In this document: piece by piece, positions 1 to 64,000 of the stretch
Layout of the letters: each line of letters begins with the position of its first letter
How positions within the stretch are numbered: the first letter of the stretch is position 1
Source of the DNA: Octopus vulgaris
Taxonomy: Eukaryota
Direction: 5' to 3'
Assembly (NCBI GenBank): GCA_951406725.2
Contig: OX597814.1
Span: 57,164,001 to 57,228,000 of the forward strand
Length of the DNA: 64,000 bases
Notes under the pieces: model-generated
Database searches by the model: none
Told to the model about the DNA's origin: nothing
The model's input: only the letters and a program-made list of their open reading frames with translations
Made by a program: the position numbers and the translations under genes

Positions 1-870
1 GATAGAAGAAAATATTGTTCGAAAAAAAATAATCCACTACCCAAGAAAAACAATCACTTAGATGACATACAGCATGGTTTTCGGGCAGGAAGAATTTGCC
101 TGACATAACTCTTACAACTGTCCTTAATAATATCTCACAAGAGAATGGAAATTAACTGCGTATATCTAGAGTTTACTAAATCTATTGACAAGAGGGATTA
201 CAGAATCATACCGAAAATAATAGTTTCCTTTTTTTACTTTTACAGGCTACAAATCAATCTGTTACTACCAATATTCTTTACTGTCAAGCAATTTGTAATA
301 AGCGGTGTATTTCAAGGCATGCTATTAGGTCTACAACTACGCTCTCTTAATCTAATAATGAGTTATGCCGATGATACAAAAATATTGATTGCGGTTGTAA
401 CTGTAGAAGATACAGACACATTTCAGAAGGAGCTAGACTGATCTGTCGACGGGCAGGTGAAAGGAATAGGAAATTTAACCACTGAAATTTCAATTTTTTA
501 AACACAGAAAGGATAGGATCAGTACGAATTATTTAATTCCACACAGTAAAGCAATTCAATATTCCGAGACAATACGGGATTTAGGAATAATTATATCAAA
601 TGATGCATCTTCCCTAAGAGATATCGCTAAGCTGACCTCTGAATGCAAATGTCTTACAGGATGGGCTCTACGAAACTACGTCATAACAGAACTAGTTATG
701 TTAATTTTATGGAAAACCCTACTTTTGAGCAGATTAAATTACTGTCCACTGGCTTTGTTTTCAAGCAAGCCTAGTAAAATATAATCTTATATAAGAAGAT
801 GGAGGGTTACAGAGAACGTTTAGAAGTAAAATAACTTCAGATAAAAACTCAATTATTGTGAACATTTCAA
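1..870 (+). mobile_element. Degenerate CR1/L2-like LINE RT fragment
   Basis: QHGFRAGR-CL motif near 71, D-TK-D region, YADDTK in ORF 145..441; many stops and frameshifts. Confidence 0.75.
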
Positions 871-935
871 ATCTTGCCCAAGGTGTCATGCAGAGGGACT
901 GAACCCAGAATCATGTGGTCGGGAAGCAGGCTTCT
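870..935 (-). mobile_element. 5'-truncated tRNA-derived SINE fragment
   Basis: Matches the SINE at 8785-8947 (cttgcccaaggtg...actgaacccagaa.catgtggt); B-box-like ggttcagtcc on - strand. Confidence 0.7.
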
Positions 936-2380
936 TTATTTAATGAAACTGGCCATGAAGGCCTTACATAGAGGGGACAGCAGAAGGTGGGGACAAAAAA
1001 ACAAAACGAATAAAAATAATGAATTTATATAATGAATGATGAAAATGAAGCTGAGCAACTTCATTGAACCTGTTAATACAACCCAACCTTTTTTATAAAA
1101 CTAGTTTATAATGCTTTTTTTGCGACCATCGTTCCGAAGAGTGTTTATATTTTTTAAAATTATCCTGAAAACTTACTTTTTTCGGCATTGAGCTGGTGTC
1201 CAGTTTCTTGACCCACAACTGATAGTCGTGATTTTCCTCATAGTCCTTCAATTCCGACATATATTCTGGGTCTGCCACTACACAATAAATGTTGTAGGAC
1301 ACCCCTCCACCCCTGATACATCCACTTTTATAGCATTGTCCCACAAGTCTATATTCTCCACTACACAATATAGCATGTTATTCAAGGGCGAAGGTGGGGG
1401 AATTTGGGGCTCCTGTGTGCTCATGTTTGTCTTCATGTCAGGTGGGCATGGAGAGAGTTGGTATCTGTAAGGAGTGGTTGGGGTAGAGTGGGTGTGAGGT
1501 GTGGGAGTCATCCTTTACTACATGTGTCCTCCTTCTCCTTTTTCTTTTCTTCTTCTCCGCTATCTCCCAGCTGTCGTTTGACTCCTCTTATTCGATGCTA
1601 GCGGTTGTCTTTATCTGTAGTGCCATATCGTTTTCTCCATGGGCTGTAGAGCACCTACCACCACTTTCTCGCTCTCCTTAGCTTTTTCGTGTGGTGGAGT
1701 GCACTCCACTCTAATGTGGCACTTCAGGCGACAATTATAACACTGCGGAATCCTTCTCTCCACTCTAACTTTCAAGGTAGTTTCTCCGACTGAGATGTTT
1801 TCTATCCTCTTTTCCAAATCCTCCTCCGCGACCTGTACCACTATTTCAAGGGTTTATCCTTTCCAATTCCTATGGGGCGATCCGGTGCCCTGTAGGCCCA
1901 CCACCTTCTCCTCCATGCCCAGCAGTATGGCAGCCATCAGGCAGGCCACATTCACATCTGGTGGTATGTCTTCCCTGAAAGTACATCTCCCAAGGTACAC
2001 AGACAGAAGTGCACTTCACCTGTCTTCAGTGGTGTGGCTGAGTGCATTCTGGCAGTTGCTATTTCTCTAAACTGAACCTCCACCGTTCCATATTTCCGTC
2101 CCTTGGAAAGGTATGATATTTTCTGCCATACTGGCCTTAGTACCTTTTCCACCTGTGCCTCCGACACCACTTCAGTTTGCCTTGTTTCCATTGCGTAGGT
2201 TCTGTAGACAATTGTCCTTTCTTCCTTATCCTTTAATACTTCTTTGGCGGAGGGAACACCTTCACATCGTTCCGCTCTTTTTCAAGCATTTCCTTAAATT
2301 TGCTCAACTCCTCCAGATTAATTTCCTCGATTTTTCCTTTAGCCACCGCTGGAATTAATTTAGTTTCCACAAGATGGTTA
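936..2380 (-). mobile_element. L1/Tx1-like ORF1 (gag-like, zinc knuckle) fragment ending in AATAAAG
   Basis: CYNCRLKCHIRVEC knuckle in ORF 1611..1841; EKVLRPVWQKISYLSKG resembles EKCMAPIWNKVHYVSRG at 33994..34440; frameshifted. Confidence 0.7.
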
Positions 2381-2384
2381 CCTG

Positions 2385-5319
2385 TATACTGACGGTAGAT
2401 AAGTTGCATAGTCAGGGATCTGGCTACTGGAAACTCAATACGTCCCTTTTGGCGATTGAGGAGTACAGAAAGTGAATCAAAATGTTAATACAGAGGGCAT
2501 TAACAGGTACCATCATTAATAACAAATGGTGGTACGCCCTAAAAAGAGCCATCAAATATGAGTCTATTAGGTTTAGCATAAGTTTAGCTAAGAGGGGACG
2601 TAGAATAGGAGATGGTGTAGTTAAGGAACTAGAAGAAGCCTGGAGGACTGGTAATGCAGACCAAGCGAGGGTGAAAAGACTGGAGTTAAACCAGCATCTT
2701 GAAGCTCAACACATGAGAAGTATTGCCAGAGTTAAGTTACGTGTGATGGAAAGTGAAGAAATCAAGGCCGCTGGATGAGCCCGAGTGGTGGAAGCTTGGC
2801 AAGGAAATAGTTCCACTATTAAGTCTTTGACGAATAAAAATGGTGTCTTGGTAAACGAACCCGAGAAAATGTGTGAGGCCTTTAGGGTGTATTTCGCCCA
2901 GCTGTTCAGGGGTGACAGCGGTCCTGGTGGTGGGAGAGCCCTTGAGGACTTTCTTGCCGGGCTGCCGTGTCTCTCGGGGTCGGATGCGGAGTCTTGCGAA
3001 GAGCCAGTCAGGCCTGTAGAGGTGATGGCGGCTTTGGCCGACTGTAAAGCGGCTAAGTCGCTGGGACTTGATGGTCTTCCGTACGAGTTGTATAAATGTA
3101 TGCCAGACTTGTTCGGGCAACTACTGGCTGACGTGTACGTGAACTAGCAGCAGAATGGGTTTATCCCCGGATTTCTGCGCCGGGGAGTAGTGACGTTTGT
3201 CAGAAAGGACCCGGACAAGGGGGACGTTATAGAAAATTTTTGGCCCATCACTCTGTTAAACACAGAAGTGAAGATTTTGACCAAGGTCTTTGCAAAAAGG
3301 TTGGCGCGTGTCGCGAATGGTATAGTCGGGTAGGCACAGACATGTGCCATCCCAGGCAGAACCATTCAGGATACCCTCCATCTTCTTCGCTATACCATAG
3401 AGAGGGTTGGTAATAAATCTGGCAAAGGCGGGGCATTGGTACATTTAGACCAGTTTAAAGCTTTTAATAGGGTTGACCATCGATACCTGGTGACTGTACT
3501 TGCGCGGTTCGGCCTGGGCCTTGGCTTCCTCAGGTGGTTTATCGCTTTGTACCACAACATTGACTCGATAGTTCGGGTGAACGGTTTCCTTTTGAAGCCG
3601 TTCTGCATCAGACGCTCGGTTCGTCAAGGATGTCCGCTCTCACCACTTTTGTATGTGATGGCTCCCGAGCCCCTACTGCGAAGGTTGAGTGGCATCCCGA
3701 GAGAACCAGGTCTAGAGGAGTTTGATACGGCTTACGCGGATGATATCACTATCAGCGTAACCTCGGTAGCACGCCTACGTGAAGTGGGTAAGACTATGGA
3801 GGCTTACGAGAGGTGGCAGTAGCAAAGATTAACCGGGAAAAGTCGGTCGGCTTGCAGCTCGGCACCTGGGTTGGCAAGTCGATGCCTTCAGACAGTGTTG
3901 TTGGGCGCTGGACGGAGGGACCGATTAAATTGCTGGGAGTTTGGTTTGGACCAGGCCTCTAGATAGAGAGGAACTGGACAGAGGTATTGAGCAGGTTGGC
4001 TGCAGTAGTCAAGATCTGGTCTTGGCGGTGGCTATCCCTGGAAGGGAGGGCAGAGGTGGCCAATGTGTTTATCGCATCGGTCATGACCTACCGTCTGACC
4101 GTCGTGCCTTGTCCGGATTCGTGGTTGATCAGGTTGGAGAGACAGCTCTTTCGCTTTTTGTGGAAGGGCAGGTCGCCACTTGTAAAACGCTCTGTCTGCT
4201 GTCAAAAGCCTTTAAAGGGAGGTTTAGGGATGCCTTGGTTAATGATGCGCAGACATGCGTTGAGGTTGAAGCACCTCTGAATTCTCCTGGATAGTGAACG
4301 GGTGTGGTCTCCGCTGGCCAGACAAATGTTCCCCGAGTTCAAAAGTTTTTGCGAACAGGAAGCTTGATGTTCTATAGACCGAGGTCGAGTGAGTGGCATA
4401 AAGAGTGCCGTAAGGCCCTCTTGCTATTCCGGCGCTCAGGCAACGCTAGCGGTGGGGGTTCCACACGGATTTTATATAGTGGATTGGTAGAGTCTGAATG
4501 CGACGATGGCCTGGGGGCGACTCTATGTCTCGGGTTTATTCAACTGGACAGCCTGTTTCACTGTACATTCGGGTTGAGAACGTTGGACAACTTCCAAAAG
4601 TCCTTAACCTGGCAATGCTACAGAGGTGCCTTGCCCATTTGGGATAAGCTCGTAAGACACGGTAAGCTTCAGTCGCCGATCTGTCCAAGATGCGGGGAGG
4701 ACAGGGAAACCGTCCCACACACAATTGTTCATTGTCCGGAGATAACTGAAATGTGGGCTTATGCTGAACACCTGTTGTCCGGCGAAGGAAGAGTACAGCT
4801 GTCGACTGAGTCAATTATAAAAATTGACCCACCGGGAGTTTTAACGACGAAGGTAAGAATTGTTTTCTCACGGTTGTAGCAATAGCGAAAGAGGCAGTAT
4901 GGAAGACTAGGATAAAAGGAATTAAGATAGGCAGCTTTATCTCTGGCCACAATTTTCGATCATTTTTTTCTTTTCATTTGAAAAGGAAGCTGTGGCTGGA
5001 GAAGAGATGTCTGTCGGAGTGTACATTCCAAAAGAGATGGAAGCATGTTGCACGAGTGTTGTGCGTGCAAGGAACCGTGTGAATAGACGGGAAAAAAAAG
5101 GAAAAAAATAGGTGCCAGCGGTAGATCAGGGCTTGTGGGGTCGGAGCGTGGCCTGATCATCGCTTCATTTGTATTGTCTTTGTATTGTTAATTCCATTCG
5201 TTTTTTTATATTGTATTCAGATTTTTTAAGTCACATTATACGTAAAATCATATCGCTTTACTGATCCCATCAGTTGTTCTGTCCATTTCTATGTTTGGCC
5301 CCCGGTGGGCAATAAAGAA
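2385..5319 (+). mobile_element. L1/Tx1-clade LINE ORF2 (end of APE, RT, C-terminal zinc finger) with 3' UTR, disrupted
   Basis: SGYWKLNTSLL, KSLGLDGLPYE, PITLLNTEVKI, D-FKAFNRVDH, SVRQGCPLSPLLY, YADD, GGLGMP, CPRC-ET-H-HC; ends ggcaataaagaa. Confidence 0.9.
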
Positions 5320-5322
5320 CTT

Positions 5323-5507
5323 GGTATTTCGTCTGCTGTTATGTTCTGAGTTTAAATTCCGCTGAGGTCAACTTTGCCTTTCATCCTTTCGGGGTCGATT
5401 AAATAAGTACCAGTTAATCACTGGGGTTCGTTGTAATTGACTTAATATCCTTTTCTGTCCTTGTTTGTCCCCTCTATGTTTAGTCCCCCTGTGGGCAATA
5501 AAGAAAT
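5323..5507 (+). mobile_element. 5'-truncated tRNA-derived SINE (Meta/MESC-like core) with AATAAAG tail
   Basis: gcctttcatcctttcggggtcgat core shared with copies at 10709, 11431 and 11711; core name recalled, not searched. Confidence 0.75.
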
Positions 5508-6358
5508 ATTTGCGTGTGAAGTATTTATGTTGACAATTAAAAAGAATAAAAAAGAAGCAAATGTGTTGCTATAAATGAACGTCATAACGTTCATTTATAG
5601 GGTTATAACGTTCGTTTATAATCTTATAACGTCCGTTTATAACAATCGTTTATGTAACAAAGAGAAATATTTTCATTCTCCCCATGTCTTTTGTTGAAAT
5701 TATTCAGCCACTCTTCTCGTGCTAGTTAATCTAAATCAATTTAGTAGTGATCGGGTAAATCACAACCGCAAAATAATTCAGGGGAAATAACTCCCCACAG
5801 TATAAATCACATTTATCGTTCATTACTTAATCAAATGTAGGTCAATTAATAAATGTTCACAAATGTATGTCACAACTTGGTCTACCAGCCGTTACTAAAA
5901 AATCAATAGAGTGCTGAAAATTAAATTATAGTTCTATTCTGTTCGTTATTAATGTTGGTATTTAAAACTGAATATCAGCTTTTGTGTTTTTGATAATTTT
6001 TTTTGTTTCTTTTTATAACCAGAATTGGATTTCATTGAATACTTTAAATGCTCATATGATTAAGAAGTTCGATTCACAACCACGTTGACGTAGGTTCAAT
6101 CTCGCTGTGTTCCATTATAGAGAAGTATATCTCACTATAGTCTAGTGTTAACCCAAGCCATTTGAGTGAAACCGAACGGGACGAAAACAGTTTTATTGGT
6201 TGAAGAAACGCTATTTTTAAGTTGCATGAAATAAAATTCTTATACTCAAATTATATAAGGGAACCTCTATACAATGTTTCGACCTGGTCAAAATAGCAGC
6301 CAGATCTCCCTCAAACTTCACGCTACCAACTTAAATAAGGAAAAGATATATTAGATTA

Positions 6359-7534
6359 CGAGGGGCGTTCAATAAGTAATGCCCCTGACCCACTTCCCAT
6401 AGCAGTAGAGCAACGACACTTGGCACAGCTATTAGTCTTTTCCTACATAGGAACTACCCAGAGTTATGCATTTCTCCCATCGTTTGATACAGCTCTGGAG
6501 ACCGTTTTTGTAGAAGACCCCAGCTTGGTCCTCCAACCACGACGTGACTTCAGAAATCAAGGCTGCATCATCTGGGAAACGCTTTCCTTTCAAAATCAAG
6601 CTGGGAAGAGGTGAAAATCAGAGGGTGCAAGGGGAGGAGTTCATAGCTGCACGCCTGTGCTTCTGATCTGGCGACACGCGAGTTGTGGACCGGAGCGTTG
6701 TCCTGCAGGAGGAGGATGCCTTTGCTGATCTTGCCCCGCCTCTTGATTTTGATAGCTTCTCTTAATTTCCTCAAAAGTGAAGCATAATAGGCTCCTGTAA
6801 TTGTGGTACCCTTTGCCAGGAAATCTGTCATCACTACTCCGTCCTGGTCCCAGAAGACTGTGAGCATAACCTTGTCAGCGGAGGGCTGCACCCTTGCCTT
6901 CTTTGGAGGAGGTGAGTCACGGTGCTTTCACTGCATTGACTGGGCTTTGGTCTATGGATCATAGTGATGGACCCAGGTTTTATCCTGTGTGATCAGTCTT
7001 TTGAAAACTTTTGACTCATCTTCTTGGCACATCTCCAAATTCATCCTCGAGCACTCAACGCGTTCTTGCTTCTGGAAAGGTGTGAGCAACCTGGAAATCT
7101 ATCTGGCAGACACCTTTTGCATATGCAAATGGTCATGAATGATAGTTTCCACAGACCCGGTAATCTTGACCTTATGGGCTATTTGGCGAATAGTTATGCG
7201 TTGACCTTCCAAAATGGCAGCCTCAACTTGACGGACAGACGTCTCATCAACGGCAGAAGGGGGCGACCAGATCTGGGAGCTGTTTCCACAGAGTTCCGAC
7301 TATGTTTGAATTCACAATGCCAGCGTTTTACAAGGTCATATGATGGGGCATCATCACCATAAGTTACTTTCATTTCATCAAAAGTCTCCCGTGGTGTGCG
7401 TCCTTTCAAATACAAAAACCAGATCACTGCTCGACACTTCATCTATAGAGGTATAAATAAGTGCACATGCAAAATTTCAGCTAGATCAAACAACTGCAAG
7501 TGGGTCAGGGGCATTACTTATTGAACGCCCCTCG
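6359..7534 (-). mobile_element. mariner DNA transposon, defective transposase
   Basis: TIRs cgaggggcgttcaataagtaatgcccctgacccactt at both ends, flanked by TA; HTH (RSGRP) in 7194..7442; KVMLTVFWD and LQDNAPVH in 6568..6891. Confidence 0.93.
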
Positions 7535-7957
7535 TATATTAGTTCCACATAAACATAAAACTACGAATGATCACGGCTTGGATGGCTATTAAAAGAGGTC
7601 TGCTTTATCAGAATTCATCCGGTGTTAAGTATCAACATTTTATTCCCTTGTTTCTGAAGTTTAAAATTATCGATTTGAGATATGATAAAAAAAAAAGCCT
7701 CATAATTATTACCACATTGTAGTATAAAGAATACATAGAATATCAGAATTTTCCATTTTAGACGTCTACGATGCACATATTTTCAAATAAATCTATTACA
7801 ATTATTTTGTATGCTTTTCTTGCATCCTAGTAAATTTTTCGTTATAGATCAGTGCGGGATAAGCAAGTGCAATACTTGGTTGGTTACTCATGTGGTATAC
7901 TTTTGACTATTTAATATTATTTCATAATATTGTAGGTGAAGTATTTACATGTTAATA

Positions 7958-8001
7958 CGAGGGGCGTTCAATAAGTAATGCCCCTGACCCACTTGCAGTT
8001 G
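7958..8001. mobile_element. Orphan mariner TIR
   Basis: TA plus 44 bp that is the reverse complement of 7491-7534. Confidence 0.85.
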
Positions 8002-8072
8002 TATTAGCGTTAAACTAATACACGTATTTGTTGTTTACACACCTGTCTTCGTTTTTTGCTTTTTGTAAAATT

Positions 8073-8118
<46 letters not shown>

Positions 8119-8702
8119 GTTAATTAATTTGTGTTGAAAGACTCCTGATGTGAAATCGTGTGTTGAAACAGATATCGTTGTATTTCGGGATGGGGGTTTT
8201 CTTTTCTTGCCAAAGAAGCACACGCACTATATATTTCTTCTTCACTGGTATATTACTGCTCTTATTTTAACACATATCCATTTTCCGGAAATCTTTTGTC
8301 ATACATCAGTGACACATTTTTCTATGACAAACTTTTCGTTTTCGTGTATGCTTTTGCTACACTTACTCCATTCTGCTCTTCTATGACGTGTATCCATACG
8401 TGCGCATGTGTTTGCGTCCCTGTTTATGTGTGTGCATGTGTGTGTATGTGTGTGTGTGTGTATGCCATTGTTATTAGCAGCAGTATAGCCATCCCCTCAG
8501 CCCCATCCTCTCACCCCGTTATGCTGTTGCTGTCCCGGAACCCGAAAACTTGGTACAGTTCCTGTATCTGTCTGTATTTGTGTGATCGTCCACGATGTTA
8601 CCATCGTGGTAGTTGTTATTATTGCCATCGTTGTTACCGCTGCTGCTGTCGTTATTAGTCGTGTTCTTGATATTGTTGTGGCCGTCTGTGAAGTTATATA
8701 TA

Positions 8703-8784
<82 letters not shown>

Positions 8785-8785
<1 letters not shown>

Positions 8786-8947
8786 GACGGGCTATTTTCA
8801 GTTTCCGTCTACCAAATCCACTCACAAGGCCTTGGTCGGCCCGAGCCTATGGTAGAAGACACTTGCCAAGGTGCCACGCAGTGGAACTGAATCCAGAACC
8901 ATGTGGTTAGCAAGCAAGCTTCTCTCCACACAGCCACACTTGCGCCT
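8785..8947 (-). mobile_element. tRNA-derived SINE with (CA)n tail
   Basis: Minus strand reads aggcgcaagtgtggctgtgtgg (A box) ... ggattcagttcc (B box); abuts (TG)n 8707-8784. Confidence 0.75.
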
Positions 8948-9423
8948 TAGTTTACTTACTGAAAATATTTAGAACAAATCTGAAAGGATTTTAATAAGAA
9001 CGGTCCACAATGCAAACACGTTTGATGTGCTTGGGGATTTAATAAATCATAGTAGCCCAGATTAATAGAGAGCCTAAGTCTCACATCATTCCGTTTATTA
9101 TGACGATCGTTAAGTAATTACTAAGACAGCAAACACCAGTCTCCAGCGCCTCTGTGACAGTTGTAATATCCTCCTTGTTGCCTTATAGAAACCTTTAAAT
9201 GTTTAATAATCTTTATATAGCTATAGTGTATAAACGTTAGATTTTGCTTCAACGTATATTAAACCATGCTAAAAACTCGTTTAATCCCCATGAGAAAAAT
9301 TTCCATCTTTGAGAGGAAACTAAATCATCTAACACACACATGTATATAAGCAATTTATGTTTCAAACTAAATGTAAATAGCTCACGAAAAACCAATTAAA
9401 CAGCAGTAATTGTTTACATTGCT

Positions 9424-9429
9424 TTTATT
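9424..9429 (-). promoter_or_regulatory. Candidate polyadenylation signal of EF-hand gene
   Basis: AATAAA on - strand ~200 nt after the stop codon. Confidence 0.5.
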
Positions 9430-9444
9430 TTATCTCTCAAAATA

Positions 9445-9652
9445 AGTAGCCTTCACAATTTCATAGCAGCCTTCACAATTCATAGCATCCATCACAATTT
9501 CATAGCAGCCTTCACAATTCATAGCATCCTTCACAATTCATAGCAGCCTTCACAATTCATAGCATCCTTCACAATTTCATAGCAGCCTTCACAATTCATA
9601 GCATCCTTCACAATTCATAGCAGCCTTCACAATTTCATAGCAGCCTTCACAA
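9445..9652. repeat. 19-20 bp minisatellite, ~10 copies, overlapping the EF-hand stop codon
   Basis: tagcagccttcacaat(t)tca repeated in tandem. Confidence 0.95.
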
Positions 9653-9828
9653 ATTCTTTGTAATCAATTTGATCATCTTTGCTGACAGATGTTATGATTT
9701 TTTGAATATTTTCACTACTGTAATCCATACACATCCTTTTCATTGCCGCGGTTAGTTCTTCTTTGCTGAGATAACCAGAATTGTCAATGTCAAACGTCTT
9801 TAAAGCTGACTCAATATCATCCGGATTT
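9627..9828 (-). CDS. Calmodulin-like EF-hand protein, last exon (EF3-EF4)
   Basis: Acceptor tctcttctatttttttattaag|A; NPDDIESALKTFDIDNSGYLSKEEL...SKDDQIDYKEFVKAAMKL*; phase matches exon 12793-12878. Confidence 0.88.
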
Positions 9829-10075
9829 CTTAATAAAAAAATAGAAGAGAGAAGAAGCATCATTAGTAACAATATAAAATTATACAATTTGTAGAAAAGC
9901 AACAAAATAATAATTCGTTCAAAGAAAGCACTTTTTTTTAAATTTATAAGGTGAAATTTAGTTGATATAAGAAAGTCGTTTGAATACTGTCATCCACACT
10001 TAATCGAGTTCATGGGGAAGACTCTCAATACTTATTTGTTGATTTTTACTAATCCTTACGTAGGAAAGGCTTGTA

Positions 10076-10706
10076 CAGGGTGAGGCAGAGAGACTGACGT
10101 TTTTGAAAAGTTCACAAAATCATTAATTTAAGGTGCAAACAAATTCTATTGACATCAATGTGTTTATATTGAATTAGCATTCGTCAAAATTAAGTATGAA
10201 AAACAACATCTATCATGTGTAGTCCGTTTTCATTGATACATTTCTGAAATCGTTCTTGGATGTTGGCCTCCACTCTCTCCCAGATTGCTCTGTCGATTTG
10301 GACGACTTGCACGCGAAGAGCTTCCTTCAAATCGTCCAATGTACGGGGCTTATGCGCATACACAAGTGCCTTGAGGTTTCCCCACAAAAAATAATCACTT
10401 GTGGACAAATCAAGGGACCGAGGAGCCAAGGAATGTCAGCAAACATGGAAATGAGGTGGTCACCAAAGAGAGGGCGAATAACGTCCATTGATGCTCTGGC
10501 TGTGTGGACCGTCTCCCCATCCTGTTGAAACCACACACGTTGAATAGGCATACGTTTTCGTCGTAATTCGGGCCCTTTTGGTTTGTGCAGTGGTCTTTTT
10601 TGCAGTTCTCTCGGATTATCAAGAGCTCAATAACGACAGTTTTGTTGATTCGCCATGCCATTGGGATGAAAATGAGCTTCATCATTCATTAAATAAAATG
10701 AGTCCG
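10076..10706 (-). mobile_element. Tc1/mariner-superfamily (maT/DD37D-like) transposon 3' fragment
   Basis: TA+cagggtg terminus; WFQQDG-HTA, PRSLDLSTSDYFLWGNLKALVY. Confidence 0.85.
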
Positions 10707-10708
10707 TC

Positions 10709-10880
10709 ATTTACCCCCAAAATAGCTTCCCTCTGACGTGCAAAGTTTAGCTGCTGTGCATAGTCCCACTCGAAAGACAAGGTCGATTTGGGCGGAATTT
10801 GAACACAGAACGTAAAGACGGGGGAAATACCGGTAAGTATTTTTCCCCGACGTGCTAACGGTTCTGCCAGCTCGCTGCCT
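10709..10880 (-). mobile_element. tRNA-derived SINE
   Basis: Reverse complement aggcagcgagctggcagaaccgttagcacgtcggg...gttcaaattccgcc; same head as 11431. Confidence 0.75.
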
Positions 10881-11079
10881 TGAAATTTCCTCTAATAATA
10901 AAGTGATATACAATACATAAAGCGGATATAATTGTGTCTTATTCAGAAGGCACTCTTGGTTACGCAACATTTCTTGATCAGCGGTCTAGTACTCAGACGA
11001 AAAGGTGTTTAAGTTCATTATGTATGCATGCAACATAAAATTCACCATGTTTTTTTGGGGGGGGGCCTTGTGAACAATA

Positions 11080-11365
11080 TAGAGTCTAGCGGTGAGAGTG
11101 GCACTCACGAACGCTAGGTCATGGTTTCGATTCCCGGAAAGAGCGGTGCGTTGGGTTCTTGAGCAAAACATTTCCTTTCACGTTGCTCTGCGATCATTTC
11201 GACATCTGACGTGTGACACACTTTTGCACCGGCACTGGCGATATCGATTTGATGGAGGAAGTGAGCTTATGTACAGCACATACATGTGATCACTATAAAC
11301 AAATCATTTGTGCAGCTCGTTCAGCAAAAACTGAACACACGTCGCCTTCCACGGGAAAGACCTTC
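11080..11365 (+). mobile_element. tRNA-derived SINE (second family)
   Basis: tctagcggtgagagtg...ggtttcgattccc A/B boxes, cttgagcaaaaca core, (ATT)n tail. Confidence 0.65.
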
Positions 11366-11430
11366 ATTATTATTATAATTATTATCATTATTGTTGCATA
11401 TAATAGAAAGGATTATTATTATTATTATTG

Positions 11431-12115
11431 AAGGCGGCGAGCTGGCAGAAATGTTAGCGCGTCGGGCGAAATGCTTAGCGGTACTTCGTCTGCCGTTACG
11501 TTCTGAGTTCAAATTCTGCCGTGGTCTACTTTGCCTTTCATCCTTTCGGGGTCGATAAATAAAGTGCCAGTTACGCACTGGGGTCGATCTAATCGACTTA
11601 TTTCCTTTGTCTGTCTTTGTTTGTCCCCTCTATGTTTAGCGCCTTGTGGGCAATAAAGAAATAAATTACATCTGGTGAAGTACAGATCGAGAAAGATTTT
11701 TTTAAAAAGAAGGTAGTGAGCTGGCAGAATTATTAGCACGCCGGGCGAAATGCTTAGCAGTATTTCGTCTGCCACTACGTTCTGAGTTCAAATTCCGCTG
11801 AGGTCGGCTTTGCCTTTCATCCCTTCGGGGTGGATTCAATAATTACTAGTTACGCACTGGGGTCGATATAACCGACTTAATCTGTTTGTCTGTCCTTGTT
11901 TGTCCTCTCTGTGTTTAGCCCCTTGTGTGTAGTAAAGAAATAGGTATTTTGTCTGCCGCTACGTTCTGAGTTCAAATTCCGCAACGGTCGACTTTGCCTT
12001 TCATCCTTTTGAGGTCGATGAAATAAGTTCCAGTTACACATTTGTGCTGATGTAATCAACTCGCCCCTTCTCCAAAAAATTTTCGAGGCCTTGTGCCTAG
12101 AGTAGAAACAATTAT
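11431..12115 (+). mobile_element. Cluster of tRNA-derived SINEs (11431-11662, 11711-11941, partial 11942-12115)
   Basis: Repeated ggcgagctggcagaa head, gttctgagttcaaattccg B box, gcctttcatcc core. Confidence 0.85.
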
Positions 12116-12293
12116 TGAAAATGACCGAGCAAACATCGAACTAAGTTACCTAGCCTTTAATATATTTACTTTCGTTCGTGAGGCTGGATAACATAAGGTT
12201 TCTGTTATATATGTTTACGATGTAATCAACTACACCAATTCATTACAAATGTTTAGCTGTATCATTATGGAAGAAGTTATGAAATAAAATGAA

Positions 12294-12748
12294 GGATCTT
12301 TTCCTCTACATGGGCAGCTCGATTGTTTAATTTTCTTTAACTAAACACTTTGAAACTTCGTATACTGGTAGAATGTGTCATATAGAACATCTTTGACTCT
12401 TAGCGTTGTTGAGAAAAGTTTTTATTTTCGAAGTTATTTCGTGTTAAATTTGTCGTATTTCGGTAATTTCAACGAATCAATGAGGTGTATTCAGCTGAAT
12501 AAAATTACTGCTGTTCTTTGTCAACAACTTCCGGCGGTGTATATTTCGTTTGTCGCTGTTATTTATGACATCGTCTATGCGTTTGTACTGGTTTTAGCTT
12601 TAAAAAAACTTCGAAAATAGAAACCTTTCTCAACAACGCTAAGAGTAAAAGATGTTCTATATGACACATTCTACCACTATACGAAGTTTCAAAGTGTTTA
12701 GTTAAAGAAAATTAATTAATCGAGCTGCCCATGAAAAGGAAAAGATCC
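12294..12748. mobile_element. MITE with ~140-bp TIRs
   Basis: ggatcttttcct...cgaag / cttcg...aggaaaagatcc; flanks aaaatgaa / aaaatgag (imperfect 8-bp TSD). Confidence 0.85.
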
Positions 12749-12792
12749 AAAATGAGAGATACGATGAAAAGATACAAAATGTGTGGACTTAC

Positions 12793-12878
12793 CGAAGATA
12801 TCGCTTATACATCGCTCGAACAAATTCAGGCTTGGTAACTATGCGATCTTTGTTTGTATCATATTCTTCAAAATCGCT
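12793..12878 (-). CDS. Calmodulin-like EF-hand protein, internal exon (EF2)
   Basis: tttcgacag|AGC...CTTCG|gtaagt; SDFEEYDTNKDRIVTKPEFVRAMYKRYL; phase 0 in, phase 2 out; not in the ORF track. Confidence 0.88.
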
Positions 12879-12928
12879 CTGTCGAAATAAAATAGCAGAC
12901 GTAATGATAGCAATATGAATAGTAGTAA

Positions 12929-13031
<103 letters not shown>

Positions 13032-13047
13032 GATGATGATGATAATG

Positions 13048-13561
13048 AACTATGCCCTGATGCAGTACCAGACAGTGGATCTCATGGCTTCTGATCTTAA
13101 CTTATTGGCAGTGTTATCATGTACATTGTTTTGTCATGGTATAAAAGATGGGCTACAGCAAATATTTTGCTGAATATCACAGATTGGCTTGTCAGTTGTT
13201 TGACCGTAACAAGTTGACCATGTGCATCTCTGATCAAGAGCAGAAGTAGTGGGGGAGCATCATAGACGTGTGTTGAAAGGAATTCTTAGAGGTTTGGATA
13301 ATTCCCCTTTGGAAACATGGGTGGTTCGTTCAACATTCTTAAACAATCCTTGAGTGGGATGGGTTAATCGATCTGAAGAAAATTCTAACTGGGCCCCACC
13401 TGCAAGGTCATGCTCTCTTTATCTTGATATGAGATCACCATGTCACGCGCATATGATTGAGATGCATGTGCTTATCAGACGGGCAGTTATAATGGGTATA
13501 CTGGGCTTCGTATATTTTACCCCAGTGTCATTTTGATGGCATGCACTGCTCTCTCACTCAA
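13048..13561 (+). mobile_element. Non-coding retroelement 3' end embedded in (AAT)n; second copy 16772-17100
   Basis: Both copies end gcactgctctctcactcaataataat and are 5'-truncated at different points. Confidence 0.65.
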
Positions 13562-13586
13562 TAATAATAATGATATTATTATTATT

Positions 13587-13650
<64 letters not shown>

Positions 13651-14143
13651 ATAATGATGATGATGATAACACGCAGGCTTGCATCAATGCTTAGATTAAA
13701 TTTGATTGGTTTTTCTTGATGTTTAATGAAAAATCTTAACTTTACTAGAAAAATAGTAATGACCCTGAGAAATAATTAACCAATCTCATTCACTCATTTA
13801 CTTTTGCTAAAACTTGCTATCTTTTCAGTAGTCGTTAACTGTGTCCGTTATCGGAATTACATTCTTTTTGTTTGAATGTTTGTTTGTTTTTTGTGTGCAT
13901 GTGTGTGCGTCAGTGTGAGTGCGCATACACATATGTTTGTATGTATGTTTGTATGTATGTATGTATGCATGTATGTGTGTGTATGTATTATGTAAGTGTA
14001 TGTATGCATGTATGTGTGTATGCATATATACATGTATGCATGCGTGCACGTTTGTAGGTATGTATGTATTCTGCATATCCATGCGCCTGTGTGTTCATGT
14101 GTGTGTGTTTGTGTTCATGATTGTGTGTTTGCATATGTGTGTG

Positions 14144-14210
<67 letters not shown>

Positions 14211-14339
14211 GAAATATGTTACAAAAAGAAAATAGAAACTACATGTGGAAATGTAAGGGAAAAATAAGAAGAAAAATAAGCGAAAATGCACATTGGAAAT
14301 AAAAAAAGTAAAGGCTTTTTATGAAAAATAACGATAGAT

Positions 14340-15003
14340 ATATACAATTAGATGAACTGAGGTCGGAATAAAAGTAAAAAAAAATTATTATTGTGAATTG
14401 TTAAAGAGATTCATAAGCAAACCGGTTTCGTGAATTTACTAATCATTGCTTTCAATGCACACCGATTAATGAACGGTGTCAGGTCTACTAGTCCCTGCGT
14501 AAAACGATTATGTGTAAGGGAGGTAAGTAGTTCTAGATTTGGTGCAATTAGGTTAGACATAGATCAGTAATATTCATGGCGTATGGGATGTATGGGGCTT
14601 AGTGGTATTAATTGAAAGGTTAGTAGTGTTCTGTATTATGTTGTGCATTCATATTGAGTTGTGGAAGATATTTATTGATGAAAGTTGTCTCTTTATACAT
14701 TCTTTGTTGTACTGAGGTGTTCTGTGAACATTCATAGAAGGGGAAAATTTAGAAATTAGGATTAAGATTCCTAGCACACATTTCTATGCGTTCACTAACA
14801 TGTATCTATCTGTATTGTGGGTGGCGGATTTCTTCTTTGTGGAGAGTGGTTCTTCGAGGGAGTGATATTCCTAATTGGCCAATATAATTATTACCACACC
14901 CTAAACATATAATGGCATAGATTAGATTTTCCGAGGCACAGGTGAAATTTGATTTGATCTTGAATATCTCACCTTGTTTAAAGTGGAATTCTGAACCCTC
15001 CAA
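14340..15003 (-). mobile_element. Penelope-like (Neptune-type) GIY-YIG 3' fragment and pLTR
   Basis: FTCASENLIYAIICLGCGNNYIGQ in ORF 14806..15096; inverted homolog at 63680-64000. Confidence 0.85.
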
Positions 15004-15322
15004 TGATAATCCTCGAAATACTTTATCATCTAATTTAAGACACGCTTCAGTCTTTGTGCATAGACCTAGTTTGTCTGAGAGTTCTTGCAGAAACATTTTT
15101 CAAAATTTTCTCTTTAACTCTTCAGACGAATTATTTTTAGAGGGACAACCATTTACGTTTTTACAATAGATGTTTATGGGGAGGTCCCATAAATCGAATA
15201 ATTCGAACCAATCGCTAACAAACAGATCTGTTGCATTTTTAACAACCAAGACTTTCGCCTTGCATATGTGACATTAGTCCACATTTCGCCTATGAAATGT
15301 AATTTGCCGCCCGACACGTTAT

Positions 15323-15397
15323 GGGCATATAGCTTAATGGTTAGATCGAGGGCTACTAACCCTAAGATTGCGTGTTCAATTCCAGGCAGTGCCTTGA
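15323..15397 (+). mobile_element. tRNA-like SINE head followed by (AAT)n; inverted copy at 59522-59597
   Basis: gggcatatagcttaatggttaga...gttcaattcc; imperfect cloverleaf. Confidence 0.65.
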
Positions 15398-15439
<42 letters not shown>

Positions 15440-15803
15440 CGATAAAAAATTAAGGAAGTAAGCACCTACCAATATATAAATACCGCACAACTACAAAAAC
15501 TGTAAACCATAGCAAAAGTTTTAAAAAGAATGCACAAACGATCACCTTCAAAATAAAAAAAAAACCTTTAATATCTACAACTACTGCGAATACCTATTCT
15601 TTCCTTTATCCTTGAGTATTCGTAAAATGTAAACATCATCTACCTTTTTATTCTAAGAACACTACCATTTCTCGCTGTGCATTGATACAAAAGACCATAT
15701 TTACTAAATCTTGAAACTATACTATCTACAACTCGTCTTCTTTTCTTTTTGACTCTCCTTGAGTATTCGAAAATGTAACATAATTTTCATTACAAAGTCC
15801 TAT

Positions 15804-16030
15804 TGTTTTTCTCCAACTGGACAGACAAACGAACATCCCAAGAAAATTTTAAAACACTAATATATTACCCAAATACGTAAACACACCTTTTATGGCAACA
15901 ACACAATTGAATTCAGAAATTCAAAGATTCAACGACGTGAATAAAAGGTGTGTTTACGTGTTTGGGTAATACATTAAAGTATTTAATTTTCTTGAGATGT
16001 TCGTTTGTCTATCCAGTTGGAGAATACAGT
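15804..16030. repeat. Imperfect hairpin with ~90-bp arms; second copy 58611-58840
   Basis: ttctccaactggacagacaaacgaacatc...acaccttttat / ataaaaggtgt...gatgttcgtttgtctatccagttggagaa. Confidence 0.85.
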
Positions 16031-16129
16031 ATGTATATATATATATGTGTGTGTATGTGTGTGTGCGTGGGCGTGTATGTGTGTATGTATTTATATATAC
16101 ATATGCATGTATTTAAATATATATATATA

Positions 16130-16174
<45 letters not shown>

Positions 16175-16709
16175 GTTTTTTCTACCAGTAATTACAAATA
16201 GAACAAGTTAAACTGCTTCTTTTCAAAACTAAAGGAACGCTCTCAGTGATCACTTGTAGTAGTAAACACATTTGGCCTCAGTTGACTCAAAGAGTGCGAA
16301 AATTCTTTTGTCTCTATGGCTGACATCCCCACCATCTGCCGAATCTATTTATAAACCAATAGAATATGATGTATTCACCAAGCTGCTGCCCGTCTATTTC
16401 CTTCAACAACCACATATTTATGATTATCTCAAGTACAAGACAAAAGTTGAAGATAAGAACATTTAGTAATATCTTTTAATAAAAAATGGAAATAGTAATG
16501 ATAACAATAGTAGTAGTGGCGATAGTGATATTGATAAAAATAACAATAATAATAATATGCTATACTACAACTACTACTATTATGATAGCACAGGAATCTG
16601 AGGCCCAACTACCACCCTTACCATTACCCCATTCCTGGTACTGTTGCTGCTGCTGCCACCATTACTGCTACTACACATAAAAACAATAATATCAGTGAAT
16701 ATGATGTTG

Positions 16710-16771
<62 letters not shown>

Positions 16772-16774
<3 letters not shown>

Positions 16775-17098
16775 CAGACGTAGTGGGGGAGCTTCATAGC
16801 CATGTGTTGAAAGGAATTCTTTGGGGTTTGAATATTTCACCTCAACATCCTTAAACAAACCTTATTCGTGGAACTTTTGAGCGGGATGGGCTACTCGACC
16901 TGAAGAAAATTCTAACTGGGCCCCTACCTGCAAGGTCATGCGCTGTTTATCTTGATATGGGATCACCATGTCGCGCAGATATGGTTGTGATGCATGTGCC
17001 TGGTGTACCCTTATCATACGGGTAGTCATGATGCTTATAATGGGTTTCCTATATTTTACCCCAGTGTGACTTTGATGGCATGCACTGCTCTCTCACTC

Positions 17099-17100
<2 letters not shown>
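16772..17100 (+). mobile_element. Shorter copy of the 13048-13561 element in (AAT)n
   Basis: Colinear similarity to 13236-13561. Confidence 0.7.
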
Positions 17101-17153
<53 letters not shown>

Positions 17154-17294
17154 TTAGGTTGTACCAAAAGTTCGTAAACACTTGCGAAAATTGAATTTTT
17201 ACTCGCCAAGTACTAACAAAAACAACAAAAATTATTCCTCAAAATAAAGACCATTACTTTCTAAGACTTTCTACGAACGTTTGGTACAACCTTA
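17154..17294. mobile_element. mariner-type MITE
   Basis: TA-ttaggttgtaccaaa ... tttggtacaacctta-TA. Confidence 0.75.
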
Positions 17295-17303
17295 TAATAA
17301 TAA

Positions 17304-19784
17304 TGGGCAAAAATAAAATAGACATCACTGCAGCACCAACAGCAGAAGAAGTGGAAGAATTTTGAAAAGAAATATGGTCGGCGAATGAGCAACCTCAGAA
17401 AAAACTATTAAAACAACGAACTTAGCAACTGAGCAACTTTGGACCCCTATAACAACTGAAGATGTCGCCCAGGCACTGTAAAGACTAAACAACTGGAAGG
17501 CACCCGGGCACGACAAGATCCCCAACTTCTGGTTAAAATATCTGACAGAAATACACAAAAAGCTGGCTGAAAACTTTAACGACATACTAGCAGAGCCCGA
17601 GAGAATGCCTGAATGTCTCACGAAAGGGAAGACAATCTTAATTCCCAAACCCACTGAAATGGCAAAAACACAAAACTACAGACCTATAACCTGACTCCCT
17701 ACATTTTACAAACGTTTATTGCAGTAATATCGCAAAGATTGAGCAAACATCTGGAAGAGCAGAAGGGATGCTGCAAAGGCTCATACGGCTGTAAAAACCA
17801 ACTAATGATCAATAAAGCCATAACTGAAGACACCCGCAGAAAGAAGAAAGGCCTCAGTATGGCCTGGATCGACTATCGAAAGGCTTTTGATAGTATTCCC
17901 CACACGTGAATCCTCGAAATACTAGCAATGAACAAAGTAGCACCAATAATTGTAAAATACATAAGACACTCTATGAATAAATGGCAGATAGTGTTACAGA
18001 TCCAAACAAAAGAGGGACTCGTAAAAACCAAAACCATTCCCATTAGAAGAGGAATATTCCAGGGAGACACGCTCTCTCCACTCCTTTTCTGCTTGGCACT
18101 GACACCTCTATCTGATATACTAAATAGAACTGGATGCGGATACAAATGTTACGGCAAAACAATCAGCAACCTTTTATATATGGATGACCTAAAACTATAC
18201 GCTACAAATGATAAACAGCTGGAAACACTACTACAGACAGAACATGGATTTACCAAAAAATTAGATATAAAATTTGGATTAGAAAAATGTGCCAAAGCTA
18301 CCCTGAAAAGAAAAAAACTAGTTAAGAGTAGCAACATCACACAAGATAAAGCCAATGAAATAAGAGAATTAAACCAAAGCCAGACTTACAAATATTTAGG
18401 AATCCATGAACTAGATATGATACAACACACACAAATGAAAGAGAAAATAAAGAAATAATACTATAGACCAGTTAGATCAATAATAAAAACAGAGCTCAAT
18501 GCTAAAAACCAGATAATTGATATTAACACTTTAGCCGTCGCAGTTATAAGTTACAGCTACAATATACTTAACTGGACACTAAATGAACTAAACAAAATAG
18601 ACAGGAAAACAAGAGAGATAATGACAAGATCTAGGATGCACCACCCAAAATCTGACATAGAAAGTCTATATATAGGTGTAGAAGGTGGTAGAGGCCTTAT
18701 ACAGCTGGAAAACTATTATAAAATAACTTCCATAGGACTACAAAAATATCTACTTCAGAAACAAAGAAAACTAATACAAAGAGCCACAAAACACGAGCAA
18801 AACAAAAAAAAAACAGTTCTCAGTATTTAAGGAAGCTGACAAATACAAACAAGAAATCATACTACCTAACAAATATGAAGAAGAATAAGAAGAAGAAACA
18901 ACAAAAGCTATAAAACAAATGAAATCCAAACTAAAACTAGAACAGCAACAGACCATAATAAAACGATGGCAAGAAAAGCCCCTTCATGGCAAATACTGGG
19001 CTAAACTAAATGCAAAAGAAATAGACAGAGAAAAATCACAGCAATGGTTGAGAAGCTCTGGAGGATTTTTAATTGCAGCACAAGACCAAAGCCTCCCCAC
19101 CAAAAGGAAACATAACAAGTAACTGCAGAATATGTGGAGATGGGCAAGAAACACTAAATCATATTATTTCTGGCTGCCCATTCCTGGCTAAGAAGGAATA
19201 TATTCACAGACACAACAGAGTTGGGAACTACATACACTGGAAGATATGCCAACACTATGGAATAACAGAAAAAAGATGGTATAGGCACACAGCAGAAAAG
19301 GTCACAGAAAACGAGAAAGTAACCATACTCTGGGATATGCCAATATACACAGATAGAGAAATTAAGGCCAATAGGCCCGATATAGTTGTGAGAGATCATG
19401 AAGAAAAAATGCTTTCTAACTGATGTATCAATACCAGCAGATGATAACATTTCTCTAAAAGAAATGGAGAAACTTTCAAAATACAAAGACCTGGAAATAG
19501 AGGTAACTCGAATTTGGAATCTAAAAATAGAAACAATTCCTATCATAGTAGGCGCATTAGGCATAATAAAAAAATATTCAGACAAATACATAATAAAAAC
19601 ACCAGGAGTCACAAATATATATATAACATACAGAAAATTGCACTAATTGGCACTGCACACATCCTACGCAAAACACTCTCAATACAGTAACCATAAGAGC
19701 ATCACAACAAACCACAGCACGTACCCAAGGCACACAGAGCTGTGCTCGGTAGTGGAGTGAAAGCACGTTATAAAAATAAAACTA

Positions 19785-19790
<6 letters not shown>
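17304..19790 (+). mobile_element. R4/Dong-like RLE-clade LINE, 5'-truncated and disrupted
   Basis: NWKAPGHD, RGIFQGDTLSPLLF, LYMDD, CRIC-ETLNHIISGC, HRHNRV, RPDIVV, DVSIP, EK-SKY-DL; ends in (AAT)n. Confidence 0.9.
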
Positions 19791-19843
<53 letters not shown>

Positions 19844-19877
19844 AACAATAACAATAAAAAACATTATGATGATGATG

Positions 19878-19917
<40 letters not shown>

Positions 19918-19990
19918 TGATGATGATGATGATGATGATAACATCGAAAGATACCCTAGGAATGAGAACGGAGGTTAGAAATTTCCCAAG

Positions 19991-20034
19991 ACACCTTATG
20001 AAGGCTGGAGAGTATATCAGCCGAAACATTGTGT
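19991..20034 (+). ncRNA. Degenerate minimal hammerhead-like motif in a short pLTR-like repeat; mirror copy near 39808-39849 (-)
   Basis: Consensus of the two copies: acac CTGATGA a ggctg..cagcc GAAAC GT T gtgt. Confidence 0.55.
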
Positions 20035-20613
20035 AAACAACAAACAAGATGAGGACAAATACCCGTCAAATGAAAATACAGTTAATAATGACACTTCATC
20101 AGTTGTTTGCTGTCTATCTACTCCTCATTTCGACTATTCAACGAGAATATGAGTCTTCAAAGACAGTTGCTCCCATTAATTCTAAAATATAACTTAAGAT
20201 CTATGGAGGGTCAAAGTTGGGAATAAAAATGTGACTGTGGGGCCATACAAGGAAACCGAACGAAAATAATCATGGAGTGTCATTACACCAGAACGAGAGG
20301 AAAATAGTGAACGCTGGAAGAAACATTTTTTGTAAAGAGAAAAGATAGAAGAGAGAGAGAGAAAAACACGTCCGTCTTTTAAACGTTCATGCAGGAAAAG
20401 AGGAAAAGAAAGATGGACGATGGTCACGTATGAGCAACAAGAGAAAGAGAAAGAGAAAGAAGGGGAGAGAGAAATACATATAGAAAGAGGTGAAGGAGGG
20501 AAGAGAGAAAAAGAGAATTAGAGAAGGATGGAGCAAGAAAACAGTATAGAGTAGAGAGTCGTATCAAAAAGGTGAAGATAAACTTATTTCAAAATAGATG
20601 CCTCGTGTTAAAT

Positions 20614-20683
<70 letters not shown>

Positions 20684-20685
20684 TG

Positions 20686-20747
<62 letters not shown>

Positions 20748-21842
20748 GATATGATCTTTAACTTCGAATTAGTAAATTTGTTATAATATTCTTCATACCA
20801 AAGTATTTCACACATATTCACACTGTATTTCATACATATTTCACACATATTTCACACTGCATGCAAATTACCATGATTATTTTTTTTATTAAACTGGATT
20901 TATGACGAAGTTGTGCGTGCGTGTGTGTGTGTGTGTGTGTGTTTACGATTGGCTACTCAATTATTACGATTTGTCAAGACTCACACATAAATTTTTGGTA
21001 AATCCTATATCTAGAAGGAAACATCTAACCAAAGTACTGCACCCAGAGATCGAACCAAGAGCTATATTGCTTCGTAGCATTTAGCCACTCGGCTATAACT
21101 GTGGGGAATTTCTACCGCCCTTTCCCTCCTCTCTCTGTCTTGCTTCCTCCAAGTACACCGGGTAAATGTGTTTCCCGCAACCAGATTTCTCAATAAGCTA
21201 AACTGATCTTAGGATCCCTGTCATTTGCGTAGTTTAATTTCGATGATGTGTCGATATTTTCCCAGTATTTGCATACCTATAAGAGAGTAAGATGGCAGAG
21301 CCGAAATGTTTACAATTGTCCGTAAATATTCGTTAATCCCTTTCGGGAATTACAAGCAATTTCCTCTGTTGAATTCATCTTATGTCTTTCTTTTACATGG
21401 CTTAGAAAAACTGAAGGATTGCTGCAATTAGTGTGTGAATCTGAGAGGGGAATATGTTGACTAAAACTATAATTAACTTCTCTTCCTCTATTTTCTTTTA
21501 CTAAAAGCCAGAAACTTTTCTGGCACCCCCTCATGTATATACGTATTTTATCAAAAGTGACAGCACACTTAGCTCCACCCCGCGTTGGTCTATTCTATGT
21601 GCGAATTAAAATAGTTATTAATTTAAATATGGCTGGTTTGAACTTGGTTGGTTGTAAATCGATGATGTGATAAATGCCTTGAAAAACTAACTTTAGAATG
21701 TAGTGATTGCGTGAGAAAGTGATTAAGTATGAGAAGGTTCAGACACTCTTTAACTCATACGTTTTGCGTTACTCATACACCTCTGCAACAGGTTCTTACT
21801 GGGTTACATGTTACTAGTAGCGCTTGATAGCGACCTGACAGA

Positions 21843-21877
<35 letters not shown>

Positions 21878-21880
<3 letters not shown>

Positions 21881-22655
21881 GAAATGAAGAAAATGCTGAC
21901 AAAATAATTTAAGTAAGGGAGAGTGTATTTAATTAGGTGAAAGTTCTTTTTTTAAACAAAAAAAGAGAAAAATTGGGTTAGAATACAATGTTCATTTTTT
22001 GTGAATGATTTCAGTGTATAAGAAAAAAAGTAAGAGTCTCTTACAGTGTTCTGTTTCAGAATAAGATATTTAGTAAAAGCGTGTAATATACAGTTTTTTG
22101 TGGAAAAGTTCAATGTCAGATTTCAGTGTAGAATAAAAAAAGTAAGAGTCTCTTACAGTGTTCTGTTTCAGAATAAGATATTTAGTAAAAGCGTGTAATA
22201 TACAGTTTTTTGTGGAAAAGTTCAATGTCAGATTTCAGTGTAGAATAAAAAAAGTAAGAGTTTACCGGTTGCGCGTTTGTTATGCTTATCAAAAGATATT
22301 TTGAGTGAGATGGAGTTCCTTTCTGATTGATTTTTTTCTCTTATGCTTATCAAAAGATATTTTGAGTGAGATAGAGTTCCTTTCTGATTGATTTTTTTCT
22401 CTTATCTGATAAGAGAAAAAAATCAATCAGAAAGGAACTCTATCTCACTCAAAATATCTTTTGATAAGCATAACAAACGCGCAACCGGTAAACTCTTACT
22501 TTTTTTCTTATAAACTGAAATCATTCACAAAAAATGAACATTGTATTCTAACCCAATTTTTCTCTTTTTTTGTTTAAAAATAGAACTTTCACCTAATTAA
22601 ATACACTCTCCCTTACTTAAATTATTTTGTCAGCATTTTCATCATTTCCTTTTTT
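21878..22655. repeat. Foldback palindrome with internal ~112-bp and 61-bp tandem duplications
   Basis: Centre ...tctcttatc-t-gataagaga... at 22406; arms extend ~250 bp. Confidence 0.9.
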
Positions 22656-22712
22656 CACAACCCGTGTTCCACATCTCCTTTTTTAAATATATATATATAT
22701 ATATATATATGT

Positions 22713-22758
<46 letters not shown>

Positions 22759-23377
22759 AGAGCCTGTAAATAATAAAGCACAAGTACTATCTCCAGTCAT
22801 TACTACAATACACATCTACATCTGTCGAAGCGACGAAGAACATCTGGTTATCCTTAAGGACGACCGATGACCTGTGTGGCGACTTTGATTAAAGTGAAGA
22901 ATTACGCACTGTCAATGTCATTCTCTTTCTGTAACTGTCTTCAATGCATGCTGTAGCAGGACCAGGTCAAGACAACTGGCGATGGAAATTGAAGCAGTGG
23001 CTAACATGATGTTTTAATTGCTTCATCTTGCTCTCTGCATTCACAATGCATTCCTGTAGCTGCTTTCCTTTCTTTTGAACGATAGACATTTCTTCTCCAT
23101 AGTCCGCCAGATGTAGCCTTTACATACATAGGTAGACAAGTCCAAACAGGCTAATTAACCCACAGCTGAGGTCCTGACAGGCGCTGCTATTCTGAGTCAG
23201 AACAACCTGGGAACAATGGTGGCTATGAGGTTGATTCCACACTCCTCAATACCCTGGAACTCTCGAATCATCTCCACCCCCTTCACATATATTGCCAATC
23301 TACTTATATTTTGGTTGTAGTTTTCTATTAGGAAAACGTTGGCTGAAGTGTATAAATGACGTATAGGCTTAGCGTGA

Positions 23378-23600
23378 ACTCGGCTCAGTGGTTAGAGCAT
23401 CTGACTCACAATCATGATGTAGTAAGTTCGATTCCCGGACTGGGCTGTGTGCTATAATCTTGAGAATGACACTTTATTTCACGTTACTCCAGTTCACTCA
23501 GCTGCAGAAATGAATTGCGACGTTACTGGTGCCAAGCTGTATCGGCCTTTGTCTTTCCTTTGAATAAAATTGCTGGCACGGAGAGGGTGTTTGGTATGCA
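23378..23600 (+). mobile_element. tRNA-derived SINE; mirror copy near 35640-35860
   Basis: ggctcagtggttagagc A box, gttcgattccc B box. Confidence 0.75.
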
Positions 23601-24364
23601 TAGTTTTATCTACTAAATCTGTGCGTGAATGTGAGTGTGTGTGTGTGCGTGTGAATGTACGACTGTGTGTGTGTCTGCGCGCGCGTTCGTGTATTTTACT
23701 GTCTTATTTTGCTACTAATAAATATATTTGTGGGATTTTATGAAGGGTTGCAGAGATATCTAGTTTTGTTTTGCTTCGTTAAAAGCGAATTGTTTATAAA
23801 GTATGCATAATTAGCTATTAGTGCATAAAAGGAATTGAGGTGTGAGTTGAGAAGCAAACGTTTATGGTTTCTTAGATTTGAAAGCGTTTTGTTCGTTTAA
23901 GAACAAAGCGCTTTCAAATCTAAAAAAAGCCATTCCCAATCGTTTCAGTTGCAATCATTGTTATGAAAACTATTAACACAGAGTTGTCTTACGTTCTGAA
24001 TATATAGAAGAGATGAAACATAATACTGCATGATATTTATATCGACGCTTTATTATTTAACCACCACACAATCAATATACCTATGCAAAATGTGACTATA
24101 TATGGGTGAGAGTGTGTTTGTATATTTGTAGGTATGTATATAGTTACATATTTTGGGCATGTGCTTGCTGTAATACCGAACTTACATTTAAAATATGTCT
24201 GTGTGCATGAATATGTGATTGTGAGTTTTGAGTATGTGTGTGTAAGTGCACGCATGCACGTGTACGTGTGTGTGTGTGTGCATATGCCTGTATGTTTCAA
24301 ATCGGGCTTCGACAGTCATACTGTTGAATCTCATTTCGAAACGTATACAAAGCTTTATAAGAAA

Positions 24365-24730
24365 TGATTTAAAACTGATAGACCACCTTCGTAGTAAACG
24401 TTGACAAGGACAGTATGATCGTATCATTTTATGTTGTAAGCTTCTATTCTACTATCCCACTGTGGACTAGAAGCCTTAGAATTTCTGGCTTAAATAATTC
24501 CCAAATGAAATCCCACGCTAAATTATTTAAGGGATAATATTAATACTACAAAATATTGTTTTCGAATTCAAGGACTACATTTTCAAACAATTATCTAGGA
24601 CAACGATGGTGACGAAGGCTGCTCCTACATATGTTAATTTAGTCAAGACATACCTAGAAGTTCAAATGTATGAACAATCTAAATTAAACACAGTGTGAAC
24701 TTCTATGAATAATAATTATAAAATTGAAGA
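24365..24730 (+). mobile_element. Degenerate Penelope RT fragment
   Basis: FEFKDYIFKQLSRTTMVTKAAPTYVNLV resembles the PLE RT motif Q-G-AMG-AP-YANL. Confidence 0.65.
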
Positions 24731-25055
24731 TGTTATAGACGAAAATGCTATAATAGAATACATACCAAATCAGAAAAGAAATTATTTACCAGCGACAAAT
24801 CACCTCCTCAAAAGCACAACTCCAACAGTCAAAAGTATATTCGCCCCAACTGCGGAAGCCGCATCAATCTTATAGTTAACACGGTCTACTTCAAATAAGA
24901 ACAACTCTTTAATGAGAAAAAAATTAATTTCACCTATTCGTTAAAAAATACAAATGATGCTTTGAAATGAGATGAAGTGGTTGTAAGGGAGATAACAGTT
25001 TAAATATATAATTGTATTTTCCTGAAGTGCATTTTCAGCTTCACTTCATTTCTTG

Positions 25056-25159
<104 letters not shown>

Positions 25160-25169
25160 CAACAAGCGT

Positions 25170-26585
25170 AGACATTCCCCCTGGCCTACTTATCCACAAG
25201 GGAACACACCTGAAACAAAAACCAAACTTGAGAGACCTACCAAGGAAAAAAGAAACCAGCACTGATGGCTCTAACACCACCAATATCACATCAAACAAGA
25301 CAAAAGAGCAAATAAAGAGCTAAAAAATAAAGCGAAAAAAAGGATGATGAAAGAAGTAAAAATGGAGCAAAAAGCAAGTATAACGAAAAAGTCGGACAGT
25401 CAATACACAAAGGACTACCTAAAAAAAAAGTCCTGTCCAGAAGCCGTTGTAAGGCCGCAGCTGAGCAAAATCTTTTTTTATGCATGGCTCAAAAGAATGT
25501 GCAACGACTAACCTGGCTTCATCAATTCCAGAGTCGAAACTGGCGTCACAGCCAATGGATCCAGGGTGGCCACCACTGGTATCAGCTAAGAGATGACACC
25601 AGTATACTTCACAAACGTAAGAGGACTGTTATAATTCCGTAACAGAAGCAAAATTACCTTCCTGACAGACCTAGTAGCATTCAGTCAAGTCTTAGGCATA
25701 GCACTTACGCCCCTAAAACCCGAATTCGCAGATGTAGAAATACACATACAAAACTATGTTGTATTGCGAAGCGATAGAAAAGATAGGAGTCATGGCGGTG
25801 TTGAAATGTACATCCTGCCTAATGTGAAATGGCCTGAAGTCCTTTTTCTCTCGGAAATGACGCGATGTGAGCAAAGCCAGGAGGAACCCCTGTTCAACCT
25901 CACCAATAAGTTATACTTAGAGCAAATAATACTCCAAACAACCAGGGCAAATAATGTACTTGATTTCTACTTGATAAACAATGTGAATCTCATCAATAAA
26001 GTGAAAGTGACACCAACACTAATCTCAGATCACAACATAATAGAGCTGACCATGTATGAACCAAAGGAACCCACAGACATGCAGTCTATGAGAAGCACCC
26101 AAAATCTATCCAATCTAAACTATCACAAAGCAGACCAGATATCAACTGAGAAAGAGATCACCAAATGGGACGGCACCAATGTCTCTCTACACCTGACATA
26201 GACATGAAATTGAAAACTTTCATGTCTGTAATGCAAGCCATATGCTACAATCAATTTTGTCTCAGAGGGAAGGGCCAATGCACATAAAAGCAAAATTACC
26301 AGGAAGAGAAATGTTCATATGAGACGGCGTACAAAGATTGCAAACCGCCTCAACAACGATCAATTAGAAGCTGCTTGCCATAGCTCTTGCAGCATTACGA
26401 CTAGGTGCTAAAACAACTGCTCAGAAACTCAAAACGTTGACGTAATATACCTTGACTTTACAAAAGCCTTTGACAAAGTCGACCACGGTATGCGAGATCT
26501 TGGCATAGTTGGAAAACTTGAAGAAAGGCTACATGACTTTCTAAAAGATAGATATCAGGTAGTGATGGTTAATGGGGCCACCTCA
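25170..26585 (+). mobile_element. CR1-like LINE fragment (APE and partial RT), left-arm copy
   Basis: RSDRKDRSHGGV, TRANNVLD, SDHN, YLDFTKAFDKVDH. Confidence 0.8.
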
Positions 26586-26731
26586 AACAGATGGTGTAAT
26601 GTAGCAATTTGCAACAACCAATAATTAACGCAACCAAACTTCTACATGTTATTTTTGACAATCTTTTTCCAAAGAGTGAAACCGGTAAAGTATATAAACA
26701 TGTTTTAAATTGCATTTTCAAACCTTCTTTC

Positions 26732-26802
<71 letters not shown>

Positions 26803-26929
26803 TAAAGATACATATATACATATATGTATATATGTATATTTATATATGTATATATATATATACATATATAAATATACATATATACATACATATATATATT
26901 TAACGGCGCGTTGGATGCACTCATGCAAG

Positions 26930-27420
26930 ACACGATGATGTATAATGATGGAACTCTATACGCGAGATGGTAGGTATCATGTTCTATTATTATGTATCCC
27001 CATCGGATTCCACTGAAGATCCACGGATAATGAGACCGCGTTTCTCGTTATTAGCCGATTTGGTATCTACTTTCAGCATGTAGGAATTTGGGGGATTTGC
27101 TGTGTGCACAGAGATCTATGTGCCCATTAAGTGGTATCTGTCTTGTGGTGAGATCCACAATTGTTGGCGATGGACTGTCATCCTTTCTCTGAGAGTAAGG
27201 CTCGTTTACCCTATGTAATCTTTGTGGCACCCTTCGTACCTTATGACATAAAGTAAATTCTTTGATGCGCAGGTGAAGTTATTTTTTAAAACAAAAGTGT
27301 GTCCCGACTGGAATTTGTATATTCTTCCTTCAATGAGGTGGATGCAAGTCTTATAGTTGGGACGACCACATTTTTTGACGGTGGGCGGTGGTCTTGTGTT
27401 GGGTAGTTTTGCATTGATTC
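26930..27420 (-). mobile_element. Penelope-like GIY-YIG fragment
   Basis: Minus strand KKCGRPNYKTCIHL...NFTCASKNLLYVIR-GCHKDYIG*T-LRERMTVHRQ. Confidence 0.8.
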
Positions 27421-28888
27421 ATACATACATATGTATATATATAGTGAAGGTGCATGGCTCAGTGGTTAGAGCGTCGAGCTTACGATCGTGAAGTAGGGAA
27501 TAAAATTCCGGCGTCACAGGGATTCAAATAAATTGAATTATTCTCGATAAGGAAATATATTTTATTTAGAGATAGAAGTCCCCATGCAATTCATCAAATC
27601 CTAATATACATCACACCATGTCATAGAATTTTATTTTAATACTTACTATTTCAGTTCAAAATTTCTCTTCTACACGTGTTTCATGAGGTGCGTTTAACGT
27701 TCCCGATCCGTAAAATCTGAACTTGAAAAAAATGCAGAATAGTGTAATGAAATCTAATTGAAAACCCTGCATGCATTGGCAGAATTTAGTTATTTGGAGA
27801 TGTTGAAAAAATGTCTATTAATGCAATGTGTAAATTAATTAACGCAATATGTATATAACTGTTTAGATATTGATTTAGAATAGACGAAGAATAACTATTT
27901 TATTTCTTTAATTATGAAACATAAGGAATCAGAGACTTACTTGAGATCAGTGCTGCTGCATTAGAGCAGCTTGTGAAGTAGAAGCACCCAGTCGTACTCT
28001 GACTCGTCGTAGCATTTTAAAGGTGAACTGATTTATTAAAGGTAATATATGAATGTAGTATATATATGTGTAGAAATATATAAATGAAATGTTAGAAGAA
28101 AGTGCAATAATAATGTTCACACTCATTGATGGTCGCTGTCAGTAACTGCGTTTAGCTTATGGAGTTCTTGTTTTCAAAAAGAAGCCAGAAAGATAGACAT
28201 ATTGTTGAGAACAAATTATTTCGTTGGAGGTCTGTTATCTCCATTCCGGCTCCTGGTAGCCTAGAAGAGAAAAGCGCTATTGAAGTGTTAAGTGAAATTT
28301 GGCAATCGAGGATCGAATCCACGCTATGCTTTCATGAAGCCACTACAAATGCGTTGTGGAAAAAATATTTATCTGCTGTCATGGAGCAAGTGTAACTGTA
28401 AAAATTCAAAATTATCAGAGTAATGGGCATTCAAAAACATATGTATGTACAGAAATGTATGAATAAAGTGCTTAAGGCTTAAGATTCAAATTAAGGTAGT
28501 GCAATAATAATGTTTAGCAGTTCAAGACTGTGAGTAGTGAAATGCAGAATTAGGTCGGCTGATCGTTGGTTCAAAGTAATTGAACATAAACAATGAAATG
28601 GGTTATTTCCCTTGAGTGTTTTAAAAAAATATTTTGTAGTGGGTATGAGTTATATCCCTTGGGTATTTTAAGAAAAGAAATAGTTATATAAGGTATATAT
28701 AAAGGTCTCTTCCAGGGGGCGTATTATCGATATTTTTCAACAATCTAAGTATGTCACGAGGTTACCAGACATGAGTTCTACCCACGTGTCAATTTTGATC
28801 AAAATCAATAAAACGATGTAGGAGGAGTTAGCTAACAACGCCACAAACAAACACACACCGATTTTCCACATATGTAGTTGATATATAC

Positions 28889-28922
<34 letters not shown>

Positions 28923-29847
28923 TATCGTCGATGGATCCCAAGTTAACTCACAATAGATTTGATCAAAAGTAAATTTCATTTAACTAAGGTACCTTCAGCT
29001 TGATGAGTAGCTAGTGGAGTAACCCTCGATGAGTAATTATTACTTTAGAGATTCTGTTAGGAAACATATGTAGATTGGAATTTACCTATTCCAACCCCTG
29101 AATTCGAATTTTTATTCGCATACATAGCAACATTAGGGGGAAAATTTACAACCTTCTATGCCAATAAACTACTATTTTTCCTGAAAGTAGTTTTTATACC
29201 TTCTGCGGACTGCTCGAAATTTACGAACTTCCTACGCCTGAATCTTTAGATCTTATAATTATATATCATGTTCACACACACACACACATATATACATATC
29301 GTCAGCGGATCATATATACACTCTAAAATTTTGAGCAGTAATGTTGTTAAATATATGTCCGGTTCAATATATTTTACATGCAGTTAAATATAAATCCAGT
29401 CATAGAATGACCAATGGTTTCACATCCATAAAGCGCTTAGTCTTATACACGATTCGTCAGACTCCAGTAGTCAGACATTCATCAGTACTGTGTGTTATGC
29501 AGATGACGGTAATGGTTTGATTGGAAGATATTTTCAAAAGAGAAGTAACAGTGAATGAAATAATAGAAACGATAGGGCGCTGAACTTGTTACTAAGCAAC
29601 TTTTAGTATTTTCAAATAGGTTCCGAGTTTAAATCACCGTTGCTTTGATTCTGTCTTCTATCTCTCTGTATCGCATATAATTCTGTAGAAAATATATTTC
29701 AAGATTTTTAGCTTGATCAGTATTTCATAGACTTGCTCCTCGATGTATGTATGTATGTATGTATGTATGTATGTATGTATGTATGTGTATATGATTATAT
29801 ACATTACATACACATACATGCAGGCATACATAAATACATAGATACAT

Positions 29848-29934
<87 letters not shown>

Positions 29935-29944
29935 GAGCTGTAAC

Positions 29945-32395
29945 TTTTTGCAGAATCTAGTTCTGTATCCTGGTGGCAATTCTAGGGATTTTGGTACTAT
30001 GCAGTGGCACCCAGTCCTGCTGTTTATGTCACTGACAATGCCAAAATTTGGAACAAGTTTTTCTAGGATTTTCCAGACGTATATTACAGCGTATCTTTCC
30101 CGCCTTCGCTCTAGGAAGTAGAGTCTTAAATCTACCAGTCTCTTCCAGTAGCTGATATATCGCATTGTATCGATCTTCTTCGTGTAGCTTCGCTTGATCA
30201 CCTCGTATTCTGTCGTTAATTTTGCACTGTTTGGTGACCACAGTTGGAAGCAGTAAACCAGACGGCTGAGAACGAAAGTCCTCCAGAAGACCATCATGAC
30301 TTCCTTTTCTCTTGTTCTGAAAGTTCGAAGAATCCATCCTGCCAGATGTTTGTATTTTATTGCCAACTTCGTAATGTGCACCTGGAAAGATGCTTCATTA
30401 CTCATGCCGATACACAGGTCACGCACTGATTTTGATTCGAGAATTGGAATCCCACCTGGGCCAGTGTATTCTATCTGCTTTTCATTGAGCTTCCTGTGTT
30501 GGTAGCGCAGGGCTTGGAATTTTCCAACTGCATGTTATTTTCTTCAGCCTACTTGTATATTACGTCCAACTCATGTTGTAGATACACAACGTCTCCAGTA
30601 TTTTGTATCCTCTGAGAGTCTTTTGTATCATCTGCATAGCTAGCAAGGGTGGCTACTTGAGCAGCTGAGGGCATTCCAGATAGGGCCAATATGAATAGCT
30701 CCGACCACAGGACAGTGTCCTGTGGAACACCACTCATTGCTTGTTTTCTCGGAGGTGGCCCCATTGACCACCACTACCTGATATCTATCTTTTAGAAAGT
30801 CATGTAGCCTTTCTTCAAGTTTTCCAACTATGCCAAGATAACGCATACCGTGGTCGACTTTGTCAAAGGCTTTTGTAAAGTCGAGGTATATTATGTCAAC
30901 ATTTGAGTTGCTGAGCAGCTGTTTTAGCACCCAGACGTAATGCTGCAGGAGCCATGGCAAGCAGCTTCTAATTGGTCGTTGTTGAGGCGGTTTGCAATCT
31001 TTGTACGCCGTCTCATATGAACATTTCTCTTCCTGGTAATTTTGTTTTTATGTGCATTGGCCCTTCCCTCTGAGACAAAATTGATTGTAGCATATGGCTT
31101 GCATTACAGACATGAAAGTTTTCAATTTCATATCTATGTCAGGTGTAGAGAGACATTGGTGCCGTCCCATTTGGTGATCTCTTTCTCAGTTGATATCCGT
31201 TCTGTTTGTGGTAGTTTAGATTGGATAGATTTTGGGTGCTTCTCATAGACTGCATGTCTGTGGGTTCCTTTAGTTCATACATGGTCAGCTCTATTATGTT
31301 GTGATCTGAGATTAGTGTTGGTGTCACTTTCACTTTATTGATGAGATTCACATTGTTTATCAAGTAGAAATCAAGTACATTATTTGCCCTGGTTGTTTGG
31401 AGTGTTATTTGCTCTATGTATAACTTATTGGTGAGATTGAGCAGGGGTTCCTCCTGGCTTTGCTCACATCGCGTCATTTCCGAGAGAAAAAGGGCTTCAG
31501 GCCATTTCACATTAGGCAGGTTAAACTTTCCTATATGAAACTCATCTATTATTGCAAGGCAGTCTTCGAATAGGTCCAAGTGATTTGAAGCATCTATTGG
31601 GCGATATGTAGTACATATGACTTTGTCGGGTTGTCTTATATGTACAATTAGCGTGTTACATACTGAATTTGAACGTGACAAATGGATCTGGAGCGTGAGA
31701 TCTTCACGGATGTACATTCCAACACCGCCATGACTCCTATCTTTTCTATCGCTTTGCAATACAACATAGTTTTGTATGTGTATTTCTACATCTGCGATGT
31801 CAGGTTTTAGGGGCGTTTTAATGTGTGCTATGCCTAAGACTTGACTGAATGCTACTAGGTTTGTCAGGAAGGTAATTTTACTTCTGTTACGGAATTATAA
31901 CAGTCCTCTTACGTTTCTGAAGTATACTGGTGTTATCTCTGAGCTAATACCAGTGGAGGCCACCCTGGATCCATTGGCTGTGGCGACCTTGCGTGTTGGT
32001 GGGGACTGTTTCGACTCTGGAATTGATGAAGCCAGGTTAGTCGTTGCACATTCTTTTGAGCCATGCATAAAAAAAGATTTTGCTCAGCTGCGGCCTTATA
32101 ACGGCTTCTGGACAGGACTTTTTTTTTTTAGGTAGTGCCTTTGTGTATTGACTGTCCGACTTTTTCGTTGTACTTGCTTTTTGCTCCATTTTTACTTCTT
32201 TCATCATCCTTTTTTTCGCTTTATTTTTTAGCTCTTTATTTGCTCTTTTGTCCTGTTTGATGTGATATTGGTGGTGTTAGAGCCATCAGTGCTGGTTTCT
32301 TTTTTCCTTGGTAGGTCTCTCAAGTTTGGTTTTTGTTTCAGGTGTGTTCCCTTGTGGATAAGTAGGCCAGGGGGAATGTCTACGCTTGTTGTCAC
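29945..32395 (-). mobile_element. CR1-like LINE, internally deleted and disrupted
   Basis: APE motifs (31139..31759), LDFTKAFDKVDH, SGVPQ-TVL, YADDTK, GWILRTF, LERRRERY. Confidence 0.88.
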
Positions 32396-35300
32396 ACGCA
32401 CACACACACACACACACATAACAAGGAATGAAGTGAAGCTGAAAATGCACTACAGGAAAATACAATTATATATTTAAACTGTTATCTCCCTTACAACCAC
32501 TTCATCTCATTTCATAGCATCATTTGTATTTTTTAACGAATAGGCGAAATGAATTTTTTTCTCATTAAAGAGTTGTTCTTATTTGAAGTAGACCGTGTTA
32601 CCTATGAGATTGATGCGGCTTCCGCAGTTGGGGCGAATATACTTTTGACTGTTGGAGTTGTGCTTTTGGAGAGGTGATTTGCTGGTAAATAATTTCTTTT
32701 CTGATTTGGTATGTATTTTATTATAGCATTTTCGTCTATAACATCTTCAATTTTCTAATTAGTATTCATAGAAGTTCACACTGTGTTTTAATTTAGATTG
32801 TTCATACATTTGAACTTATAGATATGTCTTGACTAAATTCATATATGTAGCAGCAACCTTCGTCACCATCGTTGTCCTAGACAAATTCTTTGAAAATGTA
32901 GTCGTTGAATTCGAAAACATTATTTTGTAGTATGAATATTATCCCTTAAATAATTAGTCTTTTGTCTATTTAGCGTGGGATTTCATTTGGGAATTATTTA
33001 AGCCGGAAATTCTAAGGCTTCTAGTCCACAGTGGGATAGTAGAATAGAAGCTTACAACATCAAATGATACGATCATACTGTCCTTGTCAACGTTTACTAC
33101 GAAGGTGGTCTATCAGATTTATGATGGGCAAAGACCCTGAAACATGCGTGTCTCTAGATGCAGGCCTAGCTGTTAGGGGTATTTGTCTCCCCTTCGTAAA
33201 TATATAAGGACACAGGAAATGTGTCGAGGCCGACAGAAAGCGTCGATGCTTCCTCGGGCTAAACAGCGGTGGTGTAATTCCCTTACTGTCACGTTAAGTT
33301 GACAGTATACAACCACTCTATCACCCCACCACCGTACATATCTCAATGAGATATTTAGAAATTGAATACTTCTGATTTTGGTGATCAGTGAATAAACTTC
33401 ACTGAAAATTATATAGATATATTTACGAAGTCTAGACAGATATCTTCAGCTAGCAGATGTTTTTGAATTTTTCCTCGGATTACGTCAAATATTTTTCTGT
33501 TGCTGCAAGCCGTTGTGTGAGTTCGATTCCGTTTGTCTTTTTGTTTTGTGTTACACGTGAAAAATTTTTGAACTGTTGTTTTTTGACTCAGTAATTTTCG
33601 CCCTTCAGGGTAGAAAATTTCTGTGTTTTTTGTGTGAACTGTTAACCTGTATAGGTTATTTTTGAAAAATTCCCTAGTCATTTGTGACAAGTTTCTTGTT
33701 TTCTATAATGGAAATTGACTTAAATTCAAAAAAAGATTTTCCCGAGATGGGAGAGGGCACAACCGTTAACAAACAAAAGGTTACACAGGCAAAACCAAGT
33801 TTCTCTGACGCCGTAGGCGGCAACGTGGTAGAAATGGAAGTAGCAATGGAGAAGCTCTTCCAGTTCAGAAAGTTAATTTTAAAAAACGGTGAAGAAACGC
33901 GATTAATACCGCCCCCTGAAACTATGCAGGCAATTCGAGAAAAGACGGTTACTTATAAAGTATATAATATAAAAGAAAAAAAGAATAACCGACGTGAAAA
34001 ATGATATAGTCGAAAAGTGTATGGCGCCAATATGGAATAAGGTTCATTACGTCAGCCGAGGTGCGAGAAGCGCTACAATAGAAGCTCATTCCGAGTCGGC
34101 TGATATAGCGAAGGAAATTTCAACACAAACATTGAAAAGCGAACATATCCTATTACTACCCTTGTATTTGGGGCATAGGACGGCGAAAGTTACAATTGAG
34201 GACATACCAAGGGGCTACGAAGTGATGTGGGCGGCAACAGCGGTCATATTTGATGTGGAGGAAAAATTAACAATATTGAGCATGAGGAAGAAAGAGGCAA
34301 CAAACTGGAAAGGCCAACAGCTTGAGATGATTATTCAAGCAGAAAATTCTACGCTGGAAAGCTTGCCAGATAGGGTCTTCGTGTGGGAGGGGCATGCCAT
34401 ACGTGTATCGGTAGAGGGACACAGGCCTAGATGTTTCTAGTGCGGGCAAAAGGGCCATGTTCGCTCCGTATGTACGAAAAAAAAAAACGGTCAACGACCC
34501 TCCTCAAAACGCTGTGAAAAACACAGAGAACAACAAAGCAGACAACACAGCAACAACAAAAGAAAACACGGAAAAGAAAAAACAAACTGAATTTCAAAAA
34601 GAGAAAATGTAGTCGTTGAATTCGAAAACATTATTTTGTAGTATGAATATTATCCCTTAAATAATTAGTATTTTGTCTATTTAGCGTGGGATTTCATTTG
34701 GGAATTATTTAAGCCGGAAATTCTAAGGCTTCTAGTCCACAGTGGGATAGTAGAATAGAAGCTTACAACATCAAATGATACGATAATACTGTCCTTGTCA
34801 ACGTTTACTACGAAGGTGGTCTATCAGTTTTAAATCATTTCTTATAAAGCTTTGTATAGGTTTCGAAATGAGATTCAACAGTATGACTGTCGAAGCCCGA
34901 TTTGAAACACTCAGGCATATGCACACACACGCACACACACACACACACACAAACGTACACGTGCATGCGTGCACTTACACACACATACTCAAAACTTACA
35001 ATCACATTCATGCACACAGACATATTTTAAATGTAAGCTGGGTATTACAGCAAGCACATGCTTAAAATATGTAACTATATACATACCTACAAATATACAA
35101 ACACACTCTCACCCATATATACTGACATTTTGCATAGGTATATTGATTGTGTGGTGGTTAAAATAATAAAGCGTCGATATAAATATCATGCAGTATTATG
35201 TTTCATCTCTTCTATATATTCAGAACGTAAGACAACTCTGTGTTAATAGTTTTCATAACAATGATTGCAACTGAAACGATTGGGAATGTTTTTTTTTAGA

Positions 35301-36692
35301 TTTGAAAGCGCTTTGTTCTTAAACGAACAAAACGCTTTCAAATCTAAGAAACCATAAACGTCTGCTTCTCAACTCACACCTCAATTCCTTTTATGCACTA
35401 ATAGCTAATTATGCATACTTTATAAACAATTCGCTTTTAACGAAGCAAAACAAAACTAGATATCTCTACAACCCTTCTTAAAATCCCACAAATATATTTA
35501 TTAGTAGCAAAATAAGACAGTAAAATACACGAACGCGCGCGCAGATACACACACATACACACACGTACACACACAAACGTACATACACACGCACACACAC
35601 ACACATTCACGCACAGATTTAGTAGATAAAACTATGCATACCAAACACCCTCTCCGTGCCAGCAGTTTTATCCAAAGGAAAGACAAAGGCCGATACAGCT
35701 TGGCACCAGTAACGTCGCAATTCATTTCTGCAGCTGAGTGAACTGGAGTAACGTGAAATAAAGTATCATTCTCAAGATTATAGCACACAGCCCAGTCCGG
35801 GAATCGAACTTACTACATCATGATTGTGAGTCAGATGCTCTAACCACTGAGCCGAGTTCACGCTAAGCCTATACGTCATTTAAACACTTCAGCCAACGTT
35901 TTTCCTAATAGAAAACTACAACCGAAATATAAGTAGATTGGCAATATATGTGAAGGGGGCGGAGATGATTCGAGAGTTCCAGGGTATTGAGGAGTGTGAA
36001 ATAAACCTCATAGCCACCATTGTTCCCAGGTTGTTCTGACTCAGAATAGCAGCGCCTGTCAGGGCCTCAGCTGTGGGTTAATTAGTATGTTTGGACTTGT
36101 CTACCTATGTATGGGAAGGCTTCTTCTGGCGGACTCTGCGGAAGAAGCGTTTATAGTTCAACAGAAAGAAAAGCAGCTACAACAATGCATTGTGAATGCA
36201 GAGAGCAAGATGAAGCAACTAAAACATCATGTTAGCCACTGTCTCAGTTTCCATCGCCAGTTGTCTTGACCTGGTCCTGCTACAGCATGCATTGAAGACA
36301 GTTACAGAAAGAGAATGACATTGACAGTGCGTAATTCTTCACTTTAATCAAAGTCGCCACACAGGTCATCGGTCGTCCTTAAGGATAAGCAGATGTTCTT
36401 CGTCGCTTCGACAGATGTAGATGTGTATTTTAGTAATGACTGGAAATAGTACTTGTGCTTTATTATTTACGGGCTCTCATATATATATATATATATATAC
36501 AGATAAGAGAAAAAAATCTATCAGAAAGGAACTCTATCTCTCTTTAAAAAATATCTTTTGATAAGCATAACAAATGCGCAACCGGTAAAAAGAACTTTCA
36601 CCTAATTAAATACACTCTCCCTTACTTAAATTATTTTGTCAGCATTTTCTTCAATTCCTTTTTTTATATGTCACAACTCGTGTTCCACATCT

Positions 36693-36741
<49 letters not shown>

Positions 36742-39094
36742 CATATATATATATATATTTGTATATATATATATACAGACATATATATATATATATATAT
36801 ACTCTGTCAGGTCGCTATCAAGCGCTACTGGTAACATGTAACCCAGTAAGAACCTGTTGCAGAGGTGTATGAGTAACGCAAAACGTATGAGTTAAAGAGT
36901 GTCTGAACCTTCTCATACTTAATCACTTTCTCACGCAATCACTACATTCTAAAGTTAGTTTTTCAAGACATTTATCACATCATCGATTTACAACCAACCA
37001 AGTTCAAACCAGCCATATTTAAATTAATAACTATTTTAATTCGCACATAGAATAGACCAACGCGGGGTGGAGCTAAGTGTGCTGTCACTTTTGATAAAAT
37101 ACGTATATACATGAGGGGGTGCCAGAAAAGTTTCTGGCTTTTAGTAAAAGAAAATAGAGGAAGAGAAGTTAATTATAGTTTTAGTCAACATATTCCCCTC
37201 TCAGATTTACACACTTATTGCAGTAATCCTTCAGTTTTTCTAAGCCATGTAAAAGAAAGACATAAGATGAATTCAACAGAGGACATTGCTTGTAATTCCC
37301 GAAAGGGATTAACGAATATTTACGGACAATTGTAAACATTTCGGCTCTGCCATCTTACTCTCTTATAGGTATGCAAATACTGGGAAAATATCGACACATC
37401 ATCGAAATTAAACTACGCAAATGACAGGGATCCTAAGATCAGTTTAGCTTATTGAGAAATCTGGTTGCGGGAAACACATTTACCCGGTGTACTTGGAGGA
37501 AGCAAGACAGAGAGAGGAGGGAAAGGGCGGTAGAAATTCCCCACAGTTATAGCCGAGTGGCTAAATGCTACGAAGCAATATAGCTCTTGGTTCGATCTCT
37601 GGGTGCAATACTTTGGTTAGATGTTTTCTTCTTGACTATAGGATTTACCAAAAATTTATGTGTAAGACTTGACAGACCGAAATAATTAAGTAGCCAATCA
37701 TAAACACACACACACGCACACACACACACGCGCGCGCACAACTTCGTCATAAATCCAATTTTTAAAAATAAGTATCATGGTAATTTGCATGCAGTGTGAA
37801 ATATGTGTGAAATATGTATGAAATACAGTGTGACTATGTCTGAAATACTTTGGTATGAAGAGTATTATAACGAATTTACTTATTCGAACTTAAAGATCAT
37901 ATTTTGTACATTTTCTAATTTTATATTAAGAACTCGGTTTAATAATTTTCGTAACATCGTAATTCACGCACGAGTCTCTTTTCCTTTTAAGACTCCACAG
38001 AATGTACAACATATAGTGATTCCAATATTTTTTAGCAACAATGCCATACTTTTTAAGGTTTATTTATGACATTTTGTAACCCTTTTGAACTGTGCAATTT
38101 TCAATTCTAGTGTATATTTTGTTAACCTTTTATTTAAATTTTCACAAATTAGTTGTGAAGAGGTTAAAATGACAGAGTCAAAGAAAATATCAAGCAGTAT
38201 TTCGTTTTGTCCCTAATACATTCTGGAATTTAAACTATATAAGCAGCTGGTTTATATTGGGGTCTGTTTAATCGACTGTGTCTCATGTCCTATATTTTTG
38301 TAATCAATGTATCTAAACGCTTTTAAGTAAACACAGTAGCAGCAGTGTTTTACAGGATTTGAGTTATAAGGAAGCGATGCGTATAGTTTTCACCACAATT
38401 ATAATAATGGGAGAGAAGGGTTACGGCTCAATCCTGATTTAACAAACCCCACTTATTTATGAAGTACACACGCACCAGGTATTTTCATGCGTTTTTATTT
38501 AAATATAAGCAAATTGTAAAGAAATGGTATGAATTAGAGCAAAAGAAATTTAGGTAAAATAAATCGTTAGCTGATAATTCTACTATCCTTCATAGAACTC
38601 CATAAAATAAGAACACAAAAGCAACTCACACACACATACACACACATATTCATACATATTTATATGCGCACACTCACAAACACACTCATGCAAACGCTAT
38701 ATGATAAACTATAAAAGGAATTTAGACACAACCATTAAACAATTTCAAATGCAGCGTTAATATTATTTTTTTTCAATTTCAGAATTATCTCCATCATCCT
38801 TGTTATCCACTAGAGAAACGTGACTATAATGGACCTCTGTCATCATTGCAATAAGATGATGTCGAGGTTTTGGGAACTTTGACGAACGTTGGTGCATTAT
38901 TGTTCCTCTTTAAAATTTAACCCAAAAGAAATTTGAACGCATTAATTTTCTCATGGATATTAGTTTTGTTTGTCAGAATGATTTATTCTAAAACCTGTAT
39001 TGTGTTCCAGGTATTCTGGCTTTTATCTCGACAGTGACCTCTTGTCGTGTCCTCATTAACAAGGTTCTTCATAGCACAACCGAACCGTCTTTGG

Positions 39095-39149
<55 letters not shown>

Positions 39150-39351
39150 CATTATTATCATTATTATTATCATTATTATTATTATTCAATTTAACGCGAC
39201 GAATACATTTTCAAATAAGCTTATCTTCATCTTTTTGATACGACTCTCTACTCTATACTGTTTTCTTGCTCCATCCTTTTCTAATTCCCTTTTTCTCTCT
39301 TTCCTCCTTCACCGTTTTATAACTGTCTATCTATCTCCCCCTCTTTCTCTT

Positions 39352-39394
<43 letters not shown>

Positions 39395-39896
39395 TCATAC
39401 GTGACCATCGTCCATCTTTCTTTTCCTCATGTGTCGATCATTCTTTTCCAGCACGAGCATTTAAAAGACGGACGTGTTGTTCTCTCTCTCTCTCTTCTAT
39501 CTTTTCTCTTTACAAAAAATGTGTCTCCCAGTGTTCACTATTTCTCTCTCGTTCTGGTGTAACGACCCTCCATGATTGTTTTCGTTCGGTTTCCTTGTAT
39601 GTCTCCACTGTCACATTTTAGTTCCCAACCTTGACCTTCCATAGATCCTAAGTTTTATTTTAGAATGAATGGGAGCAACTGTCTTTGAAGACTAATATTC
39701 TCGTTGAATGCTCGAAATGAGGAGTAGATAGACTGCCAACAACTGATGAAGTGTCATTAACTTAATTTTCATTTGACGGATATTTGTCCTCATCTTGTTT
39801 GTTGTTTACACGTTTCGGTTGATATAATCTCCAGCCTTCATCAGGTGTCATGGAGAAATTTCTAACCTGGGTTCTCATTCCTAAGGTATCTTTCGA

Positions 39897-39899
<3 letters not shown>
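30752..39899 (-). repeat. Inner right arm of large inverted duplication, with extra blocks 33117-34827 and ~37900-39095
   Basis: Reverse complement of 19940-26585. Confidence 0.95.
33117..34602 (+). mobile_element. 5' region and ORF1 of an L1/Tx1-like element, 3'-truncated
   Basis: ORFs 33684..34004 and 33994..34440 ending RPRCF*CGQKGHVRSVC knuckle; flanked by a 225-bp direct repeat. Confidence 0.75.
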
Positions 39900-39960
<61 letters not shown>

Positions 39961-39973
39961 TTTATTTTTGTTG

Positions 39974-40031
<58 letters not shown>

Positions 40032-40871
40032 CATCATTATTATTTCCTTCTTTCTTCAAATTTTCTTCCGTTTCTCGACGAGTATTTTCCCGTAAACCTA
40101 TGCATTGCCAGGATTAGTTCGAAAGGAACCCTCCCTTCGTCAGTGATACATGTGGCAAAGAAGTAAATGAGATACTTACTCATACCCATGGAAAAAGCAA
40201 ACACTAAGTCATGAGCACAACTAAGTACCCCAAATAAATCCAAAATAGAAATACTCAAGCCCATTCAAGACACGTGCGATTTGAACTGAGGCACTCACAG
40301 AGTGGGAGAGTCCGGAAGTGAACATTATTAAATTTATATCTAATGTAGGATAAAATTTTTTCGAAAAAAATTTTTATCGATGGCCAGCATATTAAAAAAT
40401 ACCTTTAAAGGTTAAATTATAATCAACTTATAAATAAGGGCAAACAAAAAAATTTCTAATGCTAAATATGCCGAAAGTTGGGCATATTGTCCATTTACCA
40501 TATAATTTTTTTCCCAGTACGCACGCTACTCGAAAAAAGGCCGACAGAAATCTCTAAAATATTCCATTATTACCATATCGAACCGATTTCAGGGTTAGTT
40601 CAAAAAGAACCCTCTCTTCGTCAGTGGGAGACATCAATTGCATATATATGTATATATGTAAGTCTATGTGTATGTCTTAGTGTTTCTCCCTCATCACTGC
40701 TTCACAACTGGTGTTCGTTTATTTACATCCACATAACTTACTGGTTTCACAAGAAGAAACTGATAGAATAAGTACCAGGCTTATCAAAATAAAAAAAAGC
40801 ACTAGGCAGTTGTATCTATCAATTTATCTTTGTATCGTGTGTGTATCTCTCTCTCTCTCTCTCTCTCTCTG

Positions 40872-40915
<44 letters not shown>

Positions 40916-42203
40916 CACCCTAATGGGGACCTTAACTCCGAAATTTTAGTCATTTCTTTTATGATCCAAAACTACGTCAAAAGTACTGAATGGATCTTTA
41001 TGAAATTTGGAAATTATATTCTATGCATATGGGCCATAACCCCCATGACAGTTCATATATTTTTGCTGTTGATGAAATTGTTACCATAGATATTAGACAC
41101 AGATGAAGTAATATTTATAAAATTTCATCTTCTTACAAGCTAGAAAGACCCCTCCATGGGGACTTGACACCCACAATTTTGTCATTTTATCCAAGCAAAA
41201 ACGAATACAGTCGTGCTCTTGGAAGCTGTAGGGTTACCCGGGCATAAAAGATGAGCATCATTTGTAATTCAATGGTACAACAGTGTAACAGTTTGCTTTC
41301 ACATGCACTTACATTGTGATTTCTGCAATGTGCTGCATAAATTGTCAAGTAAATGAGAGGCATCTTTGACTCCACTGATTCAGTTGCAAAGTGTTGAGTA
41401 AAGTTATTTGATTGCAGATCTCCTTTCAGTCTTTTTATTATCACTGGGTTACACATAGTCCCCAGATGGTAACATTGATTTCAAAGCCTTCCCAGATGAG
41501 TGACTGGTTTTTCAAAGACATTTTTAGATTGTAAATTTATTCTGTCCAGTTATGTATCAGCATAGTGGTCATTTGCAAACTCCAGAGGTGACACTTTCAG
41601 TTCTCCTTGCCTCTCACGTCACACAGTTGCTAATTTTTATTTCAGTTGGGTCACACCCTTCCAATTACTATACATTCGTAATGCATCTTATAGCTGTGCC
41701 TGTCACCTGGATGGTGAGGAATCCTACATTGGAAGTGGTAATGACTAGGGCAGGGTAACTGACTGCTTATTGTGATCATTCGTCTTTTGGTTTCCTGTAG
41801 CTTTGCTCTCTTTTACAAACCCAGTGAACATATATTTCCTATTTCAAAGAAATTCAAACAATAGTTATAAGACCCAAGTTAAAAAGATCCTCAACAACTC
41901 GACTTCTCTGATTGACATTAAGATGCCCACCCCCAACAGGGGCCTTAACTCTCACATTTTAGGGCTCCATGACCTTCATTTTTCAAGAGCAAAATCTTTT
42001 TAACAGGTTCAATAAGACTAGAATTTTGGAATATGCGCATAAAAATTAGTAGTATGGGATATATGTGGCACGATTAGAATTTTTTAGGGTGTGTAAAGAG
42101 GGAAATAACCCTCATCTGCAATTTTGATGAAATTCGAAACATAGATATTCCAATTCATTAGAGAAAATATGACAGAAAAGTCTAATTCTTCAATTGCTTG
42201 TAA

Positions 42204-42232
42204 CACGGGCAACGCCAGGTATCTCCGCTAGT
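42204..42232 (+). mobile_element. Helitron-like 3' terminus
   Basis: Short GC hairpin cacgggc-aac-gccagg, then CTAG followed by T; left-arm paralog reads A^T at this position. Confidence 0.65.
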
Positions 42233-42480
42233 CATAAATAGGTGGTTGTTGAAGGAAATAGATGGTGAATAGATCATATTCAACTGGTTTATAGATCATA
42301 TAATAGATCATATTCAACTGGGGATGTCAGCCATAGAAACAAACGAATCTTTGCACCCTTTGGGTCAGCTGAGGTCAAATGTGTTTACTACTACAAGTGA
42401 CCACTGAGAGCGCTCCATTGGCCTTGAAAAGAAGAAATTCAACCAGTTCTATTTGTAATGACTGGTAGAAAAAAACAATA

Positions 42481-42513
42481 TTACATATATATACTCCCCT
42501 ATATATATATATT

Positions 42514-42605
<92 letters not shown>

Positions 42606-43531
42606 TACATATACACATATATATATATATACATATATATATAAATACACACACATATATATACATACATACATACATACACACACACATACACAAATAC
42701 ACACATACATACACACACACATACACACATACATAGATACATACACACATACATATACATACACACATACGTACACACACGCACATACACACATACACGC
42801 ATGCGCACATACATACATATATACACATACACATACACATACATGCGCACATACATACACACACACATACATATACACACACATACACACATACATACAC
42901 ACATACATAGACACATATATACATACACACACACATACATATACATACATACATACATACACACACATACATACACACATACACACATACATACATACAC
43001 ACACGCGTACATATACATACATACACATACACATACACACACACACTTACACACATACACCCGTACATACATACATACACACACACTTACATAAACACAC
43101 ATACATACACACTTACACACATACACACACACATACATACATACACACACACATACACATATACATACATATATACACACATACATACACACATACATAC
43201 ATAGATACATACATACACAAACATACATATACATACATACATACACACACACATACATACACACGCACGCACACATACACACACATACATACATACATAC
43301 ATACATACATACATACATACACACATACACACACACATACATACATACACACATGCACACATACACACATACACGCATACACACATACATACATACATAC
43401 ACACATACATACACACATACATACGTACATACATACACACATACATATACATGCATACGTACACACACGCACATACACACATACACACATGCATAAATAC
43501 ATACATACACACACATACATACATACATACA

Positions 43532-43571
<40 letters not shown>

Positions 43572-43675
43572 TACATACGTACGTACATACATACATACAC
43601 ACACACATACATACACACACATACATACATACATACATACATACATACACACACACATACACACATACACACACG

Positions 43676-43706
<31 letters not shown>

Positions 43707-44250
43707 ACATACACACACACATACATATACATACATACACATACACACACACACACACATACACACACATACATACACACATATAAACATATAAACACAC
43801 ATATAAGCCTCTACATTGTACACACACGCACACATATATACATACATTCACTCGCACGCACGTACACACACACACACACACACACACACATTTACATATA
43901 TATATACTATACACTCACACACACATACACACGTACAAACACACACAAACTCACATACACACCGACAGATATACATACACAATATACACCAATCCGCGCA
44001 CGCACGAATACACACAAACACATACAAACGCACACATACACGCACACATATACACGTACATACATACACTCTCACACAAATGAACCCACATATACATCCC
44101 TACACACACACGCGCACGTACAAGCACACACGTACTAGGTTAAACAGTTTCTCGCCACACACCCACACTCTACGCATACACACACGAACACACACATGCA
44201 CACACACACACACACACACACACACTACAAACAACACACACACATGATAC
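42481..44250. repeat. ~1.8-kb compound (TA)n/(CA)n/(CATA)n microsatellite
   Basis: Directly visible; source of spurious C/V/Y/M ORFs. Confidence 0.97.
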
Positions 44251-44400
44251 ATATAGCCCTTTGTTTTTTGTTTTCTGACCCGGCTTTGACCTGGCTTGAC
44301 ACAAACAGCTAGTAGTCATCATCACAGCTGGCTTTGTCATTGCTTTTATTCACCAAAAATACACACACACACACGCACGCACAAACACACTTGTCATCTT

Positions 44401-44441
<41 letters not shown>

Positions 44442-44588
44442 CATTCCTTTTTTTTTAACTCTCTTGCATTATAAAACCATATTTCAACTACCTTCAAATT
44501 CTGTTCTTTCAACATGTGATCTCTTTAGCACCACCAGCTCAAATATTTTCTCCTCTGTCTTCCCTCTTTGGGATCTTTCCTTCTCCTT

Positions 44589-44623
44589 GTTTCCGACGAA
44601 GAGCTCTGCTCGAAACGTTAAAC
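44589..44623 (+). ncRNA. Minimal hammerhead-like motif in an unrelated pLTR fragment
   Basis: gttt CCGACGA a gagc tct gctc GAAAC GT T aaac; palindromic ACGT stem III. Confidence 0.65.
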
Positions 44624-44745
44624 CCTCCTTCCCTTCTTTCCTGAGCGTCAATAATACTTTAATTGTTCCACGTCCTGCGTTGCTGTGTTTTTTTCTCCTT
44701 TTTTTTTTTCTCTTTTTTTCTGTGTTTTCTTGTTTGGATTAACTT

Positions 44746-44782
<37 letters not shown>

Positions 44783-44878
44783 ATAAAACGGTAAGATAAC
44801 AAAAGAAAGAAAGAGACCTCAATATTATGTAAATAGAGGAAATTTATCTATACAATATGTTACATTACTCGGTAGTCA

Positions 44879-44941
44879 AGATAAAACTCTGAGTTTCAGA
44901 TGCCGAAGTGGAAATCCACAACACCATCTCTTCGGTTATCT
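44879..44941 (-). ncRNA. Type I hammerhead-like ribozyme, unit 1; further - copies at 47459-47521, 50038-50100, 52623-52685
   Basis: Sense agataa CCGAAGA gatg..catc t GAA actc a gagt T ttatct; stems I, II and III all pair. Confidence 0.75.
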
Positions 44942-45126
44942 GGCTATTTGAAAACGTTATGAAAAAATACCGTTAAAAATGAAGGGAAATTACTCTGTTA
45001 TAACTCTGCTTTGCCTGCGTACTTATACATCGCTCGCATTTTTCGTCATAAAAATTATATAAAAATACATAAAAAATATATAAAAATATATAAAATCTTC
45101 TTGGGACATAACACAGAAAGCATGTT

Positions 45127-47253
45127 CTATCCGTTTTCTTTAGGGGACCAAAAACGTAACAGAAATTTAGTCACATGTGGGCATGATCCGAAAAGTTCTG
45201 TCCTTGTATTTAGACATGTGGTAGGGTCTAAGCTGCTTTTCCAGATAAGCCATCTCTCCATGTCGCATAAACCGCACCTTCCGCTGCCGTTAGTATAGGG
45301 CTTACATCTGGCCAAAATCTTCCATTGTATGTTATAATCGACACCTTTATCTCTTAAAGACCAAATATGATTGGATAATTGTGTCGCTTTTCTTTTGTTC
45401 CAGTGCCTAAAGCTCAAAGTGTGGTTATTGAACCTGGTCTTGAAATTACCCTCTGTCAGGCCCACGTATTTCTTCGTCAAAACGGTGTCTTTAGTGGTTA
45501 TAGAGTTTACGGTAGCCTCATATATGATGGTCTTGGACATGCAAGCTCCATTTAGCGGGCACAATTCTTTATTCCTGCATGAACAGCTGTTTTCTTCTTG
45601 TGTTTTTTGTATGTTATGATTGATTATGTTTTTAAAATTGGTAGTTGAACTAAAACTAATTTTTAAATTGTGTCTATTGAAGAGTTTCCTATAAGCATGG
45701 TTAACTGGAAAATGTCTATCTATCAGTGCTAGGAAATATTTACCTATATTGAAGGCCACCTCGGGTGAGTAAGGGGGCGTAAACCAGATGACCTTCCTAT
45801 TTCTATTATTCCTTTTCCTTATTGTTGGGCTGGTGATAGGTGTATATTTTATTTTTTCGCTAAAACCACTATCTTTTAAAGCTTTATTATAAACTGGGGC
45901 AACGCTATTGAAGATGTCCTCATTAGATGAGAGGCTAGAAATCCTATTACTAATATTTTTAACTAAATTTTTGAATACTATAGGGGGATGGCATGAACCT
46001 ACATTAATATAACTTAGTCTATCATTGGGCTTCCTATAAGGCTTATAAATATTATTATTAAGATCTAAGGAAACGTCTAAGAAATTGACAACCGTCAGGT
46101 TAGTGTCTATAGTTATACTAAGTCCGAAGTGTTTCATTAACTGGATAATATCCTTCCTAAAACGATCTTGTGCTGGTCCATTTGTATTAGCTGTTAAGGC
46201 GAGGGCATCATCTTTGTAGATGGCGAAATGTACGTTAGGGAATGTCTTACTGAAGGTATCTAGGAGAAAGAGTCCAATTAGATCACAGATGCCTGCCCCA
46301 TCATATGAACCCATGCTCACATCGAAAGCGCCCTCCGTGTCGGTGTTTTTTACCCACTTTGCATTCTCACTGAAAAGTAATGTCTTTCTAGCATGGAAGA
46401 TTATATCCTTATCATTGGTACTAATTTCTATGAAGTCACTAGCGAAGATTAGGGCTTTATCTAGCAGTTCTTTAGAGATAGAGGCATAAAAATCAACAAT
46501 ATCGAATTGTGTAAACCTCGCTTTTTTCTTATTCTTAATAGCTTTAAACCAGTCTACGACTTCTATACTATTGGACCATTGCACTAGCCTAGTATCGCTC
46601 TTAATTTTCGTATTTATTTTATCTAAAATTTCTTTGCTAATAATCCCTAGTTCTGACTTGGCTGGGTTGATAAGCCTACATTTAGGATTGGAAAGGAAGT
46701 TTTCTTTGTGGTCTTTAATAGTAATAAAGGCCTCTTTTTGGGGGAGGGTTTCTATTTTTTTATCTAATTTAAGTTTAGCGGCGATGACGCTAGCTTCTTT
46801 ATTAATTTCGTTATATGTCTGTGCCCTAGCTTTAGTATAATTATTAATGATGCTGTTGTGTAAGAGTTGTGTGTATTTGCTGTTATCTACCAGGTATAAG
46901 TTCTTGGTTTTATCCGAAAAAAGTGCTTTTTTCTTGGAGCTTTTTATATGATCAATATCTTTCTTCAATTTATGTTGGAAATTGTTAAAAGACTTACGAA
47001 ACTTTATTTTGCTCATGATCTTCAGCAGGTCCGCTTCGAAATCTTCCAAGCCTTTAATCCTAGGAGGGAATTTTTTGGATTTTATCCGATAGCAAATGTT
47101 TTCCTTGGTGTTCGCTTCTGTGTCAAAAAAGAAAGCCTTCCATCTCATACGCTTAATTACATCAGTAATTTTTTGCAGAAGTTTCTTAGAGTAAAAATCC
47201 TTTGATGGGATCGGTATATTTTTCATAGAATAATCTATGTGATATGCGTCCAT
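45127..47253 (-). CDS. Penelope/Naiad RT + GIY-YIG endonuclease, 708 aa, intact
   Basis: KDHK, RLINP, FDIVDFY-SI, MGSYDGA, YKDD, FLDVSLDL, CSC-CPLNGAC, IIY..YVG, R..NH, CGLCDME, CPH. Confidence 0.95.
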   Translation of the reverse strand: MDAYHIDYSMKNIPIPSKDFYSKKLLQKITDVIKRMRWKAFFFDTEANTKENICYRIKSKKFPPRIKGLEDFEADLLKIMSKIKFRKSFNNFQHKLKKDIDHIKSSKKKALFSDKTKNLYLVDNSKYTQLLHNSIINNYTKARAQTYNEINKEASVIAAKLKLDKKIETLPQKEAFITIKDHKENFLSNPKCRLINPAKSELGIISKEILDKINTKIKSDTRLVQWSNSIEVVDWFKAIKNKKKARFTQFDIVDFYASISKELLDKALIFASDFIEISTNDKDIIFHARKTLLFSENAKWVKNTDTEGAFDVSMGSYDGAGICDLIGLFLLDTFSKTFPNVHFAIYKDDALALTANTNGPAQDRFRKDIIQLMKHFGLSITIDTNLTVVNFLDVSLDLNNNIYKPYRKPNDRLSYINVGSCHPPIVFKNLVKNISNRISSLSSNEDIFNSVAPVYNKALKDSGFSEKIKYTPITSPTIRKRNNRNRKVIWFTPPYSPEVAFNIGKYFLALIDRHFPVNHAYRKLFNRHNLKISFSSTTNFKNIINHNIQKTQEENSCSCRNKELCPLNGACMSKTIIYEATVNSITTKDTVLTKKYVGLTEGNFKTRFNNHTLSFRHWNKRKATQLSNHIWSLRDKGVDYNIQWKILARCKPYTNGSGRCGLCDMERWLIWKSSLDPTTCLNTRTELFGSCPHVTKFLLRFWSPKENG

Positions 47254-47706
47254 ATTAGATTCTTTTGTTTGTGAGAGTCCTCAACCGATGTTAGGCGATA
47301 ATCCCAAAAAGGTCGTATTAGCTCTTAGTTGAGAATAACGTCGTCCGGGAGGTGATTTATTGATAAAACGGTAAGATAACAAAAGAAAGAAAGAGACCTC
47401 AATATTATGTAAATAGAGGAAATTTATCTATACAATATGTTACATTACTCGGTAGTCAAGATAAAACTCTGAGTTTCAGATGCCGAAGTGGAAATCCACA
47501 ACACCATCTCTTCGGTTATCTGGCTATTTGAAAACGTTATGAAAAAATACCGTTAAAAATGAAGGGAAATTACTCTGTTATAACTCTGCTTTGCCTGCGT
47601 ACTTATACATCGCTCGCATTTTTCGTCATAAAAATTATATAAAAATACATAAAAAATATATAAAAATATATAAAATCTTCTTGGGACATAACACAGAAAG
47701 CATGTT

Positions 47707-49832
47707 CTATCCGTTTTCTTTAGGGGACCAAAAACGTAACAGAAATTTAGTCACATGTGGGCATGATCCGAAAAGTTCTGTCCTTGTATTTAGACATGTG
47801 GTAGGGTCTAAGCTGCTTTTCCAGATAAGCCATCTCTCCATGTCGCATAAACCGCACCTTCCGCTGCCGTTAGTATAGGGCTTACATCTGGCCAAAATCT
47901 TCCATTGTATGTTATAATCGACACCTTTATCTCTTAAAGACCAAATATGATTGGATAATTGTGTCGCTTTTCTTTTGTTCCAGTGCCTAAAGCTCAAAGT
48001 GTGGTTATTGAACCTGGTCTTGAAATTACCCTCTGTCAGGCCCACGTATTTCTTCGTCAAAACGGTGTCTTTAGTGGTTATAGAGTTTACGGTAGCCTCA
48101 TATATGATGGTCTTGGACATGCAAGCTCCATTTAGCGGGCACAATTCTTTATTCCTGCATGAACAGCTGTTTTCTTCTTGTGTTTTTTGTATGTTATGAT
48201 TGATTATGTTTTTAAAATTGGTAGTTGAACTAAAACTAATTTTTAAATTGTGTCTATTGAAGAGTTTCCTATAAGCATGGTTAACTGGAAAATGTCTATC
48301 TATCAGTGCTAGGAAATATTTACCTATATTGAAGGCCACCTCGGGTGAGTAAGGGGGCGTAAACCAGATGACCTTCCTATTTCTATTATTCCTTTTCCTT
48401 ATTGTTGGGCTGGTGATAGGTGTATATTTTATTTTTTCGCTAAAACCACTATCTTTTAAAGCTTTATTATAAACTGGGGCAACGCTATTGAAGATGTCCT
48501 CATTAGATGAGAGGCTAGAAATCCTATTACTAATATTTTTAACTAAATTTTTGAATACTATAGGGGGATGGCATGAACCTACATTAATATAACTTAGTCT
48601 ATCATTGGGCTTCCTATAAGGCTTATAAATATTATTATTAAGATCTAAGGAAACGTCTAAGAAATTGACAACCGTCAGGTTAGTGTCTATAGTTATACTA
48701 AGTCCGAAGTGTTTCATTAACTGGATAATATCCTTCCTAAAACGATCTTGTGCTGGTCCATTTGTATTAGCTGTTAAGGCGAGGGCATCATCTTTGTAGA
48801 TGGCGAAATGTACGTTAGGGAATGTCTTACTGAAGGTATCTAGGAGAAAGAGTCCAATTAGATCACAGATGCCTGCCCCATCATATGAACCCATGCTCAC
48901 ATCGAAAGCGCCCTCCGTGTCGGTGTTTTTTACCCACTTTGCATTCTCACTGAAAAGTAATGTCTTTCTAGCATGGAAGATTATATCCTTATCATTGGTA
49001 CTAATTTCTATGAAGTCACTAGCGAAGATTAGGGCTTTATCTAGCAGTTCTTTAGAGATAGAGGCATAAAAATCAACAATATCGAATTGTGTAAACCTCG
49101 CTTTTTTCTTATTCTTAATAGCTTTAAACCAGTCTACGACTTCTATACTATTGGACCATTGCACTAGCCTAGTATCGCTCTTAATTTTCGTATTTATTTT
49201 ATCTAAAATTTCTTTGCTAATAATCCCTAGTTCTGACTTGGCTGGGTTGATAAGCCTACATTTAGGATTGGAAAGGAAGTTTTCTTTGTGGTCTTTAATA
49301 GTAATAAAGGCCTCTTTTTGGGGAGGGTTTCTATTTTTTTATCTAATTTAAGTTTAGCGGCGATGACGCTAGCTTCTTTATTAATTTCGTTATATGTCTG
49401 TGCCCTAGCTTTAGTATAATTATTAATGATGCTGTTGTGTAAGAGTTGTGTGTATTTGCTGTTATCTACCAGGTATAAGTTCTTGGTTTTATCCGAAAAA
49501 AGTGCTTTTTTCTTGGAGCTTTTTATATGATCAATATCTTTCTTCAATTTATGTTGGAAATTGTTAAAAGACTTACGAAACTTTATTTTGCTCATGATCT
49601 TCAGCAGGTCCGCTTCGAAATCTTCCAAGCCTTTAATCCTAGGAGGGAATTTTTTGGATTTTATCCGATAGCAAATGTTTTCCTTGGTGTTCGCTTCTGT
49701 GTCAAAAAAGAAAGCCTTCCATCTCATACGCTTAATTACATCAGTAATTTTTTGCAGAAGTTTCTTAGAGTAAAAATCCTTTGATGGGATCGGTATATTT
49801 TTCATAGAATAATCTATGTGATATGCGTCCAT
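47707..49832 (-). pseudogene. Naiad ORF copy 2, 1-bp frameshift
   Basis: G5 to G4 at ~49321; otherwise matches copy 1; may be a homopolymer sequencing error. Confidence 0.85.
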
Positions 49833-50290
49833 ATTAGATTCTTTTGTTTGTGAGAGTCCTCAACCGATGTTAGGCGATAATCCCAAAAAGGTCGTATTAG
49901 CTCTTAGTTGAGAATAACGTCGTCCGGGAGGTGATTTATTGATAAAACGGTAAGATAACAAAAGAAAGAAAGAGACCTCAATATTATGTAAATAGAGGAA
50001 ATTTATCTATACAATATGTTACATTACTCGGTAGTCAAGATAAAACTCTGAGTTTCAGATGCCGAAGTGGAAATCCACAACACCATCTCTTCGGTTATCT
50101 GGCTATTTGAAAACGTTATGAAAAAATACCGTTAAAAATGAAGGGAAATTACTCTGTTATAACTCTGCTTTGCCTGCGTACTTATACATCGCTCGCATTT
50201 TTCGTCATAAAAATTATATAAAAATACATAAAAAATATATAAAAATATATAAAAATATATCTTCTTGGGACATAACACAGAAAGCATGTT

Positions 50291-52417
50291 CTATCCGTTT
50301 TCTTTAGGGGACCAAAAACGTAACAGAAATTTAGTCACATGTGGGCATGATCCGAAAAGTTCTGTCCTTGTATTTAGACATGTGGTAGGGTCTAAGCTGC
50401 TTTTCCAGATAAGCCATCTCTCCATGTCGCATAAACCGCACCTTCCGCTGCCGTTAGTATAGGGCTTACATCTGGCCAAAATCTTCCATTGTATGTTATA
50501 ATCGACACCTTTATCTCTTAAAGACCAAATATGATTGGATAATTGTGTCGCTTTTCTTTTGTTCCAGTGCCTAAAGCTCAAAGTGTGGTTATTGAACCTG
50601 GTCTTGAAATTACCCTCTGTCAGGCCCACGTATTTCTTCGTCAAAACGGTGTCTTTAGTGGTTATAGAGTTTACGGTAGCCTCATATATGATGGTCTTGG
50701 ACATGCAAGCTCCATTTAGCGGGCACAATTCTTTATTCCTGCATGAACAGCTGTTTTCTTCTTGTGTTTTTTGTATGTTATGATTGATTATGTTTTTAAA
50801 ATTGGTAGTTGAACTAAAACTAATTTTTAAATTGTGTCTATTGAAGAGTTTCCTATAAGCATGGTTAACTGGAAAATGTCTATCTATCAGTGCTAGGAAA
50901 TATTTACCTATATTGAAGGCCACCTCGGGTGAGTAAGGGGGCGTAAACCAGATGACCTTCCTATTTCTATTATTCCTTTTCCTTATTGTTGGGCTGGTGA
51001 TAGGTGTATATTTTATTTTTTCGCTAAAACCACTATCTTTTAAAGCTTTATTATAAACTGGGGCAACGCTATTGAAGATGTCCTCATTAGATGAGAGGCT
51101 AGAAATCCTATTACTAATATTTTTAACTAAATTTTTGAATACTATAGGGGGATGGCATGAACCTACATTAATATAACTTAGTCTATCATTGGGCTTCCTA
51201 TAAGGCTTATAAATATTATTATTAAGATCTAAGGAAACGTCTAAGAAATTGACAACCGTCAGGTTAGTGTCTATAGTTATACTAAGTCCGAAGTGTTTCA
51301 TTAACTGGATAATATCCTTCCTAAAACGATCTTGTGCTGGTCCATTTGTATTAGCTGTTAAGGCGAGGGCATCATCTTTGTAGATGGCGAAATGTACGTT
51401 AGGGAATGTCTTACTGAAGGTATCTAGGAGAAAGAGTCCAATTAGATCACAGATGCCTGCCCCATCATATGAACCCATGCTCACATCGAAAGCGCCCTCC
51501 GTGTCGGTGTTTTTTACCCACTTTGCATTCTCACTGAAAAGTAATGTCTTTCTAGCATGGAAGATTATATCCTTATCATTGGTACTAATTTCTATGAAGT
51601 CACTAGCGAAGATTAGGGCTTTATCTAGCAGTTCTTTAGAGATAGAGGCATAAAAATCAACAATATCGAATTGTGTAAACCTCGCTTTTTTCTTATTCTT
51701 AATAGCTTTAAACCAGTCTACGACTTCTATACTATTGGACCATTGCACTAGCCTAGTATCGGTCTTAATTTTCGTATTTATTTTATCTAAAATTTCTTTG
51801 CTAATAATCCCTAGTTCTGACTTGGCTGGGTTGATAAGCCTACATTTAGGATTGGAAAGGAAGTTTTCTTTGTGGTCTTTAATAGTAATAAAGGCCTCTT
51901 TTTGGGGGAGGGTTTCTATTTTTTTATCTAATTTAAGTTTAGCGGCGATGACGCTAGCTTCTTTATTAATTTCGTTATATGTCTGTGCCCTAGCCTTAGT
52001 ATAATTATTAATGATGCTGTTGTGTAAGAGTTGTGTGTATTTGCTGTTATCTACCAGGTATAAGTTCTTGGTTTTATCCGAAAAAAGTGCTTTTTTCTTG
52101 GAGCTTTTTATATGATCAATATCTTTCTTCAATTTATGTTGGAAATTGTTAAAAGACTTACGAAACTTTATTTTGCTCATGATCTTCAGCAGGTCCGCTT
52201 CGAAATCTTCCAAGCCTTTAATCCTAGGAGGGAATTTTTTGGATTTTATCCGATAGCAAATGTTTTCCTTGGTGTTCGCTTCTGTGTCAAAAAAGAAAGC
52301 CTTCCATCTCATACGCTTAATTACATCAGTAATTTTTTGCAGAAGTTTCTTAGAGTAAAAATCCTTTGATGGGATCGGTATATTTTTCATAGAATAATCT
52401 ATGTGATATGCGTCCAT
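50291..52417 (-). CDS. Naiad ORF copy 3, 708 aa, intact
   Basis: Same as copy 1 except KSDTR to KTDTR. Confidence 0.95.
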   Translation of the reverse strand: MDAYHIDYSMKNIPIPSKDFYSKKLLQKITDVIKRMRWKAFFFDTEANTKENICYRIKSKKFPPRIKGLEDFEADLLKIMSKIKFRKSFNNFQHKLKKDIDHIKSSKKKALFSDKTKNLYLVDNSKYTQLLHNSIINNYTKARAQTYNEINKEASVIAAKLKLDKKIETLPQKEAFITIKDHKENFLSNPKCRLINPAKSELGIISKEILDKINTKIKTDTRLVQWSNSIEVVDWFKAIKNKKKARFTQFDIVDFYASISKELLDKALIFASDFIEISTNDKDIIFHARKTLLFSENAKWVKNTDTEGAFDVSMGSYDGAGICDLIGLFLLDTFSKTFPNVHFAIYKDDALALTANTNGPAQDRFRKDIIQLMKHFGLSITIDTNLTVVNFLDVSLDLNNNIYKPYRKPNDRLSYINVGSCHPPIVFKNLVKNISNRISSLSSNEDIFNSVAPVYNKALKDSGFSEKIKYTPITSPTIRKRNNRNRKVIWFTPPYSPEVAFNIGKYFLALIDRHFPVNHAYRKLFNRHNLKISFSSTTNFKNIINHNIQKTQEENSCSCRNKELCPLNGACMSKTIIYEATVNSITTKDTVLTKKYVGLTEGNFKTRFNNHTLSFRHWNKRKATQLSNHIWSLRDKGVDYNIQWKILARCKPYTNGSGRCGLCDMERWLIWKSSLDPTTCLNTRTELFGSCPHVTKFLLRFWSPKENG

Positions 52418-52880
52418 ATTAGATTCTTTTGTTTGTGAGAGTCCTCAACCGATGTTAGGCGATAATCCCAAAAAGGTCGTATTAGCTCTTAGTTGAGAAT
52501 AACGTCGTCCGGGAGGTGATTTATTGATAAAACGGTAAGATAACAAAAGAAAGAAAGAGACCTCAATATTATGTAAATAGAGGAAATTTATCTATACAAT
52601 ATGTTACATTACTCGGTAGTCAAGATAAAACTCTGAGTTTCAGATGCCGAAGTGGAAATCCACAACACCATCTCTTCGGTTATCTGGCTATTTGAAAACG
52701 TTATGAAAAAATACCGTTAAAAATGAAGGGAAATTACTCTGTTATAACTCTGCTTTGCCTGCGTACTTATACATCGCTCGCATTTTTCGTCATAAAAATT
52801 ATATAAAAATACATAAAAAATATATAAAAATATATAAAAATATATAAAATCTTCTTGGGACATAACACAGAAAGCATGTT

Positions 52881-55007
52881 CTATCCGTTTTCTTTAGGGG
52901 ACCAAAAACGTAACAGAAATTTAGTCACATGTGGGCATGATCCGAAAAGTTCTGTCCTTGTATTTAGACATGTGGTAGGGTCTAAGCTGCTTTTCCAGAT
53001 AAGCCATCTCTCCATGTCGCATAAACCGCACCTTCCGCTGCCGTTAGTATAGGGCTTACATCTGGCCAAAATCTTCCATTGTATGTTATAATCGACACCT
53101 TTATCTCTTAAAGACCAAATATGATTGGATAATTGTGTCGCTTTTCTTTTGTTCCAGTGCCTAAAGCTCAAAGTGTGGTTATTGAACCTGGCCTTGAAAT
53201 TACCCTCTGTCAGGCCCACGTATTTCTTCGTCAAAACGGTGTCTTTAGTGGTTATAGAGTTTACGGTAGCTTCATATATGATGGTCTTGGACATGCAAGC
53301 TCCATTTAGCGGGCACAATTCTTTATTCCTGCATGAACAGCTGTTTTCTTCTTGTGTTTTTTGTATGTTATGATTGATTATGTTTTTAAAATTGGTAGTT
53401 GAACTAAAACTAATTTTTAAATTGTGTCTATTGAAGAGTTTCCTATAAGCATGGTTAACTGGAAAATGTCTATCTATCAGTGCTAGGAAATATTTACCTA
53501 TATTGAAGGCCACCTCGGGTGAGTAAGGGGGCGTAAACCAGATGACCTTCCTATTTCTATTATTCCTTTTCCTTATTGTTGGGCTGGTGATAGGTGTATA
53601 TTTTATTTTTTCGCTAAAACCACTATCTTTTAAAGCTTTATTATAAACTGGGGCAACGCTATTGAAGATGTCCTCATTAGATGAGAGGCTAGAAATCCTC
53701 TTACTAATATTTTTAACTAAATTTTTGAATACTATAGGGGGATGGCATGAACCTACATTAATATAACTTAGTCTATCATTGGGCTTCCTATAAGGCTTAT
53801 AAATATTATTATTAAGATCTAAGGAAACGTCTAAGAAATTGACAACCGTCAGGTTAGTGTCTATAGTTATACTAAGTCCGAAGTGTTTCATTAACTGGAT
53901 AATATCCTTCCTAAAACGATCTTGTGCTGGTCCATTTGTATTAGCTGTTAAGGCGAGGGCATCATCTTTGTAGATGGCGAAATGTACGTTAGGGAATGTC
54001 TTACTGAAGGTATCTAGGAGAAAGAGTCCAATTAGATCACAGATGCCTGCCCCATCATATGAACCCATGCTCACATCGAAAGCGCCCTCCGTGTCGGTGT
54101 TTTTTACCCACTTTGCATTCTCACTGAAAAGTAATGTCTTTCTAGCATGGAAGATTATATCCTTATCATTGGTACTAATTTCTATGAAGTCACTAGCGAA
54201 GATTAGGGCTTTATCTAGCAGTTCTTTAGAGATAGAGGCATAAAAATCAACAATATCGAATTGTGTAAACCTCGCTTTTTTCTTATTCTTAATAGCTTTA
54301 AACCAGTCTACGACTTCTATACTATTGGACCATTGCACTAGCCTAGTATCGGTCTTAATTTTCGTATTTATTTTATCTAAAATTTCTTTGCTAATAATCC
54401 CTAGTTCTGACTTGGCTGGGTTGATAAGCCTACATTTAGGATTGGAAAGGAAGTTTTCTTTGTGGTCTTTAATAGTAATAAAGGCCTCTTTTTGGGGGAG
54501 GGTTTCTATTTTTTTATCTAATTTAAGTTTAGCGGCGATGACGCTAGCTTCTTTATTAATTTCGTTATATGTCTGTGCCCTAGCCTTAGTATAATTATTA
54601 ATGATGCTGTTGTGTAAGAGTTGTGTGTATTTGCTGTTATCTACCAGGTATAAGTTCTTGGTTTTATCCGAAAAAAGTGCTTTTTTCTTGGAGCTTTTTA
54701 TATGATCAATATCTTTTTTCAATTTATGTTGGAAATTGTTAAAAGACTTACGAAACTTTATTTTGCTCATGATCTTCAGCAGGTCCGCTTCGAAATCTTC
54801 CAAGCCTTTAATCCTAGGAGGGAATTTTTTGGATTTTATCCGATAGCAAATGTTTTCCTTGGTGTTCGCTTCTGTGTCAAAAAAGAAAGCCTTCCATCTC
54901 ATACGCTTAATTACATCAGTAATTTTTTGCAGAAGTTTCTTAGAGTAAAAATCCTTTGATGGGATCGGTATATTTTTCATAGAATAATCTATGTGATATG
55001 CGTCCAT
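52881..55007 (-). CDS. Naiad ORF copy 4, 708 aa, intact
   Basis: KTDTR, ISKRI and FKARF variants. Confidence 0.95.
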   Translation of the reverse strand: MDAYHIDYSMKNIPIPSKDFYSKKLLQKITDVIKRMRWKAFFFDTEANTKENICYRIKSKKFPPRIKGLEDFEADLLKIMSKIKFRKSFNNFQHKLKKDIDHIKSSKKKALFSDKTKNLYLVDNSKYTQLLHNSIINNYTKARAQTYNEINKEASVIAAKLKLDKKIETLPQKEAFITIKDHKENFLSNPKCRLINPAKSELGIISKEILDKINTKIKTDTRLVQWSNSIEVVDWFKAIKNKKKARFTQFDIVDFYASISKELLDKALIFASDFIEISTNDKDIIFHARKTLLFSENAKWVKNTDTEGAFDVSMGSYDGAGICDLIGLFLLDTFSKTFPNVHFAIYKDDALALTANTNGPAQDRFRKDIIQLMKHFGLSITIDTNLTVVNFLDVSLDLNNNIYKPYRKPNDRLSYINVGSCHPPIVFKNLVKNISKRISSLSSNEDIFNSVAPVYNKALKDSGFSEKIKYTPITSPTIRKRNNRNRKVIWFTPPYSPEVAFNIGKYFLALIDRHFPVNHAYRKLFNRHNLKISFSSTTNFKNIINHNIQKTQEENSCSCRNKELCPLNGACMSKTIIYEATVNSITTKDTVLTKKYVGLTEGNFKARFNNHTLSFRHWNKRKATQLSNHIWSLRDKGVDYNIQWKILARCKPYTNGSGRCGLCDMERWLIWKSSLDPTTCLNTRTELFGSCPHVTKFLLRFWSPKENG

Positions 55008-55214
55008 ATTAGATTCTTTTGTTTGTGAGAGTCCTCAACCGATGTTAGGCGATAATCCCAAAAAGGTCGTATTAGCTCTTAGTTGAGAATAACGTCGTCC
55101 GGGAGGTGATTTATTGATAAAACGGTAAGATAACAAAAGAAAGAAAGAGACCTCAATATTATGTAAATAGAGGAAATTTATCTATACAATATGTTACATT
55201 ACTCGGTAGTCAAG

Positions 55215-55714
55215 TACCAATTAAAAACATAATCAATATAACATCAAAAAAACAAGAAGAAAACCTGTTCATGCAGATAAAAATTTGCGCTAAATGATTG
55301 CATGTCCAAGACCATCATATATGAGCTACCGTAAACTCTATAACCACTAAAGACACCGTTTTGACGAAGAAATACGTGGGCCTGACAGAGGGTAATTTCA
55401 AGACCAGGTTCAATAACCACACTTTGAGCTTTAGGCACTGGAACAAAAGAAAAGCGACACAATTATCCAATCATATTTGGTCTTTAAGAGATAAAGGTGT
55501 CGATTATAACATACAATGGAAGATTTTGGCCAGATGTAAGCCCTATACTAACGGCAGCGGAAGGTGCGGTTTATGCGACATGGAGAGATGGCTTATCTGG
55601 AAAAGCAGCTTAGACCCTACCACATGTCTAAATACAAGGACAGAACTTTTCGGATCATGCCCACATGTGACTAAATTTCTGTTACGTTTTTGGTCCCCTA
55701 AAGAAAACGGATAG
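55215..55714 (+). pseudogene. 5'-truncated Naiad ORF (GIY-YIG part) at the inversion junction
   Basis: Corresponds to 57789-58305; first ~115 bp carry many small deletions. Confidence 0.9.
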
Positions 55715-55911
55715 AACATGCTTTCTGTGTTATGTCCCAAGAAGATTTTATATATTTTTATATATTTTTTTTATATATTTTTATGTATTTTTATATAATT
55801 TTTATGACGAAAAATGCGAGCGATGTATAAGTACGCAGGCAAAGCAGAGTTATAACAGAGTAATTTCCCTTCATTTTTAACGGTATTTTTTCATAACGTT
55901 TTCAAATAGCC

Positions 55912-55974
55912 AGATAACCGAAGAGATGGTGTTGTGGATTTCCACTTCGGCATCTGAAACTCAGAGTTTTATCT
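55912..55974 (+). ncRNA. Hammerhead-like ribozyme, inverted arm; second + copy 58491-58553
   Basis: Same sequence as the - copies; predicted cleavage after GUU at 55968. Confidence 0.75.
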
Positions 55975-56179
55975 TGACTACCGAGTAATGTAACATATTG
56001 TATAGATAAATTTCCTCTATTTACATAATATTGAGGTCTCTTTCTTTCTTTTGTTATCTTACCGTTTTATCAATAAATCACCTCCCGGACGACGTTATTC
56101 TCAACTAAGAGCTAATACGACCTTTTTGGGATTATCGCCTAACATCGGTTGAGGACTCTCACAAACAAAAGAATCTAAT

Positions 56180-58305
56180 ATGGACGCATATCACATAGAT
56201 TATTCTATGAAAAATATACCGATCCCATCAAAGGATTTTTACTCTAAGAAACTTCTGCAAAAAATTACTGATGTAATTAAGCGTATGAGATGGAAGGCTT
56301 TCTTTTTTGACACAGAAGCGAACACCAAGGAAAACATTTGCTATCGGATAAAATCCAAAAAATTCCTCCTAGGATTAAAGGCTTGGAAGATTTCGAAGCG
56401 GACCTGCTGAAGATCATGAGCAAAATAAAGTTTCGTAAGTCTTTTAACAATTTCCAACATAAATTGAAGAAAGATATTGATCATATAAAAAGCTCCAAGA
56501 AAAAAGCACTTTTTTCGGATAAAACCAAGAACTTATACCTGGTAGATAACAGCAAATACACACAACTCTTACACAACAGCATCATTAATAATTATACTAA
56601 AGCTAGGGCACAGACATATAACGAAATTAATAAAGAAGCTAGCGTCATCGCCGCTAAACTTAAATTAGATAAAAAAATAGAAACCCTCCCCCAAAAAGAG
56701 GCCTTTATTACTATTAAAGACCACAAAGAAAACTTCCTTTCCAATCCTAAATGTAGGCTTATCAACCCAGCCAAGTCAGAACTAGGGATTATTAGCAAAG
56801 AAATTTTAGATAAAATAAATACGAAAATTAAGAGCGATACTAGGCTAGTGCAATGGTCCAATAGTATAGAAGTCGTAGACTGGTTTAAAGCTATTAAGAA
56901 TAAGAAAAAAGCGAGGTTTACACAATTCGATATTGTTGATTTTTATGCCTCTATCTCTAAAGAACTGCTAGATAAAGCCCTAATCTTCGCTAGTGACTTC
57001 ATAGAAATTAGTACCAATGATAAGGATATAATCTTCCATGCTAGAAAGACATTACTTTTCAGTGAGAATGCAAAGTGGGTAAAAAACACCGACACGGAGG
57101 GCGCTTTCGATGTGAGCATGGGTTCATATGATGGGGCAGGCATCTGTGATCTAATTGGACTCTTTCTCCTAGATACCTTCAGTAAGACATTCCCTAACGT
57201 ACATTTCGCCATCTACAAAGATGATGCCCTCGCCTTAACAGCTAATACAAATGGACCAGCACAAGATCGTTTTAGGAAGGATATTATCCAGTTAATGAAA
57301 CACTTCGGACTTAGTATAACTATAGACACTAACCTGACGGTTGTCAATTTCTTAGACGTTTCCTTAGATCTTAATAATAATATTTATAAGCCTTATAGGA
57401 AGCCCAATGATAGACTAAGTTATATTAATGTAGGTTCATGCCATCCCCCTATAGTATTCAAAAATTTAGTTAAAAATATTAGTAATAGGATTTCTAGCCT
57501 CTCATCTAATGAGGACATCTTCAATAGCGTTGCCCCAGTTTATAATAAAGCTTTAAAAGATAGTGGTTTTAGCGAAAAAATAAAATATACACCTATCACC
57601 AGCCCAACAATAAGGAAAAGGAATAATAGAAATAGGAAGGTCATCTGGTTTACGCCCCCTTACTCACCCGAGGTGGCCTTCAATATAGGTAAATATTTCC
57701 TAGCACTGATAGATAGACATTTTCCAGTTAACCATGCTTATAGGAAACTCTTCAATAGACACAATTTAAAAATTAGTTTTAGTTCAACTACCAATTTTAA
57801 AAACATAATCAATCATAACATACAAAAAACACAAGAAGAAAACAGCTGTTCATGCAGGAATAAAGAATTGTGCCCGCTAAATGGAGCTTGCATGTCCAAG
57901 ACCATCATATATGAGGCTACCGTAAACTCTATAACCACTAAAGACACCGTTTTGACGAAGAAATACGTGGGCCTGACAGAGGGTAATTTCAAGACCAGGT
58001 TCAATAACCACACTTTGAGCTTTAGGCACTGGAACAAAAGAAAAGCGACACAATTATCCAATCATATTTGGTCTTTAAGAGATAAAGGTGTCGATTATAA
58101 CATACAATGGAAGATTTTGGCCAGATGTAAGCCCTATACTAACGGCAGCGGAAGGTGCGGTTTATGCGACATGGAGAGATGGCTTATCTGGAAAAGCAGC
58201 TTAGACCCTACCACATGTCTAAATACAAGGACAGAACTTTTCGGATCATGCCCACATGTGACTAAATTTCTGTTACGTTTTTGGTCCCCTAAAGAAAACG
58301 GATAG
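56180..58305 (+). pseudogene. Naiad ORF copy 5 (inverted), 1-bp frameshift
   Basis: CCC to CC at ~56365; otherwise like copies 1 and 2; may be a homopolymer error. Confidence 0.85.
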
Positions 58306-58581
58306 AACATGCTTTCTGTGTTATGTCCCAAGAAGATTTTATATATTTTTATATATTTTTTATGTATTTTTATATAATTTTTATGACGAAAAATGCGAGC
58401 GATGTATAAGTACGCAGGCAAAGCAGAGTTATAACAGAGTAATTTCCCTTCATTTTTAACGGTATTTTTTCATAACGTTTTCAAATAGCCAGATAACCGA
58501 AGAGATGGTGTTGTGGATTTCCACTTCGGCATCTGAAACTCAGAGTTTTATCTTGACTACCGAGTAATGTAACATATTGTA

Positions 58582-58612
<31 letters not shown>

Positions 58613-59485
58613 TGTATTCTCCAAATGGATAGACAGACGAACATCTCAAGAAAATTAAATACTTTAACATATTACCCAAATACGTAAACACACCTTTTAT
58701 TCACGTCGTTGAATCTTTGAATTTCTGAATTCAGTTGTGTTGTTGCAATAAAAGGTGTGTTTACTTATTTGGGTAATATATTAGTGTTTTAAAATTTTCT
58801 TGAGATGTTCGTTTGTCTGTCCAGTTGGAGAAAAACAGTAGGACTTTTGCAATGAAAAATGTTACATTTTCGAATACTCAGGGGGAGTCAAAAAGAAAAG
58901 AAAACGAGTTGTAGATAGTATAGTTTTAAGATTTACTAAATATGGTCTTTTGTATCAATGCACAGCGAGAAATGATAGTGTTCTTAGAATAAAAAGGTAG
59001 ATGATGTTTACATTTTACGAATATTCAGGGATAAAGGAAAAGATAGGAATTCACAGTAGTTGTAGATATTAAAGGTTTTTTTGTTTTAAAGCTAATCGTT
59101 TGTGCATTCGAAAGCTGTAGGTATGTAAGTTTCCTCACGTTTGAGGAAGATTTAAAATATTCACAGGAAATTGCAGATATTCCAGTCTTTGGGAATAGCA
59201 GGAGAAAGAGATGATCACCTTGTTGGATTTTAGAATTTCTGAATTTCTTTTCTTTTGGAATTTTTCTTTTCTTTTTATATGTTTTGCTGTGGTTTACAGT
59301 TTTTGTAGTTGTGCTTCCTTGCTTAATATTTATCGTGCATTTAATTGAGTTGATACAATAAATAGCATGATTACCTATTCTGTTTGTCAGGAAAGAATGA
59401 AAGATACGAGGTTCACACAAAATTGGAGGTATAAATGTTTCTAAACTTTTTGAGGTGTTCGTTCGAAGAAGACTGTGGTCACCAC

Positions 59486-59521
<36 letters not shown>

Positions 59522-59689
59522 TCAAGGCACTGCCTGGAATTGAGCACACAATCTTAGGGTTAGTAGCCCTCGATCTTAACCACTAAGCTATATGCCCGTA
59601 GCGTGAAACTACAGGGAAACTAATGTGTCTGGAACACCGTATCGAGAAAATAATTCGAGTAGGAACTTTATTTTTGTCTTTGCTGTGGA

Positions 59690-60515
59690 TTTATTACATC
59701 TGCATACCTCTGATCACTTTGTATAGCTATCCACAACGATTAGATAGTATGCACCGGTCACTGGTCCAGTGTAGTCGATAGGTAGCCTGGACCATGGGTT
59801 CTTAGTATCCAGCCATGACTGGTATTTTACTGATGGTTCTTTGGTTTCTCACGCGCAACATCTACATGCTTTCACCCATTTCTCGACCAATATACTAAGT
59901 TCTTCATTAAAAATTTCATCCTGGACATTTCCGGGTGCCTACAGTGGAATTGTTGCAATATTTGTTCCTGCAGTACACTGGGTATTACTACTCTCTGCGC
60001 GCACATTAAGACATCGTCGCATAGGGAGAAATTATTTGAATTTGTATTTTTATTATGCTTATTTTTCAATGTTTCTGTCATTCTTGTAATGTAACTATCC
60101 TCTACGGGTTTCATTTTTATATTATGTGCTGTGAGCAGCAATTCCTGGATTATATCATCCTCAATACTTCTTTATTTACTGACCACACTGACGCTATCAC
60201 GGTCTCCTCTAGTGGTTCCACGCTCTTGGGAATTAGCCTCGATCAGCAGTCTGCAAGACCAATTTCCTTTGACGGAATATACTGAATCACAAAATTGTAG
60301 TTCAGTAATATTTTACCCCAGCGTTGTAGTTGGTTCGCTGTATCGGTAGATCATTCCTCTTTGATCCAAAAATTGAGATTAATGGTATCTGGTCGGTTTG
60401 TAACAAAAAAACTTCTACCATGTAGAAATTTGTAAAATGTTTTTAGCGCTAAAATAATCGATAAAGCCTCCTTCTCTATCTGACTATACTTTTTTCCGGT
60501 GCTATAAGCGAACGT
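59690..60515 (-). mobile_element. Ty3/Gypsy pol fragment (RNase H to integrase)
   Basis: IEKEALSIILAL, LHGRSF, QTD-PLISIFG, LQQFH-HP-MSRMK-VYW, PWSRL-IDYTGP. Confidence 0.8.
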
Positions 60516-60519
60516 GATG

Positions 60520-61900
60520 TCTTAATAGTAGTTCAGCGGAGGCATTCTCTTTTTCACTGATCTTCAGCTTTATATTAACATCCGCTGGGCAGCTAACTTC
60601 CACAACTGTACACAGTTTCTCTTCTTTATCCCAAATCATTATATCAGGTCTGTTGTGCTTACATTTTATTGAGGACTTCACTGGGACATTCCATCAGTAC
60701 TCCTTTTTATTATGGGTGGCTAGGGCTTCTACCATACAGTGGGTTCTTTGTCCTCGGGGTTATCCTTCCTACGGATTTCATTATAGAGTGTTCTAGCTAC
60801 AACATCATGTCTCATCGGTAGATAAAACCGTCATGACATTTTCGTACAACTGCTTATGATGTGGGGGATATTTTCAATGTTAACTCCACAAAGTTTTCAT
60901 ATTATACTACTTTTTCTGCGTTACTATCCCTTTTGTGCATCAGGTATTTGGTTCATATTTTCTGTTCCTGGATTGCAAACGCATACCCTTCAAAATGGGA
61001 GGTAGTAATCCGGCTATTAGTCCATGATAGACTGCTTTCTACTAACATATCTATGCTTAGTCTTCTGTTCGTATAATCTCATCCTTTCATCTGATGATAT
61101 GTTGTGGTAGAGTCGTGCAACTTCTTTGAGCATGTATTCAAGGTTATCAGACAAGGAATGTTACTCAGGGAGCTTCCTTCAAGCCTTATAATGTTATCAG
61201 CCTCATGTATGCAAACTTAGTCAAGGGATGCACTTCGACACTGGGTGGTTAAAAGATGTTACCGAAGGGATATGATGTGACATTCAAAGGTATTTTAGAT
61301 CGATGTTAAGCCTCTGCTACCTTGTTTTCGTTTTAGGTAGAGAGGGTCTACGTCACTGTTAATGTGGAAATTGTGTGCTTGTTAGTATTTTTCAGGTTGT
61401 CACATCGATGGCTCCAATCTCATCAAGTATCCAATCAAGCAGCCCAAATGTTGGTATGAATAATGGTACTGAAAACACATTGTGGGCTACTGTTTTATTG
61501 AATATAGAGTGTTCTAAGGTTCAAATCTTCTTTATTCGGCTGTAATATTCTTTAGTGACACGTGTTTTGTTACAGGGGCCATTGTAAGATATATCTTCGT
61601 CCGCCCTTAGATACTTGTAACATACCTGGTCAGATATAGGGAAACAGTCAAATCATTGATGGAGATGTTATTAGTCTGGTTTATGGTTTCCCCCTTTTCA
61701 AAACAATATAACAACATTTATCTTGATCAAACTCCAGTCCTACGTCATTTGAGAATGTTGTAACTTGGTCAAGGCTCTTTTTCATCTCATGCATATTCTT
61801 TGCATAAAGTTTCAAGTCTTCCACTAAGAAACAGTGTGTAATTTTGGTATTTCAGCTTCCTTGTGAACCAGTGACATATCCTTCAGACTTCTTTAACATG
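60520..61900 (-). mobile_element. Degenerate R4/Dong-like RLE LINE fragment
   Basis: HCFLVEDLKLYA, YKYL, RHDVV, HNRPDIMIWDKEKKLCTVVEVSCPAD. Confidence 0.8.
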
Positions 61901-62623
61901 AATGGAGAAGGTTTGCAGAAAGTATAGACAACATCACAGAGAGGCTGTCCCCATGGAATATACCTTTGCGATGTATGTATGTATGTACGTACGTATGTGT
62001 GTATTTGCATTTATGTGTGTGTATGTGTATATGTGTGCGTGTGTATATACTATAATAATATTCTTGTGTTTTTCTCCGTCACAACATATGAATGAGAAAT
62101 GAAAGGGTGACAGATGGATAAGGAAGGGGTGATGGCAAACTAGTAGCGGGAGCATTTTGACTCTGTGTGAGTATGTGTGTGTATGTAAAAAGGAGGTATG
62201 TGAATATTTGCGTGTGTCTGCGTATGTGTGCATGTGTGTGTGCGTGCGTGCGTGTGCAATGGAAGTGAGAAGTTAAACATTCAACGCTGAAAAGTAATTC
62301 AAACAGCGTTTCAACTATGTGTGAGTATATGTGTGTGCGTGTACAAGGGAAGCACGTGAATGCTTGTATGAGTGAACTAGCATTCTTTCAGTATCAAGCA
62401 ATGATCAATGATCGATGTCACTTCTCAAAAGATAACCACTAGATAACATTGATAAGTATGTTAATTAGATTTGCCATCCATACTTATAGAAAGAAGCGTC
62501 TGTGATGTGTGGTAGCGGGAATGTAATAATTTTAGCAGATGTTCTGATGGCGAGGTTAAAGAAGGCACTGCTGGTAACCAATGAATTATCAGCAGCTTTA
62601 GTGGTGGGTGGTGGGAGTTGTTT

Positions 62624-62633
62624 TATATAAAAG
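62624..62633 (+). promoter_or_regulatory. TATA box of EF-hand gene
   Basis: TATATAAAAG 113 bp upstream of the ATG at 62737. Confidence 0.65.
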
Positions 62634-62736
62634 CAAAAGGGTGCTAGCTAAGTGTGACAAGTGTTCCATACTACAGACAGGAAAATAGCAATTCTCCTCG
62701 AGGTTACATATCCATTCTCGTTACAATTAGTTCGCG

Positions 62737-62865
62737 ATGTGTGATATCAATTGGAGTGAAGTTTTTGAAGAAATCGACACGAATGGCAATGGAGTAGTAG
62801 AAGTGGAAGAGTTGTTCGATCATTTGTCAAAAGTATTTCCATCTATTTCCAGATATACTGTAGAG
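62737..62865 (+). CDS. Calmodulin-like EF-hand protein, first coding exon (EF1)
   Basis: MCDINWSEVFEEIDTNGNGVVEVEELF...YTVE|gtttgt; canonical EF loop; phase-0 donor. Confidence 0.85.
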
Positions 62866-63161
62866 GTTTGTAAAAGTTTTAATAGTTTTTCAGCTTTATA
62901 TTTATATCACAAATACAAACATCGCTCATTACACAGTCACAAAACATACCTTCGAGCACCTTAAAACGCAAGTATTGAATGTGTATGTATGCACAGGTGC
63001 GTATACACACACATGCTCTCTCTCTCTCTCTCTCTAAAAATTTACCCAAACATATATATTACATATGCGTGTGTTTTTGTGTGTATATATACACACACGC
63101 ACACACACACACTGACTAATACAAAAGGAGTGGTACTGAACCAGTGCGAGTGTTAATAATA

Positions 63162-63582
63162 ATGACATAATGCCTCTCTCTAGACACACAAAAACTTTGT
63201 TTCAACACACAAATTCACATAAAAAAAACCTTGCAAACCAGATACAAAATGTAAAGCCCACTCTTTTGCGTCTTGGGCTTATCTGCCTCGACACTAGATA
63301 ATTCCGCACTGCTTTTCAAGTCATCGCAGAGAATGAACATGCTAGTTTGTTTATATATATGCGAAATTTTTTATATATATTTATAAAATAATGTTTCTTA
63401 AGCTTAAAGCTTATAAGCGATCACCGTATATTCACTAAAGAAAATAATCTAGTATTGAGGCATATAAGCCCTCAACGCAAAAGAGTAGGCTTTACATTTT
63501 TGCATCTGGTTTACAAGATCTTTTATGTGAATTTGTGAGTTGAAGCAATTTTGTTTGTGTGTCTACGGAGTGGCATTATGTC
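63162..63582. repeat. Imperfect inverted repeat with ~140-bp arms in intron 1
   Basis: tgacataatgcc...cactagat / atctagta...ggcattatgtca. Confidence 0.8.
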
Positions 63583-63599
63583 AATTAGACTACTTCATG

Positions 63600-64000
63600 C
63601 GCTACTCCATTGTCTCCCGAGACAGAAAGGATGCCAATACCAATGCCAATACCAAACTATGGTACATGCCCTCATCTTTTGGAGGGTTCAGAATTCCACT
63701 TTAAACAGGGTGAAATATTTAAGATCAAATCAAATTTCACCTGTGCCTCGGGAAAATCTAATCTATGCCACAAAGAACAAATCCGCCACCCACAATACAG
63801 ACAGATACAGGTTAGTGAACACATAAAAAGATGTGCTAGGAAGCTTAATCCTAATTTCCTAATTTTCCCCTTCTATCAATTTTCACAGAACACCTCAGTA
63901 CAACAAATAATGAATAAATAGGCAACTTTCATCAATAAAATCTTCCACAACTCAATATGAACACATAACATAATACAAAACACTACTAACCTCTCAATTA
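63600..64000 (+). mobile_element. Penelope-like GIY-YIG fragment, mirror of 14620-15003
   Basis: PNYGTCPHLLEGSEFHFKQGEIFKIKSNFTCAS; ~70-bp internal deletion relative to the left copy. Confidence 0.85.

Follow-up and report, generated by a model that had tools for sequence, protein, structure and literature searches.

Organization of the array

The window, the 64,000-nucleotide stretch of Octopus vulgaris DNA analysed here, contains an array of RT/GIY-YIG units inserted in a (TA)n tract. It comprises the following features (positions are those of the window).

44749..44780, no strand: left-flank (TA)n target tract
44781..55214, minus strand: long arm, consisting of four complete units and a further 100 bp; its 3′ end is the long start site, with a 61-bp tail
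44873..44946, minus strand: hammerhead-like motif copy 1, minimal type I (CCGAAGA core, ACTC-A-GAGT stem III, U17); predicted cut 44885/44884
45127..47253, minus strand: ORF 1, intact, 708 aa with RT ahead of GIY-YIG, haplotype H0
47453..47526, minus strand: hammerhead-like motif copy 2
47707..49832, minus strand: ORF 2, 2126 bp, frameshifted by one C lost from a C run, haplotype H0
50032..50105, minus strand: hammerhead-like motif copy 3
50291..52417, minus strand: ORF 3, intact; 3′ part H0, 5′ part with two alleles of another haplotype
52617..52690, minus strand: hammerhead-like motif copy 4
52881..55007, minus strand: ORF 4, intact; other haplotype (6 sites), present at other loci too
55207..55214, no strand: head-to-head inversion junction, arms overlapping by 5 bp
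55210..58587, plus strand: inverted arm, consisting of one unit and the 3′ third of another; its 3′ end is the short start site, without tail
55907..55980, plus strand: hammerhead-like motif copy 5
56180..58305, plus strand: ORF 5, 2126 bp, frameshifted by one C lost from a C run, haplotype H0
58486..58559, plus strand: hammerhead-like motif copy 6
58588..58609, no strand: right-flank (TA)n target tract

The original prediction described 5.3 precise head-to-tail units. The total of 5.35 units agrees with this; however, the head-to-tail order holds only inside each arm, since the two arms (minus strand, 4.04 units; plus strand, 1.31 units) are inverted and meet head to head. As had been proposed, the ~2.58-kb units are near-identical (99.4–100% identity to unit 1), three of the ORFs are intact at 2127 bp and two are one base shorter, and the spacers are close to 455 bp (453, 458, 463 and 465 bp). 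The units of the minus arm measure 2580, 2579, 2585 and 2590 bp, and the flanks of the array are unique. Within its initial ~135 bp, the plus arm lacks 17 bases of the unit, which looks like long-read error beside a hairpin; for this reason, both single-base ORF frameshifts may be sequencing errors too. Taken alone, the array is a known structure in extreme form.

The element belongs to the Hydra clade

The unit (2.58–2.59 kb, thus below 3 kb) carries a single ORF of 708 aa, in which the RT catalytic motif is located at residues 346–349 and the endonuclease after residue 576, so that the RT comes first and the GIY-YIG domain is C-terminal. RWK is present at residues 37–39 and DKT at 114–116, where Hydra elements change DKG to DKT; the CxCX5C linker (557–565), CxxC (660–663) and CxH (691–693) that distinguish this clade were also found. 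Judged by these motifs, the element is almost certainly a Hydra-clade Penelope-like element (PLE). The Pfam match to GIY-YIG (594–623) is weak and below the cut-off (E 0.013), and the residues IIYEA..YVG, R607, E666 and N682 are conserved. The RT motif reads YKDDA in the octopus element versus YRDDG in 119/119 homologues. The structure model (pLDDT 93.9) resembles RT and telomerase folds; a sequence search against solved structures returned no match. The ORF is under purifying selection, with pN/pS at ~0.2 for the majority of the 17 diverged segments; of its full spans in the fetched loci, 27/71 are intact. The (TA)n target borders both flanks here, and likewise at most of 60 loci.

The assignment to Naiad in the original prediction had to be abandoned. 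In the part of Craig et al. (2021, PMC8557442) consulted, Naiads have an N-terminal GIY-YIG endonuclease, 3.4–4.4 kb, DKA and no canonical hammerhead, whereas this element has the RT first, GIY-YIG last, DKT, 2.59 kb and a hammerhead-like motif. A retrozyme in the strict sense, that is, a short non-coding and non-autonomous unit, was likewise rejected on account of the ORF under purifying selection.

A hammerhead-like motif in every spacer

A motif resembling a hammerhead is present in each spacer, six in all, so that the array has the tandem units with one type I hammerhead-like motif each by which retrozymes are recognised. The claim of one ribozyme per unit stands to this extent; an Rfam scan, in contrast, returned no ribozyme family at E ≤ 1, only microsatellite noise. 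The motif was recognised by a descriptor that matched 0/77 loci in every one of 20 rounds of shuffling. When folded without constraints, stems I and II form and stem III does not (z about −1.6), which speaks neither for nor against the motif. The position and stems of the motif fit a canonical 3′ hammerhead, but in the core there is a C4, and GAAA is preceded by an extra base. Among relatives, the hammerhead is kept in 32/77 loci, on the sense strand only; U4 is found in 40/40 of their motifs, as opposed to C4 in octopus, and the U17 of octopus in 2/40. There is an older subfamily with the canonical core, and CpG decay was rejected as the origin of these copies given 2,516 matches versus 122 for the other-strand decay product.

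The U4C change reduces hammerhead activity in vitro (PMC3088659), and metazoan PLE hammerheads are described as poor cleavers in the part of PMC4209133 consulted. From its sequence, the octopus hammerhead looks weakened by C4 and U17, and its cleavage is a prediction. The predicted cut is intact in 276/284 passes, and every long arm crosses it (overlapping fetches counted). Arm ends of the family showed no excess of 5′ ends at this cut; in the array, the long arm stops 4 nt before it, a distance within chance expectation.

Paired start sites and mini-units

The 3′ ends of the family fall at two fixed points separated by 61 bp, and each arm uses one of them; in octopus, these start sites lie ~108 and ~169 nt before the ORF. 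All two-ended insertions (67/67) combine one long and one short end, and the array conforms to this rule. The two arms of long pairs ended ≤50 nt apart in 13/83 cases versus 4.6 expected (p 0.0007). Fold-back was rejected as the sole origin of inverted arms because most arms differ widely in length.

Mini-units of ~270–410 bp also exist in the octopus genome. Splicing was discarded as the origin of their junctions, since each locus has its own junction. They indicate that, at the presumed 5′ end of the RNA, the RT stops or jumps leaving a scar. At one mini-unit locus the arms differ by 3 nt at the junction, which fits jumping on linear RNA and implies that the octopus RT can switch templates.

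Footprints of the family in the genome

The genome contains 3,453 exact ribozyme 22-mers and 152 head-to-tail junctions; besides the array described here, the assembly has one further four-junction array and five two-junction arms. In line with these counts the family is young, and the proposal of a young, probably active, autonomous RT/GIY-YIG element is supported. The term "replicon" overstates the case, as nothing was found in favour of RNA-to-RNA replication.

We compared successive laps of the copied template. Among arms passing unit position 2387, the lap was completed by 6/58 in lap 1 and 7/57 in lap 2, with termination hazards of 0.86/kb and 0.87/kb, respectively (Fisher p 0.78). The presumed start region (2387–2433, or about 44928–44974 in the window) terminates 24/82 first-lap arms versus 4/61 second-lap arms (p 0.0006); 57 of the 71 junction-crossing arms extend beyond it, and second-lap copies have no fixed 5′ stop. 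Most junction-crossing arms carry a partial upstream unit, with lengths smoothly spread from 61 to 2553. These lap footprints favour an endless template. Two of 89 arms have four junctions, versus ~0.04 expected from a geometric tail (7/89 per lap); these are too many for such a tail, a caveat to the circle discussed below.

At 11 polymorphic sites, units within one insertion were concordant at 50/55 loci, whereas discordance between loci was 79% (15,378 pairs), and variants private to one fetched locus recur across its tandem units in at least eight loci. The sequences thus favour what would be, as a rule, one template per insertion; gene conversion or consensus polishing could likewise homogenise neighbouring copies. 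The octopus array is among the five discordant loci, with units 3 and 4 switching haplotype, and L187 is also a mosaic array. Since the array is a haplotype mosaic, a single circle alone did not make it. Homogeneous multi-unit arrays were found at L119/L120, L123/L124 and L126/L127, and those with at least two junctions occur in four haplotypes; at an older locus, L051, eight private variants are common to both arms.

Contigs of three runs, presumed to be RNA, span the whole unit, and one of them passes the unit junction by 34 bases. An apparent joint in these contigs that "goes back" was traced to the ORF having been cut by the choice of stretch, and does not represent a circle. Terminal overlaps were present in 10/77 metagenome contigs, and are compatible with tandem DNA as well as with circles.

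A model for the array and its alternatives

The array is a young Hydra-clade insertion whose two arms likely arose in one event, from two RTs circling a predicted circular unit-length RNA; we give the circular template itself an even chance. A source copy with a partial upstream unit would be transcribed across two hammerheads, and slow cleavage, perhaps protein-assisted, would free a ~2.59-kb monomer to be ligated into a circle. A protein dimer would then nick both (TA)n strands and one cDNA would be primed per start site on the same RNA, each RT running on and dropping off about every 1.2 kb, regardless of the lap, so that a tenth of long arms would pass one unit. The two cDNA ends would finally be joined through microhomology. 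To account for the haplotype change in units 3 and 4, the model further needs the long arm to have jumped to one or more additional RNA molecules, or a later conversion. On our analysis, the genome-wide footprints indirectly favour monomer release and circularisation. More tentatively, and with somewhat less than even confidence, we propose for this autonomous coding element that a ribozyme-made circle of ~2.6 kb is the normal intermediate, copied lap after lap by an RT dimer from the two start sites; that the U4C hammerhead is deliberately slow, keeping the circle intact; and that retrozyme-like mini-units of ~300 nt arise de novo from end-joined short RNAs.

A serious competitor, which we hold to be somewhat less likely than the circle, is that the RT copies uncleaved linear RNA of several units, transcribed from tandem arrays like the present one, with seamless switching between sister RNAs re-extending them and the ribozyme being weak or having another role. 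This model was proposed for the anole PLE (PMC11167929, in the part consulted), and would account for the surplus of four-junction arms; U4C and U17 agree with it, the mosaics here and at L187 would reflect switching between RNAs or later exchange, and possible source arrays exist, namely the homogeneous ones listed above. However, copying alone only shortens arrays, yet homogeneous arrays with at least two junctions are found in four haplotypes. With finite templates, 5′ ends should also accumulate in lap 2, which was not seen, and the mini-units indicate that the RT stops or leaves a scar at the presumed RNA 5′ end. In addition, the common AGCCG-type haplotype was found in 0/7 multi-junction arms (first 100 of 152 junctions).

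Improbable, in our judgement, is an insertion of about one unit followed by growth and homogenisation at the DNA level, through unequal exchange and gene conversion among repeats and palindrome arms. It would explain the four-junction tail, the foreign alleles in unit 3 and the variants shared by the L051 arms; nevertheless, unequal exchange gives whole units, and the partial upstream units need a long template when copied. Finally, an assembly artefact behind the array's copy number or its haplotype mosaic is very improbable: the units are >99% alike, the 17 deleted bases at the junction and the single-base deletions suggest noisy reads, and only 27/71 full ORF spans in fetched loci are intact, but the ends and junction obey the 67/67 rule, the flanks are unique, spacer lengths vary between units, the assembly holds the other multi-junction arrays, and an artefact here would leave the family-wide statistics standing.

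Comparison with known systems

The following comparisons refer to the parts of the cited sources that were consulted. The octopus element shares with the Hydra clade, exemplified by Hydra-1_Obim and Penelope-3_HM (Craig et al. 2021, PMC8557442), the single ORF in <3 kb, the RT followed by GIY-YIG, RWK, DKT, CxCX5C, CxxC and CxH, as well as the (TA)n target, a 3′ hammerhead-like motif, tandem and inverted arms and optional tail; it differs in its CCGAAGA core and in its tail of 61 bp, versus 30–40 bp reported (PMC8557442). Stem III and the cut triplet are identical in Penelope-3_HM, and Hydra-1_Obim is a different family, judged by its ribozyme region and length (2507 versus ~2590 bp). With Naiads, the likeness lies in the (TA)n target, the tandem and inverted insertions and the tail (PMC8557442).

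Poseidon PAc of Anolis (Frangieh et al. 2024, PMC11167929) resembles the octopus family in its tandem loci, in a pair of RT start sites on either side of the tail, in cutting and extending both target strands and in its predicted dimer; it belongs to another clade, and its start sites are inside the ORF, unlike those of octopus, which precede it. Its authors propose a multi-copy linear mRNA as template, and in vitro the insertion needs no cleavage and no reads end at the cut (PMC11167929).

A ribozyme-made circle for PLEs has been in print as a hypothesis since 2014 (PMC4209133). In a literature search that covered few subscription papers, neither proof of a full-length PLE circle nor an analysis by laps was found. 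The circle idea is old, and what is new in the octopus family is its genomic footprints, that is, the lap hazards, haplotype concordance and paired start sites. For the role of PLE hammerheads in vivo and the origin of tandem and inverted copies there are two printed models, circle and multi-copy linear mRNA; the insertion footprints of this young, abundant family already bear on that question, and its short, intact and recently active element is suited to a direct test.

Non-LTR retrozymes are likewise tandem arrays in which every unit has a type I hammerhead, and for them both rolling-circle reverse transcription and a PLE origin have been proposed (PMC7761336; bioRxiv 10.64898/2026.07.22.740005). 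Their units are non-coding, 150–300 nt long and form demonstrated circles, whereas the octopus unit, at 2.59 kb, encodes RT and endonuclease, and its circle is predicted; the mini-units of ~270–410 bp are closer to retrozymes than the full unit is. If the circle is true, retrozymes would have an autonomous counterpart in the octopus element, which would show the source of animal retrozymes.

The array is a Hydra-clade insertion of two opposed arms

Self-comparison revealed that the window element, previously described as 5.3 head-to-tail units, consists of two arms and not of a single array. The count stood, but the geometry did not, since the arms lie on opposite strands and meet head-to-head with a 5-bp overlap. 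Positions along one unit are given as q, with q1 at window 47360 and q2580 at 44781 (minus strand).

44781-55214, minus strand, long arm: four units of 2580, 2579, 2585 and 2590 bp plus 100 bp (q2481-2580)
55210-58587, plus strand, inverted arm: q1713-2580 plus q1-2519

The insertion is flanked by (TA)n at both ends, and its spacers carry six identical hammerhead-like motifs. As originally predicted, three ORFs are intact and two have single-base homopolymer frameshifts, each lacking one C from a C run. Beside the inversion junction (55210-55345), 17 bases are deleted in ~135 bp, likely an uncorrected long-read error.

Other features were noted in the window. A MITE-like repeat occurs in opposite orientations at 58595-59109 and 15528-16046 (93% over 520 bp), the former copy containing an internal inverted repeat (58611-58839). 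A stop-to-stop frame at 9627-9989 (minus strand) contains two EF-hand-like loops and may be part of a host gene resembling calmodulin, as one of its exons. We take 2779-4879, 17910-18830, 25635-26201 and 29725-31894 to be decayed LINE reverse transcriptase/endonuclease-like fragments.

According to Craig et al. (PMC8557442), Naiad elements have an N-terminal endonuclease, span 3.4-4.4 kb and lack a canonical hammerhead, whereas Hydra elements are shorter than 3 kb, with a C-terminal GIY-YIG domain, the motifs RWK, DKT, CxCX5C, CxxC and CxH, (TA)n targets and hammerheads. All the Hydra motifs are present in this protein and are conserved in an alignment that took in 119 of 120 homologues among the matches listed, and the initial Naiad identification was abandoned. 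Its predicted structure (pLDDT 93.9) resembles RTs, telomerases among them; Pfam returned a weak GIY-YIG match and nothing else. A separate octopus-derived Hydra family is catalogued in PMC8557442. With its clade placed by motifs, the window element is a new family in a known clade, and a complex insertion of a known kind.

Residues 256-258 and 346-351 (ORF at window 45127-47253) form the RT motifs YAS and YKDDAL, found in 162/165 and 188/188 segments of family copies, whereas the homologues have YPS (117/119) and YRDDG (119/119). YAS and YKDDAL thus occur in a recently spread element.

The genome contains 3,453 exact copies of the ribozyme 22-mer, 1,426 matches to the sequence just upstream of it, and numerous full units 99-100% identical; pN/pS was ~0.2 against the majority of diverged copies (17 segments, range 0-0.49). 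The family is evidently young and large. An older subfamily (L111-L118), 76-90% identical over the 3' end, has the canonical CUGAAGA core and ~2,500 motif matches, among which short 3' fragments predominate.

The predicted ribozyme carries a probably derived core

The motif resembles a minimal type I hammerhead, with stem I GATAA/TTATC, core CCGAAGA, U17, a single extra base ahead of GAAA in stem II, and a palindromic stem III (ACTC-A-GAGT). In a descriptor search, this architecture turned up in the sense orientation at 32 of 77 related metagenome loci, with zero antisense matches among the 77 and zero in shuffles. In these relatives, U4 was present in 40/40 motifs and A17 in 33/40. Since the older subfamily in the same genome retains U4 (2,516 matches vs 122 for the opposite CpG product), C4 in the young family is most likely derived. 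U4C has been reported to strongly reduce activity in vitro while viroid infection is still possible (PMC3088659). Most relatives among the matches listed lie on contigs about one unit long (2.2-3 kb), and 10 of the 77 (L194-L270) have overlapping contig ends, as expected of tandem repeats or circles alike.

Insertion footprints point to a template without a nearby end

Two exact motifs served to choose 80 loci within the initial 90 Mb of contig 1. Of the 152 head-to-tail junctions, the first 100 were considered, and the loci for most of these were added to the sample. A long end (q2580, with the 61-bp tail) was paired with a short end (q2519) in all 67 loci having one TA-abutting end per strand; at one complex locus, each type of end occurred twice. 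This pairing agrees with the anole element, for which a dimer and two RT start sites flanking the tail have been described (PMC11167929).

Grouped by position, the 100 junctions yielded 82 arms with one junction, five with two and two with four. In the lap analysis (71 of 89 arms, mini-units and odd loci excluded), arms beyond q2387 completed the lap in 6/58 cases in the first lap and 7/57 in the second, with termination hazards per kb of 0.86 and 0.87, respectively (KS p 0.26). A hotspot at q2387-2433, which may mark where short or capped RNAs have their 5' end, terminated 24/82 first-lap arms vs 4/61 second-lap arms (p 0.0006). Every long arm traverses the predicted cut, unaltered in 276 of 284 passes, the others being six substitutions, one deletion and one insertion. 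Together, the equal hazards, first-lap hotspot and unscarred cut say that the long-arm template would have lacked both a nearby end and a scar at the predicted ribozyme, being either a circle closed by ligation or a long multimer left uncleaved.

Haplotypes at 11 polymorphic sites were discordant in 5/55 loci, vs 79% of between-locus pairs, and variants confined to one fetched locus were common to its tandem units in at least eight loci. Arrays have therefore been repeatedly rebuilt from a single variant, although gene conversion or polishing may have homogenised the units. Because linear copying only keeps or shortens arrays, a re-expansion step is needed, for which rolling-circle reverse transcription would be the simplest source. 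The latter was suggested for PLEs in the Discussion of a 2014 paper (PMC4209133), and the circle model of the original prediction is a hypothesis already published.

We give an even chance to the template being a ribozyme-made circular RNA. Against it count the weak-looking predicted ribozyme, the excess of four-junction arms over a constant-hazard expectation, and the anole element, for which PMC11167929 reports cleavage dispensable in vitro and reads at the cut absent. Linear multimer RNA with template switching is a somewhat less probable but serious contender. The window array is itself mosaic, with one haplotype common to the inverted arm and units 1 and 2, two foreign alleles in unit 3, and in unit 4 another haplotype, present at other loci; one or more template switches, conversions or assembly errors were therefore involved. 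Growth at the DNA level is unlikely, and the window array being an artefact very improbable. Another large insertion of this family, L119/L120 on contig 3 (G000:C3:37223190-37238614), has the other four-junction arm, a 1.6-unit inverted arm and a single haplotype throughout, and would be the stronger candidate for having arisen purely by rolling-circle copying. Three presumed RNA runs span the unit completely, as contigs that cannot show strand, ends or circles. The footprints cut a long-open question down to two testable models, leaning to the circle.

Mini-units resemble nascent retrozymes

Seven loci (L136, L152, L164, L173, L177, L182 and L183) carry mini-units of ~270-410 bp, for example:

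G000:C13:77665300-77666200, mini-unit

In these, q93-213 is fused to q2387-2434 by a junction unique to each locus, so that they contain the ribozyme motif, the tail and the initial 93-213 nt of the unit; no RNA 3' end in the seven loci was shorter than q93. The junction was identical in both arms at one locus and differed by 3 nt at another. Five of the seven have an additional G ahead of the 5' end, which we take to be a copied cap by analogy with L1. The mini-units look like retrozymes being born, in agreement with a 2026 preprint (10.64898/2026.07.22.740005) in which phylogeny traces animal retrozymes back to PLEs.

What the first reader, a model, noticed from the sequence alone, without database searches (positions are those of the whole stretch)
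55179..58587. Inversion geometry: two 3' ends, a 36-nt overlap, and a breakpoint 4 nt from the ribozyme cut site
Seen: both outer ends are element 3' ends joined to (TA)n through ATA microhomology, at pLTR positions ~67 nt apart. The - array's 5' end (55214) begins cttgactacc, 4 nt downstream of the predicted GUU cleavage. The inverted arm ends with the same 36 nt (58552-58587 is the reverse complement of 55179-55214), so flipping it restores one continuous 5.3-unit tandem. Known: this pattern is the signature of twin priming in L1. Inference: both target strands primed reverse transcription on a ~13.8-kb concatemer or on circles, and the first cDNA ended at the hammerhead.
Basis: partly seen in the sequence, partly recalled or inferred. 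Interest (0 to 1): 0.8.

Follow-up and report, generated by a model that had tools for sequence, protein, structure and literature searches.

The report
Two-armed Hydra-clade Penelope retrotransposon insertion
This Penelope-type jumping gene usually sits in TA repeats as two back-to-back arms, one ending at each of two fixed points of the element, likely because both cut DNA strands start a copy; the layout is already described, and the 36-base overlap flagged here is mostly a by-product of it.

Summary
The coordinates are right: 4.05 units on -, 1.31 on +, two 3' ends in (TA)n 67 nt apart, an exact 36-nt overlap, and a break 4 nt past a hammerhead-like GUU. The element is a young Penelope-like retrotransposon with the Hydra-clade motifs. 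The inversion is the family's usual insertion: 77 of 115 sampled insertions have two arms, 72 of them one 'long' (+107) and one 'short' (+36/+40) end, none two alike. Both sites carry ATA|AATnnCCTC. The L1 geometry fails: in 63 of 72 both arms copy the same stretch, and allele patterns tie the + arm to the outermost - units, not to a flipped 5.3-unit tandem. The overlap follows from the fixed +40 end. Breakpoints are not concentrated at the cut: 158 of 162 arms run through the terminal ribozyme, and 4 of 95 upstream passes stop at +1..+10 (weak excess). Best reading: both target strands prime reverse transcription at two fixed sites, probably on one RNA. The layout and two start sites are published; this scan noted the strict pairing before on other DNA. 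No read confirmed this junction.

The parts
44749..44777 (.). Left (TA)n target tract
44778..44884 (-). Outer end of the long arm: +1..+107 after the last hammerhead (tailed end), joined to (TA)n through ATA
   Evidence: the same end occurs 1,312 times genome-wide
44885..47464 (-). Unit M1 (2,580 nt, cut to cut), open 717-codon frame 45127-47280; young haplotype
47465..50043 (-). Unit M2, same haplotype as M1, frame split by a 1-nt deletion
50044..52628 (-). Unit M3, open frame 50291-52444; recombinant haplotype (young 3' part, older 5' part, switch between +867 and +1519)
52629..55214 (-). Unit M4, starts at +5; open frame 52881-55034 (RT + C-terminal GIY-YIG, RWK, DKT, YKDD, CxCx5C); older haplotype
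55207..55214 (.). Head-to-head junction; imperfect 8-nt overlap between the arms
55215..55330 (+). Deletion-rich start of the short arm (13 deletions, no insertions); likely sequencing error
55215..55968 (+). Partial unit P0 (about +1820 to +2580)
55969..58547 (+). Unit P1, identical to M1 but for a 1-nt deletion (664-codon frame 56311-58305)
56006..56017 (+). Start-site motif ATA|AATttCCTC at +38 (short end); example copy
56073..56084 (+). Start-site motif ATA|AATcaCCTC at +105 (long end); example copy
58491..58553 (+). Type I hammerhead-like motif (stem I 6 bp, core CCGAAGA, stem II 4 bp, extra U, GAAA, palindromic stem III, GUU); other copies at 55912-55974 (+) and 44879-44941, 47459-47521, 50038-50100, 52623-52685 (-)
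   Evidence: no Rfam hammerhead match at E<=10
58548..58587 (+). Outer end of the short arm: +1..+40, joined to (TA)n through ATA
   Evidence: the +36/+40 end occurs 975 times genome-wide
58588..58609 (.). Right (TA)n target tract

Best explanation
This is one insertion of a young Penelope-like retrotransposon whose usual product is two head-to-head arms ending at two fixed sites, likely because the element's enzyme cuts both strands of a TA repeat and each 3' end primes reverse transcription, one at +107 and one at +36/+40 of the 3' pseudo-LTR. Shown: the two fixed ends, their one-of-each pairing, the shared ATA|AATnnCCTC motif, the overlap of the two arms, allele sharing between arms, and short microhomologies at inner joints. 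Inferred: a dimeric RT-endonuclease; both primers usually on one RNA, the trailing (+107) copy displacing the leading one or sometimes stalling on it; each cDNA stopping on its own or at the RNA's 5' end; the two cDNA ends joined by short homology and filled in. At this locus the long cDNA copied 4 units (changing to an older haplotype inside M3) and stopped at +5; the short cDNA copied 1.3 units of the same 3' end. The 36-nt overlap is +5 to +40. Whether the +5 stop marks ribozyme cleavage is open (about 40%, my estimate).
For: 72 of 77 two-armed insertions are long+short, 5 have an unclassified partner, none is long+long or short+short; second sample of 57 loci: 36 long+short, 1 long+long, 9 one-armed, 11 unclassified or cut off. 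51 of 63 listed short ends have a divergent long end within 15 kb, none convergent or same-strand. The motif occurs exactly twice per unit, 67 nt apart. Arms of one insertion differ by 0.32% against 1.06% between insertions (38 insertions). Inner ends coincide within 35 nt in 30 of 72 (7.3 by permutation), in 7 of 39 long pairs (1.2, P=3e-4), and within 3 nt in 12 of 19 short pairs (4.2). The short arm reaches further 5' than the long arm in 17 of 72, so it is not always a copy of it. Long arms stop at +30..+45 at 4.9 per kb against 1.2-1.6 on either side (7 stops, two ambiguous with TA). Overlap of 2 nt or more in 42 of 79 insert-free joints, 18% by chance. P1 has the M1/M2 haplotype. In vitro, an anole PLE extends both target strands and starts at two internal RNA sites that bound the tail (PMC11167929, parts 1-2 of 4 read).
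Against: 38 of 115 records have no detected inverted partner (some show a tiny one). 42 of 72 pairs have inner ends more than 35 nt apart, which one RNA does not predict without trimming. Two RNAs from one donor would give the same allele sharing. In the anole system start-site use did not differ between strands (PMC11167929), which does not by itself explain strict pairing. 62 of 141 joints carry inserted letters instead of overlap. No public contig among four runs bridged this junction. The haplotype argument rests on six sites in an assembled repeat array.
Confidence: 0.7

Rival explanations
1. One reading: L1-type twin priming on one 13.8-kb concatemer (or circle); the first cDNA ran 4 units and ended at the hammerhead, the second primed internally 36 nt inside that end and copied 1.3 further units.
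For: The arithmetic works. A minority of insertions do abut: 10 of 72 within 50 nt, e.g. L055 (long arm stops at +40); upstream passes stop at +30..+45 six times in 95. 4 of 95 upstream passes stop at +1..+10.
Against: The short end is at +36/+40 wherever the other arm stops; 63 of 72 pairs overlap. The flipped order needs two haplotype switches (young-young-old-mixed-young-young), the co-linear order one. Units differ, so not one circle. In L1 the second primer anneals internally by chance complementarity (bioRxiv 10.1101/2024.08.27.596794 and PMC2912911, passages), not at a fixed signal.
Confidence: 0.1
2. Self-priming or fold-back: one cDNA (or an antisense template, as Arkhipova et al. 2013 proposed) folds back at its end and copies itself; the copy is then attached to the second target strand.
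For: Many joints are near-perfect palindromes (spacers of 0-5 nt in 11 of the 30 coincident pairs). PMC3846280 (passages) reads such palindromes as self-priming. A fold-back of either cDNA followed by annealing to the other would also make inner ends coincide.
Against: A fold-back of the long arm alone cannot give a short arm that reaches further 5' (17 of 72), and one of the short arm cannot make the +41..+107 tail. Spacers of 0-2 nt are hard to form as priming loops (general knowledge). Here P1 lacks the M3 alleles it would mirror.
Confidence: 0.12
3. Artefact or secondary event: the junction at 55214 is a fold-back read, a mis-join of two loci, or later recombination between two insertions.
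For: 13 deletions in 135 nt right after the junction; depth over 55262-55285 is 0, 0, 0.52 and 0 in four public runs while flanks are high; inverted duplications cause missed bases in nanopore reads (PMC7229812, passages); both flanks are repeats.
Against: The same layout recurs in 77 of 115 records, and 137 of 141 joints lack such a deletion cluster. The two outer ends are the expected long+short pair and share a haplotype seen at few other loci (L133, L215, L232, L241). The runs may be of individuals without this insertion, and contigs show presence, not absence. The deletions are more simply read errors on a real inversion.
Confidence: 0.08

Closest known systems
Complex tandem/inverted insertions of EN+ Penelope-like elements with a one-sided tail (Craig et al. 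2021, PMC8557442; Arkhipova et al. 2013, PMC3846280)
   Same: Partial tandems, an inverted 5'-truncated copy joined head to head, an extension at only one end, (TA)n targets without readable target duplication.
   Different: Tail is 67-71 nt rather than 30-40; here counted on over 100 insertions, with strict long+short pairing and coinciding inner ends, which the passages read do not quantify.
Hydra clade of C-terminal EN+ PLEs (PMC8557442, section 11)
   Same: Unit under 3 kb, single ORF, RWK, DKT, CxCx5C linker, CxxC and CxH, (TA)n insertion, hammerhead.
   Different: YKDD in all 119 copies checked where 120 of 120 database relatives have YRDD; hammerhead core is non-canonical (U4C, extra U before G12).
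PAc, Poseidon element of the green anole, in vitro (Frangieh et al. 2024, PMC11167929)
   Same: Both target strands cut and extended; two internal RT start sites that bound the tail; uncleaved RNA is the main template; AT-rich targets.
   Different: Other clade; there priming used no homology and showed no strand difference in start site, here each end has ATA shared with the target and the pairing is one of each.
L1 twin priming (as described in PMC2912911 and bioRxiv 10.1101/2024.08.27.596794)
   Same: Two target ends prime two cDNAs, joined head to head by short homology.
   Different: L1's second primer lands at variable internal sites and the two cDNAs copy adjoining stretches; here both primers use fixed sites 67 nt apart and the cDNAs copy the same stretch.

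Membership tests
EN+ Penelope-like element | Single ORF with RT and C-terminal GIY-YIG endonuclease | tested here: met
   717-codon frame; weak Pfam GIY-YIG hit, E=0.012, below the cut-off, in one of two frames scanned; 837 relatives at E<=1e-20, the listed ones covering 89-99% of the query and unnamed; RT motifs read by eye
EN+ Penelope-like element | Tandem/inverted insertions with pLTR and one-sided tail | tested here: met
Hydra clade | Under 3 kb; RWK; DKT; CxCx5C linker; CxxC and CxH; (TA)n targets | tested here: met
   against the list in PMC8557442 section 11
Hydra clade | Groups with Hydra RTs in a phylogeny | not tested
   no named reference sequences were fetched
Hydra clade | Canonical hammerhead | tested here: inconclusive
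   fold fits type I but with U4C and an extra U; no Rfam match
Type I hammerhead ribozyme | Three stems around CUGANGA / GAAA / NUH | tested here: inconclusive
   stems 6, 4 and 2-3 bp form at -15.4 against -18.7 kcal/mol for the best fold; the only common core change in 321 copies is at the free N7 (19 copies); two core departures. U4C lowers activity in vitro (PMC3088659, passage). No covariation available in so young a family
Type I hammerhead ribozyme | Self-cleavage | not testable with these tools
   only indirect: 4 of 95 upstream passes stop at +1..+10
L1-type twin priming | Inner end of one arm abuts the priming site of the other | tested here: not met
   10 of 72 within 50 nt; 63 of 72 overlap by more than 50 nt
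L1-type twin priming | Second priming site variable, set by chance complementarity | tested here: not met
   fixed at +36/+40 and +107
L1-type twin priming | Two target-primed cDNAs joined by microhomology | tested here: met
   two 3' ends outward; overlap of 2 nt or more in 42 of 79 insert-free joints against 18% by chance
L1-type twin priming | Both primers on the same RNA molecule | tested here: inconclusive
   coinciding inner ends and shared alleles favour it; two RNAs of one donor or a fold-back step are not excluded
Rolling-circle copying of one RNA circle | All tandem units identical apart from independent errors | tested here: not met
   at this locus M3 and M4 carry older alleles found at other loci; most other multi-unit insertions are homogeneous, so circles stay open for the family

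The most novel reading that the evidence does not exclude
Double priming is the normal integration route of this clade: an asymmetric enzyme dimer reads two copies of a short RNA signal (ATA|AATnnCCTC) and loads one target strand on each, two polymerases run in tandem along one RNA by strand displacement, the template is effectively endless (tandem read-through, end-to-end jumps or circles), and the weak hammerhead cuts only where two copies can pair, leaving occasional 5' ends at the cut such as the one at 55214.
Probability: 0.3. Interest if true: 0.72.

Novelty: new member of a known kind. Interest (0 to 1): 0.42.

Why it matters
How Penelope-like elements make their tandem/inverted insertions and tails is named as an open question in PMC8557442, and an in vitro system now exists (PMC11167929). 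A young family with over a thousand insertions gives hard numbers that a mechanism must meet: one long and one short end per event, a shared 12-nt signal at both, overlapping arms, inner ends that often coincide, and a ribozyme that most cDNAs run through. These translate into simple mutational tests. The single locus flagged here adds little beyond being an unusually long example with a haplotype switch.

Tried and rejected
DNA search of the own genome with 208 nt of the pLTR returned nothing although the window holds it; exact patterns were used instead. Rfam gave no hammerhead at E<=10, and the free fold of the motif region is no better than shuffles (z=-1.3); neither speaks against a weak or dimeric hammerhead. 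No RNA holder was listed among public runs. Contigs of four runs did not bridge the junction; that is inconclusive, and no read-level view of it was obtained. A target-site duplication cannot be read inside (TA)n. I considered that the older alleles of M3/M4 mark the stretch that pairs with the + arm and was mis-polished: the mirror partner of the + arm is about 50000-53400, whereas the older alleles lie at 51762-54717, and M4 keeps other alleles of its sub-lineage, so I rejected it. I considered the short palindromic copies as one self-spreading element: their joints all differ. Same-phase stops one unit apart (L208, L227, L229) were noted by eye and are too few to use. Literature searches listed no paper that applies twin priming to Penelope-like elements; the library lacks most subscription journals (Evgen'ev and Arkhipova 2005 and Arkhipova 2006 were not seen), and no supplements were opened, so unseen figures may already show strict pairing.

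Full report
Numbering. Positions count from the predicted hammerhead cut: +1 is the first base after GTT, -1 the base before. 'Long' (L) and 'short' (S) name the two kinds of outer end.

1. Observation. Self-comparison of the window shows four tandem units on - (44778-55214) and 1.3 units on + (55215-58587), unit 2,580 nt, over 99% alike. 58552-58587 equals the reverse complement of 55179-55214 exactly, and the same 36-mer recurs at every pLTR, 7 times. The outer ends are +107 and +40, each ending in ATA before (TA)n. The inner end of the - array is +5. It missed that the first ~135 nt of the + arm carry 13 deletions and no insertions and that the two arms overlap imperfectly by 8 nt at the joint, which blurs the '4 nt'.

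2. The element. Three - units hold an open 717-codon frame. Pfam gives only a sub-threshold GIY-YIG hit; 837 unnamed relatives pass E<=1e-20. The protein has RWK, DKT, CxCx5C, CxxC and CxH, the unit is under 3 kb and targets (TA)n: the features that PMC8557442 lists for the Hydra clade (section 11 read whole). No tree was built. The pLTR motif folds as a type I hammerhead with stems of 6, 4 and 2-3 bp and a palindromic loop III, but with U4C and an extra U before G12; among 321 aligned copies the one common core change is at the free position N7. Rfam does not detect it. PMC4209133 (passages) describes such motifs as weak and likely dimeric; PMC3088659 (passage) says U4C lowers activity in vitro.

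3. The genome (G000) holds 3,962 exact copies of a hammerhead 25-mer, 1,312 long ends and 975 short ends joined to TA; each search lists only its first 100 places. Among ends listed on contig C1 up to 207 Mb, 51 of 63 short ends have a divergent long end within 15 kb, none a convergent or same-strand one, and no short end has another short end near it. I fetched 136 loci on C1 and kept those with an exact long or short end, dropping two duplicates and one locus without alignment: 115 records including the window (two loci gave two records each). 77 have an inverted partner within 70 nt; 72 are L+S, 5 have an unclassified partner, none is L+L or S+S. A second sample chosen by a motif at +111 (57 loci, C4-C17) gave 36 L+S, 1 L+L, 9 one-armed and 11 unclassified or cut off. 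The inversion is therefore the family's usual product, with one end of each kind. The two sites share ATA|AATnnCCTC, found exactly twice per unit, 67 nt apart (the lead to compare the two sites came from scan note e1-9599845; its hairpins fold only weakly here, -3.7 and -1.9 kcal/mol).

4. L1 geometry. In L1 twin priming the second primer lands inside the RNA by chance complementarity and copies the adjoining stretch (bioRxiv 10.1101/2024.08.27.596794 and PMC2912911, passages). Here 63 of 72 pairs copy the same stretch over more than 50 nt and only 10 of 72, the window among them, abut within 50 nt in phase. Because the short end is fixed, any arm stopping at +5 overlaps it by 36 nt. Alleles agree: at six sites P1 has the type of M1 and M2, M4 has an older type and M3 is a recombinant; both types exist at other loci, so they predate this insertion. 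Reading both arms from the same 3' end needs one switch; the flipped 5.3-unit order needs two. One RNA circle would give identical units. A minority of long arms do stop on the short site (7 stops at +30..+45, 4.9 per kb against 1.2-1.6; two are ambiguous with TA), which is the L1-like outcome and fits collision with a primer on the same RNA.

5. The ribozyme and the breakpoint. At the terminal pLTR 158 of 162 arms that reach +10 run past -10, and stops at +1..+10 are no more frequent than beside it; the main cluster is -90..-51 (45 of 178 arms). For upstream pLTRs I traced the first 100 of 154 exact matches of the +111 motif, leaving out the window's five: of 95 passes, 4 stop at +1..+10 (5.2 per kb; P=0.007 against 0.96 per kb in the ORF, P=0.08 against the pLTR-zone mean), 7 at +90..+111, 6 at +30..+45, 8 at -90..-46, and 42 run on beyond -440. 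The bins were set after looking and are not corrected. So breakpoints are not random about the pLTR, but the cut is a minor site. This fits PMC11167929 (parts 1-2 of 4 read), where ribozyme mutants insert normally. A dimer-dependent hammerhead would cut only in RNAs with two copies, which fits an excess in upstream passes; that is inference. I put the chance that 55214 marks a cleaved RNA end at about 40%; the 8-nt overlap could equally have fixed the point.

6. One RNA or two. Arms of one insertion are closer (0.32%) than arms of different insertions (1.06%) and share non-majority bases 11 times more often (38 insertions): one source. Inner ends coincide within 35 nt in 30 of 72 pairs (7.3 by permutation), in 7 of 39 pairs with both arms beyond -150 (1.2; P=3e-4), and within 3 nt in 12 of 19 pairs ending at -150..-20 (4.2). 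Two cDNAs running off one RNA end explain this; so would a fold-back of either cDNA followed by annealing to the other. A fold-back of the long arm alone does not, since the short arm reaches further in 17 of 72. Two polymerases on one RNA need strand displacement and no RNase H; that PLE RTs lack RNase H and that R2 RT displaces strands is recalled, not from a call. Of 141 head-to-head joints, 79 have no inserted letters and 42 of these overlap by 2 nt or more (18% by chance); 62 carry inserts.

7. Is this junction real? Contigs of four public runs cover both flanks deeply but fall to 0-0.5 over 55262-55285, and loose ends there carry the intact element sequence. No contig bridged the joint. 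The runs may come from individuals without this insertion, so this neither confirms nor refutes it. Inverted duplications cause missed bases in nanopore reads (PMC7229812, passages); 4 of 141 joints show such clusters. The correct L+S pair of ends and the shared uncommon haplotype argue for a real single insertion with local read errors. The sequencing method of the assembly is not known to me.

8. What is known. Inverted 5'-truncated copies and a one-sided 30-40-bp tail are standard for EN+ PLEs (PMC8557442, passages); head-to-head is the commonest inverted form and was read as self-priming (PMC3846280, passages); the anole PLE extends both strands and starts at two sites bounding the tail (PMC11167929). 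bioRxiv 10.64898/2026.07.22.740005 (passages) links retrozymes to PLEs and adds nothing on inversions in the passages seen. Searches listed no paper giving strict pairing or applying twin priming to PLEs, within a library that lacks most subscription papers; supplements were not opened. This scan noted the same two-arm pairing earlier, for retrozymes in this genome and PLEs in others; those notes are unchecked and not independent support.

9. Verdict. Real feature, correctly described, largely of a known kind. What deserves follow-up is the family-level rule: one long and one short end per event, a shared signal at both, and coinciding inner ends. Interest 0.42; new member of a known kind.

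Noticed in passing
window 50044-55214 (M3, M4): Haplotype switch inside the array: young type in M1, M2 and the 3' part of M3, older type from between +867 and +1519 of M3 through M4. Most other multi-unit insertions are homogeneous (L253 is mixed too). Template switch between RNAs of two donors, a mixed donor array or later conversion.
   Followed up: partly
window 55215-55330; L037:1192-1600, L251, L205: Clusters of small deletions in one arm beside the inner joint (4 of 141 joints with 4 or more deletions in 140 nt); in L037 they run along the whole arm. Likely missed bases of long reads at inverted repeats.
   Followed up: partly
family-wide, -90..-51 from the cut: Main stop cluster: 45 of 178 arms (9.4 per kb), both arms often within 3 nt; lies at the 5' strand of hammerhead stem I; may be an RNA start site.
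   Followed up: partly
L193, L209, L213, L214, L224, L231, L235, L243, L247, L250: Extra inner segments whose 3' ends fall at +157..+317 (most at +197..+250, near the first ATG at +212), joined to an arm's 5' end at varying points; look like jumps onto short pLTR transcripts.
   Followed up: no
window 57214-57225 and all units: RT motif is YKDD in all 119 copies checked, YRDD in 120 of 120 database relatives, yet the family is young and abundant.
   Followed up: partly
G000:C3:37225748-37236116 (L187-L191) and L232: Other multi-unit two-armed arrays of the same family (1+4 and 2+2 motif copies at least).
   Followed up: partly
window 19788-26584 and 30752-40044: A large interrupted inverted duplication (85-98% identity) of non-coding, microsatellite-rich DNA.
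   Followed up: no
window 44590-44748: Left flank holds a GACGAAGAG...CGAAAC stretch that looks by eye like a decayed hammerhead of another repeat ending in (TA)n.
   Followed up: no
window 58595-59109 and 15528-16046: Right flank is a repeat with an internal inverted repeat (93% identical copy at 15528-16046), also next to (TA)n.
   Followed up: no
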